Shown: positions 1 to 64,000, counted from the stretch's first letter. The stretch is DNA of 64,000 nucleotides from Candidatus Iainarchaeum sp. (GCA_043808155.1 JAZDFD010000016.1:15785-79784), one strand, 5' to 3'. Numbers and translations: made by a program. The notes: a model not told the origin generated them from the letters alone.

Positions 1-1279
1 GAAATTAAAAGATGAAAATAAAATCACAGAAATTAATACGTCTGTTTCTAAAAATCTTGAAATAGCCGGAGTTCTGAAAGAACTTGAACCAATGCCGGTT
101 TTATTTAATTCTGTAAAAGAATCTGATTTCAAAGTTGTCGGAAATTTATTTTCTTCAAAACAGCTTATTGCAGATTATCTCGGTGTCGAAGTAAAAAATA
201 TAACACAAAAAGTTCTAAACGCAATTGAAAATCCATCAAAACCTGCTGAAGTTAAACACGGAAGCTGTCAGGATGTTGTAATTGATGATGTTAATTTGGA
301 TAAACTTCCAATACTGAAGCACTGTGCAAAAGACGGTGGAAATTACATCAGTTCAGGAGTTTTTTTTGCAAGAGATTCTGAATTAGGTGAAAATTTATCA
401 TTTCATAGGTGTATGCAGATTTCAAAAAATGAATTTACAGTAAGAATTTTGCAGAGGCATCTGGATCATTTCATTACTAAAAATAGCGGAAATTTGGATG
501 TTGCAATTGCGGTTGGACTAACCCCAAATTTACTTTTAGCGGGTGCAACTTCGATTGGGTTAGGCTGTGATGAATCCGAAGTTGCAAACACTCTTGAAAA
601 AGTTAAGCTTGTGAAAGCAAAAACTTGTGATGTGATGGTTCCTGCAGATGCGGAATTTATTTTGGAAGGAACACTAACAAGTGAAATGAAAGATGAAGGT
701 AAATTTGTTGATTTAACTGCGACTTATGATTTTGTAAGAAAACAAAGAGTTTTCAAAATTAAGAAAATAACACATAGAAAAAATGCACTATGGCATGCAC
801 TGCTCCCAGGGGGAATGGAACACAGAGTTTTAATGGGTATGCCCAAAGAACCAACAATTTTCAGAGAAGTAAATAAAGTCTGCAAATGTGTTGATGTTAA
901 TGTCAATCCCGGCGGATGCAGCTGGCTTCATGCAATTGTAAAAATTAAAAAAGAAAAAGAAGATGACGGAAGAAAAGCAATTGAAGCTGCGTTTGCAGGC
1001 CATAATTCTTTGAAGCACGCATTTGTTGTTGATGATGATATTGACATTAACGACCCTTATGATGTTGAATGGGCAATGTCCACGAGATTTCAAGCTGGAA
1101 AAGATTTCATTGACATGGGTCGAAAAAAAGGATCAAGTCTGGATCCGAGTTCAGATGAGAAAACAAGAGAAACAGACAAGCGCGGTTTTGATTTAACAAA
1201 ACCTGTGAATGCAGATCCTGATAAATTTGACAAAGTTGAATTCCCGAAAATCAATCTGAAGAAGATAATGGGTGATTAA
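1..1279 (+). CDS. ubiD: UbiD-family (prFMN-dependent) decarboxylase, probable anhydromevalonate phosphate decarboxylase; 5' end lies outside the window
   Basis: UbiD motifs (DGGNYISSG, EFILEG, DEGKFVDLTATYD, VVDDDID, SSLDPS). The frame is open back to base 2 (KLKDENKITEIN...), so the ORF-track start at 92 is internal. Adjacent to AcnX subunits, IPK and IDI-2. Confidence 0.85.
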   Translation, partial: KLKDENKITEINTSVSKNLEIAGVLKELEPMPVLFNSVKESDFKVVGNLFSSKQLIADYLGVEVKNITQKVLNAIENPSKPAEVKHGSCQDVVIDDVNLDKLPILKHCAKDGGNYISSGVFFARDSELGENLSFHRCMQISKNEFTVRILQRHLDHFITKNSGNLDVAIAVGLTPNLLLAGATSIGLGCDESEVANTLEKVKLVKAKTCDVMVPADAEFILEGTLTSEMKDEGKFVDLTATYDFVRKQRVFKIKKITHRKNALWHALLPGGMEHRVLMGMPKEPTIFREVNKVCKCVDVNVNPGGCSWLHAIVKIKKEKEDDGRKAIEAAFAGHNSLKHAFVVDDDIDINDPYDVEWAMSTRFQAGKDFIDMGRKKGSSLDPSSDEKTRETDKRGFDLTKPVNADPDKFDKVEFPKINLKKIMGD

Positions 1280-1282
1280 AAA

Positions 1283-2467
1283 ATGAAATTGACTTCTGAA
1301 GAAAAAGAAATGCTTGAAGGACAACACGGGAATGCAGTAAAAAAGAGCATGGAAATTATAGTTGCACTTGGTGAAATCTTCGGTGCAGAAAAATTAATTC
1401 CCGTAACATCAGTTCAGATTGCAGGAGTTTCCTACAGCAATTTAGGTGAAGCTGGTTTAGAGTTTTTAGATGAAATGGCAAAAGATGGGAAAGTAAAAGT
1501 TTTCACAACATTAAATCCTGCCGGCATGGACATGGAAAACTGGGAAGCTCTTGGAATTTCACCAGAGTTTGCGAAAAATCAGAAAAGAGTTATTGATGTT
1601 TTTGCAAAAATGGGTGTTGTTACAACCTGCACTTGTACACCTTATTTGATTGGAAATTTGCCGCATTTTGGCCAGCATATTTCATGGAGTGAAAGTTCAG
1701 CAGTGGCTTTTTCAAATTCGGTTTTGGGAGCACGTACAAACCGAGAAGGGGGACCAAGTGCATTGGCAGCTGCAATAACTGGCAGAACAGCAGAATTTGG
1801 CTATCATCTGGATGAGAACAGAAAACCAGTGATTACAGTTGATGTTAATGCCGAAATGAAAGAAATTACTGATTTTGGTGCACTGGGTTTAGTAATTGGA
1901 AAAAAGATTGGAAACAAAGTTGCATACATCAGAGGAATTAAAGAAGTGTCAATTGAACAGCTTAAAAGTTTCTCTGCGTCAATTGCAACTTATGGCGGAA
2001 CTGCTTTATATCATATTGAAGGAATTACTCCTGAAAAATATAAAGCTCCGAGCAAAAAAATTGAAGTAACTAAAAATGATATTGATGACGCAAAAAAATC
2101 AATGACTGATAAAGGCGAAGAAGTTGATTTAATTTCAATTGGTTGTCCGCACTGTACGCTTTCAGAAATTCAGAAAGTTGCAGAACTTTTAAACGGTAAA
2201 AAAGTTAAGAAAGAACTTTGGATTTGCGTTGCACGCCCAATTAAAAAAATGGCAGACCAGATGGGATACTCAAAAATTATTGAAGATTCGGGTGCGAAGT
2301 TTGCGTGTGATACCTGTATGGTAGTTGCACCGTTGAAAAGCAGATTTAAAACACTCGCAACTGATTCTGCAAAAGGTTGCTATTATGGCAGGGGAAAAAA
2401 TAATTTCAAAACAAGATTTGCAAAAATTGAAGATTTAGTTAAAATTGCAACGGGTGAACTTAGATGA
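1283..2467 (+). CDS. Aconitase X catalytic subunit (DUF521), probable phosphomevalonate dehydratase large subunit
   Basis: TCTCTPY, WSESSAVAFSNSVLGARTNREGGPSAL, GCPHC and DTCMVVAP motifs; GGTGA SD upstream; operon context. Confidence 0.88.
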   Translation: MKLTSEEKEMLEGQHGNAVKKSMEIIVALGEIFGAEKLIPVTSVQIAGVSYSNLGEAGLEFLDEMAKDGKVKVFTTLNPAGMDMENWEALGISPEFAKNQKRVIDVFAKMGVVTTCTCTPYLIGNLPHFGQHISWSESSAVAFSNSVLGARTNREGGPSALAAAITGRTAEFGYHLDENRKPVITVDVNAEMKEITDFGALGLVIGKKIGNKVAYIRGIKEVSIEQLKSFSASIATYGGTALYHIEGITPEKYKAPSKKIEVTKNDIDDAKKSMTDKGEEVDLISIGCPHCTLSEIQKVAELLNGKKVKKELWICVARPIKKMADQMGYSKIIEDSGAKFACDTCMVVAPLKSRFKTLATDSAKGCYYGRGKNNFKTRFAKIEDLVKIATGELR

Positions 2468-2856
2468 AACTCAAAGGAAGAAAAATCTCCGCAGGCAGTG
2501 CAGAAGGAATTGCATTAGTTTCCGTAAAACCAATCTCATTTTACGGCGGAGTTGATCCTGATACGGGAAAAGTTACTGAAAAAGATCATGATTTGGAAGG
2601 CAAAAGCATCACGGGAAAGATTTTAATATTTCCGCGAGGTGCTGGTTCAACTGTTGGTTCTTATACAATGTACAGATTAAAAAAACAGGGTACTGCGCCT
2701 TTGGCAATTATTCTTGGCGAATGCGAGCCAATAGTTGCAGTTGGTGCAATAATTTCTGAAATTCCGTGTGTCGATAAAATTGATATTTCAAAAATAAAAA
2801 ACGGAATGAAATTAAAAGTTGATGCAACAAACGGAATTGTTGAAGTTTTAGAATAA
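2464..2856 (+). CDS. Aconitase X swivel subunit (DUF126), probable phosphomevalonate dehydratase small subunit
   Basis: ISFYGGVDPDTG and GSTVGSY motifs; overlaps the large-subunit stop. Confidence 0.88.
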   Translation: MKLKGRKISAGSAEGIALVSVKPISFYGGVDPDTGKVTEKDHDLEGKSITGKILIFPRGAGSTVGSYTMYRLKKQGTAPLAIILGECEPIVAVGAIISEIPCVDKIDISKIKNGMKLKVDATNGIVEVLE

Positions 2857-2874
2857 TTTCACACTTTTAAAAAG

Positions 2875-3525
2875 GTGTTTTTTTTGGAAAATGTAAAAGC
2901 AATTATTTTTGATTGGGATGGCACTATTGTTGACAGCATGCCCACACATATCGAAGCATATCTGAAAGCTTTGGCAAAGTTTGGAATTAAAGCTAACGCA
3001 CAGGATATTTTGGATTTGGTCGGGACACCTACTGAACTGCTTGCAGAAGAAGTTGCAAATAAATATGGTGTTAAAACTAAAGGCAAAGAAATTGCAAAAG
3101 AGAAAATTAAAAATTATATTGAGTTTTCTAAAAGTAAAAATTTGATTTTTGATGGGGCACTGGAAATATTGCTTGCATTAAAACCACACTATAAACTTGC
3201 CTTGCTAAGTGGTTCCACGAGAAAACAACTTGATAATTATAAAGAAATTCTTGAACTTTTTGAAATTACAGTCGCAGGAAAGGAAGCATCAAAACCAAAG
3301 CCAAATCCTGATGCTTTGTGGGATATTGCAGATAAGCTTGATTTGGTGCCTAGTGAATGTGCATATATTGGTGATTTTTGGCAGGATATGATGGCTGCAG
3401 AGAAGGCTGGCATGTGGGCAATCGGTATCCGAAACAGATATGTTTCAGATAAAGAGCTAACTGATGCAGGGGCAGATATAATTATTAATAACCTAAATGA
3501 ACTTCTTACTACAGGGCTTTTATGA
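2875..3525 (+). CDS. HAD-superfamily phosphatase (start may be TTG at 2884)
   Basis: FDWDGTIVDS motif I, KPKPNP, YIGD...D motifs. Confidence 0.85.
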   Translation: MFFLENVKAIIFDWDGTIVDSMPTHIEAYLKALAKFGIKANAQDILDLVGTPTELLAEEVANKYGVKTKGKEIAKEKIKNYIEFSKSKNLIFDGALEILLALKPHYKLALLSGSTRKQLDNYKEILELFEITVAGKEASKPKPNPDALWDIADKLDLVPSECAYIGDFWQDMMAAEKAGMWAIGIRNRYVSDKELTDAGADIIINNLNELLTTGLL

Positions 3526-4328
3526 AACTAATTATTTTGAAATCGGGTGGCAGTGTCTGCACTGAAAAGGACAGAAATAAAGTAAAAGCAAAAATTCCAG
3601 TAATAAAACGAGTTGCGAGTGAAATTAAAGCTGCTCAAAGAAAACAAAAATTCAAACTTGTTTTAGTGCATGGTGCAGGACCTTTTGGACATCAATTTGT
3701 TCATAATTATGGAGTGAAAAACGGGGTAAAAAAAACAAACAAAAAACAAATTGAAGGTTTTGTCAGAACTCACAATTCAATGGAAGATTTGAATAAGATT
3801 TTTATGGATGTTTTTCGAAAAGAGGGTTTGCTTGGTTTCCCAATACAAACTAGTGCATGTGTTGTTCAAAAAAATAAAACAATTTCCAAATTTGACACAG
3901 CAATAATAAAAGAACTTCTGAAATTTGAAAATGTGATTCCCATCATGTACGGCGACATGGTAATCGATACTGCCAAAGGTGCGACAGTTGTTAGCGGAGA
4001 TGCTTTAATTTCATTTCTTGCAAAAAAACTCAATGCAGATTTAGTTTTGCTTGGTGCTGATTTGGATGGCATATTCACTGCAGACCCCAAGAAAAACAAA
4101 AAAGCAAAGCTTATTGAAAAAATCAATTCAAAAAACTTTAAGGAAGTGCTGAGTTATGTGAAAGAAGCATCAACTATTGATGTAACCCGCGGTATGAAAG
4201 GAAAACTTCTTGAAATTAAAAAAATTGCAAATAAAAGAAAAGTAATTGTTTTCAATCTGAACAAAAAGAATTATTTGTATAATTTGCTCATTGGAAAAAA
4301 AGTCATTTCAACTGAAATAAAATTGTAG
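3522..4328 (+). CDS. ipk: Isopentenyl phosphate kinase
   Basis: Amino-acid-kinase fold: LKSGGSVCTEK, VHGAGPFGH (catalytic His), GDMV, SGD, DVTRGMKGKL; next to fni. Confidence 0.88.
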   Translation: MKLIILKSGGSVCTEKDRNKVKAKIPVIKRVASEIKAAQRKQKFKLVLVHGAGPFGHQFVHNYGVKNGVKKTNKKQIEGFVRTHNSMEDLNKIFMDVFRKEGLLGFPIQTSACVVQKNKTISKFDTAIIKELLKFENVIPIMYGDMVIDTAKGATVVSGDALISFLAKKLNADLVLLGADLDGIFTADPKKNKKAKLIEKINSKNFKEVLSYVKEASTIDVTRGMKGKLLEIKKIANKRKVIVFNLNKKNYLYNLLIGKKVISTEIKL

Positions 4329-4335
4329 TGATATT

Positions 4336-5379
4336 ATGAGAAAAACAAAAAGTGTGAAAAAAACAAAAAGCAGGAAATTGGAACATATTAAAATTTGCTT
4401 AAATCAGAATGTTCAGTTCAGAGAAAAAACAACTGGTTTCGAAAGAATGGATTTTGCAGCAGTTGATTTGACATACAAAGCACTCCCTGAAATTAACAAA
4501 AAAGAAATTAATACTGAAACTAAATTTTTGGGAAAAAAGTTTTCTGCTCCTTTAATGGTTACTGCAATAACTGGCGGAGTACCAGAAGCAAAAACAATTA
4601 ATCTCGACATTGCAAAAGCATGTCAGGCACTTGGTTTGGGCATGGGTCTCGGAAGTCAGAGAGCAATGCTTGAGGATAAAAAAGTTTCAAATACTTACAA
4701 AGTCAGAGATATTGCACCTGATATTTTTATTGCAGGAAATATTGGTGTTTTGCAAATTCAGGAATATTCTGTTTCAGATATTAAATGGATGTTGGATGAG
4801 GTTGAGGCTGATGCTTTAGCAATTCACATTAATGCAGCCCAAGAAGCTCTTCAGAAAGATGGCGCAACAACCTTTAAAGGGGGGTTACGCGGAATTAAAA
4901 AACTTGCAAAAAATCTGAAAAAACCAGTTTATGTTAAGGAAGTAGGTCATGGAATTTCAGCAGATGTTGCTAAGCTCCTCTCAGACACTGGAATTAAAGC
5001 AATTGATGTTGCAGGTGCAGGCGGAACTTCATGGATTGGAGTCGATTCTTTACGTGGAAATAAGGAAAGCGGAGAAGTATTTTGGGATTTCGGAATCCCT
5101 ACCCTGGAGAGTCTGATTCAGGTTAAAGAGAGTTTCAAAGGCCAGATAGTCGCATCTGGGGGCATAAGAAATGGCTTGGAAATGGCAAAAGCATTGGTTT
5201 TAGGTGCGGATATGTGCGGAATTGCATTGCCTGTTTTGAAGGCTCAGAACGCAGGTGGTAGTGCAGGTGTTGAGAAATATTTGAGAATGCGGATTGAAGA
5301 ATTGAAAACAGCAATGTTTCTCACTGGTGCTAAAAATATCAAAGAATTAAAGCAACAGAAAGTTGTATCTTATACATAA
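4336..5379 (+). CDS. fni: Type 2 isopentenyl-diphosphate delta-isomerase
   Basis: RKLEHI, TAITGG, GLGSQR, HINAAQE, KEVGHG, AGAGGTSW, ASGGIRNG. Confidence 0.95.
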   Translation: MRKTKSVKKTKSRKLEHIKICLNQNVQFREKTTGFERMDFAAVDLTYKALPEINKKEINTETKFLGKKFSAPLMVTAITGGVPEAKTINLDIAKACQALGLGMGLGSQRAMLEDKKVSNTYKVRDIAPDIFIAGNIGVLQIQEYSVSDIKWMLDEVEADALAIHINAAQEALQKDGATTFKGGLRGIKKLAKNLKKPVYVKEVGHGISADVAKLLSDTGIKAIDVAGAGGTSWIGVDSLRGNKESGEVFWDFGIPTLESLIQVKESFKGQIVASGGIRNGLEMAKALVLGADMCGIALPVLKAQNAGGSAGVEKYLRMRIEELKTAMFLTGAKNIKELKQQKVVSYT

Positions 5380-5415
5380 CTTGATTAATAAAAAAAGAAA
5401 ATAAAAGGGCAAAAA

Positions 5416-5679
5416 TTACCCTGAGAATTCTGCTAATTCATTTTCCAAGTCAGAACCTAAATCGTCATATTCTGCTAATTCATTTTCTAATGCAGCATAT
5501 GCTTCGGCTTCTGTTCCGTAATCCTGAATTTCCAGTCCGCCAGTGTCACCATCATCCACTGTTGTACCATGTTCTGAATCATTGTCATTTGTTGGCGTAA
5601 TTGGTTCTGTTGGCTGTGTACATCCAAAAGAAATCAACACAACAAGAATCAAAACTGAAATGATTATTTTTGTTTTCAT
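5416..5679 (-). CDS. Small acidic lipoprotein-like secreted protein
   Basis: Hydrophobic N-terminus ending in SFGC; GGAGTGA SD upstream. Confidence 0.65.
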   Translation of the reverse strand: MKTKIIISVLILVVLISFGCTQPTEPITPTNDNDSEHGTTVDDGDTGGLEIQDYGTEAEAYAALENELAEYDDLGSDLENELAEFSG

Positions 5680-5683
5680 CTAA

Positions 5684-6643
5684 TCACTCCGTATCCTGCC
5701 CTTCTTGGTTTTGTTCCTGATTCTGTTCTTGGTTTTCATTTCCTTCGGTGTTTTCTGTGTCCTCTGTTTCAGTATGCTCAACTTCTTCGATGTTTCCATT
5801 TGCATTGACTCTGACGGCTTTGAGTTCTTTTGCTGATTTTACTTACATTATTTGTTTCCCGTTTACTGTTCTTATTCTGCAGTGTGCTAACTGTGGATTT
5901 GCCTCACACAAACCTTTCAAATATTCCTCACATCTGCTATCCTGTGAGTTTCTCAAACAATATTCTTTTTGCAATGCTTTACATTTTGCATCTTCTGAAT
6001 TGTTTTCGCAGAAATCCGAAACTCTTGCTTTGCATTCTTCTGCATTTCCGCAGTCAACAACTTTTTTGCATAATACATTGTCTGAATTTTCTCCGCAGTA
6101 TTCTCCTACTTTCTGTGCAACTTCAACTGGCTTCAATGTTCTTGCTATTCCAAGGAAATATGCATTATATTCTGCGTCACTCAAGGTTAATGAACCCGCC
6201 CAAACATTTCTTCCGGGTCTTTCGTATTTATTTAAAGTGAAATCGCCAACTTGGTTTTCACCTGTGTTGTCATAAATGTCTGCTGTTAATTTTCCATCTT
6301 CAAGCATAACATTTTTCAGTCTGTATTTATTGTCGTCAAGTGTTAGAACACCTAAACTTATTTCTTCTACGCTCCTTGAATTTCTTACTCTGACAATTCC
6401 CGCAGCTACTTGTGCACTCATAAACTCCATTGGGTCAGCTGTGTTTATTACTAAACCATGGCCAACTAAATGTAATTTTTTTACTGGCATTTTTACAACG
6501 TTTGCTGAAATTAAAGCAGGTGTTGCAGTTGTAATTGTGTCTGCTGTTGCAACAGTTGTTTCAACTGCATCTGTTTCTTCTGCTACTGCAAAAGCTGAAA
6601 ATGCAATCAAAACAACAGCTAAAAGCAAGTACATTTTCTTCAT
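5684..6643 (-). CDS. Secreted Cys-rich hypothetical protein, interrupted by an in-frame TAA at 5843-5845 with a 52-aa acidic tail continuing to TGA at 5684
   Basis: Signal peptide, GGAGG SD, Cys-rich repeats. The frame continues VKSAKELKAVRVNANGNIEEVEHTETEDTENTEGNENQEQNQEQNQEGQDTE* and ends just before the next gene. Confidence 0.7.
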
Positions 6644-6725
6644 ATTTCATCTCCTCCAAAAGATTTATTTGAATAATAAGGTAATATATGATTAGTTTAA
6701 TTAAAAACTTTAATAGTTTGGAAAA

Positions 6726-8472
6726 CTAACATGTGTTTAGAACAATATTTACGTTTTCACAGGATTTTTTAATTACAATAAACAAATCCCCGTTTTTATT
6801 GAAAAACTCAGCCAAGCCTCTATCAGCATTTAAAATCTGCCAGTTTTTTATTTTTTTATTAGTCTTAATCTGCAAAGTTAAACCTTCAAGCTCAGTATCA
6901 GAACTAATCTCTAACTGATATCCTTTAGGTGTTTTTCTCAGGTTTATTTGTGCATTGTTTCTGTTATTCCACCATTCCGAAATCTCTGTTCCAGATGCAA
7001 ACCATGCTTTTCCTTCTTTCTTAGCAAATTCTAAAAGGTCCCAGAACAGGTCTGAGCCTCTAAGCAGACCCCTATCAAATTTTGACTCAAATAATTTCTT
7101 GGTTTTCTTATTCTCAAATGACAGAGGGTGCCATAAAAGTCCAATCATTCCATTTTTGGAAATAACTTCGAAAATGAGTTTTTTTGATTCCGTGAGGGCT
7201 TCTTTATAATTGAAATCATTATTTTGAGAAAGCGGGAGTGAAACATCCATTAAAGTTACAGGCAATTCTAACAGCTCAATGCATTCATTTTTTTCATAAT
7301 CAAATGTTTCAAAAGGCATACATGTTCCATTACTGAATCCTGCTAAATCATTAAACAAACAGGTTGAATCATAAGTCAATCCTGACTTTTTTTGAATCTG
7401 CCATGTGCTGGGATATGTGCATTTTAATCTGTGCTGTCTGGCTCCTGTGATTTTAATGCCTGCTACTTTCTCAAGATTTGTCTTTTGAAGTTTCATCTGC
7501 TCAGTATTTTCTGAAGTTTGAAAACCAGAATGCAGTGCAATTTCAAAATCCATTTCTTTTAATTCATCAATTATCTGTTTCGTAAATTTACTTTTGAGTG
7601 AGTATGAACTGTCTCGTAGTGAGCAGTTATCTAAAAAGAAAAAGCTTGGTTTTATTCCTGCAATTTCCTCAGCTTTTGCAAGCTCAATTATTGTGAACCA
7701 CGGATCTGTCTGCAATTTTTCATATTTTACATTGTTTAAAAATTCAGTAAAATCAATTTTGCCTGAAACAACTGATTTTAATGCAGAAAATGAATAGCGA
7801 AAACAGAGTTCTGTTTTGTTCAAAAATTCTTTAATGTTTAAATATGCCAAATCTCCCAATGCACGCATGAAAAGTAAATGGGGGGGCATTACTAATGCAT
7901 CCACATCATGGGAAACAAAAACTGAAAAATCATTAGCATTTGGCCATAACCATTTCCGCACTAATAAATTATTTGTTTTTTTTTGCAGAATTTTCATGGA
8001 GTGTGAAAATTTTTTCAGCAATAATGTCAAACTGCGGTTTGGAATGCATTTTTGTTTTAAAAAGTAAAGATTCTTTTCCGATAACTCTGCCTAATTTATC
8101 TTTTTTCCCAAGAAGTTTTGAATTTTTTTGGTATGGGAACAAAAAGTCTCCACACTGCAAAAACAGATTTTCTTCAATATATTCTATGTGTCCTTTTCCG
8201 GAATTAAATTCATTTCTTAAAAGTTCATTTAATTCATTATTATTGGATTTTCCAATTTTAATTAATGTGCCGCCTTTCCCAATGAAATTTTTTAGTACTG
8301 AAAAATTGATATCCGCATCTGTGTTTTCAGGAATTACAACTGAAGATATATTTTGAAGATTAGATTTAGAGTTTAAACTATCCGTGAATTCAAAACAAAA
8401 TCCGATTTGTTTGTAGACCTGGGCAATTACGTGTTTAGCAAGCCCTTGTGTTTTGCACAATATTAAAATCAT
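6726..8472 (-). pseudogene. Polysaccharide deacetylase (NodB/CE4-like) gene split by a frameshift at an A9 run (7976-7984)
   Basis: ORFs 7969-8472 and 6726-8030 join (...HENSAKK/TNNLLVRKWLWP...) if one A is removed. SHDVD, EIALH, GARQHRL, YDST and LLWHP motifs. Confidence 0.75.
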
Positions 8473-8481
8473 AAAAATAAT

Positions 8482-8940
8482 TTATTTTTTTGAGAGTGCG
8501 TCTCTCTTGCCTATGACTTTTGCAGGATTTCCGGCAACAACTGAATTTGCAGGGACATCTTTCGTAACAACTGCACCTGCACCAATAAGTGAATTTTTTC
8601 CAATTTTTACCGGGAGTAAAGTTACGTTAGAGCCTATTGAAACATTTTCTTCTATAAGTGTTTCTTTCCAGTCTCCTCCGGAAGGTGGATTTAAATCATT
8701 GATAAACATTACACCATGGCCGATGAAGACATTGTCTTTAATTTTAACTTTACTGCAAATGAAAGTATGTGACTGAATTCTGCAGTTGTCACCAATTTCA
8801 ACATCTGACTGAATCTCAACAAAAGAACCAATCATGCAGTTCTTTCCTATTTTGCAGCCGTAAATATTTACGCAGTGCCATATTTTTGTGTTTTCCCCAA
8901 TTTCTGCATCTTTTATAATCTGGTACTGACCGCTAGCCAT
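8482..8940 (-). CDS. wbpD: Hexapeptide-repeat N-acetyltransferase (WbpD-like)
   Basis: Left-handed beta-helix repeats, IGHGVMFIND, GAGAVVTKDVP...GNPA; clustered with WbpE/WbpB-like genes. Confidence 0.75.
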   Translation of the reverse strand: MASGQYQIIKDAEIGENTKIWHCVNIYGCKIGKNCMIGSFVEIQSDVEIGDNCRIQSHTFICSKVKIKDNVFIGHGVMFINDLNPPSGGDWKETLIEENVSIGSNVTLLPVKIGKNSLIGAGAVVTKDVPANSVVAGNPAKVIGKRDALSKK

Positions 8941-8944
8941 TCAA

Positions 8945-10042
8945 TCACCTCTTTGTTGCATCCAAAAGCGTATCGCAAACAAATTCAATTTCTTCTTTTT
9001 TAAGTTCAGGGAACATTGGCAAAGAAACAATCTCACTGCATATTTTTTCTGCAACTGGAAATTTCTGTTTTGTGTCAATTAAATATTTTAATGCATTTTG
9101 CGTGTGTAATGGTTCTGGATAATGAATTCCTGCGCCAATTCCCTGTTCTTTAAGTTTGTTTATTATTCTGTCTCTGTTTTTAACACGCACAACATACAAA
9201 TGGAAAACAGATTTGCAATTTGCGTCACTTGCAGGAACAACTACTTCTGAATCCTGAAGAAGTTCTGTGTATATTTTTGCATTTTTAATTCTCATGTCTG
9301 TCCATTCTTCAAGATGTTTAAGTTTGACATCTAATATTGCTGCTTGTAAAGCATCAAGTCTTGAGTTATATCCTATAAAATCAGACTGGAATTTATTTGA
9401 TCTTCCGTGATTTCTGAGCATTTTAGCTTTGTCATAAATTTCAGAATCATTTGTTACTATTGCACCACCGTCTCCAAAAGCACCTATATTTTTTCCCGGG
9501 AAGAAACTGAATGCACCTGCTGTGCTTATTGGAACTCGTTTTCCTTTGTATTCTGCGCCGTGTGACTGACAGCAGTCTTCAAGAACTAAAAGATTGTGTT
9601 TTTCAGCAATTTCATTTATTACCTGCATTTCTGCAGGTCTGCCATATATATGCACAGGAATAATTGCCTTTGTTTTGGGCGTGATTTTTTTTTCAATTTG
9701 GTTTACATCAATATTAAACGTTTCATCAGCATCAACAAGCACTGGTTTTGCCCCAAGCTGTACAACTGGCTCCACTGTTGCGAAAAAAGTATGTGTAGGT
9801 GCAAGTACTTCGTCACCTTTTGAAAGGCCCATGCATTCTAATGCGAGTTTTAATGCATCTGTTCCGTTTCCAACACCAACTGCATATTTTGCATTACAGA
9901 ATTTTGCAAAGTTTTGTTCAAATTCTTCAACTGGCTTTCCAAGAATAAAAGATGTGTTTTCTATTATCTCGCTCATTGCAGAATCAATTTCTTCTTTTAT
10001 GCTTTGATACTGTCTTTTCAGATCAACTAATGGGATTTTCAT
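8945..10042 (-). CDS. wbpE: DegT/DnrJ/EryC1/StrS aminotransferase (WbpE-like)
   Basis: GNGTDAL, EDCCQSHG, FSFFPGKNIGAFGDGG (PLP Lys), NSRLDALQAA. Confidence 0.85.
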   Translation of the reverse strand: MKIPLVDLKRQYQSIKEEIDSAMSEIIENTSFILGKPVEEFEQNFAKFCNAKYAVGVGNGTDALKLALECMGLSKGDEVLAPTHTFFATVEPVVQLGAKPVLVDADETFNIDVNQIEKKITPKTKAIIPVHIYGRPAEMQVINEIAEKHNLLVLEDCCQSHGAEYKGKRVPISTAGAFSFFPGKNIGAFGDGGAIVTNDSEIYDKAKMLRNHGRSNKFQSDFIGYNSRLDALQAAILDVKLKHLEEWTDMRIKNAKIYTELLQDSEVVVPASDANCKSVFHLYVVRVKNRDRIINKLKEQGIGAGIHYPEPLHTQNALKYLIDTKQKFPVAEKICSEIVSLPMFPELKKEEIEFVCDTLLDATKR

Positions 10043-11088
10043 TTTCCACCACCCAATTTACTATGTTTTGGTTCAAATTTAAGAAAAATTTCTCTGCCTG
10101 ATGCTGCAGATTCGTAAAGTGCATTTATCAGTTCAATTGATTTTCTTGCCTCATTGCCGTCAATAACTGCTTTTTTATCATGCAAAATGCAGTCTACAAC
10201 ATTTTCAAAGAACTTTGCGTGATTGTATGCAAAAACATTTGGATTTTGTTTAAAATCTTCGTCAATTTTATATGCTCCGTCTTCAAATTGCCAGATATCT
10301 AATTTATCTGCTGAAAACCCCCCGACAATAACTGTTCCGCCTTCGCCCAAGACGCTTATTGAACCCTCCAGATCTTTTGGACGTGTTGCAGTTGTGGCTT
10401 CTATTATTCCCAGTGCGCCATTTGAAAATTTTATTATTGCAACTGCAGTGTCGTCTGCTTCGATGTCTGCTAAGCGCGTTGCAGTTTTGCACATAACACT
10501 TTCTATGTCACCCATTAACCACTGAAGTAAATCAATGTGATGATTTGCCTGATTTGAAATAACTCCGCCATCCATTGCCCATGTCCCACGCCAGTCAACT
10601 GCATCATAATAATCCTGTTTTCTTGTCCATCTCATTCTTGCAGTCGCAATTACAAATTTTTTGAATTTACCCGAATCTATTGCTTCTTTAAGTTTTACAA
10701 TTGGTTTGTTAAATCTGTTTTGTTTAACTTCAAAAAGTTTGACATTATTTTTTTTACAGGCCGCTATTACTTTGTCTGCATCTTTTAATGTCAGGGCCAT
10801 TGGTTTTTCAACAACAACGTGTTTTCCTGCATTTGCAGAGTCTACTGCAGGTTCCCAGTGCAGTCCGCTTGGTGTAATTATACTTACTGCATCAATATCT
10901 GCTTTTTCCAGCATTTCTTTGTATGATGCAAACCATGGTACATTGTTCTCTTTTCCTGTTTTTTCTGCCAGTTCTTTTTTCAGGTCGCAAACTGCTGTGA
11001 GTTCCGCATTTTGAGTATTTTTTATGGCTGTAATGTGCTTTTTGCTGATTTTTCCGCAGCCAATCAATCCAAATCTTACTGTTTTCAT
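10039..11088 (-). CDS. wbpB: Gfo/Idh/MocA oxidoreductase (WbpB/WlbA-like UDP-GlcNAcA 3-dehydrogenase)
   Basis: GCGKIS Rossmann motif, TPSGLH, EKPMAL, KQNRFN, WRGTWAMDGG..NQANH. Confidence 0.82.
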   Translation of the reverse strand: MKTVRFGLIGCGKISKKHITAIKNTQNAELTAVCDLKKELAEKTGKENNVPWFASYKEMLEKADIDAVSIITPSGLHWEPAVDSANAGKHVVVEKPMALTLKDADKVIAACKKNNVKLFEVKQNRFNKPIVKLKEAIDSGKFKKFVIATARMRWTRKQDYYDAVDWRGTWAMDGGVISNQANHHIDLLQWLMGDIESVMCKTATRLADIEADDTAVAIIKFSNGALGIIEATTATRPKDLEGSISVLGEGGTVIVGGFSADKLDIWQFEDGAYKIDEDFKQNPNVFAYNHAKFFENVVDCILHDKKAVIDGNEARKSIELINALYESAASGREIFLKFEPKHSKLGGGK

Positions 11089-11130
11089 GCTAACAACTCA
11101 AATGTGCTATAAACCTCTTTTAAATGTTTT

Positions 11131-12357
11131 TTAGGCTTTAGAAGCTATTTTATAGGCTTCTAAAAAATCATCTGCTACTTTTGCATATGTGAATTTTTCA
11201 GTTATTGTTTTTCTGGCATTCTGTTCTAATTTCTTTCTAAAATCGTCTTTTGTTAGTATTTTCTCAAGCGCTGCTGAAAGTTCCTTCACATCTCCTGTTT
11301 TGTAAATTATTCCATTTTCATTGTTTTTTATGGCTTCAAATGCACCTGGAATATCTGAAGATATGACTGCTTTTCCTGAAGCCATTGCCTCAAGAACTAT
11401 ATTTGAAATCCCTAAATTTGGGGCTGAAGCTGACACAAAAACATCTGAGTCTGACATCATTTTGGAAAGTTTTTCATGTGAAACATTTCCTTCAAAATGT
11501 ACTTTTTTTTCAAGGCCTAGTTTTTTTGCAAGTTTTTTCAGGTTTTTTTCTTCTGCACCATCACCTGCCAGTGAAAATTCTGTATCAATTCCTTTTTTCT
11601 GTAAAATACTCATTGCATTGATTATATCATCAAACTTTTTCCATTTCTCAAATCTTCCACCGCTTACAATTTGTTTAATCTGCTTTTGTTTTTTTGTAGT
11701 GGGTTTGAATTTTTCTGCGTCAACCCCGTAATGTGTTTTGAATATTTTTTTTTCATTTACTTTTTGTTTTATTAGTAATGATTTACCGTGTTTTGTTGTT
11801 GGAAGAATTAAATGGAAAATTTTAAAGTAAAGTTTTTGAATTTTGAGTGCTAGTTTTATACTTGCAGAATTTAATTTCCAGCTTTCTTCAATTCCCTGCT
11901 CTGCTGAAAAACCTTTTATTTTTGACCGTGTTGCAATTTCATATGCTAAGTCTCCGCAGTAACGTAAAAGAAATTTTTTTCTTAGTAATAATGGTCGGGA
12001 TAATAAACATGTGACTGCACCAAAAGAAAGATCCATTGCATGCACAATTTTTACTTTGTGTTTAAATGAAACATAACTGAGAGTTAGTGCTCCTAAAATG
12101 CCTGCGATTACCCATGTAATAACATTGTTTTTATGAGGATTGAAAAAAGGTGCATTTGCTCTGTAAACATTCATTCCGTCTATTACCTCAAAAGATTTGC
12201 TTTTTGTAGTGTTTAATGTGACAACAGATATGTTGTGTCCGCGTTTAACAAGTTCCTTACCTGTGTAAAAAACTACTGAGGGTACGCCTCCAACTTCAGG
12301 AGGAAAACCACGTGTAACAAAACATATATTCAAAAAAGCACACCTTTCAAAACTCAA
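11131..12357 (-). CDS. Glycosyltransferase family 4
   Basis: FPPEVGG, GVD, GRFEKWK, LEAMASGKAVISSDIPG, ENGI. Confidence 0.9.
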   Translation of the reverse strand: MSFERCAFLNICFVTRGFPPEVGGVPSVVFYTGKELVKRGHNISVVTLNTTKSKSFEVIDGMNVYRANAPFFNPHKNNVITWVIAGILGALTLSYVSFKHKVKIVHAMDLSFGAVTCLLSRPLLLRKKFLLRYCGDLAYEIATRSKIKGFSAEQGIEESWKLNSASIKLALKIQKLYFKIFHLILPTTKHGKSLLIKQKVNEKKIFKTHYGVDAEKFKPTTKKQKQIKQIVSGGRFEKWKKFDDIINAMSILQKKGIDTEFSLAGDGAEEKNLKKLAKKLGLEKKVHFEGNVSHEKLSKMMSDSDVFVSASAPNLGISNIVLEAMASGKAVISSDIPGAFEAIKNNENGIIYKTGDVKELSAALEKILTKDDFRKKLEQNARKTITEKFTYAKVADDFLEAYKIASKA

Positions 12358-12468
12358 ACAAGCAATTTATTTGCCACTTAATATATATTATATATTCGGA
12401 TTATTAAAAGAAGTTTGGTACAATTCTCAAAATTGCTGCATTCTCTATAAGTGGTGCAAATCTCAAAA

Positions 12469-13209
12469 TCATTCAAATCGATATACTCTGAGCAGATTTT
12501 TTGCATTTCTCAGCATTATTGGCAGAATAAGGTTGATTTTGTATTTCCATCTGAGATGAAGTTTTCTGTCTTTTTTTTCAATAAATTTTGCACCAATGCC
12601 TGAAAGCATTTCTTCAAGTTCTTTTTCTGTTAGGAATGATACAATTATATATTTGTGCACATAAAGGAAAGGAATACTTATGTTCCATTTGAAACAGATT
12701 TTTGTTACGTTGAAGATTAATTTTGAAGTGAATTTTGAACCCATTACTTCCTCATAAAACATCAAATACGCTTTTGGTTTAGCAACGCGTTTAATTTCTT
12801 TTAGTGCTTTAACTGCAACCTTCTTTGAGTCCTCTTGCGTGTCTCTTACAATGTGATGCAGAAGGTCTTTGAAAATCACGACATCAAAAGAATTATTTTC
12901 AAATGGCAGATTCAACACATCGCCCTTCTGAAAATTAATCTCCGGGTTTTGTCTTTTTTTTGCTTCATTTATTAATTTTTCAGTTAAATCAATTCCGTAA
13001 AGTTTTGTTTTGGGATATCTTTTTTTTATACTTCCTAAAAGATAGCCTGAGCCACAGCCTACGTCAAGCACGCGTTCATTTCCTTTAAATGCAGTTTCTA
13101 AAAAGGGCAGAAACGGATTAAGTTTCTCTTCATTTAATTCTGCTTCACGTTTTGAATAATGATTACTTCTGTGTTCAAAATGCTTCTCAACTGAGTCCTT
13201 AACTTTCAA
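12469..13209 (-). CDS. Class I SAM-dependent methyltransferase
   Basis: VLDVGCGSG, GD..NLPFENNSFDVV, LLHH. Confidence 0.88.
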   Translation of the reverse strand: MKVKDSVEKHFEHRSNHYSKREAELNEEKLNPFLPFLETAFKGNERVLDVGCGSGYLLGSIKKRYPKTKLYGIDLTEKLINEAKKRQNPEINFQKGDVLNLPFENNSFDVVIFKDLLHHIVRDTQEDSKKVAVKALKEIKRVAKPKAYLMFYEEVMGSKFTSKLIFNVTKICFKWNISIPFLYVHKYIIVSFLTEKELEEMLSGIGAKFIEKKDRKLHLRWKYKINLILPIMLRNAKNLLRVYRFE

Positions 13210-13302
13210 TTAAACCACAATATACTTTTGAGTCATCATCTTTTATATTTGCTCTTTAATGGGTCTGAGGGTATTCTTTTTAACGGAAGTCACACCATTC
13301 CA

Positions 13303-14145
13303 CTATTCAGATATTTGACGTATTCTTTTTACCGGAAGTTTGCATTCTTCCACTATTCGCATAATTCTTTCTTTTTCAGTTCCTAAGCCTTTGTAATCCA
13401 ACACGATTTCCTGGACAGGCTCTAAACTAGACTTGATTGCTTTTTGTAACATCACTTCATCAAAATTTTCAAGTGCATATTTTGGGCAAATATGTCCTAT
13501 CGCATAATTTGTTTTCAGCATTAGTTTTGTAAATTCTTTATGGTAATGCGGTCCGCCAATCCCAATTGCAGTTTTGTAATTTCCTATTTTTGTTTCGTGA
13601 ATATTAGTTTCAAGTATATTAGTTTCATGCATAATTGTTTCTGCAATTGCAAGTGCTGCGTTTTCATCTGTCCACTCGGTTTCAGAACTCCCCACCTCAA
13701 TGTAAATTGATGGTTTTGTAAGAAATGCTCCGTGGTGTGTTACCTCTGCAATCACTTCGTAATTAAGTGAATTTTTTTCTTTTTGTTTCTGCAATCCCAC
13801 TAAATAATTTTTCACAAGAGAAGGCACTGCGGGAACTAATGTTCTTGGTTTCCCGCCCATTTCAGCAGTATTTCCCCAGTTACCAATGCAGTGTGTAGTT
13901 AATGATGGTGTACCTTTCTCAGAAGAATGGCGCGATGCGAAAATTAAAATTTCTTCTCCCAATTCATCCAAATAGTCTGCGTAAATCTGCAAATCATTTA
14001 TTGTGTAAAGGTTGAAATTTTCAAAAGTGTAAATTTCATTATTCTTGTACTGTTTGTCAGTTTCTTTAAAATCAAAGTTGCCCAAAAGCTGTTTTTTTAT
14101 TGCAAGACCTGCAGTATCTACTGTGGAAACAATTATCGCATACAC
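13303..14145 (-). CDS. dtdA: D-aminoacyl-tRNA deacylase (archaeal DTD2/GEK1 type)
   Basis: FASRHSS, LTTHCIGN, EVTHHG, YIEVGSSE, GIGGPHY, GHICPKY. Confidence 0.9.
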   Translation of the reverse strand: MYAIIVSTVDTAGLAIKKQLLGNFDFKETDKQYKNNEIYTFENFNLYTINDLQIYADYLDELGEEILIFASRHSSEKGTPSLTTHCIGNWGNTAEMGGKPRTLVPAVPSLVKNYLVGLQKQKEKNSLNYEVIAEVTHHGAFLTKPSIYIEVGSSETEWTDENAALAIAETIMHETNILETNIHETKIGNYKTAIGIGGPHYHKEFTKLMLKTNYAIGHICPKYALENFDEVMLQKAIKSSLEPVQEIVLDYKGLGTEKERIMRIVEECKLPVKRIRQISE

Positions 14146-14154
14146 GTTAATCAG

Positions 14155-14643
14155 CTATGCTTCTCTTTGTTTATAGTTTTCTGAAAGTTTAATCATCACT
14201 TCTTCAATTGAATTGAGTGATTCATTAATCGGTGTTTTAACCCAGTGGGAAAAACTTTCTTTCAAATTATTTGGTTCTGTTGTTGGGTTGTTGTTCAGGT
14301 AGTATCTGTTCCTTTTTCTTAGAATCAGATTCACATTCATCAGTCTGTTCAAATGATAGCGTGTGAGTTTTTCTGAGATATTTTTGTTGGTTTTATCAAG
14401 CACAAATGTCTGGATTTCCTTAGTTGTGGGATTGTGCTGTTTTGTAAGCAAGAAATAAAATAAACCATCAAGTACGTCCAGCACAGTTGCTCTTGATTCC
14501 TGTTCCGAAATAAGCCCAAACGAAAGCGCAAACCATCTCAGCATTGAACGCTTAGTCATCTGTACAGAGGGGGGAAGATCCATTTTTCTAATAGTAAATG
14601 TATTTCTTACAAGTTCTGATTCTGGAAATGAAACTTTTGGCAT
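14155..14643 (-). CDS. Winged-helix DNA-binding protein (uncharacterised archaeal family)
   Basis: wHTH-like segment TTKEIQ...ISEKLTRYHLNRLMNVNLILRKRNRYYL. Confidence 0.6.
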   Translation of the reverse strand: MPKVSFPESELVRNTFTIRKMDLPPSVQMTKRSMLRWFALSFGLISEQESRATVLDVLDGLFYFLLTKQHNPTTKEIQTFVLDKTNKNISEKLTRYHLNRLMNVNLILRKRNRYYLNNNPTTEPNNLKESFSHWVKTPINESLNSIEEVMIKLSENYKQREA

Positions 14644-14848
14644 TTGATCATCTCTTCTACATAATACTTCTACTAATATTTAGGAAACACTTTTTTTCCT
14701 TTGGACATATATTATTTGCAAAGTAGTATATAATTGTTTTTAGTGTCCATTAGGTTTTGATTAATTAGTTATGTTTGCTTAAATTTCAGGAAAGGTTTTT
14801 AGAAACAATTGCATGAAAATAAATATTACGAAATAAATTTCGGGGAGC

Positions 14849-15214
14849 GTGGATAATATGGTCAAGGTTATGTCAAATTTCACACCTTTAAGAATGAAAC
14901 TTTCAAGAAGGACACCAGTACAGTTATATGTTGAGGTTTCAAATGACGAAGCTGAAAACAAAATGGTTTCATTGTACATTAATTTAAGCAAAGATATCAG
15001 TTTTGAAAAGGGCGGGTTCAAAACAGATACTGTTGAAAGACTGTCTTCATTAAAGCCAGGTGAAACCAAACGATTCTATTATGAGTTACACCCCAAACCA
15101 CATCTTAATTATGGTGAACACAATGTGAAAGTTACTCTTTTAGATCATTATATTTCGTTTGATAACGTTAAAAATGAAAAAATAAGAAATATGTCTTTAA
15201 TGGTTGAGGAATAA
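14849..15214 (+). CDS. Hypothetical protein, single Ig/CARDB-like beta domain
   Basis: Beta-rich, LKPGETKRFYYEL pattern. Confidence 0.55.
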   Translation: MDNMVKVMSNFTPLRMKLSRRTPVQLYVEVSNDEAENKMVSLYINLSKDISFEKGGFKTDTVERLSSLKPGETKRFYYELHPKPHLNYGEHNVKVTLLDHYISFDNVKNEKIRNMSLMVEE

Positions 15215-15219
15215 TTCAT

Positions 15220-16101
15220 TTATTTCTCTTCCAAATAAAGCTCTGCTTTGTCAATTAGTACATTCCATAATCGTACTGTAAAGTTTCCCCGTTCCCAGTC
15301 GTCTTTTAATGGAATTTCAAGCCAGCCTTCAAAATCTTTTTCAATTTCCTCTGCAGATTTGCATTCAGAAGGTATGGTTGTGTCTTTGCAGATTGAATTG
15401 TCTTTATAGAAATAATACAAATCATAGTGATATCTGTTGTCCTTTCTGTATGCGCCTTGTTTTACAAATAATCTGAGAGTTGCATCATAATTATCCGAAT
15501 CATACTCTGAAGTATCAAATTCAAGTGCTAATGAATCAAAATATTTGCCTGATGTTGACGTTAAGAAATATTCTCTTGGGACGGTTCCGCATGGTTCTTT
15601 GCTTGAGCAGTTTGGTGCGAAAATGTCATCTAATTCAGAAACATCATCTAAAACATCAAATTCTTTAGTTCCTGTTCCGTCCTGATCCTGGATTGCTTCT
15701 GCTTTTACGGGTTCTAATGTGATTTTATTATTTGTGATATTTTGGTTTCCAGTATTTTCTGAATTTTTATTTGAAGCAAAATTGTCAATAGAAAGATATT
15801 CTCCAGAAAATAATCCTGTTATTTGTGAATCATTTGCCTGCGCATTCAAATTAAGAGCAAACACAAGAACCCCAATCATGGTCAATGCGAGTGCGAGAAG
15901 TAAAAATGATGAAACAAGTCCTTGTCCTGAATCAATGGACTCTTTTTTCTTATCTATTTGACCTTTTGAACCTGCAATTTGACCCTTAGATGAATCAATG
16001 GATCCTTTAGAAGAATTAATCTGTCCGTCTGAACCTGCAATTTGACCCTTAGATGAATCAATCTGTCCTTTAAATTTACTAGGTTTAGTTCCTTCTCCCA
16101 T
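15220..16101 (-). CDS. Membrane-anchored hypothetical protein with N-terminal heptad repeats
   Basis: KGQI(D/A)xS repeats followed by a TM helix and an extracellular domain. Confidence 0.65.
   Translation of the reverse strand: MGEGTKPSKFKGQIDSSKGQIAGSDGQINSSKGSIDSSKGQIAGSKGQIDKKKESIDSGQGLVSSFLLLALALTMIGVLVFALNLNAQANDSQITGLFSGEYLSIDNFASNKNSENTGNQNITNNKITLEPVKAEAIQDQDGTGTKEFDVLDDVSELDDIFAPNCSSKEPCGTVPREYFLTSTSGKYFDSLALEFDTSEYDSDNYDATLRLFVKQGAYRKDNRYHYDLYYFYKDNSICKDTTIPSECKSAEEIEKDFEGWLEIPLKDDWERGNFTVRLWNVLIDKAELYLEEK
15940..16075. repeat. 21-bp-period coding tandem repeat with a 33-bp exact duplication
   Basis: TGAACCTGCAATTTGACCCTTAGATGAATCAAT at 15967-15999 and 16030-16062. Confidence 0.85.
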
Positions 16102-16259
16102 ATCAAATTTGCATCTAACCAGTATATATATGTTATGTATACCTTATTTTCACACGCTTTCTTGGACGGATTCAAATTCCATTACAAAATTACATTTTTT
16201 TCACATGTCTGTCAATAGAATTTTAAGGATACCTCCTAATGATTATTTAGTGATTTTTT

Positions 16260-17672
16260 TTGAATCAAAGAGTATTGCTAATTTATCCAACTTATAAAAT
16301 TTTGATGGTTGCAGATGATGTTGTAAGTGCACCTGTAGTCGCACCTAATCTTGGTTTAGCATATGTAGCTGCATCTCTGGAACAGAATAACATTCCTGTG
16401 GACCTTCTTGATGCAAATTCTTTACAATCTACATTACCTGAAATACTTGACAAAGTTCGGGAATTTAACCCTACTATTATCGGTCTGGGATGTATAACAC
16501 CTACTGCAAAAATTTGTGTAGAACTTACAAAAAGACTGAAAGAATCCTTTCCAAACATAAAAATTGTTATTGGCGGGGTTCATGCTTATTTTAAAGCAGA
16601 TGAACTTATTCAGGAAAAAACTATTGATTTTGTTATTAGAGGAGAAGGGGAGTACGTTTTCCCTCAACTAGTAAACGCTCTTGATAAAAAAATGCCACTT
16701 GGCGGTGTTAAAGGACTTGTTTACAAATCCGGGGGTAAAGTGTTTGATAATGGTTTTGCAGATAGAATAATCGATTTGGATAAATTACCATTTCCAGCGA
16801 GACATTTACTACCAAATGAACTTTACAGTTCTCCTGGTTTGATAAAAGTCGGAGGAAAACCATTTGGGAGTATGATAACTTCAAGGGGCTGCCCCTTTTC
16901 ATGTAATTATTGTGCTTCAGCAGAATTATGGAAAAGAAAAGTAACATTTCATTCTGCAGATTACGTGTTAAAAGAATTAGATCAAATGGTTGAAACTCTC
17001 AAAATAAAATATTTGCATTTTTATGATGACACATTTAGTGTTAGACCTGACCGTGTTATGGACATCTGTAATGGGATGATTGACAGAGATTATAATTTGA
17101 AATGGGCAATTGAATTGAGAGTAAAAGGCGTAGATGAAAAAATGCTTGAAAAGTTAAAAGAAGCTGGCTGCGTAGGACTTTACTTTGGAATTGAGTTTGG
17201 TTCACAAAGAATTCTTGATCTTACAGAAAAAGGAATTACTATTGAAGATATTAAAAAAATGATGACATTAGTTGACAAAGTTGGCGGTTTTAATGTACAG
17301 GGATTTTTTATGATGGGTTATCCAACTGAAACAAAAGAAGAAATATTGCAAAGTATTGAACTTGCAAAGAGTTTGAATTTCCACAGTATTGGATTTTCTA
17401 TAGTGACTCCTTTTCCTGGTACACATCTTTATGATTATTGTGAAAAAAATAATTTGCTTGTTTCAAAAGATTGGAATAAATATAATCTTAAAGTCCCCAG
17501 AATGCTTATTAAAAATCCAAATTATACTGAAGAAGAACTAAAAGCCCTTTTTTCAAAAGGTTATCATGATTTTTATATAAGACCATCTTACATTGCCAAA
17601 ATGATTGCATCAATCAGAACAATAGATGAAGCAAAATACTATTTCTCACAGGGCATGAGAATGATAAAATAA
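16260..17672 (+). CDS. Cobalamin-binding radical SAM protein
   Basis: PNLGLAYVAA and GGVHA..GEGE B12 domain; SRGCPFSCNYC CxxxCxxC; TPFPGT. Confidence 0.9.
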   Translation: MNQRVLLIYPTYKILMVADDVVSAPVVAPNLGLAYVAASLEQNNIPVDLLDANSLQSTLPEILDKVREFNPTIIGLGCITPTAKICVELTKRLKESFPNIKIVIGGVHAYFKADELIQEKTIDFVIRGEGEYVFPQLVNALDKKMPLGGVKGLVYKSGGKVFDNGFADRIIDLDKLPFPARHLLPNELYSSPGLIKVGGKPFGSMITSRGCPFSCNYCASAELWKRKVTFHSADYVLKELDQMVETLKIKYLHFYDDTFSVRPDRVMDICNGMIDRDYNLKWAIELRVKGVDEKMLEKLKEAGCVGLYFGIEFGSQRILDLTEKGITIEDIKKMMTLVDKVGGFNVQGFFMMGYPTETKEEILQSIELAKSLNFHSIGFSIVTPFPGTHLYDYCEKNNLLVSKDWNKYNLKVPRMLIKNPNYTEEELKALFSKGYHDFYIRPSYIAKMIASIRTIDEAKYYFSQGMRMIK

Positions 17673-17681
17673 ATACACAAA

Positions 17682-18269
17682 TTATTGGACACTATTTTTC
17701 CATTCCTTAATTTTATGTTCCAATTCCAGTTGTTTAGCTGCAAGTTTATCAATTTTGCTTTCCATAGGTTTTTCAGAGTATTCTGCAGCTTTTCCTAAAT
17801 ACTGTTTAATTTTTTCAAAATTGTCCTCAAAAGGAAAATTGCAAGCTTTTTGTGCTATTGCAAGATCTGCTAAAGTTTCCGCAACTTCAATGTGCAACTC
17901 ATACATCCTATCTTTTTTTGCTTTTGGACTTTCATACAATAAAATATGATGTTCTGCCATTTCTGAACTGTTTCTAAACATTTTCAAAGCTGATGGGTAA
18001 TCCCCTATTTTCATGTAATGCAAACCTGATTTTCTAAAATGTTCAGCAGACTCTTTAAGCAACTCTAAATTAGTCTGATGACCCCCTCTTGCAAACCAAA
18101 CATCATGTAGCAATTCGCCACTTGCCCTGTAATGTATTGCAGCACTATGAGAATCATTATGTTGAGGCAGTTCTGCAATGTGCGCTTTGCTTGCATATTC
18201 TGTTGCATGATTTAGTGCAAGTTTACAGTGTTTAGCGGACCTTTCCATCGGACATCTACTTATTATCAT
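17682..18269 (-). CDS. Orphan helical hypothetical protein
   Basis: 195-aa ORF with GGTGA SD; no recognisable family. Confidence 0.55.
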   Translation of the reverse strand: MIISRCPMERSAKHCKLALNHATEYASKAHIAELPQHNDSHSAAIHYRASGELLHDVWFARGGHQTNLELLKESAEHFRKSGLHYMKIGDYPSALKMFRNSSEMAEHHILLYESPKAKKDRMYELHIEVAETLADLAIAQKACNFPFEDNFEKIKQYLGKAAEYSEKPMESKIDKLAAKQLELEHKIKEWKNSVQ

Positions 18270-18321
18270 AAAATCACCATTACAATTATTGCACTACTCT
18301 TAATTTAATTATGGTTCGATA

Positions 18322-18348
18322 GTTATGTATACTAATCTTATACATAAC
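18322..18348. promoter_or_regulatory. Perfect inverted repeat GTTATGTATA-N7-TATACATAAC between divergent genes
   Basis: Read directly from the sequence; the half-site recurs in other intergenic regions. Confidence 0.65.
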
Positions 18349-18394
18349 AAACACCTCAAATAACCTTAAATTCCTTCTGTTTTATGATATTTTA

Positions 18395-18748
18395 ATGGAT
18401 ATTGACGGTACTGTGAATGAGCTCTGGAAAAAGGGCTATAACTGCGCTGAATGCGTATTTATGGTACTTTCAAATGAGCTTAATTTTGAGCTATCTCCGC
18501 AAATACTGAAAATGGCTAAAATCATGGGTTCTGGCTACTATTCAGGCTGTATCTGCGGCAGCCTTTCTGCCTCAATTTCCTTCTGTGCGATTTACAAAGA
18601 ACCAGATTCAAAATTGGCAAAAACATTGTATGGCAAGTTCACGGAAAAGTTTGGCGCGAGTTGCTGTCGTGTGATTAGAAAGCAATGTTCGTGCACTGAC
18701 AAAATCACATTCTCAATAAACTCTGTTTTGGAAGAACTGCAGAAATAG
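18395..18748 (+). CDS. C-GCAxxG-C-C family putative redox protein
   Basis: GYNCAECV, GCICGSLS, FTEKFGASCC. Confidence 0.75.
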   Translation: MDIDGTVNELWKKGYNCAECVFMVLSNELNFELSPQILKMAKIMGSGYYSGCICGSLSASISFCAIYKEPDSKLAKTLYGKFTEKFGASCCRVIRKQCSCTDKITFSINSVLEELQK

Positions 18749-18904
18749 CACAATTCCTCTGTCTTCTACATAACATTATTCTCGCCATTTCACGCCACTT
18801 TTGATTATTCCACACCACTTCTCAAAATGTCCAGAATACGCCTCTAGGGGCTGTTTTAGAAAAAGTGCATTTTTTAAGGTTTTGTGAAAATCCACGAAGG
18901 AATT

Positions 18905-18932
18905 TTGCGGTATAAGATAGATTATATCGCAT
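18905..18932. other. Putative dif (Xer recombination) site TTGCGGTATAA-GATAGA-TTATATCGCAT
   Basis: 11-6-11 architecture, arms 9/11 complementary, TATAA-N6-TTATA core, centred in a non-coding gap. Confidence 0.65.
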
Positions 18933-19114
18933 TTGGGCTGTTTTTTGAAGCATTTTTATGCCAATACTGCCATTTCAAGTGGATGCGTGGGGGTTAGTTG
19001 GTCAGATGACTGAGTGCGATATTTGAAGAGAAGTAGAGTTGTTTGTTATGTATATTCTTTATCGCATTTTGAAGGTTTTTAACTTTTTTATATCCTTTTT
19101 ACAGATTTAATAAA

Positions 19115-19624
19115 TCAATTGCTTTTTTCAGGTCTGGCTCTAGCAGATTCGATTCTGTCTTTGCCTAAAGGTTTTTTATGAACATCTGAGGATGTTGCAT
19201 CCTTTCTTCTTTCTCTAAATAGAATATGCCCAGGCTCGCTAAGCTCATCTTGATCACGGATAAAATTACCTATATTTTTGTGTATTTCATTTGGCTTTAA
19301 AAATCTCTTTTCTTTATGTAACTCATAATGTTCTTTTGTAAGATCCGATTTTAATAAAAATTCCATATTTTTAGTAAGTTCGTGCCTTGATCTCGTCTCT
19401 AATATCTTAAGCTCATTTTTCTTCTTAAGTATTTCCTTTCGCATGTCTTCTCCGCTAGCTTGTCTTTTTTGTAAACTACTAAGTCCATTTACCACACGTT
19501 TAAGTGGTTCCACGTGTTCAAACCATCTAAAATCTCCCCAAGGTATCAAAATTCCTTTGCCACCATTTCTAAGTTCGACAATAGTGCCGCGTTGTCTACA
19601 ACGTCTATTTATAAAACGAGTCAT
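19115..19624 (-). CDS. Orphan basic hypothetical protein
   Basis: 169-aa ORF, TATA-like sequence upstream, no known motifs. Confidence 0.5.
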   Translation of the reverse strand: MTRFINRRCRQRGTIVELRNGGKGILIPWGDFRWFEHVEPLKRVVNGLSSLQKRQASGEDMRKEILKKKNELKILETRSRHELTKNMEFLLKSDLTKEHYELHKEKRFLKPNEIHKNIGNFIRDQDELSEPGHILFRERRKDATSSDVHKKPLGKDRIESARARPEKSN

Positions 19625-19705
19625 TTATCTTCACAATATTAATGTGTTTTAGAACTTTAAATATGTTTTGTTATTCGTTCTAAACGTGTTATTATTGTGA
19701 ATTTT

Positions 19706-19757
19706 TGTCCAACAATTTGTGTGTTTGATAAAAAAGTGTCCAACAAATTGTGAGTTT
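19706..19757 (+). repeat. Direct repeat TGTCCAACAAWTTGTGWGTTT x2, 31-bp period
   Basis: Copies start at 19706 and 19737; the same core occurs at 27043, 27186 and (reverse) 17676-17691. Confidence 0.8.
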
Positions 19758-19841
19758 ATTTGCAATAACTTAATAATGGAAAAATACATTATTCTTTAAT
19801 GGTAATTAAACGAATAAAAGACTTTTTTGATTTGGAAAATC

Positions 19842-20591
19842 TTATTCCACAATCAACCCAGTGCATCGCCAGTTAATTTCTGCGGTTCCTGTTTCTTCAC
19901 TTACAACACAAGCAGGGTTACAGCCTTCTTTTTCCAGATTTAAATTAATCCACCATGTTTTTGTGACTTCATTATATGAAATTTCATCTGTTAAAGTTCC
20001 CTCTGCTATGCATTCGCTGGCTTCCGCAATTTCTATCGCGCTAGATTCACTTAAATGTTCAATTTCATGCATTTCACCCGCTGGAACACAATATCCCAAA
20101 GCATCTGCTATTCCTGAAGGCATTTTACAAGTATATCCTCCGGGGCATCCAAAGCCTGCAATTCCGCCGCATTCGCAAAGTTCTGCGCAAACAGTTGGGC
20201 ATGCAATATCAAATCTTCCCTGATTATCAATTCCGCATTTACTTGAACATTCATTCCAATGTCCGCCAAAACCATTGCAGAATTCTTCTGACATTTCAAT
20301 TACTTCTGTAAATGAATTTCCAGAAACAGGATCTCTGCACTGCCGTGGATAACTCTCCATTACAGGGTTTCCTGCTGCAGCGCATTCATCAAAATTTGTT
20401 ATTTCCTGAGTTTCACATGGTTCTTCCCATGTTCTCAGACATTTCTGCTTAGCTTCGCACCAAGAATAACCCGCGCTTCCAATGCAACCATGTTCATCCT
20501 TGTCTCCGCCAACTATTTGGTTATCCGGTGTCTGAACACAGCCACTGAAAATCAATGCAAATGCTAATATTCCAATTATTAGTGCCTTCAT
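19842..20591 (-). CDS. Cys-rich secreted lipoprotein built from small disulfide modules
   Basis: FSGC lipobox-like; modules VGGDKDEHGCIGSAGYSWC, ITNFDECAAAGNPVMESYPRQC and GCNPACVV...EINWRCTG. Confidence 0.75.
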   Translation of the reverse strand: MKALIIGILAFALIFSGCVQTPDNQIVGGDKDEHGCIGSAGYSWCEAKQKCLRTWEEPCETQEITNFDECAAAGNPVMESYPRQCRDPVSGNSFTEVIEMSEEFCNGFGGHWNECSSKCGIDNQGRFDIACPTVCAELCECGGIAGFGCPGGYTCKMPSGIADALGYCVPAGEMHEIEHLSESSAIEIAEASECIAEGTLTDEISYNEVTKTWWINLNLEKEGCNPACVVSEETGTAEINWRCTGLIVE

Positions 20592-20702
20592 TTTTGCACC
20601 TCCCTTTGTGGATGAAATAATAATCAGATTAAGTATATTTAAAGAAATTCTTATTATTTGGAAATTTCCTAAGCAATAATTCCCTAATCTGTAGTTGTCT
20701 AA

Positions 20703-21059
20703 TCAGCGATATTTTTCTGCTTCACTAACTCTGATTGTTGCATAACCAAAGTCAGAATCCGGGTTAGGTCTGGTTCTCTTTCTTCTGAATTTGAAAATCA
20801 TTTTTCCCATGAAACTCCCAAAGAACAACCCGAAAAGAATGCTCAGAACAACCACTAATATTGTCAGAATAATCTTCACTGGATCAAGTCCAAAAAAGCC
20901 AGAAAGCACAAAAGCAGCAGCTACTGTCCCAATAATAAAGAAAACAAATCCGCTTATAACTGCCCAGAAACTGGACATGAAAATATTCCCAAATTCTCTA
21001 ACTACGCCCATAGCTTTAATGTGACTCAAAACATTATTTATTGTTTCGCTTGTTATCAT
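20703..21059 (-). CDS. Small two-TM membrane protein (start uncertain: 21059 or 21011)
   Basis: Two hydrophobic helices followed by a basic tail; the longer ORF-track start overlaps the divergent gene. Confidence 0.5.
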   Translation of the reverse strand: MITSETINNVLSHIKAMGVVREFGNIFMSSFWAVISGFVFFIIGTVAAAFVLSGFFGLDPVKIILTILVVVLSILFGLFFGSFMGKMIFKFRRKRTRPNPDSDFGYATIRVSEAEKYR

Positions 21060-21063
21060 CTGA

Positions 21064-21600
21064 ATGCCAGCACTAGTTAAACAAAAAAAAGTGAAAAGAC
21101 CAAAGCTAGTACGAATTGATTTGGATAAACCAATTGCAGAGCTTGTGAGCAAAAGTGACCACAAAACATTAGGTATCTGGGCAGCTGACTGTGCTGAGCG
21201 AGTATTACATTATTTTGAAGAAAAATATCCCGAAGATAATCGCCCACGAAAAGCCATAGACGCACTCTGCACATGGGTCCAGGATGGTGTGTTTAAAATG
21301 GCAGATATACGTGGAGCGTCACTTTCAGCTCATGCAGCAGCCCGTGAAGTGAAAGAAAATGATGATGCAGCTCGCTCTGCTGCCCGTGCTACTGGTCAGG
21401 CTTTGGCGACTGCACATGTGCCTACTCATGCCATCGGCGCTGCTGTTTACGCAGCCACTGCTGTTCGTGATGCAACCGACTCCAGTGATGCCACTAGCAA
21501 GGAACGAGATTGGCAATATCAACACTTGCTCAATATGAACAAAACAGCTGGTGCAACCAATCCTGAAAAGCGAACGCTCTGGAGAGGCAGGAAAAAATAA
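21064..21600 (+). CDS. Imm5-like 'putative immunity protein' domain protein
   Basis: WAADCAERVLHYFE..YPEDNRPRKAI, AHAAAR, AHVPTHA, ERDWQ; Ala-rich with higher GC than neighbours. Confidence 0.7.
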   Translation: MPALVKQKKVKRPKLVRIDLDKPIAELVSKSDHKTLGIWAADCAERVLHYFEEKYPEDNRPRKAIDALCTWVQDGVFKMADIRGASLSAHAAAREVKENDDAARSAARATGQALATAHVPTHAIGAAVYAATAVRDATDSSDATSKERDWQYQHLLNMNKTAGATNPEKRTLWRGRKK

Positions 21601-21699
21601 AACAAGATGATTTTAGAGGAAATCTACTCTGCAAGCATTTTAAAGAGTTTAGTATGATAGTATAATAAATAATCTATTAATTATGAAAAAGGTGATTTA

Positions 21700-21984
21700 T
21701 TGAAGGTAAAAGATTTAAAGGCACGAGCCGAAGTTGATGAAATTACTTTGGAAATTGTTTCAAAGGCAGAACCAAGAGAATTTACAAATGACAGAGGGTC
21801 AGGAAGAGTTTGCAGCGCAGCTGGTAAAGATAGTACTGGCGAAGTTAGCATAACACTCTGGAACGAGCAGATTGACCAGGTTGAAGAAGGAAATAAAATA
21901 AAGATTGAAGGTGGCTGGTGTTCTGACTATCAGGGCAATTTGCAGGTTAGTACTGGTAGAAAGGGCAATCTGACTGTTTTGTAA
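21700..21984 (+). CDS. ssb: Single OB-fold ssDNA-binding protein (SSB/RPA-like)
   Basis: KDSTGEVSITLWNEQ..VEEG..IKIEGGW...YQGNLQVSTGRKG; GGTGA SD before a TTG start. Confidence 0.82.
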   Translation: MKVKDLKARAEVDEITLEIVSKAEPREFTNDRGSGRVCSAAGKDSTGEVSITLWNEQIDQVEEGNKIKIEGGWCSDYQGNLQVSTGRKGNLTVL

Positions 21985-22023
21985 TTCCAAACTGTTTTAT
22001 TCTTGTTAGGCACTTACATTAGT

Positions 22024-22239
22024 ATGTGCCTTGCTCTTACTTGTGAAGTTATTGCAGTAACTGAAAAAGAACTAATTGTGGATTTCGCAGGGGAAAAGAA
22101 AAAAGCCCTGAATTTAACTAATGCTAAACCAGGCGACTTTGTAATTGTACAGCAGGGAATTGCAATTGAGAAAGTAAACAAAAAAGAAGCAAAAGAAAGA
22201 AAAAAAATCCTTGCAAAAGCTAAGAAACGAATTAATTAA
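22024..22239 (+). CDS. hypC: HypC/HupF-like hydrogenase maturation chaperone
   Basis: MCLA N-terminus (ATG at 22024), VDFAG, PGDFVIVQQGIAIEK. Confidence 0.75.
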   Translation: MCLALTCEVIAVTEKELIVDFAGEKKKALNLTNAKPGDFVIVQQGIAIEKVNKKEAKERKKILAKAKKRIN

Positions 22240-22301
22240 GTGCTAAAAGAAAACTAATTATTGCTATAATCTAATTAATTGCTATAATTGCTAAAAGAGA
22301 A

Positions 22302-23009
22302 TTAATTAATCGCTTCTAAATTGTTTATTGTGACTTTTTTCAGAGTTTCTAATTTTTTTGTGTTTAATTTCTCGCAAAATGACTCCCAGTGAAAAGAAAT
22401 CATATCTCCCTGAACAATTTCATCACCAAAATAGTTGCGAATTTGCTTTTTAGTATCATTTCCAAACACAAATTTTTCATTTTCTAAAACTATTGGAGTG
22501 TATGAAATTTCTAGTGTGTTTGCTCTACCCCTCAAAACCTCACCCCATGAGATTTTGCATTTGTCCAGATTTTCTATTACAGTCGGTACCTTTTTTGTTA
22601 ATGAGTTAATGTTAAACACATGAAATGAATGGTGTGCCGTTACATTTTCAGGAACTTTTTCAACTAATTTTGCTGAAATCTCAGATCCTAAAAATTCAGG
22701 TTTTGAAAACTTATTTAAAATCAAATTTCTAATATCTTTCGCATAAACATTTTCCAATAATTCATTCCCAATCCAGTAAGCTTCTGCAACTCTGTAATCA
22801 AACCAATGCATTTCATTCTTTTCAGCAATCAATCTCAGATATGCGCCCAATGCTTCAAACTTTGAAAGTGAATTTAAAATCTGCTCACCAACAAAAGAAT
22901 CTTTTCCTGAAATGTACTCCTGAATCAAATCACTTATATTTGAGGGTCCGCAGTAACCAAGTTTATTTGGCATGAATGAATAGCGGGACAAAAACTCAAT
23001 ATTATCCAT
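22302..23009 (-). CDS. DUF6390-like hydrogenase-associated protein
   Basis: RYSFMPNKLGYCGP, VAEAYWIGN, HHSFHVF, CKISWG, SFHW..CEKL. Confidence 0.7.
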   Translation of the reverse strand: MDNIEFLSRYSFMPNKLGYCGPSNISDLIQEYISGKDSFVGEQILNSLSKFEALGAYLRLIAEKNEMHWFDYRVAEAYWIGNELLENVYAKDIRNLILNKFSKPEFLGSEISAKLVEKVPENVTAHHSFHVFNINSLTKKVPTVIENLDKCKISWGEVLRGRANTLEISYTPIVLENEKFVFGNDTKKQIRNYFGDEIVQGDMISFHWESFCEKLNTKKLETLKKVTINNLEAIN

Positions 23010-23923
23010 TATTTTTCACGTGCAAGTAATTTCACTGGCATTTTTATCAATGAAATAAATTGTGAAATTCCCAGAACTAAAAGAACACCAACTAAAAGAA
23101 GTAAAAATCCAGCTGCCTGTATTATTGTAATTCCAGTTCCCAAAAATGCAAAAGAAAGTAATGCAGTAATTGGTTGCCCTAAAAGTAAAATTACTGCTGC
23201 TTTTGAAACATCAATATATTTCAAACCTGAATACCATGAAATAACATACAAAAACAGCAAAGCAGATGTTAAAAGAACCCACTGAATCTGCATAGTTCCT
23301 AATTCAAAAATCAAATTAAACTGATTTGTAACAATCAAAAAACCAATCATAAACAAAGAGCCAAAAAACATCCTTCCAAATGCAACTTGTGTTGCTTTAA
23401 GCTCCGTCAATACATGCTTACTCAGAACATTTTCCCCTGCCCAGAATAAAATTGCAATAAAAATTAAAATCTCTGCAAAACCAAATTCAGAAATATCTGA
23501 AAATAAAATTAAATTCCCTGCAAATAGCAAACACGCACCAATTAAGAAATTCTTACCCATTTTCTCTTTCAAAAGTACAAATGCGAACAACCCGATGAAG
23601 AGAAACATTGACTTGTGAATGAATCCCGCATTTATTGCAGACGTCATATTCAAAGCATAAAAGTAAAGCAAAAAGGGAATGCTCCCGCCAATTAATCCAA
23701 TCGCCATTAGTTTAATCCATTGAGCCTTGCTCATGGCTACCAACTTACGCCATTCTTTCAGAAGAAAAATTAATGAAATTAAAAATACACCCACAACTAG
23801 ATTTTTCATTGTAGCAAAAACAAAAGGATTCATCTCTGAAACCCCGAATTTATTAATGAAAATAGACATTCCTGAAACTAAGGCAGTTATTAAAACTAAA
23901 ATAAGCCCCTTATTTTGACTCAT
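23009..23923 (-). CDS. EamA/DMT family transporter
   Basis: About 10 TM helices in two repeats, ending LLKEK. Confidence 0.85.
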   Translation of the reverse strand: MSQNKGLILVLITALVSGMSIFINKFGVSEMNPFVFATMKNLVVGVFLISLIFLLKEWRKLVAMSKAQWIKLMAIGLIGGSIPFLLYFYALNMTSAINAGFIHKSMFLFIGLFAFVLLKEKMGKNFLIGACLLFAGNLILFSDISEFGFAEILIFIAILFWAGENVLSKHVLTELKATQVAFGRMFFGSLFMIGFLIVTNQFNLIFELGTMQIQWVLLTSALLFLYVISWYSGLKYIDVSKAAVILLLGQPITALLSFAFLGTGITIIQAAGFLLLLVGVLLVLGISQFISLIKMPVKLLAREK

Positions 23924-23974
23924 GCAAACAAATAGAAGTGAACTTTATTAAAAGCTTTAGCCAATGTTTTAGCA

Positions 23975-24361
23975 ATGAAAACCATACTAGTTTTTGGAAA
24001 TCCTTTAGTAACTGAAGATGCACTGGCTCTGAAAATCGCAGACAAACTCAGCACACGTCCTGAAGTAAATGAAAAATTCAGATTTATAAAAACAGATTCT
24101 TTGGACAATTTAGAAGAATACGGTGAAAATCTTCTGATTTTAGATGTTGCAGCAAATATAAAAAAAGTTGAAATAATAACTGATTTGAAGATGCTGGAGC
24201 AGAATAAAATTTACTCAATGCACGATTTTGACCTGGGTTTTAATTTGAAACTTCTGAAGAAATTAGGGAAAATAAAATCCGTGAAAATAATCGCAATTCC
24301 AATGAATTATTCTGAAAAACAAGCACTCACTGAAATAAAAGAAAAACTCAACTCCATTTGA
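23975..24361 (+). CDS. Hydrogenase maturation protease-like protein (HybD/HycI-like)
   Basis: VFGNPLVTED, LILD, SMHDF motifs. Confidence 0.7.
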   Translation: MKTILVFGNPLVTEDALALKIADKLSTRPEVNEKFRFIKTDSLDNLEEYGENLLILDVAANIKKVEIITDLKMLEQNKIYSMHDFDLGFNLKLLKKLGKIKSVKIIAIPMNYSEKQALTEIKEKLNSI

Positions 24362-24395
24362 AACTTAAAATCTTCAAATCGTTCTGAAACGAAAT

Positions 24396-25667
24396 TTAAC
24401 TCCATTTAACTTTCAAAAAGTGTGTTGCACAGCTCATACAGGGATCATAAGCCCTAATAAGCTTTTCAAGTTCTAAATTGATTTCTTTTTTCTTTTTATG
24501 CAGTATTGTTGGAATTAATTGTCTAATGTCCTGTTCAATATTGAAAACATTTTGTGCTGTTGGAATAACAACAATCTCTTTTGTTACATTCCCGTTGTTA
24601 TCAAAATGCATTTCATGGTATAATGTACCGCGCGGCGCTTCTGTTACACCATACCCAACCTCATCTTTAATTTCTAATTTAGGGATTGATTCATTCACAA
24701 ATCCTGCATTCAATAAATCAATTGAATAATCAATACAATGCAAAATCTCAATTGCCTGCGCTAAATTGTTTCTAAACGGTGAAATTGAAGGGAATAATTT
24801 TAATGCATTTGTGGAGTCTTTCTGAGTTTTTTTGTGCAAATTTTTCATATTCAAATTAATTCTTGCGAGTGCACCAACCATGTATTCTCTGTCATTGTGT
24901 TTAAACCCGTTTGCAGTGGAGTATGAGACACCGAATTTTCTAAAGTGTGAACCATAGGTTGTTTCCGGAACGCACATTCCGCAAGTATCTCTGATTTCCC
25001 CGTCTAAGAAATTATAATCCTCATTAACCATCCCCACAAAACAAGTTGGGCGTTCAAAAGGTTCTTTGTATGATGCAAACAAATTAATTGTTTCCACAGC
25101 CACAGGCCGTATCTGCTTCAAATATATTAACATTTCTTTAACTTTTTTATCCTCTGGAAATCTCAGAAAGCCACCAACACTTACAAATGCAGGATGTACT
25201 GAACCCCCGCCTATCAAAGTGCATAAATCATTCCCTGCTTTTTTCAAATCCAGTGCATTATGAAGGTGTTTGTGGTATTTTCCTTTGAAATCAAGTGCAC
25301 TTTCAACTCCCAAATAATCCGGCAAAGAGAAAAAATACAAATGTAATGCATGATCTCTTATTTGCATTGCGTTTTGCAGTAATTTTCGCATTCTGATTGT
25401 TTGTTCAGATGCTTTAAAATGTGCAGCGCGTTCAACTGCTTCTATTGCTGTTAAAAGATGTGCAACACTGCAGGTACCGCAAATCCTTGAAAGAATACTC
25501 GGAGCAATCATGAATGACTTCCCAACCACAATATCCTGAAAATACCGCTTACTTTCTGAAATTTGCAGTTTAACAGTCTCAACCTTTTTGTTTCTGATTT
25601 TAATATTCAGGTTTGCATGCCCTTCTATTTTTGAAATATTCTCAAGTGTTATGTCTCCTGAATGCAT
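24396..25667 (-). CDS. NiFe hydrogenase large (alpha) subunit, group 3b-like
   Basis: KIEGH, L1 RICGTCSVAH, HALHLYFFSLPDY, EAPRGTLYH, L2 YDPCMSCATH plus a cleavable tail. Confidence 0.92.
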   Translation of the reverse strand: MHSGDITLENISKIEGHANLNIKIRNKKVETVKLQISESKRYFQDIVVGKSFMIAPSILSRICGTCSVAHLLTAIEAVERAAHFKASEQTIRMRKLLQNAMQIRDHALHLYFFSLPDYLGVESALDFKGKYHKHLHNALDLKKAGNDLCTLIGGGSVHPAFVSVGGFLRFPEDKKVKEMLIYLKQIRPVAVETINLFASYKEPFERPTCFVGMVNEDYNFLDGEIRDTCGMCVPETTYGSHFRKFGVSYSTANGFKHNDREYMVGALARINLNMKNLHKKTQKDSTNALKLFPSISPFRNNLAQAIEILHCIDYSIDLLNAGFVNESIPKLEIKDEVGYGVTEAPRGTLYHEMHFDNNGNVTKEIVVIPTAQNVFNIEQDIRQLIPTILHKKKKEINLELEKLIRAYDPCMSCATHFLKVKWS

Positions 25668-26252
25668 TCAATCACCTAATGATTCGTTATTTACGAGTTT
25701 TCTTACAAGTTTAATGAATTCTTCTCCTTTTGGAGGGCAGCCATGCAATAAATGTTCAACTTTGATGTGCTCATGAATTGGTTTTACATCAATTTGTTTA
25801 AATTTTTCAATCATTGGCTTAATTTTTTCTTTGAGTTGCGGGGAAATATCATTTCTCATTTTTGGATAGCCGCCAGTTGTTGCACAGCTCCCTATTGAAA
25901 TCACTTTTTTTGCCTGTTTTCTGATTTCCTTCAGTTTGGGGAGTTCTTTTTTGCTTGAAATTGCACCCTCTACAAATGCAACATCCATTTTAGGGCTTTT
26001 TTTAGTGCTTTTAAGCAATCTCATTGAAACAATCTCAATATCATCAAGAAGTTTAAAGAATTCGTAATTCTGTGCAAGAATCTCGATTTGACAGCCTTCA
26101 CAGCCTGTAAAATCAAAAAATCCAATCTTTAATTTCTTCTTCAAGCCACTCTTTACTTTCTTTTTCACGGCTTGCTTCTTCTGGTTCTTCTCTAAGCTCT
26201 TTTTCACAGCTTTCTTCTTTACGTTCTTCTTCACTTGCTTCTTTACGCTCAT
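25668..26252 (-). CDS. NiFe hydrogenase small (delta) subunit, proximal-cluster domain only, with Lys-rich N-terminal extension
   Basis: TGCEGCQ, VEGAI, GSCATTGG, GCPP; the gene ends shortly after GCPP; likely start ATG at 26252. Confidence 0.85.
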   Translation of the reverse strand: MSVKKQVKKNVKKKAVKKSLEKNQKKQAVKKKVKSGLKKKLKIGFFDFTGCEGCQIEILAQNYEFFKLLDDIEIVSMRLLKSTKKSPKMDVAFVEGAISSKKELPKLKEIRKQAKKVISIGSCATTGGYPKMRNDISPQLKEKIKPMIEKFKQIDVKPIHEHIKVEHLLHGCPPKGEEFIKLVRKLVNNESLGD

Positions 26253-26305
26253 TCCAATTAATAAGAGCGTTGAAATTAATAAATAATGACTCACAATACT
26301 GCTTT

Positions 26306-26515
26306 TCAATATCTCTTTTTTCTAACTTCGTCACTTGCAAGTTTAGGGAGTATGAAGAATGAAAAAACACCAGTGACACCCATTATCACTGCAAAAGAAA
26401 GCCAGTCAATCCACATAAATAGAAATAGTATGAATGAAATAACAAGCACAATAACAAGAAGAGTAGCTATTGCTTTCAAAATAGTAAAATAATCCATGCT
26501 ATAAGCAATGTGCAA
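26306..26515 (-). CDS. Small membrane protein
   Basis: Two hydrophobic segments. Confidence 0.5.
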   Translation of the reverse strand: MHIAYSMDYFTILKAIATLLVIVLVISFILFLFMWIDWLSFAVIMGVTGVFSFFILPKLASDEVRKKRY

Positions 26516-26522
26516 CCAATTA

Positions 26523-26780
26523 TTAAATAATTCCTGGGAAAACCCATGGGAGTATCAGCACTAAGATGAATAACAGGATTCCCTGATCCAAGTCACGCCA
26601 CATCACAGGGATTGCAAGCCCCATAAGCAAAAAGTAAAAAACACTTGTTTGAGTCATAGATAGATAATATCCAAATAAGGCCCCAATAAAGAAGAACATA
26701 ATCAGAACTGAACCAATCTTCCTCAACAGAACAGGGATGCCATCAATAATTCCTTTGAAAAAATTATAAAATAGACTCAT
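26523..26780 (-). CDS. Small membrane protein
   Basis: Three hydrophobic segments. Confidence 0.55.
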   Translation of the reverse strand: MSLFYNFFKGIIDGIPVLLRKIGSVLIMFFFIGALFGYYLSMTQTSVFYFLLMGLAIPVMWRDLDQGILLFILVLILPWVFPGII

Positions 26781-27800
26781 ATAGACATAATCTTAGTTCA
26801 TGAGCTTTAAGTACTTTTTGGTTAGCGAGTTTTTCTTTTGCTAGTGGGCAGTTAAGTGGCGGGCAGTAGTTGTTGATTGGTTTATTGTTATGTATATTCA
26901 TTATTTGGCTGATTTTTAATTATGTAGTAGGTTATGTATACGTATTTAGGCATATTATGTATAAGTTGAATTTTGAAATTACCCACCAATATAGTAATTA
27001 TGTTTCTTACCATTTGTGAAATCTAGTAATTTTCTGAAATTTTGTCCAAAAAAGTGTGAATTCGCTCATACTCCCAAGTATCCCCAAAAACCCCTATGCA
27101 ACAGATCTTCTCCTCCCTAGCCCTATTCAAAATATGGCCTTCTGGAGTCATCTTCTCCAAAAAAATAGTGTGATTTGAAAAATTCTGTCCAAGAAAATGT
27201 GTGTTTTAAAATTTAAATTGCTAATTTTGCCTGTTTTGGAAACTTAGGGCTTAATTTAGACCCAAAATGAAAAATAAACCAAAAATAGGGTTTTTAGTTG
27301 ATAAATTGAACCTTTTTTATGGATTTTATTAGTAAATCCAAACCATTTTCACGTTTTTTTGATTTTTTACTGTCTAGGGTAGGGGTTTATAGGCAAAAAA
27401 CCCTCAAAAAAGCAATTTTTTCTGGGAAAAACAATTAGTTTTTAAGAAATAAATTCATTCCTAATGTGTTATGTATATAAAATCCACATTATTTGACCTA
27501 GTCTAGGTCTATTTTGGCAATTATATTATAAGGAAAAACTTTTTTTCTTTAAGCAATAAACTATTCCTTGTGTTATTTAAAACCTAATTAATAGGTGTTT
27601 TAAGCTCTTAATTTGGCATCTAATCATGGTCAGACCCACAATCCCCACTCCAAATTACCAATTCTAATTTAAAATTTACCACGCCCTAGCCAATTCAAGG
27701 TAAATTCAGTAGTGTCAAAACACTAAAAAACTGTTATGTAGACAGCCTTTTTTGTGCCTTACCCAAAAGAATTTAAACATCTTAGAACAAATATTAACTC
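26781..27800. other. 1-kb ORF-free intergenic island with clustered repeated motifs and palindromes
   Basis: No ORF of 60 aa or more; five RTTATGTAKA copies, two TGTCCAA-N5-TGTG copies, palindrome GACCTAGTCTAGGTC at 27495-27509. Confidence 0.7.
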
Positions 27801-28430
27801 ATGAAAAGTAAATTCAAATTAAGACCACAACTCTTTGGCCCCTCACTGTTTATGAAAATCCTCATAGTTGCAGTTCTGGTGGTTGCGATTCTTGGAATGA
27901 GTTATTACTTCCCAAACACACTGGCAGATGTTTCATTAGTGTCCAAAAATCTGGGTGAATTCACTGGTCTAACCCCAAAACCGGTGGCTGTCCAAATCCA
28001 GACAGAAACAGTCTATTTATGCCCTGAGGATGCCTGCGCTAATGAGCTCGAAGCACTGATAGATTCTGCAGATTCGCAAATCCATGCCGCAGTATATTCA
28101 TTCACACTGGATTCTTTGGGAGATGCACTTGTAAGAGCCCATGAACGCGGGGTAAAAGTCTCAATAGTGCTTGAGAAAGACCAGATTTCTCAATATTCTG
28201 AGTTCGACAAGCTGGTAAATGCCGGAATTGACGCAAGAATTGATTCAAATCCTGCTTCAATGCACAATAAATTCGCAATAATTGATTCTGAAATCGTGGC
28301 AACAGGCAGTTTTAACTGGAGCCAGAATGCAGACACAAAAAATGATGAAAATCTCTTGATTTTAAGAAGTAAAGAGCTCTCTGCTCAATATGAATTAGAA
28401 TTTCAGGAAATTTTTGGAGAAACAGCCTAA
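27801..28430 (+). CDS. Membrane-anchored phospholipase D-like / Nuc-type nuclease
   Basis: Single HKD motif MHNKFAIID..TGSFNWS..A...NDEN; N-terminal TM. Confidence 0.85.
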   Translation: MKSKFKLRPQLFGPSLFMKILIVAVLVVAILGMSYYFPNTLADVSLVSKNLGEFTGLTPKPVAVQIQTETVYLCPEDACANELEALIDSADSQIHAAVYSFTLDSLGDALVRAHERGVKVSIVLEKDQISQYSEFDKLVNAGIDARIDSNPASMHNKFAIIDSEIVATGSFNWSQNADTKNDENLLILRSKELSAQYELEFQEIFGETA

Positions 28431-29029
28431 TTTTTACTAATTCTTTTCCAAATAAAGAAACCAATTACCGTAAGCACACCCACAATAATCACAATATCAA
28501 TTACTGAAAACCAATCGCTAACCAACACCCAGTTCTCTTTCAGCAAAACTCCTGAATACGCAAGAGTCAAATTCCACAAAAAAGCACCCGCAAGAGTAAA
28601 AGTAACGAACTTTCTTTTCTGCATGCCTGCAAAACCCGCGGGAATGGAAATCACATGTCTAATTGCTGGCACAAATCTGCAAACAAAGATTGTAACACTG
28701 CCATGTTTCTCAAACCAGTTGTTTGCAATCTCAAAATCATGCTTACTAATGAATAAAAACTTCCCAATTTTCATTATTGTTTCCTGCTCAATTACTTTTC
28801 CGATCCAATATGAAAGTAATGATCCCCCCATACTCCCTAAAGTCGCAATCACAACAACTAACCAAAAATCAAATACCCCCTCCGCAGCTAAAAAACCCGC
28901 AAATGGCATAATTAACTCAGAAGGAACAGGCGCCATAGTGCTTTCCAGAAACATCAGCACAAAAACACCGGCATAACCCAATGTGCCTATTACTCCCAAA
29001 ACAAAATCAAGCATAAATTCAACAAGCAT
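28427..29029 (-). CDS. DedA family membrane protein
   Basis: LESTMAPVPSELIMPFAG, RFVPAIRHVISIPAG. Confidence 0.92.
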   Translation of the reverse strand: MLVEFMLDFVLGVIGTLGYAGVFVLMFLESTMAPVPSELIMPFAGFLAAEGVFDFWLVVVIATLGSMGGSLLSYWIGKVIEQETIMKIGKFLFISKHDFEIANNWFEKHGSVTIFVCRFVPAIRHVISIPAGFAGMQKRKFVTFTLAGAFLWNLTLAYSGVLLKENWVLVSDWFSVIDIVIIVGVLTVIGFFIWKRISKN

Positions 29030-29031
29030 AG

Positions 29032-29649
29032 TTACTCTTCCTCAATTTCCCCATTAGGTTTAACTTCATGGAATATCTGCGCCTGAAATTTAAAAATCTG
29101 TGTGTCGTCATCTTTCCATGCCTCGGATTTCAAACCTGCTTTTTGGCAGGTATGCTGAAGAAACTCTTCGGGTGTCCAATTATATTCAAACCCCACTTGC
29201 GGAAGCAACAACCCCGACTGATAACCCTTTCTAATAATCAATCCGTCTTTTCCAATTTCAATATGTTTTGCAATCCTGCCTTTACTAACTGTAATCTCTT
29301 CGGGAACTGTAAGAACTGAAATTTCAATCGTGATTTCATCCAGCTCATGCGTATCAATTTGCTGAAATCGAGTATCTGAAAAAGCAGCACTACTCGCAGC
29401 TTCAATAACGCCTAACCACAAAGGCATTACAGGTTCAGGAAAACCAATGCAACCTCTTAACTCCCCAGAAGGGAATTTCTCCAAAGTAACAAAAACACCA
29501 CGTTTGTCCAAGAATTTGCGAGGAATATCATCCTTATATTTCTGCCCAGTTGCCAGTGTATATTCAATTGATTTCCTTGCAACTTTCACTAGTTTCTGAG
29601 CATCTTCCAAGGAAAATTTTTTAGACATACTTAAATTACCTACAAACAA
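29032..29649 (-). CDS. AMMECR1 / AmmeMemoRadiSam protein A family
   Basis: GVFVTL...LRGCIG, DTRF, IEISVLT, GLLLPQV, CQKAGL. Confidence 0.9.
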   Translation of the reverse strand: MFVGNLSMSKKFSLEDAQKLVKVARKSIEYTLATGQKYKDDIPRKFLDKRGVFVTLEKFPSGELRGCIGFPEPVMPLWLGVIEAASSAAFSDTRFQQIDTHELDEITIEISVLTVPEEITVSKGRIAKHIEIGKDGLIIRKGYQSGLLLPQVGFEYNWTPEEFLQHTCQKAGLKSEAWKDDDTQIFKFQAQIFHEVKPNGEIEEE

Positions 29650-29718
29650 TCTTTATATTTGAGTGATTTATCATCCCTAAAATATATTAACTTAAAAAGC
29701 TCAATCTTAATGATTTGA

Positions 29719-30177
29719 ATGACTGAATTTAAGTTTGGGCACAAGTGGGGTGATCACAACACAATGGAATTGATTCGTAATGGGAAATCTATAGGATATA
29801 TCTCATGGACTGAAAAAAAGAGTTGGCTAAGCGGAAAAAAAACATGGAATGTAATGTGGCTAAAGGGCCCCCGACGTAGTTCAATTGAAATGATTGTAAA
29901 ATTATTATCTCTTGCTAAAGACCAAAAAATAGATTATATCAAACCATTTTCTGCAGGGGATGAAGTGAAAGCATTAATGAAGTCTTTGGAAAAGAAGAAG
30001 CTGATAAAAATCGCTCCTTTCAGAGGCATCGTTGTGAATTCGATTAAGTTAGATATGATGCTTTCTCCAAATAAAAAAAGACGCCCAAATTCGAGGAAGT
30101 CAATACCGCCAAAGGTTCATGTTACCCCTCACAACCCACACAATATAGACCCCGTCTTGGGAAGACGTATTCACTAA
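29719..30177 (+). CDS. Orphan basic hypothetical protein
   Basis: 152-aa ORF, TATA-like sequence upstream. Confidence 0.5.
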   Translation: MTEFKFGHKWGDHNTMELIRNGKSIGYISWTEKKSWLSGKKTWNVMWLKGPRRSSIEMIVKLLSLAKDQKIDYIKPFSAGDEVKALMKSLEKKKLIKIAPFRGIVVNSIKLDMMLSPNKKRRPNSRKSIPPKVHVTPHNPHNIDPVLGRRIH

Positions 30178-30268
30178 AAATCCTAATTTAAAAACATTTA
30201 AAGTATAATATAACACTTCCAACCACAAACATATTTAAGAATTTCCAGTTCACATATTACTGGTTGGA

Positions 30269-33200
30269 ATGCGGAGAGTTGGACTAGCGTTAGCAGCCTT
30301 AGTCATATTTGTGATTTTGGTTTCCGGATGCATTGACAAATTAAGTACTGAAGAAAGATTGCTTTGCATAGACCTCACTTCGAAAAGCTATGCATACATT
30401 CCAAAATGCACCACTCAAAATGATTGTTTTTCCAAAGTAGAAGAATCATTCTTTCATTTCAACACAGAAAACATTCCCTCTTCAACAGCACAAGAATTAT
30501 ATTACTTCAAAAACCATGTTGCACTTTCATGGTTATACTATAACAAATCTCTGAATAACATTTCAAAAATAAATGAAATCTGCTCATCAAACTCAAATCA
30601 CGAACAAATTTTAACACAACTTAATGAACTTAATTTCAATTTAACAAAAGCATTCGAAGAATCTGATAACGTGCATAAAAAAAGTTTCTCAATACTTCTC
30701 CTCGAAAAAATAAATCTAGAAAACGAATCAATAGAAGAAATCAAAGAAGAACCATTGTATGATTATTACATTTTACTCAACACAAACACAAATGAACTTT
30801 CAACTCTCGAAACTGAAAAAACAAATTCATATGTGTCATTCTATTTCCAGCAAATTGAAAAATTTGAAACACTAACACAAACAACAGGGTTTCAGAAAAT
30901 AACTGCGTCTTCATATACTCCAATTGATTTCATTGAAACATACAACAAATCAGTACTTGACCAAATTCCCGACACTGTCTTCTACATTCCTTTGATTAAA
31001 ACTGCAATAAGTTCTTCATTTTCATTCCTTAGTGATGCAACAAAAACAAGAACCGCGGTTTCACTTCTTTCAGCATATCCTTCCTTTGAATTCATCCAAA
31101 GTTATAATGATTTTATGGGAACCGAAAATTCATCTGTTAAAAAATTTGCAGAACTAATTTCTAAAGGGCAATCCTACAGACAAAATTTGACTGAATCTAA
31201 CACACAAATTCATTCTAAAATAGAAAAAAATCTCGGAGAAATAGAAATAAAAGTAAATTCTCTTTCCGAAATGCAAGATTTTGATGCTGATTTCTTTTCT
31301 GAAATTTATGCATTACTTGGTCAGAACAGCGAAATATCAACTCAAAAATATTCCATTTCAGACTTCTCAGACGCCAAATCTCTAGCATATGATGAATACC
31401 TGCGTCTCAGTTCAAAACATGCAGAACTGCAGAATGCAAAGAATCTAAATTCAATAACTCTTGGTGAAGAAACTCTTGAACTAAAATCCCTTCTAACAGG
31501 CACAAGCTCCCTGATTGAAAATTTGAATTATTTGGATTCAGAAATTCTAGATGGCCTCCACATCCTATGTAATGAGAGAATCACTCTTATTGAATCAGAA
31601 TTATCTTCCACACAAATTCCAGCAAACTTAATTTTAAAAATAACTGATCTAAAAACAAGATTAAATTATAAAATAAATCTTTTCAAAAAACAAACTAAAA
31701 ATGAAAAACTAAAAAACTGCAAATCAATTTCTGAAGATTATGAAAACTTCAAAATTGCATTATTAAATTTTGAAGACTACGAAACAAACACGGAATTAAA
31801 ACTCACTGAATGCACAACTTATCTTGACTCAGTTTTTGAAAGTTACAAACTCCTAATTTCAGAAGATTTTGATTTAGATGATCTTTACACACAATACAAA
31901 AAATTTAAGTCAATTCCACAACCATATTCTCATATTGATTCTGTAACAGCAAGCTGTGAATCAATCAAAAATTCGCTAAACTCATCTTTAAATTCAAATC
32001 AAAAACTTAAATCATTAACTGAAAATTACTCTATTGCGAATCAAAATCTCTTAAAATTAACCTCGCTTTATTCGCATTACTCTGAGTTTTCAAATACCAC
32101 GTCTCTAAAACAACTACAAAAACAATTCGATTCTATTGAAAGTTATTTTCCGGAAAGTGCACCTAACTTCTCAAAAATCCTGCCTGTTATTAATGAACTT
32201 AATGAAAATATTTTTTCATTAATTTCAGATTGTGAATCCAATTTGAAAACCTTCACAATTTCATATATCCAAAAAAATTTCCAATTAGAAACCTTTTCAG
32301 ACTCAATTCCAAATGCAAATGAATTATTCGAAACAAGAACAAAAATCATACTGCAAAATCCGTTCTTTGAAATTAATTCGCCTGTTGAATTCCAATTGCC
32401 CACCACACTTGAATTCTCAGAACTGATTTCAAAATCAACCAATGTTCTGAATGTAAAATCTGAAAAGAGCAAAATCACATTGGATTTACAAAAAATCCCG
32501 AAAGGAATCACTTTTTTCGAAGTTCTGTCAAAATCACTAATTCAAACCTCTGAAAAAACAGAATTACTTGTGGTTTCAGAACAGACTGCAATAATTCAAA
32601 AAACAATCTCCCTTGAAACAACCTCAAATCACCCAAAAATCAAAATCACCTCAAATTTAATGCCTGACGTATTCAAGATTTCCGATATTTTTGTCACCTC
32701 TTCTGAAAAAGAAGTCAATTTCTGGATGGAAAAAAATAATGTCTTCTTTTTCCTTGAAAATCCCTTAAAAAAAGCACAAATTTATTTCAGTGTTGCAGAT
32801 CCGATTCAAAAAGAAGTCAAACTAATTTCAAAATCCCAAAAAAATGATTTGTCTTCACTTTATGAATATGAAATAAAAGTGAAAAATCAGCTGCCATTTG
32901 AAATTTCTAAAATCACACTTAGTTTTCCAGTAAATACTGACTCAAAACTGCTCCAAAATGCAGATTTAAGCACTCTGGAGGGCAAGCACATTGATTTTAA
33001 GACCCTGCCTAATGGAAATATTGAAGCAACAATCCAAGCCATAAAACCAGGCCAATTAGGCATACTCCACTTAACCATTATTGTTGAAGACAGTTCACAA
33101 TACTGGACTGATTTTTTAGAAAAAATAAAAAATGCTCTGTCACTTTTAAAAAATTCCGAAAACCAAGAACTTTCCAGTGAGATTAATTCGCTTTTGAATG

Positions 33201-34474
33201 AACTTTCCAATTTTGAAGAAAATTTTTTTCAGGACAAAACCAAAATTGAAAGATTAACTCAAATTTCAGAAAAACTCTCTTTGTTGAAATCAAAAAACCA
33301 AGAATCCGCACAAAAAATCTTCCAATACACCTCTCTAAAAAATTCAATTAGCTTGGAAATTGAAACTCTCAAAAACTATGTCTCAAAATTTAATGAATTT
33401 GGCTTTACAGACTATGCAAACACTTTGTCCCAAACCCAACAAACCATTTATTCAAAATTAAATACTGCTGAACAACTATTTTCCGAATCAAAATACGATT
33501 CTGCAATAACAATTCTTTTTGAGATAAGGTCACTGCTTTCCGAGTCATCACCTCCTGAACTACCCGCTATTCTCCTTTCTGAAAAGTCAGAATTATTCCA
33601 AAAATATTCTCTTTTATCTGAACTTGCTGAAAAATATCAGTTATCTGACTTAACTAATTCAAAAAAAGACCAACTATCACTTTCTGATTCTAAAATTTCT
33701 GAACTAATTTCATCTGAAAATTACATTGGAGCGAAACAGGAACTGGCTTTATTAAATACTGAGCTTTCAGATTTTGAAACCGAAGTTTCATCAGGTCTAA
33801 AATCAAAATCTGAACTAATAAAATCAAATATTGATGCACTTTCTTTGGCATCATTTTCTGAATTAAAAACCAAAATTGAAATTTTAAGTTCTTTTTTTGA
33901 AGATGTTTCCGAGGAAGAATTAATTTCTGCACAGTATATCCCGCCAATAAATCAAAAAAGATTAGAAAAACTTTCACTAAAATTAGATTCGCTAATCTCA
34001 ACTGATTTAAGAGCTAAGTTTGATAATTTTTCAAGTTTGCATAATCAGCAAAAATATAGTGAAGCACTTTCACAAGCAGAATTGTTTTCTGATGTTCTTG
34101 ATGCAAAGCTTTCAGAAAGAACTGCACTTTCGTCTGAAATAACCAATGCTTATGATTCAATCAAAGAACAGGCTGTTGTTTCTTTCAATTCCGCAGTAAA
34201 ACTTTTCGAAGACTCAGATTTCAATCTCGAAGCTCAACAGAAATTAGAACTCGCAGAGTCGTCTCTTGAAAACAACCAGTTTCTGAAATCAATAGTTCTT
34301 TCGAGTTCTGCAACTGGTTTAATTTCAGCTTCAAAATTTCAAATTCCCGAAATACCGGTTGCAGTTTATCCTATAATTCTCGCAGCAGTCATCATTCTCA
34401 CACTCAGGTTTCGCAAAAAGAAACAGTCTGAAAATCAGAAAATACGCACACAGAAAGTACTCCGCAACTGGTAA
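30269..34474 (+). CDS. Large (1401 aa) surface protein, lipobox-like N-terminus and C-terminal TM anchor
   Basis: LVSGC, helical/coiled-coil and beta segments, C-terminal TM followed by RKKK. Confidence 0.75.
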   Translation: MRRVGLALAALVIFVILVSGCIDKLSTEERLLCIDLTSKSYAYIPKCTTQNDCFSKVEESFFHFNTENIPSSTAQELYYFKNHVALSWLYYNKSLNNISKINEICSSNSNHEQILTQLNELNFNLTKAFEESDNVHKKSFSILLLEKINLENESIEEIKEEPLYDYYILLNTNTNELSTLETEKTNSYVSFYFQQIEKFETLTQTTGFQKITASSYTPIDFIETYNKSVLDQIPDTVFYIPLIKTAISSSFSFLSDATKTRTAVSLLSAYPSFEFIQSYNDFMGTENSSVKKFAELISKGQSYRQNLTESNTQIHSKIEKNLGEIEIKVNSLSEMQDFDADFFSEIYALLGQNSEISTQKYSISDFSDAKSLAYDEYLRLSSKHAELQNAKNLNSITLGEETLELKSLLTGTSSLIENLNYLDSEILDGLHILCNERITLIESELSSTQIPANLILKITDLKTRLNYKINLFKKQTKNEKLKNCKSISEDYENFKIALLNFEDYETNTELKLTECTTYLDSVFESYKLLISEDFDLDDLYTQYKKFKSIPQPYSHIDSVTASCESIKNSLNSSLNSNQKLKSLTENYSIANQNLLKLTSLYSHYSEFSNTTSLKQLQKQFDSIESYFPESAPNFSKILPVINELNENIFSLISDCESNLKTFTISYIQKNFQLETFSDSIPNANELFETRTKIILQNPFFEINSPVEFQLPTTLEFSELISKSTNVLNVKSEKSKITLDLQKIPKGITFFEVLSKSLIQTSEKTELLVVSEQTAIIQKTISLETTSNHPKIKITSNLMPDVFKISDIFVTSSEKEVNFWMEKNNVFFFLENPLKKAQIYFSVADPIQKEVKLISKSQKNDLSSLYEYEIKVKNQLPFEISKITLSFPVNTDSKLLQNADLSTLEGKHIDFKTLPNGNIEATIQAIKPGQLGILHLTIIVEDSSQYWTDFLEKIKNALSLLKNSENQELSSEINSLLNELSNFEENFFQDKTKIERLTQISEKLSLLKSKNQESAQKIFQYTSLKNSISLEIETLKNYVSKFNEFGFTDYANTLSQTQQTIYSKLNTAEQLFSESKYDSAITILFEIRSLLSESSPPELPAILLSEKSELFQKYSLLSELAEKYQLSDLTNSKKDQLSLSDSKISELISSENYIGAKQELALLNTELSDFETEVSSGLKSKSELIKSNIDALSLASFSELKTKIEILSSFFEDVSEEELISAQYIPPINQKRLEKLSLKLDSLISTDLRAKFDNFSSLHNQQKYSEALSQAELFSDVLDAKLSERTALSSEITNAYDSIKEQAVVSFNSAVKLFEDSDFNLEAQQKLELAESSLENNQFLKSIVLSSSATGLISASKFQIPEIPVAVYPIILAAVIILTLRFRKKKQSENQKIRTQKVLRNW

Positions 34475-34605
34475 GCTCTAAAAAATCCAAAAAACAGCCC
34501 ATTATCTTTTTTCATTCTTATATAGAAACTATTATAAAATTAGAACTAATATTAATACGGGGGATGAGGAGCTAATGCTTCAAAATCCACTTACATAAAT
34601 AGTTA

Positions 34606-37473
34606 GTGGTGTTGATGAAAAAGGTATTGTTAGCCGTATTTGTACTGTTTTTACTTATTGCATTCACTTCATCCGCATTCGCAATCCAGCAGTTAATGGC
34701 ACTTCACGGACAGGTTACTGATACTGGAAACCCAATAGTGAGCGGAAATTTAAGAGTTTACATTTATGATGATCCCACTGCAGGAAACCTAATTTATGAT
34801 TCAGCTTCAGATTATGATGGGTCAATTGTAAATGGAATTTTTGATGTAATGCTTGGAGATAATACAACACTTGACCTTAACTACGGAACTCATTACTACA
34901 TGGATTTAGCTGTTGATGGAACTGATTTAGATTTTGGTGCAAATGAAAGACAAAGATTTGAATCATCACACGGACTAGTACGAACAAATTCAATTATGGA
35001 TGGTACAATTGCAAATGCAGACATTGCATCAGATGCTGCAATTGCCTGGTCAAAAGTTTCAAAAACTGGTTCAAATCTTTCTGACATTGGCTGGGATTCT
35101 GATTTTAATACTGCATTTGTTACAGAAGCAGATGGAAATAATTTATATGTTCTTCAAACAGATGGAAACACTTGGTATTACAATAGAACAGATGTGAATT
35201 CACTTTTTGTTAAACAAGCAGATGGAAATGTATGGTATCCGCGCTTAACAGAAAGTGAAACAATAACTGGAACTTGGGACTTTACAAACTCAACAACTTT
35301 TTCAGGTGGCTTTGGAAGTAATGGTGCAACAATCCAAGATGGAATTCTTTACGTACAATCAATTGTAATTGTAAATGATTTCAATGCTGCAACTGTTCAG
35401 GGAATTGACATTAACGGACATCACACTCCTTCAATTGACAACACATGGGATTTAGGTTCTGATACAAAAACTTGGAGAACAATTTACGGAACAGATGCAA
35501 ACTTCACAACAATTTCAGTTCCTGCAGATGCAATCACTTGGACATTTGTAAATAAATCAGGGAGTAACTTAACTGACATCGAAACCCGAAACCATAATGA
35601 TTTGCAGAGCATGGATGGCGGAACAACTGCAGAATATTATCACTTAACAAACACGCAACACTCTAACTTAACTGCATTAAATGGTGTATGGGTTACAATA
35701 AATTCCAATTCAGGGTCAACTTCTGCAAACGCATTCCCTGACACATTAAACATTTATGGTTCTGACGACATTAATGTTTCAATTTCAGGAGACACAGTCA
35801 CAATTGATTACAATGGTTCTGTTGCTGGTTCAATAACTGACACAAATTGGTCAACCTCATGGTCAGTATTTGATACAAATTTAAGTAATTATTACTGGAA
35901 ACAATCTGATTTGAATGCATATCTCCCACTAACTTATTACACTCAAACAGATGCAAACAATGTATTTGTAAAGATTTCAGATACTAACAACACAGGCAGA
36001 TTAACCTACACAGTAATCGCAGACGCACCATGGACTACATCTGACACAACAGGAATCCTGTGGGCAGAACTGGATGCACTGACACCATGGGCAGATGGAA
36101 ACGTAGCAGATGACATTACATTAACAAATCTGACACAAATAACAACAAGAGCATACAGCGATTTACAAGGAACGCCATACATTCCAACAGAAGCAGCAAT
36201 AGATGCAAACGCACAAGCACTAATTAACGCATCTGACACAAACGCAGCAACAGCATGTGATAATCAGGAAGTACTCCTAGGTGACGGAACATGCCTGAGC
36301 AGATTCACATTAGACACAAACATCGCTGCAGGCGCAACAGGAATCCTGTGGGCAGAACTGGATGCACTGACACCATGGGCAGATGGAAACGTAGCAGATG
36401 ACATTACATTAACAAACATTTCACAAATCACAACAAAACCAATCTGGTCATTAGGCAATGTAGCAGATCTAAACCTCGTATTTGTAAAACAAAGTGATGG
36501 AAATACATGGTACATAAAAACCGCAGACGCAAACACAGCAGGAAGATTAACATACACAGTAATCGCAGACGCACCATGGACTACATCTGACACAACAGGA
36601 ATCCTGTGGGCAGAACTGGATGCACTGACACCATGGGCAGATGGAAACGTAGCAGATGACATTACATTAACAAACGTAACCCAAATAACAAACAGAAACA
36701 TATGGGACATGACAAATGTCAGCGATTTAGCAATTGACACAAACGCAGCAACAGCATGTGATAATCAGGAAGTATTGCTGGGTGACGGAACATGCCTGAG
36801 CAGATTTGTACTGGACACTAATATAGCGGGGGGTAGCTCAACCGATAGTAATGTTTGGACAGATAAATTCTTAGATGATACAAATAAATTAGTTGCAGAT
36901 TGGAATGCAGGAAATGTGGAACTTGAGGTTAGAGATATAAGTGTAGGAACTAATATAACTGTAAGAGGAAACATTAGTGCAGTTGGAGATCTAGATGTTA
37001 TAGGAGATGCAAATATTGGAACTTACTCTGCACCAAACCAACCAATGTTTAGAGCGTTTATGACTTCTGCAATGTCGGATCTAACTAATAATGTATGGAC
37101 CGAAGTGAATATTGATGATGACAGTGGTACTGTTGGATTTGACCCCAAAAATAAGTTTAACACTACAACTCATGCTTATACTCCTGTAGAAGAGGGATAT
37201 TATTTAGTTTATGGTCAGGCTTATTGGAGCACTAATATTACAACTAACAAAAGATACAATTGTTCCATCTATAAAAATGGTGCATCTGTATCATTGGATA
37301 GTGTACATTCAAGTGATGCTGCTGCTTATCTTATGTGCAGAGTTACAGATTTAATTTATTTAGATAGTAACGATTACATTGAATTCTATGTTAGATCATT
37401 ATCTGGAGACAATACTGCGGATATTGCAGGCGGAACAACAGCAACATATTTCTTTGCCCACAAGATTTCATAA
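34606..37473 (+). CDS. Secreted fibre/adhesin-like protein with internal repeats and a C1q-like C-terminal domain
   Basis: Signal peptide; 10-aa [FY]xxxxDxNx[LW] repeats; duplicated modules; C-terminal FNTTTHAYTP..EGYY...IYKNG...LIYLDSNDYIEFY. Confidence 0.72.
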   Translation: MVLMKKVLLAVFVLFLLIAFTSSAFAIQQLMALHGQVTDTGNPIVSGNLRVYIYDDPTAGNLIYDSASDYDGSIVNGIFDVMLGDNTTLDLNYGTHYYMDLAVDGTDLDFGANERQRFESSHGLVRTNSIMDGTIANADIASDAAIAWSKVSKTGSNLSDIGWDSDFNTAFVTEADGNNLYVLQTDGNTWYYNRTDVNSLFVKQADGNVWYPRLTESETITGTWDFTNSTTFSGGFGSNGATIQDGILYVQSIVIVNDFNAATVQGIDINGHHTPSIDNTWDLGSDTKTWRTIYGTDANFTTISVPADAITWTFVNKSGSNLTDIETRNHNDLQSMDGGTTAEYYHLTNTQHSNLTALNGVWVTINSNSGSTSANAFPDTLNIYGSDDINVSISGDTVTIDYNGSVAGSITDTNWSTSWSVFDTNLSNYYWKQSDLNAYLPLTYYTQTDANNVFVKISDTNNTGRLTYTVIADAPWTTSDTTGILWAELDALTPWADGNVADDITLTNLTQITTRAYSDLQGTPYIPTEAAIDANAQALINASDTNAATACDNQEVLLGDGTCLSRFTLDTNIAAGATGILWAELDALTPWADGNVADDITLTNISQITTKPIWSLGNVADLNLVFVKQSDGNTWYIKTADANTAGRLTYTVIADAPWTTSDTTGILWAELDALTPWADGNVADDITLTNVTQITNRNIWDMTNVSDLAIDTNAATACDNQEVLLGDGTCLSRFVLDTNIAGGSSTDSNVWTDKFLDDTNKLVADWNAGNVELEVRDISVGTNITVRGNISAVGDLDVIGDANIGTYSAPNQPMFRAFMTSAMSDLTNNVWTEVNIDDDSGTVGFDPKNKFNTTTHAYTPVEEGYYLVYGQAYWSTNITTNKRYNCSIYKNGASVSLDSVHSSDAAAYLMCRVTDLIYLDSNDYIEFYVRSLSGDNTADIAGGTTATYFFAHKIS
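36007..36806. repeat. Near-identical intragenic DNA repeats
   Basis: 82-bp unit at 36047, 36335 and 36593 (copies 1 and 3 identical over 36007-36128 / 36553-36674); second unit at 36235-36305 and 36736-36806. Confidence 0.9.
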
Positions 37474-37490
37474 TTACTGAAGGTGATAAA

Positions 37491-37895
37491 ATGAGTGATG
37501 AATTAAAAGTTTCAAAAAAGAAAATAACATTAGCATTAGTGATTTTAGGAGCGTTAGTAATTGGTTTTGTTGCAGGAACATTTTTTGCACCAACTGCACC
37601 CGTTTCTGAAATTCAATCGCAAACATACAACTTAACAGAAGAAGATAAACAATTCCTTCGGAATTTAGCAAATACAGAAGTTTCAGCAATTATCTCCCAA
37701 TCCGCTCAAACTGATTGGTGCACAGTAAATGGCGGAATATGGAATCAAAGCACAGACGAAGGTTTCTTTGAGATAAATAAAGAAATTTCAGATGAATTAA
37801 AATCACAAGGTGTTACAATCACAGAAACCGAAGGCAAATATTTTGCACCAGTAAGTTTTGTAAAAAGAGACGGATGTATCATTCCAAAAAAGTGA
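37491..37895 (+). CDS. Membrane-anchored hypothetical protein
   Basis: GGTGA SD, N-terminal TM. Confidence 0.65.
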   Translation: MSDELKVSKKKITLALVILGALVIGFVAGTFFAPTAPVSEIQSQTYNLTEEDKQFLRNLANTEVSAIISQSAQTDWCTVNGGIWNQSTDEGFFEINKEISDELKSQGVTITETEGKYFAPVSFVKRDGCIIPKK

Positions 37896-37899
37896 TTGA

Positions 37900-38676
37900 A
37901 TGAAAAAAATACTCCTGATATTTGGATTGCTTATTGTAATGAACTTTGCATTAACTGATGATTCAAATTCAGGAGGTACTAATTCACTCCCTGACTTTAA
38001 TGTAGAGGATTACAACATCCCGGATTTCAATATCCCCGACTTAAATGTGTCCAATACAAACATCATTGACTTCAACATTCCAGATTTAAACATCATTAAT
38101 CCAATCCTTGACTTAAATGCAATTGATTTCAATTCAATGTCTTTTGAATGCGAGTCACTTTCAATTTGTGATGAAAACACAATAATTTACTTCAATTGCT
38201 CTGATTTGAATATTTCAGACTTAAACTGCATTTGGATAAATCAGTTAGATGATTTGAATTACACGCATTACCTTGCTCAAGATGCATGTATTGAAGACCA
38301 AGGTTATGAAATTGAAGAAATTTCTGAAGATGGAAATGAAGAAGACACAAATGAATTGGAAGATGCAGCAACAACTGAAGACAAAACAGACAATTTAGAA
38401 AATGAAACATTAGACATTGAAGAAACAGCTGACAAAACTATAGATGATACGAACACATTAAACTGGCTATTAAACGGGATTTTAGAAATTATTGAAGAAA
38501 CAATTGATACTTTTGTTGACGAATTAATAACGCCCATTGTTGAAGCAATTTCAGGAGTTCCAGCACCAAAAGAATTCAAACTTGCAGAAAAAGACGTTCA
38601 GGTTGATGGAAAGTCTGCAAAATGCTTTGGAGTTGCATGTGATAGAATTCCAAAAAATTTAGGTGGTTCTGAATGA
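37900..38676 (+). CDS. Secreted acidic low-complexity protein rich in D-x-N
   Basis: Signal peptide, repeated D[FLY]N[IV]P. Confidence 0.65.
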   Translation: MKKILLIFGLLIVMNFALTDDSNSGGTNSLPDFNVEDYNIPDFNIPDLNVSNTNIIDFNIPDLNIINPILDLNAIDFNSMSFECESLSICDENTIIYFNCSDLNISDLNCIWINQLDDLNYTHYLAQDACIEDQGYEIEEISEDGNEEDTNELEDAATTEDKTDNLENETLDIEETADKTIDDTNTLNWLLNGILEIIEETIDTFVDELITPIVEAISGVPAPKEFKLAEKDVQVDGKSAKCFGVACDRIPKNLGGSE

Positions 38677-38990
38677 GGAAAGGACTAATAGTGTTGACAT
38701 TGTTAGGTTTTCTTCTGTTTGGATGCTTACAAAATGCTCCTGAAAAATCAACTGATGAAAAAATATCAGAAGTCTTTAAAATAATGAGTGAAAAATATCC
38801 GAAGGATGAAATTCCGCAAATCACATTAATTGAAAATGCAGATGAATTAAAATCACAACAGCAAGTAATTTACAAAAATGCAGAAAACGGAATGTTCATT
38901 GTGCAGTGGCCTGACTTGTTAGTAATTTATGATTATGAAAATCAAGAAGTTGTGCAAGAACTTGCAATAACAAATGTAAATTTAGGTTAG
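38673..38990 (+). CDS. Small lipoprotein-like protein
   Basis: LFGC lipobox-like motif; overlaps the upstream stop. Confidence 0.6.
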   Translation: MRKGLIVLTLLGFLLFGCLQNAPEKSTDEKISEVFKIMSEKYPKDEIPQITLIENADELKSQQQVIYKNAENGMFIVQWPDLLVIYDYENQEVVQELAITNVNLG

Positions 38991-39009
38991 TGTTTATTGA
39001 GTTGAATTA

Positions 39010-41139
39010 ATGATTTTTGAGTTGAGTTTAATGAGAAAATTTTTTTTAGTGTGTGTATTATTGCTGTTTGCATCTAATTGTTTAGCTTACACTGGTTCTG
39101 GTGGATCAATTGACCTGAACTTTGGACATGAATCTGACATTGGTTATTATGATGCTAATGGTGGAAATATTGACACTAATTTTATTGCAGGAGATGCACC
39201 AACAGGTATTTGGGTGGATGAAAATATTACTGCACGAGTGGGTGTTTATTTCGGTGCAAATGCTGCACCAACGGTAACAATAACTGCACCTGATGCAAAT
39301 TATAGCACCACTAACACCACTGTAACAATGACTTATGTTGGAACTGACAGTGACAGTTCAATTGCAAAATATTGGGTGAAATTAGATTCTTCTGACTGGG
39401 TTAGCAATGGAACTAATTTGAGTTATGATTTCATTGCATTAATAGTGGGTGATCACACACTCTATGTAAAAGCAACTGACACTACCGATATCAATTCCTC
39501 TGAAGCAAGCGTAGATATAACAATCACTGAAGAACTCTGTGGCAATGGAACTTGCGATACAGGAGAAGACAGCACTTCATGCCCTGCTGATTGTGACGCT
39601 GGTGATGGAGGCGGCGGAGGCGGCGGAGGCGGCGGCGGCGGAGGAATCCCAAACCTCACTTTAAATGTCACAGGAGTTTGTGCAGGCTACCCAATAACTG
39701 CACTTGTGCTTGACAGAAAACAACTGCCAGTTGAAGGTGCAGAAGTAATTTTAAGAATAAACATTGGTGAACTAATAACAAAACTCACTGATGAAGAAGG
39801 AAAAGCATATTTCACATTAGATTCCGGAACATACACGATTTGGGCTAAAAACGGATCTCAAACTACGCCCCCACAAAATCTAACAATTATTGATTGTGAA
39901 AGCGGTGCTAAGCCTACAACTTTTGCAGTTCGACCTGAAAATATTAATGTTAGATTAAGACAGGGCGAAAGAAAAAGTGATTTTATTTATGTAAAAAATA
40001 TAAGTGATGATACTCTTGAAATGACAATTGATTTATCTGATTTGCAAGGGTTTGTTCGTTTCATTGGCGGATTAAGTGAATACGATTTTCAAATTGATGT
40101 AAATCAGGAAAAAATATTCGAATTAGAATTTAATATTTCCCAGGAAACAACACCAGGAAACTATGTAAAACAAATTATAATATCTAATGGAACAACTATC
40201 CAAGTAATTCCTGTTGCAATGAATATAAGTTCAGGCGGGGCATTATTTGATGTCTCAGTAGAGATTCCAGGAAAATACAAAACAATTTCTGCAGGTGAAG
40301 AACTTCTGGTGCAAGTTGAATTGTACAATTTAGGAAAAACAGGAAGAATAGATGCATTAATTGATTATGAATTAAAAGACATTTTTGGAAACACGCATTT
40401 GATTTCTCAGGAGATGCTTGCTGTTGAAACTAAGATGGCATTCACAAAATTTTTAATAATTCCATTTGATTCTGCACCAGGTGACTATTTCATTGTAATC
40501 ACAGTTTCATATGATGATGAGTTAGCAGTTGCAAGTGATAGTTTTTCAGTTACTGAGCCAATAGACGAAGAATTTGACATAATGCCTACTGTAACATTTG
40601 TTGGTTTAGCCATCGGAGTATTTATGATCTTGCTCTTCTTTTGGAGAAAAAGAACAAGCATCATAGACTTTATTTCTGAAAACATCAAAAAATTAAAAAC
40701 AATAAAACACAGAAAATCAATTGAGAAAAAAATTGAGAAAAAAGCAATTATAAAATCCATGTCTGCAAAACCACCAGTTGCAGAACCCATGCCAGAAACA
40801 AAACCAAAAGAAATTAATCTGGAAAACATTTCAGAAAATCTGAGCATAGTTCATGATGCATATACTCACAACTTAATAACCCATGAAAACTATCTAAAAG
40901 ATATCAATAACATAATCTCTGATTTGGAAAGAGTAATAATGTTAAACTTCATGGAACAGGTAGACTTAAAGAAAACAAAATACGAATCTGAACATCCAGA
41001 GTATGAATTACAACTCATGAAGCTTCTCCAAATGCAAAGAAGTCTTGTTGCAATTAGAGATGCATATGATTTACATCTAATAACTCTTGATTCATTTGAA
41101 CCACACATAGCTGAGCTTATTGAGGAATTAAGCAGTTAA
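39010..41139 (+). CDS. Surface protein with Ig-like domains, Cys-rich module, poly-Gly linker, TM and cytoplasmic tail (start possibly 39031)
   Basis: NAAPTVTITAP..GDHTLYVKATD, CGNGTCDTGEDSTSCPADC, poly-Gly run, LFDV...EELLV, TM followed by RKR. Confidence 0.75.
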   Translation: MIFELSLMRKFFLVCVLLLFASNCLAYTGSGGSIDLNFGHESDIGYYDANGGNIDTNFIAGDAPTGIWVDENITARVGVYFGANAAPTVTITAPDANYSTTNTTVTMTYVGTDSDSSIAKYWVKLDSSDWVSNGTNLSYDFIALIVGDHTLYVKATDTTDINSSEASVDITITEELCGNGTCDTGEDSTSCPADCDAGDGGGGGGGGGGGGGIPNLTLNVTGVCAGYPITALVLDRKQLPVEGAEVILRINIGELITKLTDEEGKAYFTLDSGTYTIWAKNGSQTTPPQNLTIIDCESGAKPTTFAVRPENINVRLRQGERKSDFIYVKNISDDTLEMTIDLSDLQGFVRFIGGLSEYDFQIDVNQEKIFELEFNISQETTPGNYVKQIIISNGTTIQVIPVAMNISSGGALFDVSVEIPGKYKTISAGEELLVQVELYNLGKTGRIDALIDYELKDIFGNTHLISQEMLAVETKMAFTKFLIIPFDSAPGDYFIVITVSYDDELAVASDSFSVTEPIDEEFDIMPTVTFVGLAIGVFMILLFFWRKRTSIIDFISENIKKLKTIKHRKSIEKKIEKKAIIKSMSAKPPVAEPMPETKPKEINLENISENLSIVHDAYTHNLITHENYLKDINNIISDLERVIMLNFMEQVDLKKTKYESEHPEYELQLMKLLQMQRSLVAIRDAYDLHLITLDSFEPHIAELIEELSS

Positions 41140-41188
41140 TTATAAACTGAAAAGCATGTGTAATTTTTCAAAAATTCTGTATTTCCAA

Positions 41189-41830
41189 TCAATATTTCAA
41201 TTTAAAATTAACAACTGACGCTACCAGCAGCAATAATCCGAAAATTAAGAAATAAAAATTTCCTAATCCCGTATCTTCAAAGTAATCTAATTGATAACTC
41301 ATTACATTGGATTCTTTATTAAAAGCAAGATTGTAGGCGCCTATGGGTGCATTGATTGTGGTCGTGATTATTTTGTTATATCCTGCAGCGAAATCCGTGT
41401 AAGTAAAAACCAAACTTTCCGCAGTTTCAGCAGACAAAGTCACTTTCTGTCCGACTGGTGCAACTGCCACTCCCCAAAGACTGTCTCCGTTGTTAACTGC
41501 AACTCCCTTAACAGTATAAGATGCGATTATCTCATTATTGAATTCGTCAACATCCACATCCAAATCTTCAATTTGAATTGGTTGATTTTCCGGTTTAAAA
41601 ATTCTCGCATAAGTATTTAGGTTGGGGTACTGTTGCTTAAAAAGATTAAATGCGCTTGTAGTGAACGAAATTTGTTCATTAACTCTAGCGTCACCGTTTG
41701 ACAAAATATTTATAGTGGATTTTTCATTCATTTCAAGCGAAACAGGATTTTCAGTTTCCAAAGCAAAAACACTGCTGGATAATAAAATCAAACTAACTGA
41801 AAGCAAAAGTGCTCTGTTCATTGTCATCAC
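41189..41830 (-). CDS. Secreted protein with C-terminal TM anchor
   Basis: Signal peptide and C-terminal hydrophobic helix; coupled to the upstream gene. Confidence 0.65.
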   Translation of the reverse strand: MMTMNRALLLSVSLILLSSSVFALETENPVSLEMNEKSTINILSNGDARVNEQISFTTSAFNLFKQQYPNLNTYARIFKPENQPIQIEDLDVDVDEFNNEIIASYTVKGVAVNNGDSLWGVAVAPVGQKVTLSAETAESLVFTYTDFAAGYNKIITTTINAPIGAYNLAFNKESNVMSYQLDYFEDTGLGNFYFLIFGLLLLVASVVNFKLKY

Positions 41831-43449
41831 GCTCCCACCACAAATGTTACAGCAATATCTTCCAACTCATTCATTGCAGTTTGTGTATTTGGATTCAATG
41901 TATCATACAGAAATGCAAATCCATAATTCCCTGCTTCAAAATATTTACCCACACCTTTACCTGTTTCTCCAGTAAAAGCCTGAAAGTTATAAGTTACGAC
42001 AACTCCGTTATAATAATTGGAAATATTTTCCTGACTGACCGATGTTGATTGCACATAACCAACAGTTGATAAAGCTGCTTCAACATAAGTACGCATGTTT
42101 TCTTTTGTTTCATTTGGTTCCCAACTAACTAAAAACTCACTTTTAGTGTCAGGAGACTGAACAAGAACTTCCCCCTCAACAGCGTGGTGAATTACCCAGT
42201 CAGAAGGATAAGTAATAGCCCATTCAGGATTAGCATTTTGGTAAACCCGCATATTTTCTCCAACAATATCCGAAGCACCATCTGTATTAGATTGCCCTCC
42301 TGAAGTTGAATGTGTCTGAGTAAGTGTGTCTTTTACATTCCATTGCTCAAAAACATTTTCCGGTAATGTCTCCAATTGCGGAGGTGTGATTCCTGCTATT
42401 TGCAGAGACTTAATGTCCACTAAAATATTTGGACCCTGCATTGCATTATTGAATACTTGTTCCCCAACTTCAAGTGCTGTCTGAAAACTGGCGTGCTCAT
42501 TTAACTGAGTAGATTCAATTATAACGATGTTTCCGCTTTCAGGAAGTCTTACTACAGGAAATGCGTGGCCTGGCATTAAAATAACATATGCGTCAAGACC
42601 CTGCGAAAGTGCAAGAGATGCAAAAAACAATGCAGTGTCAATGCACGTGCCTGATTTTTCTTTTAATACGTCCCTCGGATATTTAATAAATTGAGAGAAT
42701 TTACCAGTCCAAAAAGCTTCGGGTTCGGTTTTATAAGCAATGTCATTTGCAACCGATAATGTCCACATTCCTTCAAGACTTCTAATCGCATCTTCATCAG
42801 ACAATCTCGCTGCTGTACCACCTGCAAGAGCATTACCCGCGTCAGCAAATTTCATTATTACTGGGTCTGAAGGAGTTGCCCATGCAGCCAGCAAGGGATA
42901 GTTACTTGCAACATCATAAAATGAACCAGTACTTTCTTCCGGAGGAATGCTTGAGAAAATAAAATCATGAACTCCTAAAATGGAAACTGATTTACTGCCG
43001 GTTAATTCTTTTTCTTCACCATCTTTGTTTTTAGAATATGTAAATTTTACATTAATCTTTGAAGGAGTCGGACTTGTTAAATTTGTTAAGTCACTGGACA
43101 AAATAGGATAATACAAATCCACAACCGTGCTACCGGGTAATAACATAGGATAAGTCTGTGTTTCACTCCAATCAGAATAGCCTGCTACATTATACTGCGG
43201 TTTCACGTTGTACAATGGCCTGTCACCAGTATTTGAAATAATTGTTTTCGCAACCCACTGACCAAGCTTTTCATTGCTATAAATTTTATATGTGGCAGAA
43301 ACAATATGTTCAGGAGTCAACATTTCATAAGAAAGTTTTCCTTCCCCCATAGGTTCGGAAGGTAAAAATGCAAAAATCAAAAAACAGAAAAGCGCAAGCA
43401 AAACCAAAAAACCAGACACAATATTTCTAAGGTCAATTTTATGAATCAA
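41827..43449 (-). CDS. Membrane-anchored transglutaminase-like cysteine protease-fold protein
   Basis: QFIKYPRDVL..KSGTCIDTALFFAS, PGHAF, IEST (putative Cys-His-Glu triad); C-terminal PsbP-like ITYPSDW segment. Confidence 0.65.
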   Translation of the reverse strand: MIHKIDLRNIVSGFLVLLALFCFLIFAFLPSEPMGEGKLSYEMLTPEHIVSATYKIYSNEKLGQWVAKTIISNTGDRPLYNVKPQYNVAGYSDWSETQTYPMLLPGSTVVDLYYPILSSDLTNLTSPTPSKINVKFTYSKNKDGEEKELTGSKSVSILGVHDFIFSSIPPEESTGSFYDVASNYPLLAAWATPSDPVIMKFADAGNALAGGTAARLSDEDAIRSLEGMWTLSVANDIAYKTEPEAFWTGKFSQFIKYPRDVLKEKSGTCIDTALFFASLALSQGLDAYVILMPGHAFPVVRLPESGNIVIIESTQLNEHASFQTALEVGEQVFNNAMQGPNILVDIKSLQIAGITPPQLETLPENVFEQWNVKDTLTQTHSTSGGQSNTDGASDIVGENMRVYQNANPEWAITYPSDWVIHHAVEGEVLVQSPDTKSEFLVSWEPNETKENMRTYVEAALSTVGYVQSTSVSQENISNYYNGVVVTYNFQAFTGETGKGVGKYFEAGNYGFAFLYDTLNPNTQTAMNELEDIAVTFVVGA

Positions 43450-43537
43450 ATAATCGCCATCTTAACAAGTTCTTTTTTAAATTATTAAAGTTATTTTTTA
43501 ATTTGATATTTAATTCAATAAACTATTAACTGGTTAA

Positions 43538-43624
43538 TAAAACTTGCTATTATCTAAAACTTGCTATTATATTATGTCCAATTGGACATCTGGCTGAAAT
43601 TCATTATTATGAAATTCATTATTA
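43538..43624. repeat. Two tandem duplications flanking a 16-bp perfect palindrome
   Basis: TAAAACTTGCTATTAT x2 (43538, 43555); ATGTCCAATTGGACAT at 43574-43589; TGAAATTCATTATTA x2 (43595, 43610). Confidence 0.85.
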
Positions 43625-43635
43625 AAATTACACAA

Positions 43636-44787
43636 CTAATTCATAAAAAATATGTATGCATAAATCCCTACTGCTGCAAGAATTAAAACAAAGCCAGCAA
43701 TCACTTCCAGCTCAATTTTGGCGACCTCAAATGTCAATTTCGTGCCCTCACAATCAAAAGCACCATTATTTGATTCAATCTGGCATGCCAAATCAAAATT
43801 TCCTGCAACATCTGAAAAAACCTGATAGTCAAAATAAACAACTTCATTGGGTCTCAAAACACCAATTTCCGTTGTTTCTTCACCAATTAAACCCAATGCA
43901 GAAGGTACCTTAAGAATCAATTTAACATCTGAAATTGCTTCAGAACCGCTGTTTTTGACAATTGCACGTATTTTTGCATAATCTCCTACTTTTTTTATTG
44001 CTGATTCTTTGAAAATATATGCGTCTATTGGATTTTCAGATGATTTAACTGTTATCTCGGGATAATTTGAAAGGATTTCAACTCTGCCGCCAAATTCATT
44101 CTCAAAATGCACTACTGCAGATGGCAAAGTAAAATGTGCAGCAATTGTTGGTTTTATAGTGTATTCCAGTGTGATTGACTCGCCTGCTGCAAGAACACCT
44201 TCCCAGTCACTCTCTCCTTTCAAAACATTAAAACTAGTCACTCCGATTTGTTCTTCAACAACAGGTCGGATGTGTTTTATCTGAATTTCTGCATCTTTGC
44301 TTCCTGAATTTTCCGCAGTTATTGTTATGTTTAATTCCTCACCTAGCATCAATTCAGTTTTTTCAACTTCTTTTATGAATTTTTCTTTTGGCAAATAGGC
44401 TGTTTCATAAAATCCAAAATTACTTTCGTTATGTATAAGAACGTTACCGTAGTTGCAAATCTCAAGTTTATTATTTTCTTCTAAAAATTCCTGAAAATCA
44501 GAAATATACAAATGTTTAACACAAATCCCGTTATCACAAACAAAATCTCTTTCATAAAACTGACCAATTACATGATTATTAAGTGTAACAGGCGTAAACC
44601 AATCCTCACCTATGGCTTCTACTTTCAGTTCTAAAACACCAATATTCTTAGAATCTTCAAAATCTGTGTCTGGGAGCACTAAAAATACAAAATTAGAGCA
44701 TTTCTGCAATTCCTCCTGTGTACTAACTGAATTTATCAGTAAAATCATTAAAAACGTTGTAAACATAACTTTGGCTATGCTGTTCAT
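43636..44787 (-). CDS. Secreted CARDB/BatD-like Ig-domain protein with C-terminal TM
   Basis: ITITAENSGS..A, LAAGESITLEYTIKP..FTLPSA, VKNSGSEAISDVK. Confidence 0.7.
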   Translation of the reverse strand: MNSIAKVMFTTFLMILLINSVSTQEELQKCSNFVFLVLPDTDFEDSKNIGVLELKVEAIGEDWFTPVTLNNHVIGQFYERDFVCDNGICVKHLYISDFQEFLEENNKLEICNYGNVLIHNESNFGFYETAYLPKEKFIKEVEKTELMLGEELNITITAENSGSKDAEIQIKHIRPVVEEQIGVTSFNVLKGESDWEGVLAAGESITLEYTIKPTIAAHFTLPSAVVHFENEFGGRVEILSNYPEITVKSSENPIDAYIFKESAIKKVGDYAKIRAIVKNSGSEAISDVKLILKVPSALGLIGEETTEIGVLRPNEVVYFDYQVFSDVAGNFDLACQIESNNGAFDCEGTKLTFEVAKIELEVIAGFVLILAAVGIYAYIFFMN

Positions 44788-45296
44788 TTCAAAATCCCCC
44801 GCTCTTTAAACTCCTTTAATATTACATACATTGTTTCTTTTATACTTTTCTGGGATTGCACCTCAATTATCTTATTTTTTGGGTATTTTCTCGACATATG
44901 CTTTTTGCAATAGTCAATTCCTTCACAGAAAACATTATCCTGAATTTTGATAGTATCATACTGCTTAGATCCAAGCCTTTCTTCAAGTAACTCAGGATCA
45001 AGCCGTATAAGCACTATAAAATCAACATCTAACGCAATTTCGCACAGCATATGGCCCTCTATAATCACACTTTCTTCTGTTTTTAGCATCGTATTTAATG
45101 CTGTCTTAAGCTTTCCAAGAGGCACAACTAATTCATTCTCTTTAGAATCCCACTGCCCAATTCCCTGTTCCAGAGCGAATTCTTTCTCATTTAAAACCCT
45201 GGATTTTAGTTTCTTTCCAAGTTCCTTAGAAACAGATGTTTTTCCAACTCCTGGGCTCCCAGTAATCGCCAATTTCATGTTATTAAATTGCCACAA
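44784..45296 (-). CDS. Adenylate kinase 6 / Fap7-like NMP kinase
   Basis: ITGSPGVGKT P-loop, IIEGH, LEERL...Y...KIQDNVFCE. Confidence 0.85.
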   Translation of the reverse strand: MWQFNNMKLAITGSPGVGKTSVSKELGKKLKSRVLNEKEFALEQGIGQWDSKENELVVPLGKLKTALNTMLKTEESVIIEGHMLCEIALDVDFIVLIRLDPELLEERLGSKQYDTIKIQDNVFCEGIDYCKKHMSRKYPKNKIIEVQSQKSIKETMYVILKEFKERGILK

Positions 45297-45368
45297 ACTG
45301 AATATAAAACCATTATTTGCTTAGAACAAGCGTTTTAGGGAGAAGGGGTGGGAGGGAAACAAAACATG

Positions 45369-45509
45369 TTATCTCTTGGCTTTTTTTTGAAAAGCAGCCA
45401 CGTAATCAGGTAGAGCTAGCCCCCCCCTATTTAGAGCCTTGCATAGCTCGAGTGCATGCTCTATGTTCAGATGATTATTCGTCATTTTGTCATGGAGCAT
45501 TATAGACAT
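45369..45509 (-). CDS. Unannotated 46-aa protein MSIMLHDKMTNNHLNIEHALELCKALNRGGLALPDYVAAFQKKAKR
   Basis: GGTGA SD at 45516-45520, TATATAAA box at 45547-45554 with a purine-rich BRE, pyrimidine-rich tract after the stop. Confidence 0.6.
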   Translation of the reverse strand: MSIMLHDKMTNNHLNIEHALELCKALNRGGLALPDYVAAFQKKAKR

Positions 45510-45546
45510 TTTCAATCACCGAACGTTACTAGTATAACCAAACCCC

Positions 45547-45561
45547 TTTATATATGTTTCG
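45547..45561 (-). promoter_or_regulatory. BRE-TATA promoter of the 46-aa ORF
   Basis: Minus strand reads CGAAACATATATAAA, about 40 nt upstream of the ATG. Confidence 0.55.
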
Positions 45562-45820
45562 CTGAAGAACGCCAATTTGGGCTTATTTCGTTTTAATTCC
45601 AAATCTGCGCCTTTTATATCCAAAAAGAACGCTAATTTGAGCTTTATTTTTATGTATATGTAAAAATAATTATGTAGAAAAAAAGCATTTTAAAAAATCG
45701 TAAAATTTCGGTTATGTATATGACCTTTATTTTCAATGCTCAGCCTATTTCTGAGCATTTTAAGAAAAGAAAAAAAGTTTTTCCTAACGACCAATACTAT
45801 TAGCCAAACATCATGCAGGC

Positions 45821-47713
45821 CTATCTTAGCCTGATTGCATCAAGATTTCGTAAAGCAGAACTATTAATCTTGAATTTGTTTGCCAAATATTTTGAAAGCT
45901 CAACTGTGTTGTGCTTGTCACCATGGTCTGTAATTATTCTTTTAGGCTTTGGTCTCAAATTACCAACATAAGCAACTAATTGATTCCTGTCACTGTGACC
46001 TGAAAAACCCTCTATGGTTTCAATTCTCATATTGATATTCAGAGCCTTTGTTTTACCATTGCCGGCATGTATCGGTGTTGATAATGCACCAGTTTGGATT
46101 CTCCGTCCCAATGAACCTTCACCCTGGTAACCAACAAATATCAAAGTATTATTTGGATTTTCAGCCATCTTATGCAAATAATGTACAGATGCACCACCTG
46201 TTAGCATACCTGAAGACGCCATAATAATCGAACTTCCTTCCTCAAGTATTTCATCTCTGTTAGTATGATCTACCTGATGGAATAACTCTGAAGTAAAAGG
46301 AGAATCATTCTGCAAAATTCTTCTCTGCACACCCTTTCTCAAATATTCAGGATAAGCAGTGTGAATTGCAGATGCCTCCTTTGTCATACCATCTACATAA
46401 CATTTCGCATCAATCAAACCATTCCTGTAAAAATTTTCAAGCACTAACATAATTTCCTGTGAACGCCCAACTGCAAAAACAGGAATTAAAATGCTTCCGT
46501 CTTTTTGAATTGTTTCTTTTATTATCTGCAATAATCTATCTTCAGAACCTTGTCTTTGTGGTTGTATTGATTCTTTTCCACCATATGTACTTTCTAAAAT
46601 CAAAGTTTCTAATCTTGGATATTTAATATCAACGTGATTAAACAATCTCGTGAATCCGTATTTCATATCCCCACTATAAACCAAATTATGTGCACCTTCT
46701 CCAATATGCAAATGAACAGACGCACTTCCTAAAATATGTGCTGCATTATGCAATGTTAGTCTCATATCTGGTGCAATATCTGTAACTTTTCTATAGTCAC
46801 GCGGAATACATTGTGAAACGCATTTCTTAACATCTCTTTCACTGTATGGGGGCTCCTTTCCCTCTTTTACAAGAACATCAATATAATCAAACTGCAATAA
46901 TGTCATCAAATCTCGTGTAGGTGCTGTGCAGTACACAGGTCCCTCATAACCAAGTTTAAACAAATAAGGCACAAATCCTGAGTGATCAAGATGTGCGTGG
47001 CTTACAACAACGGCATCTAATTCAGTTAATGGAAAATTTAATGCACTCAAATAAGGATAGGGGTCATCATTATTTGCTACATTCACACCGCAATCAAGAA
47101 TCACTTTTGTGTTAGGTGTTTCAATCAACATTGAACTTCTTCCAACTTCCTGGAAACCGCCCAAAGCAATTAATCTAACCCAGTTATCCTTTATTTCTGG
47201 AACATCTCTGTAAATTTTCTCAGCAGTTAATTTCAGAAATTTCTTTCTGTCAGCTGCGTGTGTTTGTAAATGACTTCTTATACCTGCAAGGATTTCAGAT
47301 TTTGAAGTTGGTGCTCTTATAATATCAGGAGTCCATCCTGTCTGAAGTATAATTTCTTTTGAGGTTTCCCCGCCTTTGCCAATTACTACCCCTGGTTTTA
47401 AAGCTTCAATAACAACTTCTGAAAACGCATCTATAAATGCAATATGTTTAACTCCTGCATCTTCAGGAATTATTTTTTCAATTTTCTTCAGAGCTTCTTC
47501 TTTTGGCATTAAAATGCTTTTATCGCCACGGACATTTACAACTTTCTTCAATTCATAAGCCGTTTTTGCAACGTAATTGTCATTTTCAAAAAAAGCTTTT
47601 GGATTCTTTGTGTAAATTGATACCTCTGGCCCCTCTAACTCTACTTTGCTTACTTGTGCTTCAGCAGGCAGTATTTTGTTTACTGTAGCTTTTACTTCAT
47701 CTAGAACTTTCAT
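45821..47713 (-). CDS. fttA: aCPSF1/FttA beta-CASP ribonuclease (transcription termination factor)
   Basis: N-terminal KH domains (KPGVVIGKGG), SHAHLDHSG, AHILGS, ESTYG, GFSGHSD. Confidence 0.95.
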   Translation of the reverse strand: MKVLDEVKATVNKILPAEAQVSKVELEGPEVSIYTKNPKAFFENDNYVAKTAYELKKVVNVRGDKSILMPKEEALKKIEKIIPEDAGVKHIAFIDAFSEVVIEALKPGVVIGKGGETSKEIILQTGWTPDIIRAPTSKSEILAGIRSHLQTHAADRKKFLKLTAEKIYRDVPEIKDNWVRLIALGGFQEVGRSSMLIETPNTKVILDCGVNVANNDDPYPYLSALNFPLTELDAVVVSHAHLDHSGFVPYLFKLGYEGPVYCTAPTRDLMTLLQFDYIDVLVKEGKEPPYSERDVKKCVSQCIPRDYRKVTDIAPDMRLTLHNAAHILGSASVHLHIGEGAHNLVYSGDMKYGFTRLFNHVDIKYPRLETLILESTYGGKESIQPQRQGSEDRLLQIIKETIQKDGSILIPVFAVGRSQEIMLVLENFYRNGLIDAKCYVDGMTKEASAIHTAYPEYLRKGVQRRILQNDSPFTSELFHQVDHTNRDEILEEGSSIIMASSGMLTGGASVHYLHKMAENPNNTLIFVGYQGEGSLGRRIQTGALSTPIHAGNGKTKALNINMRIETIEGFSGHSDRNQLVAYVGNLRPKPKRIITDHGDKHNTVELSKYLANKFKINSSALRNLDAIRLR

Positions 47714-47787
47714 TATGTTTCACTCATCTCTGTTCATTAATGTGGATTTAAAATTAAAGGCAAAATAAAACAAGGAATGAATCCGCC

Positions 47788-48432
47788 TTATTTACTGGTG
47801 GCCTTGCTTTCAATGTATTTTTCAACTTCATTTCTTTTTAATTCTTCAATGCCATTTTTTCTTACAATCATAACGGAGATTGAAACTCCGCCTGTGTAAA
47901 GATCTCTTTTCTTTGCAGCTGAGACTGCTTTAACTGCTAATTTTATTGCTTCTTCTTCGCTCATGTCTTTTTTATATCCGCCATCAATTGTGGCAAGTGC
48001 AAGCTCACTTCCGGAACCTGTAACAGCATATTTATCTCTTTTTAAAACTCCGCCATAAGGAGTAACTTCGTAAATGTCAGCAGTATCATTGAAACCCGCA
48101 ATCAAAAACTGAACAATATAAGGATAGTATCTGTGCGAATTCAAAATGTTTGATAGATAACTTGAAACTGCCTTTGCAGACATTCTAGTTTCTCTTTCAA
48201 TCTCATACAAATATGCCTGACTTCTCAAAAATCTTATTATTGTCAGACTATCTCCGACAGAGCCAGCATTAGTTAAAGCTATATTTTCTGTAATTCTATA
48301 CAGCTTTACTGATTCTTCATCATAAGCCAAGTGGCCCATTGATGCTCTCATATCTGCTGCAAGAATTACTGCATCTTTTGCAACAATTCCGACAGTAGTA
48401 GTTCCAGTTTTAAGGTCTTGTGATTGATCCAA
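47788..48432 (-). CDS. psmB: Proteasome subunit beta
   Basis: Propeptide KTG/TTTVGI, AADMRAS, TGSGS, RDLYTGG; classic adjacency to aCPSF1. Confidence 0.93.
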   Translation of the reverse strand: MDQSQDLKTGTTTVGIVAKDAVILAADMRASMGHLAYDEESVKLYRITENIALTNAGSVGDSLTIIRFLRSQAYLYEIERETRMSAKAVSSYLSNILNSHRYYPYIVQFLIAGFNDTADIYEVTPYGGVLKRDKYAVTGSGSELALATIDGGYKKDMSEEEAIKLAVKAVSAAKKRDLYTGGVSISVMIVRKNGIEELKRNEVEKYIESKATSK

Positions 48433-48543
48433 AAAAACACCATTTAAAATTCAGCTAAAATAAAAACAGCTGGTTAGCCCTTTTATGATATAATCGTTCT
48501 AGCAAACCTTTAAAAACCTAATTTACGGGTTTGCTTTTTTAAA

Positions 48544-49401
48544 TCATTTCTTTTCATTTTCAGATTTCTTTTCCTGCTTAGTTTCCTTTTTCGCATCTGC
48601 TTTTTTTTCACTTTTAATTTCTCTGCCTTCAGCTTTTTTCTCTTCAACTTTTTTAATTTCCTGTTTTTCAGTTTTATCTGATTTTTCCCCAGCTTTCTTC
48701 TCGCTTTTTGTTTATTTCTCATCTTTTTTCTTTTCTGCCTTTGAAACAAACTTAACTTTCTTAATACCAACAATGTGCTTAGTTAACAAATCTGAAAACA
48801 TTTTTTCAAGAGGTGCAAGTGCCTGCTTATATTTTGCATCAATTGAAACAGTAACTTCCTGTTCTTTCATATTCACTTCAAGTGCTCTGTCATCTGAAGG
48901 AATTGGCCCGAAATATTTCTCAAAAAGAACCTCAACTTTTTCTTTCAAATCTTTAATTTCCTTCTCAACTTTCAATTCATATTCAATATTCTTTCCAGCA
49001 AGAGGGTGATTAAAATCTACTCTCACACGCCCCCCCGAAACTGACTGAACTTTTCCTCGTCTGTTATTCAAATCAATTATCAACCCAGGGAAAGGCTGAA
49101 TTTTCTCTTTTTTAAATTCCCTGAATGGAACAACCCCAATTAATTTTGGGTCTCTCAAACCATAAGCATCTTCTGCATCAATAAGGACTTTTCTTTCCTC
49201 ACCAACGTGCATTTCTTTTAAAGCTTCATCAACTTTGTCAAAAAGCTCTTCTGCACCAACAACAACTGCATTAGGCCTATATATCATGTTTTCTTCTAAA
49301 ATCCCTGCTTTCTCTGCAACTTCCTTAATTGTAGTATCAAAGACTTCTCCGTCAACTACTTTTGCACTGTAATTTATTTGCACTACTGCTCCATGTTCCA
49401 T
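48544..49401 (-). CDS. Long-type FKBP peptidyl-prolyl isomerase (SlyD-like); in-frame TAA at 48712-48714 followed by a 55-aa K/E tail to TGA at 48544
   Basis: VFDTT, AYGLRDP, GGRVRVDFNHPLAGK; the downstream frame continues TKSEKKAGEKSDKTEKQEIKK...ENEKK*. Confidence 0.85.
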
Positions 49402-49490
49402 AATATTTCACCTAAAAATTTGTATTTATTTTATATATGTTTTGAACCCAGTTAATAGTAGAATAATTCTATAATGAAACCTTTATAAAC

Positions 49491-50870
49491 GTGTATTTTA
49501 TGGCTCTGGGAATCAATAAAGGAATGGCGTGGTTCATCATAATCGTGATGGTTGCCTCCACAATCGGGTTTGCAATGCTCTATGCATCCCAGTCGCAGAC
49601 TTCAAATACACCCTCCGAAATCTCAGATGTGCCTATTTCACAGCCAAGTGCCTTCCGTTTCAAAGCAGAAAACGTCCCTGCAACTGTTTATCAAATTCTT
49701 CCTTCTATGCGATTCATAGCATCTGCAAATGCAAGTGATCTAACTACTATTGATGCAGAGTTACTTTCATTAGCCGGGATAAAAAATCTAAATTCTCAAA
49801 TCCGCTTATCTGATACTGGTGAAGGTGTGGATTATGTTGCTGAAATTTCTTATGACAAAGAACTGAGTGCAGATGACGTAGTCACTTTAATTGAATCAAA
49901 TCTTCCACTGCAAATTCAGGCAGCATTTCCATATGCACTTGTGGAAATTCCAAAAACAGTCACTTTAGTGCCTGAAGCAGAAGGAATTGATTTAGAACAG
50001 GAATATACTTTTGATGACACAATCACAAGCGCATTAATTGAATCATACTCCGAAGAAGGAGATGAAATAGAACTTTCATTATCTGTTGTTCTCACTGGAA
50101 CTGAATTGACTTATATGCTTGGTGCAGAAACCAATAATTTAACTGCAGAAATCAAATTCCATTCTACAGAACTTGAATTAGAAGTTTCAGAATTTGAAAA
50201 TGGAATAAAATTCACTTCAAATTCTTTGCTCCCTTATTCTGACATGGATTTCACTTCATTAGAAAATGAAATTTCCCAGAATGAAAACATTGAATTAGTT
50301 TCACTTAAAACAAATCTCGCAGAAAGGTCATTCAAACTAATCCAAGAACCCCGTGTGGGAATTGCAACACAGGAATTTGCAGACACACTAACTGCGCTTG
50401 AAGAAATTGAGTCTGCTGATTTTTCAGAAACCGAAACAGGAGAAGAAGTAACTGTTAATTTCACTCCAGACATAACTTATGAAAAAGCAAAAGAACTAGT
50501 GCTTGAAAAACTTGGTGAATTAACACTTCCCGACATCGAGAGCACATTAACAGTAACTGTACCTGAAATGAACATCTCCGGAACTGCAACACTTGTAGAT
50601 CCATACTCAGAAAACAGATTTTCATTCATTGAACAAAAACTCTCATCTTTAGAAATTGAATTCTCGTTCACACAAAATGCGTCAGCTTCAATTGATGAAA
50701 TTACTGATTCAGAATTAGAACAAACTTATACTTACACTGAACCATTTGCTGTAACTTTAAAATCAAAACACAATGAAAATGATTCAGTTCCACTGATTTT
50801 AACTTATTACACTATGCGCTCAGAAATTCTGGACATCTCAGGAAAAGAAAAATTAGAAGAAGGAAATTAA
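49491..50870 (+). CDS. Membrane-anchored acidic extracellular protein (start uncertain)
   Basis: N-terminal TM (IIIVMVASTIGFAM), Glu-rich. Confidence 0.65.
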   Translation: MYFMALGINKGMAWFIIIVMVASTIGFAMLYASQSQTSNTPSEISDVPISQPSAFRFKAENVPATVYQILPSMRFIASANASDLTTIDAELLSLAGIKNLNSQIRLSDTGEGVDYVAEISYDKELSADDVVTLIESNLPLQIQAAFPYALVEIPKTVTLVPEAEGIDLEQEYTFDDTITSALIESYSEEGDEIELSLSVVLTGTELTYMLGAETNNLTAEIKFHSTELELEVSEFENGIKFTSNSLLPYSDMDFTSLENEISQNENIELVSLKTNLAERSFKLIQEPRVGIATQEFADTLTALEEIESADFSETETGEEVTVNFTPDITYEKAKELVLEKLGELTLPDIESTLTVTVPEMNISGTATLVDPYSENRFSFIEQKLSSLEIEFSFTQNASASIDEITDSELEQTYTYTEPFAVTLKSKHNENDSVPLILTYYTMRSEILDISGKEKLEEGN

Positions 50871-51214
50871 TTTTCTCCTTTTAATTCCTTTAAAGAAAGG
50901 ATGGCTTCCGCGATGTCGCCCCTGGATTTCTTCAAAGCAGCCTCTGCTTTTTTTGAATTAACGCCGGCTTGCTTCATGACCATTTCAATATCTTCTTTGG
51001 GAATCCCAATTTTTTCTTCCCGTTCTTCACCCATGATTGTATAGGTTTTCTTTCCCTGCATATCTATTGCAGTCACACTTGGGTCCTCAATAATAATTTT
51101 CTTTCCCTTACCCTCAATTATAACTCTGTCTGCTTCAATTTCTTCACTCTTAATTCCCATCTGCTTCATCATTTTCTGTATCTGTCTTGGATCTATACCT
51201 CTTCCTGGAAACAT
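50867..51214 (-). CDS. nac: Nascent polypeptide-associated complex protein
   Basis: DPRQIQKMMKQMGI, EDIEMVMKQAGV...GDIAEAIL (UBA-like); GGTGA SD places the start at 51214. Confidence 0.93.
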   Translation of the reverse strand: MFPGRGIDPRQIQKMMKQMGIKSEEIEADRVIIEGKGKKIIIEDPSVTAIDMQGKKTYTIMGEEREEKIGIPKEDIEMVMKQAGVNSKKAEAALKKSRGDIAEAILSLKELKGEN

Positions 51215-51242
51215 GTTTATCACCTTGTTAATTTATATTCAA

Positions 51243-51920
51243 TCATTTTAAAATCTTTAATACTTCTTCCAATTTCTTAATTTCATAATCTGCGTCTGGA
51301 AATTCCTTCAACCTCCTATTGTTCAGAAAAATTGTATGCATTCCTGCATTTTTTGCACCTGCAATATCTCTGTCATAATTATCGCCAATAAAAAAAGCAT
51401 CTTTTGCATAAGTGCTCATTTCATAAAGAATCAAAGCAAATGCCTTGATATCTGGTTTCAGAAAACCACATTCCTGTGAAAAAACAATTTTATCAAAATG
51501 TTTATCATGTTCAAAATCAGTAATCTTAAAATCATGCAAACTCCATTCTCTGACTCCGTTTGAATAAAGCCCGAGTTTGTAACCGCGCTTCCTTAATTCA
51601 GTAAGAACCTTCTCTGCGCTTTCATCAATTTTAACAAAAGTTTTTCTAATTTCAAGATGCTTTTTTGAAAGCTCTTCCAAATCAGAAACCTCAAATTTAA
51701 TTCCTAAATCATCAAAAATGCTCTTAAAAAAATTCAAATCATTGGCTTCCTTAGTACTTTGGTAAATTTTGAAATTTTTATCATAAACCTCAAAGAATTT
51801 CTCAAAACTAACATTCCCCACACCATCAAGCACTTTCACAATTTCCCAGAACTCATCTCGCGCCTTATCAAAATCATAATTAAAAAGCGTATGAACCAGA
51901 TCAAAAATTGCTGTCTTCAT
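51243..51920 (-). CDS. HAD-superfamily hydrolase
   Basis: FDLVHTL, SNG, KPD, IGDNYDRDIAGAKNAGM. Confidence 0.85.
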   Translation of the reverse strand: MKTAIFDLVHTLFNYDFDKARDEFWEIVKVLDGVGNVSFEKFFEVYDKNFKIYQSTKEANDLNFFKSIFDDLGIKFEVSDLEELSKKHLEIRKTFVKIDESAEKVLTELRKRGYKLGLYSNGVREWSLHDFKITDFEHDKHFDKIVFSQECGFLKPDIKAFALILYEMSTYAKDAFFIGDNYDRDIAGAKNAGMHTIFLNNRRLKEFPDADYEIKKLEEVLKILK

Positions 51921-51971
51921 AATAGAACTTAAGCGAAAAACCTTTTAATTTCATAACCCTAATGAATTCAT

Positions 51972-52619
51972 ATGGCATGGGTAATTTCAAATTACAATAC
52001 ATTTAAAGAGAAATTAAATGGCACAAATTTTGATGATAATAATCCGCTTTCAAAAGCCCTTCAGCATCATTTCTCAAAAAAAGGTGTAATCTCAATAAAA
52101 TCAAAAGACAAGGGGTTCCCAATTTTAACCTATCCTTCAAAACCAATTCTTAAATCAAAAATCTTAGTATTAACTGAAAGAAAAAAATCACTGCAAAAAC
52201 ACCAGGCAAAATGGAAACAAAAAAGATTAGAAGCAAAATCATATCACTTAACAAACAATGTGAAAAAACTCACATCTCCGTTATACTGGAAACATGTCGC
52301 AAAATGTGCAACAAATAAAGATTACAAAAGTGATTCTGATAAAGTTCAGCTCCCGGCTCACTTAGTTACTGACCCGAGATGGGAACCAATGATTAAAACG
52401 TTCATAAATGACGAGGATTACAGAAAACAATTAACAGAAACAGTTGACAAATCAATTGTTTACCAAAAAGATAAAAAAGTCGCACGCTTTGCAGATGATT
52501 TAAGAAACTTCAGAATCATAGAATCAGATAAAAAAATTGAAGAAATTGAAAGCAAATTAAATGAAATAAGAGAAGACTTGTTTTCATTAAACGAACTCCT
52601 GAAATGGAGCAATAAATAA
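51972..52619 (+). CDS. Hypothetical basic helical protein
   Basis: 215-aa ORF, no known motif. Confidence 0.6.
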   Translation: MAWVISNYNTFKEKLNGTNFDDNNPLSKALQHHFSKKGVISIKSKDKGFPILTYPSKPILKSKILVLTERKKSLQKHQAKWKQKRLEAKSYHLTNNVKKLTSPLYWKHVAKCATNKDYKSDSDKVQLPAHLVTDPRWEPMIKTFINDEDYRKQLTETVDKSIVYQKDKKVARFADDLRNFRIIESDKKIEEIESKLNEIREDLFSLNELLKWSNK

Positions 52620-52802
52620 TTTTGCATAAAGTTCACCGGAAATCTACTCTTACGTTTTGCTTTATAAATGCCCAAAACTTCTTTCTTCCGAGGTGATAAA
52701 ATGTTTGGTTCAAGTTTATGCAGGTTCGTGGAAGCTTATGGACAAAAAAATATGTAAGCTCATTTTTCTCTCTTTTTAATATTTCCATTCGGGTAATTTC
52801 AT

Positions 52803-55800
52803 ATGGTAAAAAACTTCTCACAAATCCCTGAAAAGGAATTGCTGGAAAAAATTCTAAAATTAAATGAAATTGATAGTTTCAACCCAATGCAGGAAAAAGT
52901 GCTCTCCCAAAATCTCTTCAATTCAAATATTGTGGTTTCAGCACCCACTGCTTCAGGAAAAACATTAGTTTCGGAAATTGCAGCTCTAAATTCAATAATA
53001 AATAACAGAAAAAAAGTTGTTTACACCTGCCCTTTGCGTGCATTAGCAAATGAGCATTATACTGAATTCAAAAGAAAATATTCTGATTCCCTGAATATCA
53101 AAGCAACGATAAGCACAGGGGACTTTGATTCAAGTTCAAAACACCTGCAAAATTACGACATTATTTTCACTACGCATGAAAAATGTTTACCTTTTGATGA
53201 ATACATCGTATGCAAGGATGATAACAATTTGAGAATAGTTAAGATTGGTGAGTTTTTTGAGGAAATTTATCATAATGCAAAAATTATTAAAATGAAAAAT
53301 AAAATTACCCTCATCCCAAAAAAGAAATATTTTTCTGTTTCCTTTGATTTTAATAAAAAGGAACCTGTTTTTTCTGAAATAGAAGCAGTAACTAAAAGCG
53401 CTAACAAAGATAAATTACTAGAACTTAAGCTTCAGTCTGGCAGAATGCTGACAACTACTTCTGACCATACACTCTTTCGTCTTCAAAATGCTGAGCTGGA
53501 AAAAGTGTCTGCAGAAGATTCTTTGGGCTCTTATTTAACTGCTCTATCAGATTCGTCTATTTTACTAAAATCAAAAATTAATCATTTTAATGTTTTTGAA
53601 CAGTTCGTTGAAAATAATCTTGATAATTTATTTTATGTAACTTTTTCCTCTGTTAATTTCGAAGAACTGACAAATGTAATGGTCACTAAAAACAGAACCA
53701 AAAGAAAGGCAAAAGAGCTGGCAAAGCGTTACCTGAAAAATAAGCGTATGCCCGCTAGCATAGCAAAAAAACTTAAAAATATTAAAATTCATAAAATTAC
53801 ACTGCAAAGAAGTGATTCTTACCACCAACTAAATTCTAAAATCAAGTTGTCCAAATCTTTTGGAAAGATTTTAGGTTATTTTATTTCCGAGGGTTCTTAT
53901 TCTACTGTCTCAAAAACTCACGGCTACTATGTGCTGAGATACCCTGTAATAAACAAATGGATTAAAGATGATTTGATTAAATCCTTAGAAAAAGAAAAAA
54001 TCCCTTTTAAGTTACATGAAAAAAATAATGAATTAGCTGTTAAAAGCAAAATTTTATATCACCTATTCAAAAGTTTTGGCATTGGAAAAGCTGCAAATAA
54101 AAAATTACCTGATTTTGTGTTTTTTGCCCCTAAACCATTTTTGATTGGTTTATTACAAGGCCTATTTAATGGTGATGGCGGCGTAAATCCAAGCTCAATT
54201 GATTATTCTACTAAAAACAAAGAATTAGCATATCAAATATCTTTACTTTTAACTCGTTTTAGAGTGCAGACCTATATTTACCCACAAAAAGTTAAGGGCT
54301 ATAAAGATACTTATTGGCGGCTTAATATGTATGGTGGAAAAAATATTGAAAGATTTTTATATCTTGTGCAAGAATTGAGACCAAATTTAATGAAAAAGGC
54401 AATTGAGCTTGCCAGTTCTAAAGAAAAAAGAGATAGTATGTTCAATAATCTGCCTGCCAGACCACTTTTCAAAAAGAACCAATTGCACAGCATGAAAAAG
54501 CTAGATAGGGCTGTTTATTCTGGATGGTATTCTAATAATAGGGTTTCAAAAACTTTGGCAAAGAGTTTTTCGTTAAAATATAATCTCAAAGAGGCTTTAG
54601 CTATATGCAATTACCCTCTTGGTTTTTTAAAAGTCAAAACCACGACAACAGCAAAATCCAAAAAATTTGTTTACAATATTAAAACAAAGGCTGGAAATTA
54701 TTTTACTGGAAATGGAATTCTAATTAAAAATTGCGATTCTCTGCAAAGACACAATGCAGAATGGCTTCAGGATGTGGGACTCCTAATCCTTGACGAAATC
54801 CATGATTTGGATTCCGGAAGAGGACCAACACTTGAAATAGTAACAACGAAATTCCTCTTCATAAACCCAAAAATCCAGATTCTCGCATTAAGTGCAACAA
54901 TTCCCAATTGTAAAGATATTGCAGACTGGCTCAATGCAGAACTCATAGAATCTGATTACCGCCCAATGAAACTAAAAGAAGGAGTCTTTTTTCAGAATGA
55001 AATCACTTACAATACTAATTCTGAAGAACTCCTCTCACATGATGATTCACTTTCATCAATAATAACTGATACTTTAGAAAACAAAAAAAAGCAGGCCCTA
55101 GTTTTTGCAAACACAAGGAGAAATGCAGAAGCTTCAGCAAGAAAACTTTCTGAAATAACATATTCACTTCTCACAGAAAAAGAAAAAGCAGAATTAGAAA
55201 AAGCCTCGAAAAAAATCCTTGATGTTCTGGAAGCTCCGACTGAACAATGCAAAAAAATTGCAGAACTCCTGAAAAAAGGTTCATGTTTCCATCATGCAGG
55301 TTTAATGCAAAAACAAAGAACAGTTATTGAAGATGAATTCAAAAAAAATAATTTAAAAGTAATTTCCGCCACGCCGACTTTGGCTGCGGGAATTAATTTG
55401 CCCGCGCACACAGTAGTAATAAGTTCAGTTTACAGATACGCAGATTCCGGAATGGAAAAAATCCCAGTAAGAGATTATAAGCAAATGGCGGGTAGAAGTG
55501 GAAGACCAAAATACGACACAGAGGGGCGTGCAATAATGATTGCAAAAAATGCACTGGAAGCAGAAGATTTATTTGAGAGATACGTGAATGGACGTGTTGA
55601 AGAAGTTTCCTCTCACTTAGGCATTGAATCTGTTTTAAGAATGCACCTGCTTTCTTTAATTGCAAACAATTTCGTTTTTGATTTGGATAGCATGGAAAAA
55701 TTCTTTTCAAAAACATTTTATGCAAACCAATTTGGGAACTTAAATGAAATTTACAGCAAACTCCAGTCACTGCTTCTTGAACTGCAGGAAATGGAATTTG

Positions 55801-56480
55801 TAACTGCAGATGAAAAATATTTCCAGGCAACAAAACTGGGAAAAAGAGTTTCCGAACTTTACTTAGATCCAAAGTCAGCACATAAAATGATTATTGCATT
55901 AAAAAAACAAATTCCTTTCACACCTGAAACATATCTCTTTTCAATTTCAGACACTTCAGAATTTTTCCCATGGTTAAACGTTCCAAAAAATGCAGAACCA
56001 GAAGTTTGGGAATTCATGCAGGAAGATGCATCAAAAATACCTGTTGATTTAGAACGCGCAATGTATTCTGATTCAAATATTCTTCGCAAATATTATTTGT
56101 CACTTCTTCTAAATGATTGGATTTCAGAAAAGCGTGAACAGGATTTAATGAAACAATATAATATCCAGCCCGGAATTCTCTACTCAAAACTTCAGATTGC
56201 TGAATGGCTCTGTTACTCACTGTTTGAATTAAGCAAACTTATTGGAACTGAAAATCACATCCCGCCTTTGGGAAAAATGCAGAAACGTTTGAAATATGGT
56301 GTAAAAGAGGAGCTTCTCATTCTCACAGAACTCAAAGGAATTGGTAGAGTAAGAGCCCGCGCACTGAAAAGAGCTGGTTTTGAATCCATTGCAAAAATTA
56401 AACAAGCCCCAATAGAACGACTCTCAGACGTAATAGGCTCAAAAACCGCCCAGAAGCTAAAAATGCAATTGCGTGTCTGA
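52803..56480 (+). CDS. hel308: Ski2-like ATP-dependent DNA helicase Hel308 containing an intein
   Basis: PTASGKT, PLRALA, TTHEK/CDSL, DEIH, LSAT, HHAGL, TPTLAAGINLPA, QMAGRSGRP, C-terminal HhH GIGRVRAR. Confidence 0.93.
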   Translation: MVKNFSQIPEKELLEKILKLNEIDSFNPMQEKVLSQNLFNSNIVVSAPTASGKTLVSEIAALNSIINNRKKVVYTCPLRALANEHYTEFKRKYSDSLNIKATISTGDFDSSSKHLQNYDIIFTTHEKCLPFDEYIVCKDDNNLRIVKIGEFFEEIYHNAKIIKMKNKITLIPKKKYFSVSFDFNKKEPVFSEIEAVTKSANKDKLLELKLQSGRMLTTTSDHTLFRLQNAELEKVSAEDSLGSYLTALSDSSILLKSKINHFNVFEQFVENNLDNLFYVTFSSVNFEELTNVMVTKNRTKRKAKELAKRYLKNKRMPASIAKKLKNIKIHKITLQRSDSYHQLNSKIKLSKSFGKILGYFISEGSYSTVSKTHGYYVLRYPVINKWIKDDLIKSLEKEKIPFKLHEKNNELAVKSKILYHLFKSFGIGKAANKKLPDFVFFAPKPFLIGLLQGLFNGDGGVNPSSIDYSTKNKELAYQISLLLTRFRVQTYIYPQKVKGYKDTYWRLNMYGGKNIERFLYLVQELRPNLMKKAIELASSKEKRDSMFNNLPARPLFKKNQLHSMKKLDRAVYSGWYSNNRVSKTLAKSFSLKYNLKEALAICNYPLGFLKVKTTTTAKSKKFVYNIKTKAGNYFTGNGILIKNCDSLQRHNAEWLQDVGLLILDEIHDLDSGRGPTLEIVTTKFLFINPKIQILALSATIPNCKDIADWLNAELIESDYRPMKLKEGVFFQNEITYNTNSEELLSHDDSLSSIITDTLENKKKQALVFANTRRNAEASARKLSEITYSLLTEKEKAELEKASKKILDVLEAPTEQCKKIAELLKKGSCFHHAGLMQKQRTVIEDEFKKNNLKVISATPTLAAGINLPAHTVVISSVYRYADSGMEKIPVRDYKQMAGRSGRPKYDTEGRAIMIAKNALEAEDLFERYVNGRVEEVSSHLGIESVLRMHLLSLIANNFVFDLDSMEKFFSKTFYANQFGNLNEIYSKLQSLLLELQEMEFVTADEKYFQATKLGKRVSELYLDPKSAHKMIIALKKQIPFTPETYLFSISDTSEFFPWLNVPKNAEPEVWEFMQEDASKIPVDLERAMYSDSNILRKYYLSLLLNDWISEKREQDLMKQYNIQPGILYSKLQIAEWLCYSLFELSKLIGTENHIPPLGKMQKRLKYGVKEELLILTELKGIGRVRARALKRAGFESIAKIKQAPIERLSDVIGSKTAQKLKMQLRV
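53184..54731 (+). mobile_element. Intein (516 aa) with LAGLIDADG homing endonuclease
   Basis: Starts CLPFDE; block B TTSDHTLF; LAGLIDADG blocks ILGYFISEG and LLQGLFNGDG; ends VYNIKT..GNYFTGNGILIKN/C; removal restores TTHEK-CDSLQR. Confidence 0.92.
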
Positions 56481-56599
56481 TTCTCTGCTTTAGGGCAAAT
56501 CCTTATAATTCGGGAAAACCCTTATAAATGACGAACAAATTTATAATAACTTAAAGAGAATATAGATACTATATCATTATTACTTTATTTGGTGAATTA

Positions 56600-59500
56600 A
56601 TGACAGATGGATTTGGAAGTTCTGATTCAGAAAAAAAAGCTGAAAAACAAAGGATTTTAGACCAGATGAAAAATAATCTGTCTGAAAAACCTTCCTCATT
56701 TGCAGGTTCAGAAAAAGCCCCAAACCCAAAAGTACAAGAAGATGCTAAATGGCTTGACAATGAAGGCAAACGCCTTTTCAAAAAATCCGATGACAAACCA
56801 ATGCCTGGAAAATCTGATGGGATAAAATACCGGAATCCGATTTTGGTAATTTTATTAACCGTTGTCACTTTGGGAATTTACGGAATTTATTGGATGTATA
56901 AAACAAAAAAAGAAATTAATTCACTCGGAGCAAAAATACCAAATATTATACTCTTATTCATTCCATTAATTCAATTATTTTTTATTTACAAATATGCTGA
57001 TGGTTATGCAAAATTTGTTAAGAAAGACAACAAAACAATTATTTGGTTATTACTTTTCATTTTTTTATCACCAATCGCAGTTTTCCTTTTCCAATCTGAA
57101 TTAAATAATTACTCCAACAACCCACCAACACCAAAAGCAAAAAAAGAAAAAATTTCAAAAGCAGCACCGATTGTAGGGCTTGCAGCAGCAACTAAATCTC
57201 TTGATAAGAAATCAAATCCGCTTTCAGGCATAATGTCAAAACTAAAAAGCATCTATTATGCAATGGAAGACAAATATTATGAAATGCTTGATAAAATAGA
57301 TCCTGTAATACCAATTTACAAAGTTGTTGATCCAATTGACAAAGTTTTTCCTTCATTCATTTTGTTTCTTTTGTTAATTTTACTTTTGCTGTTATTATTA
57401 TGTTGGTTAATTTTTGGCGGATTAGCATCTCCTGCAGAATTTGCAGCAGGAATTAACGTTGTAAAAGACAGCCCAGAACAGGAAGGCCTTGCAGATGCAC
57501 ATGTAATTGTTGAATATGAAAACATTTTGCTTTACGATGGCTACACAGATGGCAGTGGAAAAATCTCTGATATAAAACTTGCGTCAGAATCAATTTCAGC
57601 ATATGTTACTGTTTCAAAATCCGGATACAATGATTTCCAAAGTGAAATTTTACTTGAAAATGGAAAAACTGCAAAAATACAATTGACTCCAATGTCTGAT
57701 CCTGATGCAAAAACACATTTCAAAATCTATGTTGAAGATTTAGACACCGGTGAGAGACTGCAGGGCATTAGTGTAACAATGGAATTTTCCTGTTCAAATG
57801 GTACCAGTGCCCCTGCAAGAGACACGACAGACACAGGTTATTTTTCAGTTTATGTGGATAGAACTGCATGTGGGACATTAACTGCAACTGTAATGGCAAC
57901 AGGATATGAAACATTAAACTCACAGAGAATAAGCAGTGAAACAGAATATTTAAAACTTCAGAGATCTTCAACTGAATCAAACCTTGTTGTAAATGTTTAT
58001 GATAGTGACGGAGAGCCCGTAGAAGATGTTGCAGTAAGACTTTATGATGAGGAAACTCCAGGGCTTCCAGTTGGTGTGGGCAACACAGATTCCTTTGGTT
58101 CCTTCATATTTGAAACTATCGATTCCGGAACATACAAAGTAACTGCACTGCATGATGATGGACGTTATGCTGAAAAGCTTTCAGTTGTTGTAGGTTCAGG
58201 CCAGACACAATATGCTAATCTTACACTCGGAATTCTTCCACCAGGCGGAAGCAAAAAATTATTCATAAAAGTAATTGACGGAAGTAACATTAACGAACCA
58301 GATCCAATTGAAAATGTGAAAGTATTGGTTTACATCAACAAAAGCAGAGTAGATACTCTTTATACTGATGCAGACGGAATTGTAGAGAAATTTTATGATT
58401 TAGAGTCAACTCTTGACCATATTGATTTGGTTTTACTGCATGATGAGTATCTTGTAAAGATACACCCTGGAATTGAATTAGTTTCTGCAAACTCAAACAC
58501 TCCAAAAGAAATTAAAATGTACAAAATTTCAGGAAGCGATTATGCAATTGTTAATGTTGAAGTTTTAAGTTATGGTTCAAATGAACCCGTAGAAGAGGCA
58601 AAAGTTTATCTCTATGAAGCTGACACAAATTTAATGGTTCATGAAAACCCGCGCTATACTGATGATGAAGGACTGTCAAAATTCGAATATCTGCCTGATT
58701 CATCATATTTCGCAATTGCAAAGGATGACTTTACAGGAACAGAAGGAACATCTGACACTGAAGCTGTTTTAAGAGGCGAGGAAATAACTCTTTCAATAAG
58801 CCTTGTTCTTGGAATGGGTAACTTCAAAGTAACAATTGTTGACGAAGAAACCAATGAACCAATAACTCTTAACGGAACGCCATTAGTTTCAGTTAAACAG
58901 TACGACCCAGTAACAGATGAAATTTCAGATACAAACAAAACCTATCATGCTGATGACAAGGGTGTTGTCGAAACAGATGATTTCTCAATTGATAAAAAAT
59001 ACATACTTGAACTTACTCATGATGATTATCAGTCTTATGAAACAGAGCCTTTGCAGCCAATTGACAATATAACAGTTGAGCCAACGCCGGCCACAATTGC
59101 ACTTATTCCAAAATCGGCAGCAGGAAATGATGAGATAGGGCTGCAATTCGGAGGAATTTACAAAGATGATGAGCTTGAAGACCCTGCAGACAAAGTAGAA
59201 TCAGGCAAAACCTATTATCTGAAGTACATTTTACGGCTTCCGAAAGAAGGAACTTATTATGACATTTCCCAGTACATTATTGTTGGCTCTGACCTCGGAA
59301 CAAATTTGCCGTCTTCAGGATATGTTATAAAAATAAAAAATGTAATTGCATCTGGTTTTTCTGACATTGTTTTAAGCAACTGTTACTCTGCTTCCGATCC
59401 TTACATTAATCCTTCATCATGTCAGGGTGTGTCAACAGATGCGAAAAAAGCAGGCATTTATTGGAATGAACTTAACGGTGAACACACATATTATGTTACT

Positions 59501-61411
59501 GCTGAAGTATGGATTGAATCAGGTTTGGAAGACGGAACTCTTGTGTCAACAGAATCAAGAGCAAAAACAACTTATGATAACTCCGAATACGAAACCCCGA
59601 AACTCGAAAAGAACTACAATATTAATGAAGCTATTGACTGCACAGGTCCTAACTGTCCTAAATTTTCATATCGTTTCAAACTTACAGGTCCGAATCCAAC
59701 AGGTGATGATTATTCTGAATACGTACTGACACATTATGAGAATGAAAAATACATGCCTGATGCAATAGGTCACTACTGGAAGCCTCAGGGCGAACTTCCA
59801 GATATAAGTACATGGCTTCCTGCATTTGTACAAAAAGACTATTTAGTTAAATATGCAGTGACAAACATTTCGGAAGAACAATTTAATGTCACTTTAATAT
59901 TTGATTTGCCGCAGATGGGCATTCATGAACAAGTGCATTCCGGAACACTGCCTGTAAACGGAAGCCTGAATAATAACAACAGTCCATGGTCTGTAACTCC
60001 TCCATTTCCAGTAGCACCTGGAGTAATGATTTTCAATGTAACAAATAAGAACAATCCTGATGAAATTTACGGACGTTCAATAATGTTTTTTAAAATTTTA
60101 AACGGCAACATGAATGTAGATGTCAAGCCGAATGTAATAACGCCTGAGTCATATCCTAAAATAAATGTTACAGTAACCGGCGAACAGGGAAATCCAGATC
60201 CTGAAGAAGTTCCTCTGCCAAATGCATCTGTTAAAATTCAGCTGAGAAGAGCACAAGATGGTTCTGTTTTGGATTTAGTCAGTGACGGACTCACAAATCT
60301 TGACGGAACTTATTCTTACAATGCTAATACGATTGCAGATTCTCCACTCCCTAAAATGGGTGACACATATATAATTACTGTAATCAAGCAGGGATATTTA
60401 ACACAAACTGTCAAAATACCAGTTAATGTTTCGCCAACTGGAAATTTCAATCCTGCTTACGGGTGCATTTCAGTTGAACCCGAATTTTTGGAAATTGACA
60501 AATCCGGTGTAAAAAAAACATTTATTGTTAAAACAACAAACAGAATTAATGGCATTGATATTGAATGCAATGAAGCAGCTGATATGTCATTCGCAACAAA
60601 ATTGAAGATTACAGATTTAACAGCAGAACTAAAACCAGGTGAGCAAAAACAGTTTACAATAACAGTTCCCAAAGGTCTATCACTTGGACTTTATCCAATT
60701 TATATTTTAGCTCAGTTCAAGAGCGATGACCAAGTTTTCCATGCTGATACTATTAAAACAAATATAACAGACCCAAGCGGTTCATGTCTCTGGAAAATAA
60801 ATCCATTAATTTATGATTTCATTGAAAACGGAGAAGTATTAAACCAAGCACTTGAAAATATGACAATCTACAACCAATGCCAGTTAAGCCAAGGAATAGA
60901 CGATGTTTTCATGCCGTCACTTGCATCAGATTCAGCGAAAATTTCACTAAACCCCGGTCAGCAGGTTCCTTTGCAGATGAGATTTAACTGGACAGTTAAG
61001 GTTAATGCAGATAATATTGAAGGAGAACTCCCGTTAGATACTACAATAATCTTCCCAGGAAGAGAAGCCAGCATTGAAAAAATCCACATCGGGAATATTT
61101 CAGTTGTGGATTTGATGGCAACTGTCAGTTCCGCTAATTTATCCAATATCACATTCACACCAATAGTTAAAGAAATTACTGAAGTAATACCCAACAAACC
61201 AATCACAGAATACTGCAACAGCAAAGAAAAGTGTATTGACATCTGGCTTGAAGGAAGAGCAGGCGCCCCGATGTTATATGTTTACGCAAGTTATAGGGGT
61301 AAAGATACACATAGAACAGGGGATATAATTTCACCGGTCTATAATGTAAGTGTAACTTCCAATGATTATGTTATGATTACTGCAAACGATTATGTGAGTG
61401 AGATAAAATGA
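56600..61411 (+). CDS. Giant membrane-anchored surface protein: DUF4234-like membrane domain plus tandem carboxypeptidase-regulatory-like (Ig/transthyretin-like) domains
   Basis: LTVVTLGIYGIYWMYK...FQSELN; repeated V.D..G.PVE.A.V.LY and TD..G motifs; GGTGA SD. Confidence 0.75.
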   Translation: MTDGFGSSDSEKKAEKQRILDQMKNNLSEKPSSFAGSEKAPNPKVQEDAKWLDNEGKRLFKKSDDKPMPGKSDGIKYRNPILVILLTVVTLGIYGIYWMYKTKKEINSLGAKIPNIILLFIPLIQLFFIYKYADGYAKFVKKDNKTIIWLLLFIFLSPIAVFLFQSELNNYSNNPPTPKAKKEKISKAAPIVGLAAATKSLDKKSNPLSGIMSKLKSIYYAMEDKYYEMLDKIDPVIPIYKVVDPIDKVFPSFILFLLLILLLLLLLCWLIFGGLASPAEFAAGINVVKDSPEQEGLADAHVIVEYENILLYDGYTDGSGKISDIKLASESISAYVTVSKSGYNDFQSEILLENGKTAKIQLTPMSDPDAKTHFKIYVEDLDTGERLQGISVTMEFSCSNGTSAPARDTTDTGYFSVYVDRTACGTLTATVMATGYETLNSQRISSETEYLKLQRSSTESNLVVNVYDSDGEPVEDVAVRLYDEETPGLPVGVGNTDSFGSFIFETIDSGTYKVTALHDDGRYAEKLSVVVGSGQTQYANLTLGILPPGGSKKLFIKVIDGSNINEPDPIENVKVLVYINKSRVDTLYTDADGIVEKFYDLESTLDHIDLVLLHDEYLVKIHPGIELVSANSNTPKEIKMYKISGSDYAIVNVEVLSYGSNEPVEEAKVYLYEADTNLMVHENPRYTDDEGLSKFEYLPDSSYFAIAKDDFTGTEGTSDTEAVLRGEEITLSISLVLGMGNFKVTIVDEETNEPITLNGTPLVSVKQYDPVTDEISDTNKTYHADDKGVVETDDFSIDKKYILELTHDDYQSYETEPLQPIDNITVEPTPATIALIPKSAAGNDEIGLQFGGIYKDDELEDPADKVESGKTYYLKYILRLPKEGTYYDISQYIIVGSDLGTNLPSSGYVIKIKNVIASGFSDIVLSNCYSASDPYINPSSCQGVSTDAKKAGIYWNELNGEHTYYVTAEVWIESGLEDGTLVSTESRAKTTYDNSEYETPKLEKNYNINEAIDCTGPNCPKFSYRFKLTGPNPTGDDYSEYVLTHYENEKYMPDAIGHYWKPQGELPDISTWLPAFVQKDYLVKYAVTNISEEQFNVTLIFDLPQMGIHEQVHSGTLPVNGSLNNNNSPWSVTPPFPVAPGVMIFNVTNKNNPDEIYGRSIMFFKILNGNMNVDVKPNVITPESYPKINVTVTGEQGNPDPEEVPLPNASVKIQLRRAQDGSVLDLVSDGLTNLDGTYSYNANTIADSPLPKMGDTYIITVIKQGYLTQTVKIPVNVSPTGNFNPAYGCISVEPEFLEIDKSGVKKTFIVKTTNRINGIDIECNEAADMSFATKLKITDLTAELKPGEQKQFTITVPKGLSLGLYPIYILAQFKSDDQVFHADTIKTNITDPSGSCLWKINPLIYDFIENGEVLNQALENMTIYNQCQLSQGIDDVFMPSLASDSAKISLNPGQQVPLQMRFNWTVKVNADNIEGELPLDTTIIFPGREASIEKIHIGNISVVDLMATVSSANLSNITFTPIVKEITEVIPNKPITEYCNSKEKCIDIWLEGRAGAPMLYVYASYRGKDTHRTGDIISPVYNVSVTSNDYVMITANDYVSEIK

Positions 61412-62067
61412 AAAAAATAATCATAATGATTTTGCTTTTCGCAATTCTGCCATTTGCATATGCAGAACTCTGTAATTCTGAATCAGAACTGTCAGTTTCT
61501 TACATCTACAATCAGGCAGACCAAAAACTCAATTTAGTTTTTGAGCAATCCAATGATATCAATGCATTTTTAATTATTGCAAGTGATGATTTAGAAACTG
61601 TAATTTCAGAGGAAGTAATTGGAAAATCACCAATTGAAAAAGAATATTCTCTTGTTGCAGATAATTATTCTCTAACTGTCAGTGACAGATCTAATAAAAA
61701 TTACAAAACACAGCAAAGCTGTGAAATTGAAGTTATTGCAGTGGTTGCAGTACTGCCTGACTGCGAAGCTCTTAATGGAAAAGTATGTTCTGAAGATGAA
61801 GTATGTTCTAATATGGTAACTGCATCTGATACTGATTTTTGCTGTACAGGTGCATGCGAAGCAAGAATAGCACAGGAAGAGTCAGAAGAAATAGTTATTG
61901 ATCCCTTTTTTGGTTTTATAATAATCATAATAATGGTTGCAGTAATTGCAGGACTCGTTGTATTTGCAAAACGATTTGCAGGACGCAAAGAATTCGAATA
62001 CGAAGAACCTGAAAAAAAACCAAAATTCATCAGCGAAGAGGAAGGAGATGAGCCAAAGTATGTCTAG
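61408..62067 (+). CDS. Secreted protein with Cys-rich module and C-terminal TM
   Basis: Signal peptide, CEALNGKVC..C...CC..C, TM. Confidence 0.65.
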   Translation: MKKIIIMILLFAILPFAYAELCNSESELSVSYIYNQADQKLNLVFEQSNDINAFLIIASDDLETVISEEVIGKSPIEKEYSLVADNYSLTVSDRSNKNYKTQQSCEIEVIAVVAVLPDCEALNGKVCSEDEVCSNMVTASDTDFCCTGACEARIAQEESEEIVIDPFFGFIIIIIMVAVIAGLVVFAKRFAGRKEFEYEEPEKKPKFISEEEGDEPKYV

Positions 62068-64000
62068 AAAAATATTCCTGATTGCAATTTCCATTTTACT
62101 AATCTCACTTAGCGTTTCCGCACTTAATTACTGCAAAACAGCTCCTGATAATTATTCCATTTTTTACCCAGCTGGTTTTAATAAAAATAATATACCTGAC
62201 AATGTTTCCTGCTGGTGCAGTCCAATTGACAGTACAACCGGCAACCCGCCTGATATTTTCGAAGCAGATGCAGCTGGGTCATGGCTCTTTGGGGGAAGTG
62301 GTTTCGGAACTTTGGCATTGCCAGGTACAGGTCATCTGTTTGATTTTAATCCCTTCAATTTCGTTATATTAAAAAATTCTCAGCGCTTTGGCTGGACATA
62401 TGATGTTCCAATAAACACAACTTTGAACATAAATCACATCAAAAAGCGTGCAGTAATTAATGCACAACCATATAAAATATTTGATTGGACGTTCCCAATA
62501 ATTAATACTGTTTCCCCCCCCGTAGAAGTTGAAATCCGTTCGCTTTCAGGGCAACTTATGGATACTGTAAAAAATAGTTATGCCTGTTCATTTGGGGCGT
62601 CTTGTTATAATTATGGTTCCAGACAGCGATGCGAGGGTTCAGCTGATATACCCAGTGCCTATCACTTTACTGCTCTTGGAACTTACATCATTAAAATTTA
62701 CGCTTACACAACAAATGATGCAGATCCGGATTCACGAGTGCTTGCTGCGGATTTTAGAGTTCGTGTAGTTTCAAATTATGTTGATGGAACTCCGCCTTAT
62801 GAAACCCCTGTACCAAATTTCTGCAGAGATAACACACTTGAATCAGGAGAACCAATACTGCCAATGGGTGTTTATTATCCTTCTGATTTTAATCCTTTGG
62901 GCATTCCGTCAGAAAAACAATGTTGGTGCAATCAAAATACTAAATTAGGTGCGAGAGAAGCAATCAAAAATGTAACTTTTGCAGAATTAGTGCCAAGCGC
63001 AAATTACCCTGACCAAAAGACAATACAAATTTCAAAGTTCGATTATAATGGTGAGGTTTTCCCAGGAACTGTTTTGAACATAAAAAATATTGGAACATTA
63101 CCTAATATTTATTCGCAAGTCTATCCTGGTGCACCTGATAATATGCTTGTTAGCAATATTGTTCCTGGTGTTGATGTTATTGTTTGGAAGCTTCCTGACG
63201 AAATAAAAGTTATGACAAAACACAACTCACCGGATTGTACAACTGATTTAAGACAATCGTGTTACAATGTTAATCCTTCCCACCAAATTTGCATAGGCAA
63301 AACAGAGATTCCAAATGCTTATACTTTCAACGAACTTGGGGACTATATTGTGTGGATAAGTCCTTACAGACTGAACAATGGCGACCAAAGATCTGCCAAA
63401 ATTGCTGCAACTTTACATATCACTGTTACAGAACCACCTGTAAAACCACCAGTAAATCCATGTGCAAATGAATTTTGCGGAAATGGAAAGTGTAGTGCTG
63501 CTTGCGGAGAAAATGCAACAACATGCCCAGCAGATTGTGTAGCAGACCCATGTGCAAATGAATTTTGCGGAAATGGAATCTGCAATGCCTCATGCAAAGA
63601 AGATAAAACAACATGCCCAGCAGATTGTCCAATGCCCCCCGTAATCCCACCAGCACCCGTGCAAGGAACATTAGTAATTTCAAATTCAAACCCGCACAGG
63701 ATAATTGAAGTTAATAATGACTCAGATGAAGTAACAATTCTCTGGACTCTGACAAATGTTGGTGATTCTTACGTAGATATAACTTCAGTAGGGCCTTTCG
63801 GATGCAATGCAGACTGGACAACTCCAGGCAGAGTAGGAACATGTGCCTTTCCTGAAAGCTACAGTGGCTACAGAATTCCAGCAAAAACAACTTTCCGTGT
63901 TTTTGAAAAAATTAAAATTACCGATTATTCAAAAATACCCAACACTGAATTATTTGGTCTCAGTGTAACTTATATTCCCAAAGGTGCCAACAATGAAAAA
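62060..64000 (+). CDS. Large secreted Cys-rich surface protein running off the window end (absent from the ORF track)
   Basis: MSRKIFLIAISILLISLSVSA signal peptide; frame appears open to the end; two CANEFCGNG.C.A.C.E..TTCPADC modules near 63460-63630. Confidence 0.75.
   Translation, partial: MSRKIFLIAISILLISLSVSALNYCKTAPDNYSIFYPAGFNKNNIPDNVSCWCSPIDSTTGNPPDIFEADAAGSWLFGGSGFGTLALPGTGHLFDFNPFNFVILKNSQRFGWTYDVPINTTLNINHIKKRAVINAQPYKIFDWTFPIINTVSPPVEVEIRSLSGQLMDTVKNSYACSFGASCYNYGSRQRCEGSADIPSAYHFTALGTYIIKIYAYTTNDADPDSRVLAADFRVRVVSNYVDGTPPYETPVPNFCRDNTLESGEPILPMGVYYPSDFNPLGIPSEKQCWCNQNTKLGAREAIKNVTFAELVPSANYPDQKTIQISKFDYNGEVFPGTVLNIKNIGTLPNIYSQVYPGAPDNMLVSNIVPGVDVIVWKLPDEIKVMTKHNSPDCTTDLRQSCYNVNPSHQICIGKTEIPNAYTFNELGDYIVWISPYRLNNGDQRSAKIAATLHITVTEPPVKPPVNPCANEFCGNGKCSAACGENATTCPADCVADPCANEFCGNGICNASCKEDKTTCPADCPMPPVIPPAPVQGTLVISNSNPHRIIEVNNDSDEVTILWTLTNVGDSYVDITSVGPFGCNADWTTPGRVGTCAFPESYSGYRIPAKTTFRVFEKIKITDYSKIPNTELFGLSVTYIPKGANNEK

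What the first reader, a model, noticed from the sequence alone, without database searches (positions are those of the whole stretch)
14656..27742. Candidate polar terminus-organising system: two dispersed motifs whose orientation flips at a dif-like site
Seen: motif B (TGTCCAA-N5-TGTG) has five exact copies. One is on the minus strand left of 18.9 kb (17676-17691; a looser minus copy at 14701). Four are on the plus strand to the right (19706, 19737, 27043, 27186). Motif A (RTTATGTAKA) is plus-oriented in 9 of 10 copies right of 18.9 kb and minus-oriented in 4 of 6 copies to the left. Almost all copies are intergenic. The flip point coincides with a dif-like site. Motif A is G/T-rich yet sits on the apparently C-rich strand on the right, so skew alone does not explain it. 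Established: bacteria use polar sites around dif (KOPS/FtsK, Ter/Tus, Ter/RTP); to my knowledge no dedicated fork trap is established in archaea. Inference: an undescribed archaeal fork-trap, translocase-guiding or terminus-structuring system.
Basis: partly seen in the sequence, partly recalled or inferred. Interest (0 to 1): 0.85.

Follow-up and report, generated by a model that had tools for sequence, protein, structure and literature searches.

The report
Polar DNA words converging on archaeal dif
Two short DNA words in this small uncultured archaeon point one way on one chromosome arm and the other way on the other, switching exactly at the site where chromosome dimers are resolved, which looks like an archaeal counterpart of the bacterial signals that tell the cell which way the chromosome end lies.

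Summary
Motif A (RTTATGTAKA) and motif B (consensus TGTCCAAGAATTTGTG) are strongly over-represented, and both change strand at window 18905-18932. That site is an 11-6-11 imperfect palindrome of Xer/dif type.

The organism is a DPANN archaeon (Diapherotrites/Iainarchaeota, ~1.1 Mb MAG). In a relative assembled as one 1.24-Mb contig, 41 of 42 motif A copies fit a two-arm model. In another relative's 853-kb contig, 25 of 25 fit. The same minus-then-plus flip occurs in at least 12 genomes of this order and two of a second order. In 11 genomes the 150-3,400-bp flip gap holds a dif-like palindrome whose two arms co-vary.

The flip coincides with the maximum of strand-corrected GC3/AT3 skew. It lies 0.1-14 kb from the XerA gene in five genomes. 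Motif A is about 20-30 times above Markov expectation in one orientation only. Its density rises about 40-70-fold in the last kilobase, and it is the top polar 8-mer in an unbiased scan. It is not a promoter, a hairpin or a gene-linked element.

FtsK, Tus, RTP and an SMC hinge were not found. The function (guide, barrier or synapse organiser) and the reader protein remain inferred.

The parts
18905..18932 (.). dif-like site: 11-bp imperfect inverted arms around a 6-bp spacer (TTGCGGTATAA GATAGA TTATATCGCAT); flip point of both motifs
   Evidence: 9/11 arm complementarity, TAA-N6-TTA; same kind of site in the flip gap of 10 other genomes with co-varying arms, variant in G028
5371..5380 (-). motif A copy (left arm, expected strand)
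14656..14665 (-). motif A copy, 12 nt upstream of the start of the winged-helix gene 14155-14643
16132..16141 (+). motif A copy on the unexpected strand for the left arm
18322..18348 (.). palindromic pair of motif A (GTTATGTATA-N7-TATACATAAC) between divergent genes; similar plus/minus pairs 0.5-0.8 kb from dif in G035 and G116
18765..18774 (-). innermost left motif A copy, 130 bp from dif
19045..19054 (+). innermost right motif A copy, 112 bp from dif
26887..26896 (+). motif A copy in the 1-kb gene-free stretch
26931..26940 (+). motif A copy in the 1-kb gene-free stretch
26954..26963 (+). motif A copy in the 1-kb gene-free stretch
27468..27477 (+). motif A copy in the 1-kb gene-free stretch
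27733..27742 (+). motif A copy, 58 nt upstream of the PLD-like gene 27801-28430
44428..44437 (+). motif A copy inside a minus-strand ORF
45669..45678 (+). motif A copy (pair with 45711)
45711..45720 (+). motif A copy (pair with 45669)
46392..46401 (-). motif A copy on the unexpected strand for the right arm, inside the FttA gene
17676..17691 (-). motif B copy, 1.2 kb left of dif
19706..19721 (+). motif B copy, 0.8 kb right of dif
   Evidence: dif-proximal B copies on this side also in G028, G018, G015
19737..19752 (+). motif B copy, tandem with 19706
27043..27058 (+). motif B copy in the gene-free stretch
27186..27201 (+). motif B copy in the gene-free stretch
29505..29520 (+). motif B copy with one mismatch, antisense inside the AMMECR1 gene
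26781..27800 (.). 1-kb stretch without ORF that holds 5 A and 2 B copies, all on the plus strand; no Rfam or tRNA match
14155..14643 (-). 162-aa winged-helix protein (P0002), conserved 1.8-8 kb from dif in 4 of 6 genomes compared; candidate reader only
14849..15214 (+). 121-aa protein of no family, conserved beside P0002 near dif in 4 of 6 genomes compared

Best explanation
Shown: window 18905-18932 is the chromosome's XerA/dif site, at the skew-defined replication terminus of a Diapherotrites/Iainarchaeota archaeon. Motif A has the core TTATGTAKAA, set in a context of about 40 bp with an A-tract before it and a T-rich tract after it. Motif B is TGTCCAAGAATTTGTG. Both are replichore-polarity words: selection keeps them in one orientation on each chromosome arm, they reverse exactly at dif, and their density climbs steeply in the last kilobases. 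Inferred: they are binding or recognition sites for a still unidentified factor that needs to know which way dif lies. This would be a KOPS-like function. The factor could orient a DNA translocase or loop-extruding machine towards dif, or assemble and restrict the XerA synapse to the terminus. The lineage shows no FtsK, Tus, RTP or SMC hinge. The strand that reads 5'-TMTACATAAY-3' and 5'-CACAAATTCTTGGACA-3' points towards dif. By the skew-based fork direction (my inference) this is the nascent leading strand.
For: Enrichment in the window. Whole-genome polarity of A: G028, 17 of 17 minus copies from 121,945 to 602,590, then 8 of 8 plus copies to 764,221. G015 (single 1,241,428-bp contig), 41 of 42 copies fit two arms that flip at 963,884-964,217. 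G001:C2, 11 minus then 6 plus; G018:C1, 21 of 23 fit. G017:C18, 6 minus then 8 plus; G010:C1, 16 of 16 minus. G041:C1, 8 minus then 10 plus. Second order: G039:C18 and G040:C11. G000's own contigs: 20 of 25 adjacent pairs share a strand; 19 of 20,000 shuffles reach that. Unbiased scan: A-derived words are the top 8-mers with at least 10:1 polarity in both G028 and G015. Markov order-3 expectation is 1.3-1.4 per orientation, against 25 and 41 observed in one orientation and 0 and 1 in the other. Density is 15 per 10 kb within 1 kb of dif against 0.2-0.4 per 10 kb on the arms. A dif-like palindrome with co-varying arms lies in the flip gap of 11 genomes. The recombinase is a XerA orthologue: best PDB matches are archaeal XerA 4a8e (1e-56) and 5hxy (4e-47). 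It lies 0.1-14 kb from the flip in G113, G001, G028, G018 and G015. Strand-corrected GC3/AT3 cumulative skews peak at the flip. 16S rRNA lies co-directionally near the opposite pole. A is independent of genes: in-gene copies are sense/antisense 6:6, 4:14 and 4:6 in three genomes. B has the same polarity as A: 18 of 20 copies in G028. Conserved copies sit 0.4-1.3 kb either side of dif in G000, G028, G018 and G015.
Against: No reader is identified. FtsK and its gamma domain were not found in 3 genomes. No SMC hinge was found in 4 genomes, including a 99%-complete single contig. On the arms A occurs only once per 25-50 kb, far sparser than a guide for a fast translocase would seem to need. Three of 16 A copies in the window are on the unexpected strand. 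G030:C3 shows the opposite order of strands, and no dif-like site was found there. Families f3, f30 and f24 show no over-representation of A, although f30's G029 keeps a dif-like site. In G015 the second flip of A (56-187 kb) agrees with the GC3 skew minimum but not the AT3 minimum (~340 kb). Both Orc1/Cdc6 genes lie 75-165 kb either side of dif rather than at the opposite pole. No fork direction, binding or recombination was measured.
Confidence: 0.45

Rival explanations
1. Ter-like polar fork barrier. Motif A and/or B bind a terminator protein unrelated to Tus and RTP. The complex lets forks, and perhaps RNA polymerase, pass in one direction only. This traps forks at dif and blocks origin-ward replication anywhere on the arms.
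For: Two opposed groups of discrete, long (10-16 nt), low-copy sites flank the terminus with near-absolute polarity. In G028, 15 of 15 motif B copies inside ORFs lie so that gene and arm polarity agree, in all three reading frames (5, 7 and 3 copies). That is what a barrier blocking both replication and transcription from one side would impose. A winged-helix protein (P0002; pLDDT 90.5; generic winged-helix fold hits, all E >= 0.08) is conserved 1.8-8 kb from dif. Motif A sits within about 15 nt upstream of its start in G000, G015 and G040. From recall, not from a call: the E. coli tus gene sits beside a Ter site, and RTP is a winged-helix protein.
Against: A is kept at a flat density all along both arms up to the far pole. 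A fork trap does not need that. The wrong orientation is not depleted below Markov expectation (0 and 1 observed against 1.3-1.4 expected), so strong counter-selection is not shown. The sense rule of B fails in G000, where 2-3 copies are in sense. Tus was found in 0 of 31 genomes and RTP above cut-off in 0 of 31. P0002 does not co-vary with A: it is present in 13 of 15 f30 genomes that lack A and was not found in f22 and f31, which have A.
Confidence: 0.22
2. XerA accessory or half-sites, like the bacterial XerD-binding XDS sites. Motif A would be a degenerate dif arm bound by XerA monomers. The two copies about 100 bp either side of dif would shape the synapse and favour resolution. Dispersed copies would keep XerA, or a machine it unloads, on the right track.
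For: The dif-proximal end of the A complement (..CATAA) matches the inner arm of the dif sites (RYATAA) and lies in the same orientation as the neighbouring arm on both sides (my reading of the alignment). The innermost copies flank dif at 40-200 bp in 10 genomes. One or two A copies lie just downstream of xerA, in its orientation, in G000, G001, G015, G028, L130 and L131 and, by coordinates, in G010, G017 and G018. The XDS precedent and conserved inverted flanks of Thermococcales dif are described in passages of PMC11840125 and PMC2958812.
Against: The shared core is only 4-5 bases in an AT-rich genome, so chance is not excluded. In T. kodakarensis, ChIP-seq showed the dif sequence to be the XerA binding site, and neither XerA nor dif was needed for the dif-associated boundary (PMC11840125). 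No SMC hinge was found here. Motif B has no likeness to dif.
Confidence: 0.15
3. A replication-strand-specific signal unrelated to dif. For example, a word used on the leading-strand template for priming, repair or recombination (Chi-like), whose polarity simply follows fork direction.
For: Polarity flips at both skew-defined poles. The words occur inside genes of either sense.
Against: The 40-70-fold rise of density within 1 kb of dif, the symmetric pair around dif, and the copies beside xerA are not expected. The density is too low for priming.
Confidence: 0.1
4. An ordinary regulon. Motif A or B would be an operator or promoter element of a transcription factor, and the strand pattern would follow gene orientation.
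For: A is 5-8 times enriched in intergenic DNA: 13 of 25, 24 of 42 and 31 of 41 copies in 6.5-10.5% of the bases. It has an A-rich stretch before it, as a BRE would. The palindromic pair at 18322-18348 lies 52 and 63 nt from two divergent start codons (my count).
Against: Distances to the next co-oriented start codon range from 4 to 904 nt. General TATA-like words peak 20-40 nt before starts, and A words do not. 25-50% of copies lie inside genes in both senses. The kinds of intergenic region match the background. A regulon does not predict 41 of 42 copies obeying chromosome arms.
Confidence: 0.03

Closest known systems
KOPS / FtsK (bacteria) and the wider class of architecture-imparting sequences (AIMS)
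   Same: Words on the strand that points to dif, found all along both replichores, inverting precisely at dif, and denser towards it (KOPS as described in PMC2958812; AIMS from the abstract of PMC5993296 in the listing).
   Different: No FtsK or gamma domain was found. The words are AT-rich and 10-16 nt long, not G-rich octamers. They are about 10 times sparser on the arms. Polarity is nearly absolute because chance copies are rare.
ASPS, archaeal short polarized sequences of Thermococcales (Cortez et al. 2010, PMC2958812)
   Same: Archaeal, FtsK-less, with a skew that culminates near a XerA dif site (passages).
   Different: ASPS are 4-nt words (GTTG, GTTC, TGGT) that give rounded cumulative curves, which is a statistical skew. 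Here discrete long motifs are individually placed, with a symmetric pair about 100 bp either side of dif. The supplementary figures on dif-flanking repeats (S3, S4) could not be opened, so likeness to those flanks is untested.
Ter/Tus (E. coli) and Ter/RTP (B. subtilis) replication fork traps
   Same: Low-copy, long, polar sites in two opposed groups around the terminus (abstract of PMC4999828 in the listing; the rest recalled).
   Different: Tus was found in 0 of 31 genomes and RTP above cut-off in 0 of 31. The sites extend over whole arms. Arrest is untested.
XerD-binding XDS sites (B. subtilis) and the TrmBL2-dependent SMC boundary in the dif-flanking DNA of Thermococcus kodakarensis (PMC11840125)
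   Same: Functional DNA elements beside dif that act on chromosome-organising machines; XDS are dif-like (passages).
   Different: No SMC hinge was found here. No polarity is reported in the passages read. The original XDS paper (PMC7897262) is not held.
Archaeal XerA/dif
   Same: 11-6-11 imperfect palindrome with TAA-N6-TTA, at the skew switch; XerA orthologue present.
   Different: None for dif itself. It is a new lineage-specific version, next to xerA in some families and far from it in others (455 kb apart in G029).

Membership tests
XerA/dif chromosome dimer resolution site | Two ~11-bp imperfect inverted arms separated by 6 bp, with a conserved TAA-N6-TTA core | tested here: met
   Window 18905-18932, 9 of 11 arm positions complementary. 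Ten further genomes have 8-10 of 11, with arms that change together. The core feature is taken from PMC11840125.
XerA/dif chromosome dimer resolution site | One site per chromosome | tested here: inconclusive
   The loose structural pattern finds 13 sites in G000, 9 in G028 and 3 in G015. Most have AT-only arms. The flip-point site is among the few with G+C-rich outer arms. Uniqueness therefore rests on conserved position, not on pattern.
XerA/dif chromosome dimer resolution site | Location in the replication termination region | tested here: met
   Strand-corrected GC3 and AT3 cumulative skews peak at the flip in G028 and G015. 16S rRNA lies co-directionally near the other pole. This is compositional evidence only.
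XerA/dif chromosome dimer resolution site | Cognate XerA recombinase encoded | tested here: met
   G000:C34 gene (P0001): Phage_integrase plus SAM-like N domain. Best PDB matches are XerA 4a8e and 5hxy. It is the only full-length PF00589 gene in G000, G028, G015 and G018.
XerA/dif chromosome dimer resolution site | Recombined by XerA | not testable with these tools
   Needs an in vitro or in vivo assay.
KOPS/FtsK guidance | Skewed motif on both replichores that inverts at dif | tested here: met
KOPS/FtsK guidance | FtsK translocase with KOPS-reading gamma domain | tested here: not met
   PF01580 gave only Walker-motif-level hits below cut-off; the G000 hit is a T2SSE ATPase. PF09397 gave 0 of 3 genomes.
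KOPS/FtsK guidance | Directional loading or translocation on the motif | not testable with these tools
   Needs single-molecule or genetic assays.
Ter/Tus or Ter/RTP fork trap | Opposed groups of polar sites around the terminus | tested here: met
   Geometry only.
Ter/Tus or Ter/RTP fork trap | Tus or RTP terminator protein | tested here: not met
   PF05472: 0 of 31 genomes. PF02334: 0 of 31 above cut-off, with 2 weak hits.
Ter/Tus or Ter/RTP fork trap | Orientation-dependent fork arrest | not testable with these tools
   Needs 2D gels or replication profiling.
ASPS (Thermococcales) | 4-nt most-skewed words whose cumulative skew peaks near dif | tested here: not met
   The words here are discrete motifs of 10 or more nt. 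Among shorter words only purine-rich, coding-strand words dominate.
Transcription-factor regulon / promoter element | Fixed position relative to transcription or translation starts, and orientation tied to the gene | tested here: not met
Structured RNA or hairpin element | Stable or conserved secondary structure, or an Rfam family | tested here: not met
   Mean MFE of 108 copies is -10.0 against -11.7 kcal/mol for 400 random windows. No Rfam or tRNA match in the window.

The most novel reading that the evidence does not exclude
Diapherotrites/Iainarchaeota possess a dedicated, sequence-specific chromosome-polarity system built from two long DNA words and one or more unknown reader proteins unrelated to FtsK, Tus, RTP or SMC. 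It would tell a DNA-tracking machine, or the replication fork itself, which way dif lies. That would make it the first discrete KOPS- or Ter-type system in Archaea, evolved independently of the bacterial ones.
Probability: 0.5. Interest if true: 0.9.

Novelty: new variant of a known kind. Interest (0 to 1): 0.8.

Why it matters
It has been an open question since the archaeal Xer/dif system was described in 2010 whether archaea, which lack FtsK, have any sequence-directed way of finding or protecting the terminus. Only a diffuse 4-nt skew was known. Here there are discrete words that obey chromosome arms almost without exception (41 of 42 and 25 of 25 copies). They switch within a 150-350-bp gap that holds dif and are conserved across two orders. 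This gives defined DNA baits for pull-down, DAP-seq and EMSA, and defined sites to invert. The question therefore becomes directly testable even for an uncultured lineage. The words are also a practical tool: their strand tells which replichore a MAG contig belongs to and where dif lies, which helps in ordering and checking DPANN assemblies.

Tried and rejected
Integrated element or att duplication. BLAST of the 367-bp dif region against the genome found no second copy. It found only a 16-nt match at C34:60912-60927, inside a direct pair of motif A. The window's genes are ordinary chromosomal genes.

Structured RNA. No Rfam or tRNA match. There is no excess folding energy around 108 A copies.

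Promoter or regulon. Rejected.

Peptide motif for B. Rejected, because the 16-mer sits in all three frames.

Degenerate B. Copies with 3 mismatches are noise: 22 against 23 in the reversed control.

Raw k-mer polarity ranking by binomial p-value. It is swamped by purine-rich coding-strand words. The ranking by a ratio of at least 10:1 worked.

FtsK, gamma domain, SMC hinge, Tus and RTP. Not found. HerA-like DUF87 genes exist, as in other archaea, but nothing ties them to the motifs.

Genes linked to xerA. They are housekeeping genes: PRC barrel, TFE-alpha, Trm56, SerRS.

It is a winged-helix fold with only generic matches. Its distribution does not track motif A. I keep it as a lead only.

Origin search at the opposite pole by repeats in long intergenic regions. 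Nothing found.

Alternative polar word in family f30. In 400 kb of G029, many words split perfectly by chance and none stands out. A dif-like site was found at 622,531, without flanking A copies. The 8-nt core of A keeps a weak polarity there, 2 minus then 3 plus. This is inconclusive.

The 1-kb gene-free stretch. No informative similarity elsewhere.

Not in print. I found neither motif nor any DPANN polarity system in searches. Those searches cover only the held library.

Closed or missing sources. I did not use sequencing-run tools, complex prediction or the protein atlas.

Full report
**1.

The pattern TGTCCAA-N5-TGTG occurs five times in the window: one minus copy at 17676 and four plus copies at 19706, 19737, 27043 and 27186. 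The expectation is 0.03, and none of 100 shuffles reaches five. A sixth copy with one mismatch lies at 29505 on the plus strand.

RTTATGTAKA occurs 16 times against 0.5 expected. The largest shuffle gave 4. Left of 18.9 kb there are four minus and two plus copies; to the right, nine plus and one minus.

The site between the two groups, 18905-18932, reads TTGCGGTATAA GATAGA TTATATCGCAT. It has two 11-nt arms that are complementary at 9 of 11 positions, around a 6-nt spacer. The innermost motif A copies, 18765(-) and 19045(+), lie 130 and 112 bp from it.

**2. Where the window comes from.**

The window is contig C16:15785-79784 of a 1.08-Mb assembly in 35 contigs, 88% complete, 35% G+C, with an archaeal 16S gene.

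Homologues of one of its proteins carry the source names 'Candidatus Diapherotrites archaeon' and 'Candidatus Iainarchaeum sp.'. One related contig is titled 'Nanoarchaeota archaeon'. It is therefore a DPANN archaeon.

The window's genes are ordinary chromosomal genes. They include mevalonate-pathway enzymes, a NiFe hydrogenase, a B12/radical-SAM enzyme, FttA, and a Hel308-type helicase with an intein. There is no tRNA and no Rfam family in the window.

The genome holds 41 copies of A and 8 of B. Of these, 16 A copies and 5 B copies are in the window. A second cluster lies on contig C34 around the only full-length tyrosine recombinase gene.

**3. The polarity is a property of whole chromosomes, in many genomes.**

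I fetched two relatives completely. In G028 (contig of 853,278 bp), all 17 copies of A from 121,945 to 602,590 are on the minus strand, and all 8 from 602,808 to 764,221 are on the plus strand.

In G015 (one contig of 1,241,428 bp, 99% complete), 29 of the 30 copies from 187 kb to 963,874 are minus. All 10 copies from 964,218 to 1,184 kb are plus, as are the two at 46-56 kb. So 41 of 42 copies fit two arms.

The same minus-then-plus switch within a few hundred bases is seen in other genomes:
- G001:C2, 11 minus then 6 plus.
- G018:C1, 21 of 23 copies fit.
- G020:C14.
- G017:C18, 6 minus then 8 plus, and G010:C7.
- G041:C1, 8 minus then 10 plus; also G035:C9, G116:C127 and G113:C6.
- A second order of the same class: G039:C18 and G040:C11.

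Contigs away from the switch are uniform, for example G010:C1 with 16 of 16 minus and G017:C25 with 8 of 8 minus.

In the window's own genome, 20 of 25 neighbouring pairs on a contig share a strand. Only 19 of 20,000 strand shuffles reach that.

Over-representation against the reversed control is family-specific. It is strong in most families and in the second order. It is absent in f3, f30 and f24.

One contig, G030:C3, shows the opposite order of strands. I could not explain this.

**4. It is selection for a word, not composition.**

A third-order Markov model predicts 1.3-1.4 copies per orientation. Observed are 25 and 41 copies in one orientation and 0 and 1 in the other.

I scanned all 8-mers with at least nine copies and at least 10:1 polarity. 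Pieces of motif A head the list in both G028 and G015.

Relaxing any single position of the motif adds mostly non-polar copies. Position +10 is A in 49 of 66 copies. The context is A-rich at -8 to -4 and T-rich at +15 to +27. This holds also in copies inside genes. The element is therefore about 40 bp long with the core TTATGTAKAA.

Density is 15 per 10 kb within 1 kb of the switch, 1-4 per 10 kb out to 20 kb (none at 1-5 kb in G015), and 0.2-0.4 per 10 kb over the rest of both arms.

**5. It is not tied to genes, promoters or RNA structure.**

A is enriched in intergenic DNA. Still, 25-50% of copies lie in ORFs, in sense and antisense alike: 6:6, 4:14 and 4:6 in three genomes.

Distances to the next co-oriented start codon run from 4 to 904 nt. 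General TATA-like words peak 20-40 nt before starts, and A words do not. The kinds of intergenic region that hold A match the background. Folding energies around 108 copies are no lower than in random windows.

**6. The switch point is dif at the terminus.**

In 11 genomes the gap between the innermost minus and plus copies contains an imperfect palindrome of the form nnnnRYATAA-N6-TTATRYnnnn. The gap is 150-345 bp long, except 3.4 kb in G010. Arm complementarity is 8-10 of 11.

The outer arm bases differ between genomes but change together on both arms. Examples are GCAGGATAA/TTATCCTGC, CCGTATAA/TTATACG and GCAGCATAA/TTAGGCTGC. G028 has a CAA variant. TAA-N6-TTA is the feature that PMC11840125 names as the most conserved in archaeal dif.

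The pattern alone is not unique in these AT-rich genomes: there are 13, 9 and 3 loose matches. The identification therefore rests on conserved position and co-variation.

The recombinase is a XerA orthologue. Its best solved relatives are XerA 4a8e and 5hxy, and it has the Xer-type domain pair.

On the same contig it lies 0.1 kb (G113), 0.6 kb (G001), 2.3 kb (G028), 10.5 kb (G018) and 14 kb (G015) from the switch. In all five it is transcribed away from the switch.

In G000 the whole xerA gene block is on contig C34, in conserved gene order with G028 and G015. Motif B sits in the same intergenic gap as in G028.

Third-codon-position GC and AT skews, averaged over genes of both strands to cancel the coding-strand effect, have their cumulative maximum at the switch in both G028 and G015. 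The 16S rRNA gene lies near the opposite pole and points towards the switch. Purine-rich, coding-strand words also point towards it.

I read this as the terminus. It is compositional evidence, not a measurement.

Two things do not fit neatly. In G015 the AT3 minimum (~340 kb) differs from the GC3 minimum and from the second motif flip (56-187 kb). Both Orc1/Cdc6 genes sit 75-165 kb either side of dif in G028 and G015.

**7. Motif B.**

Its consensus in G028 is sharp. There are 11 exact copies of TGTCCAAGAATTTGTG, 7 with one mismatch and 3 with two. Three-mismatch copies equal the control.

The exact pattern occurs in 28 of 31 genomes of the order, against 0-2 for the reversed control. B has the polarity of A. 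In G028 it is minus from 273 to 601 kb and plus from 603 to 842 kb and from 21 to 53 kb, with two exceptions, one of them a non-consensus copy.

The best-kept copies flank dif:
- G000: 1.2 kb to the left and 0.8 kb to the right.
- G028: 1.3 kb to the left and 0.4 kb to the right.
- G018: 0.5 kb to the right.
- G015: a one-mismatch copy 0.65 kb to the right.

In G028 all 15 copies that lie in ORFs are antisense to the ORF as written, in all three frames. The word is therefore read at nucleic-acid level, and there it obeys a transcription rule as well as the arm rule. In G000 the sense rule does not hold.

**8. What could read the words.**

FtsK and its gamma domain were not found. The weak G000 hit is a type-IV-pilus-type ATPase. 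An SMC hinge was not found in four genomes. Tus and RTP were not found. HerA-like genes are present.

A 162-aa protein, P0002 (window 14155-14643), is conserved 1.8-8 kb from dif in 4 of 6 genomes compared. It is single-copy in 96 of 121 genomes. It folds with high confidence (pLDDT 90.5) as a winged helix with a long C-terminal helix. It has only generic winged-helix neighbours, all with E >= 0.08.

Motif A lies just upstream of its start in G000, G015 and G040, but not in G001, G028, G035 or G041. The protein's distribution does not follow that of motif A. It is a lead, no more.

**9. Reading.**

What is shown is a conserved system of two long DNA words whose orientation marks the two chromosome arms and converges on, or diverges from, dif.

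The whole-arm distribution with a steep rise towards dif is the signature of KOPS-type guidance signals. I take this as the most likely function (0.45).

The near-absolute polarity, the low copy number and the double rule of B in G028 keep a Ter-like polar barrier alive (0.22). The likeness of the inner end of A to the dif arm, and the symmetric pair around dif, keep a XerA accessory-site role alive (0.15).

None of these readings makes the system a member of the bacterial families, because their defining proteins were tested for and not found.

**10. Literature.**

I read passages of PMC2958812 and PMC11840125. For the other papers I saw only search listings and abstracts. PMC7897262 is not held.

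Neither motif string nor any description of polar motifs in DPANN archaea turned up.

Statements about Tus autoregulation at a Ter site and about RTP being a winged-helix protein are recalled, not checked.

Noticed in passing
G000:C34 just below the xerA stop (~52,700); also G028 605,7xx, G015 978,7xx, G001 (L059) and L130: A conserved 14-nt element, GCACTTCCACYAWT, follows the xerA stop codon in 5 genomes. A related CTTACTTCCGGTAA lies in the motif-flip gaps of the second order, upstream of a small minus-strand ORF.
   Followed up: partly
G028:C9 528,168-529,277 and 711,234-712,277; G015:C1 839,789-840,895 and 1,127,072-1,128,109: Both Orc1/Cdc6 genes flank dif at 75-165 kb on either side in the two (near-)complete genomes. 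The skew minimum and the rRNA operon lie on the far side. The origin was not located.
   Followed up: partly
G000:C24:71776-72830: The second Orc1/Cdc6 gene of the window's genome matches as two abutting open frames (model positions 1-203 and 203-366). This suggests a frameshift or a split gene.
   Followed up: no
window 52803-56480 (+): A Hel308-type archaeal helicase of 1225 aa is interrupted by an intein with a LAGLIDADG domain.
   Followed up: no
window 21064-21600 (+): A 178-aa protein matches the Imm-5-like putative immunity family (E 5e-42) 2 kb from dif. Its neighbours have no family.
   Followed up: no
window 26781-27800: A 1-kb stretch without ORF, Rfam family or tRNA carries five A and two B copies, all on the plus strand. 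The only similarity elsewhere is a weak 101-nt match near dif of G017.
   Followed up: partly
G030:C3:45,571-57,443 (L062): Eight motif A copies lie in the opposite strand order (+,+,-,+,-,-,-,-), with no dif-like palindrome found. This could be an inversion, an origin-type flip or a misassembly.
   Followed up: partly
G029:C1:622,531-622,558 (L153): In a family without over-represented motif A, a dif-like site lies 7 kb from the P0002 homologue but 455 kb from xerA, without flanking A copies. It reads ATGCAAGATAA-N6-TTATCCCGCAA, 8 of 11 arm positions complementary.
   Followed up: partly
G000, G028, G015, G001 (whole genomes): No SMC hinge domain (PF06470) was found in four genomes of this order, one of them a 99%-complete single contig. 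10 of 14 control genomes ring.
   Followed up: no
G000:C34:60,912-60,937: Two motif A copies in direct orientation, 6 bp apart, share a 16-nt string with the window's dif site.
   Followed up: no
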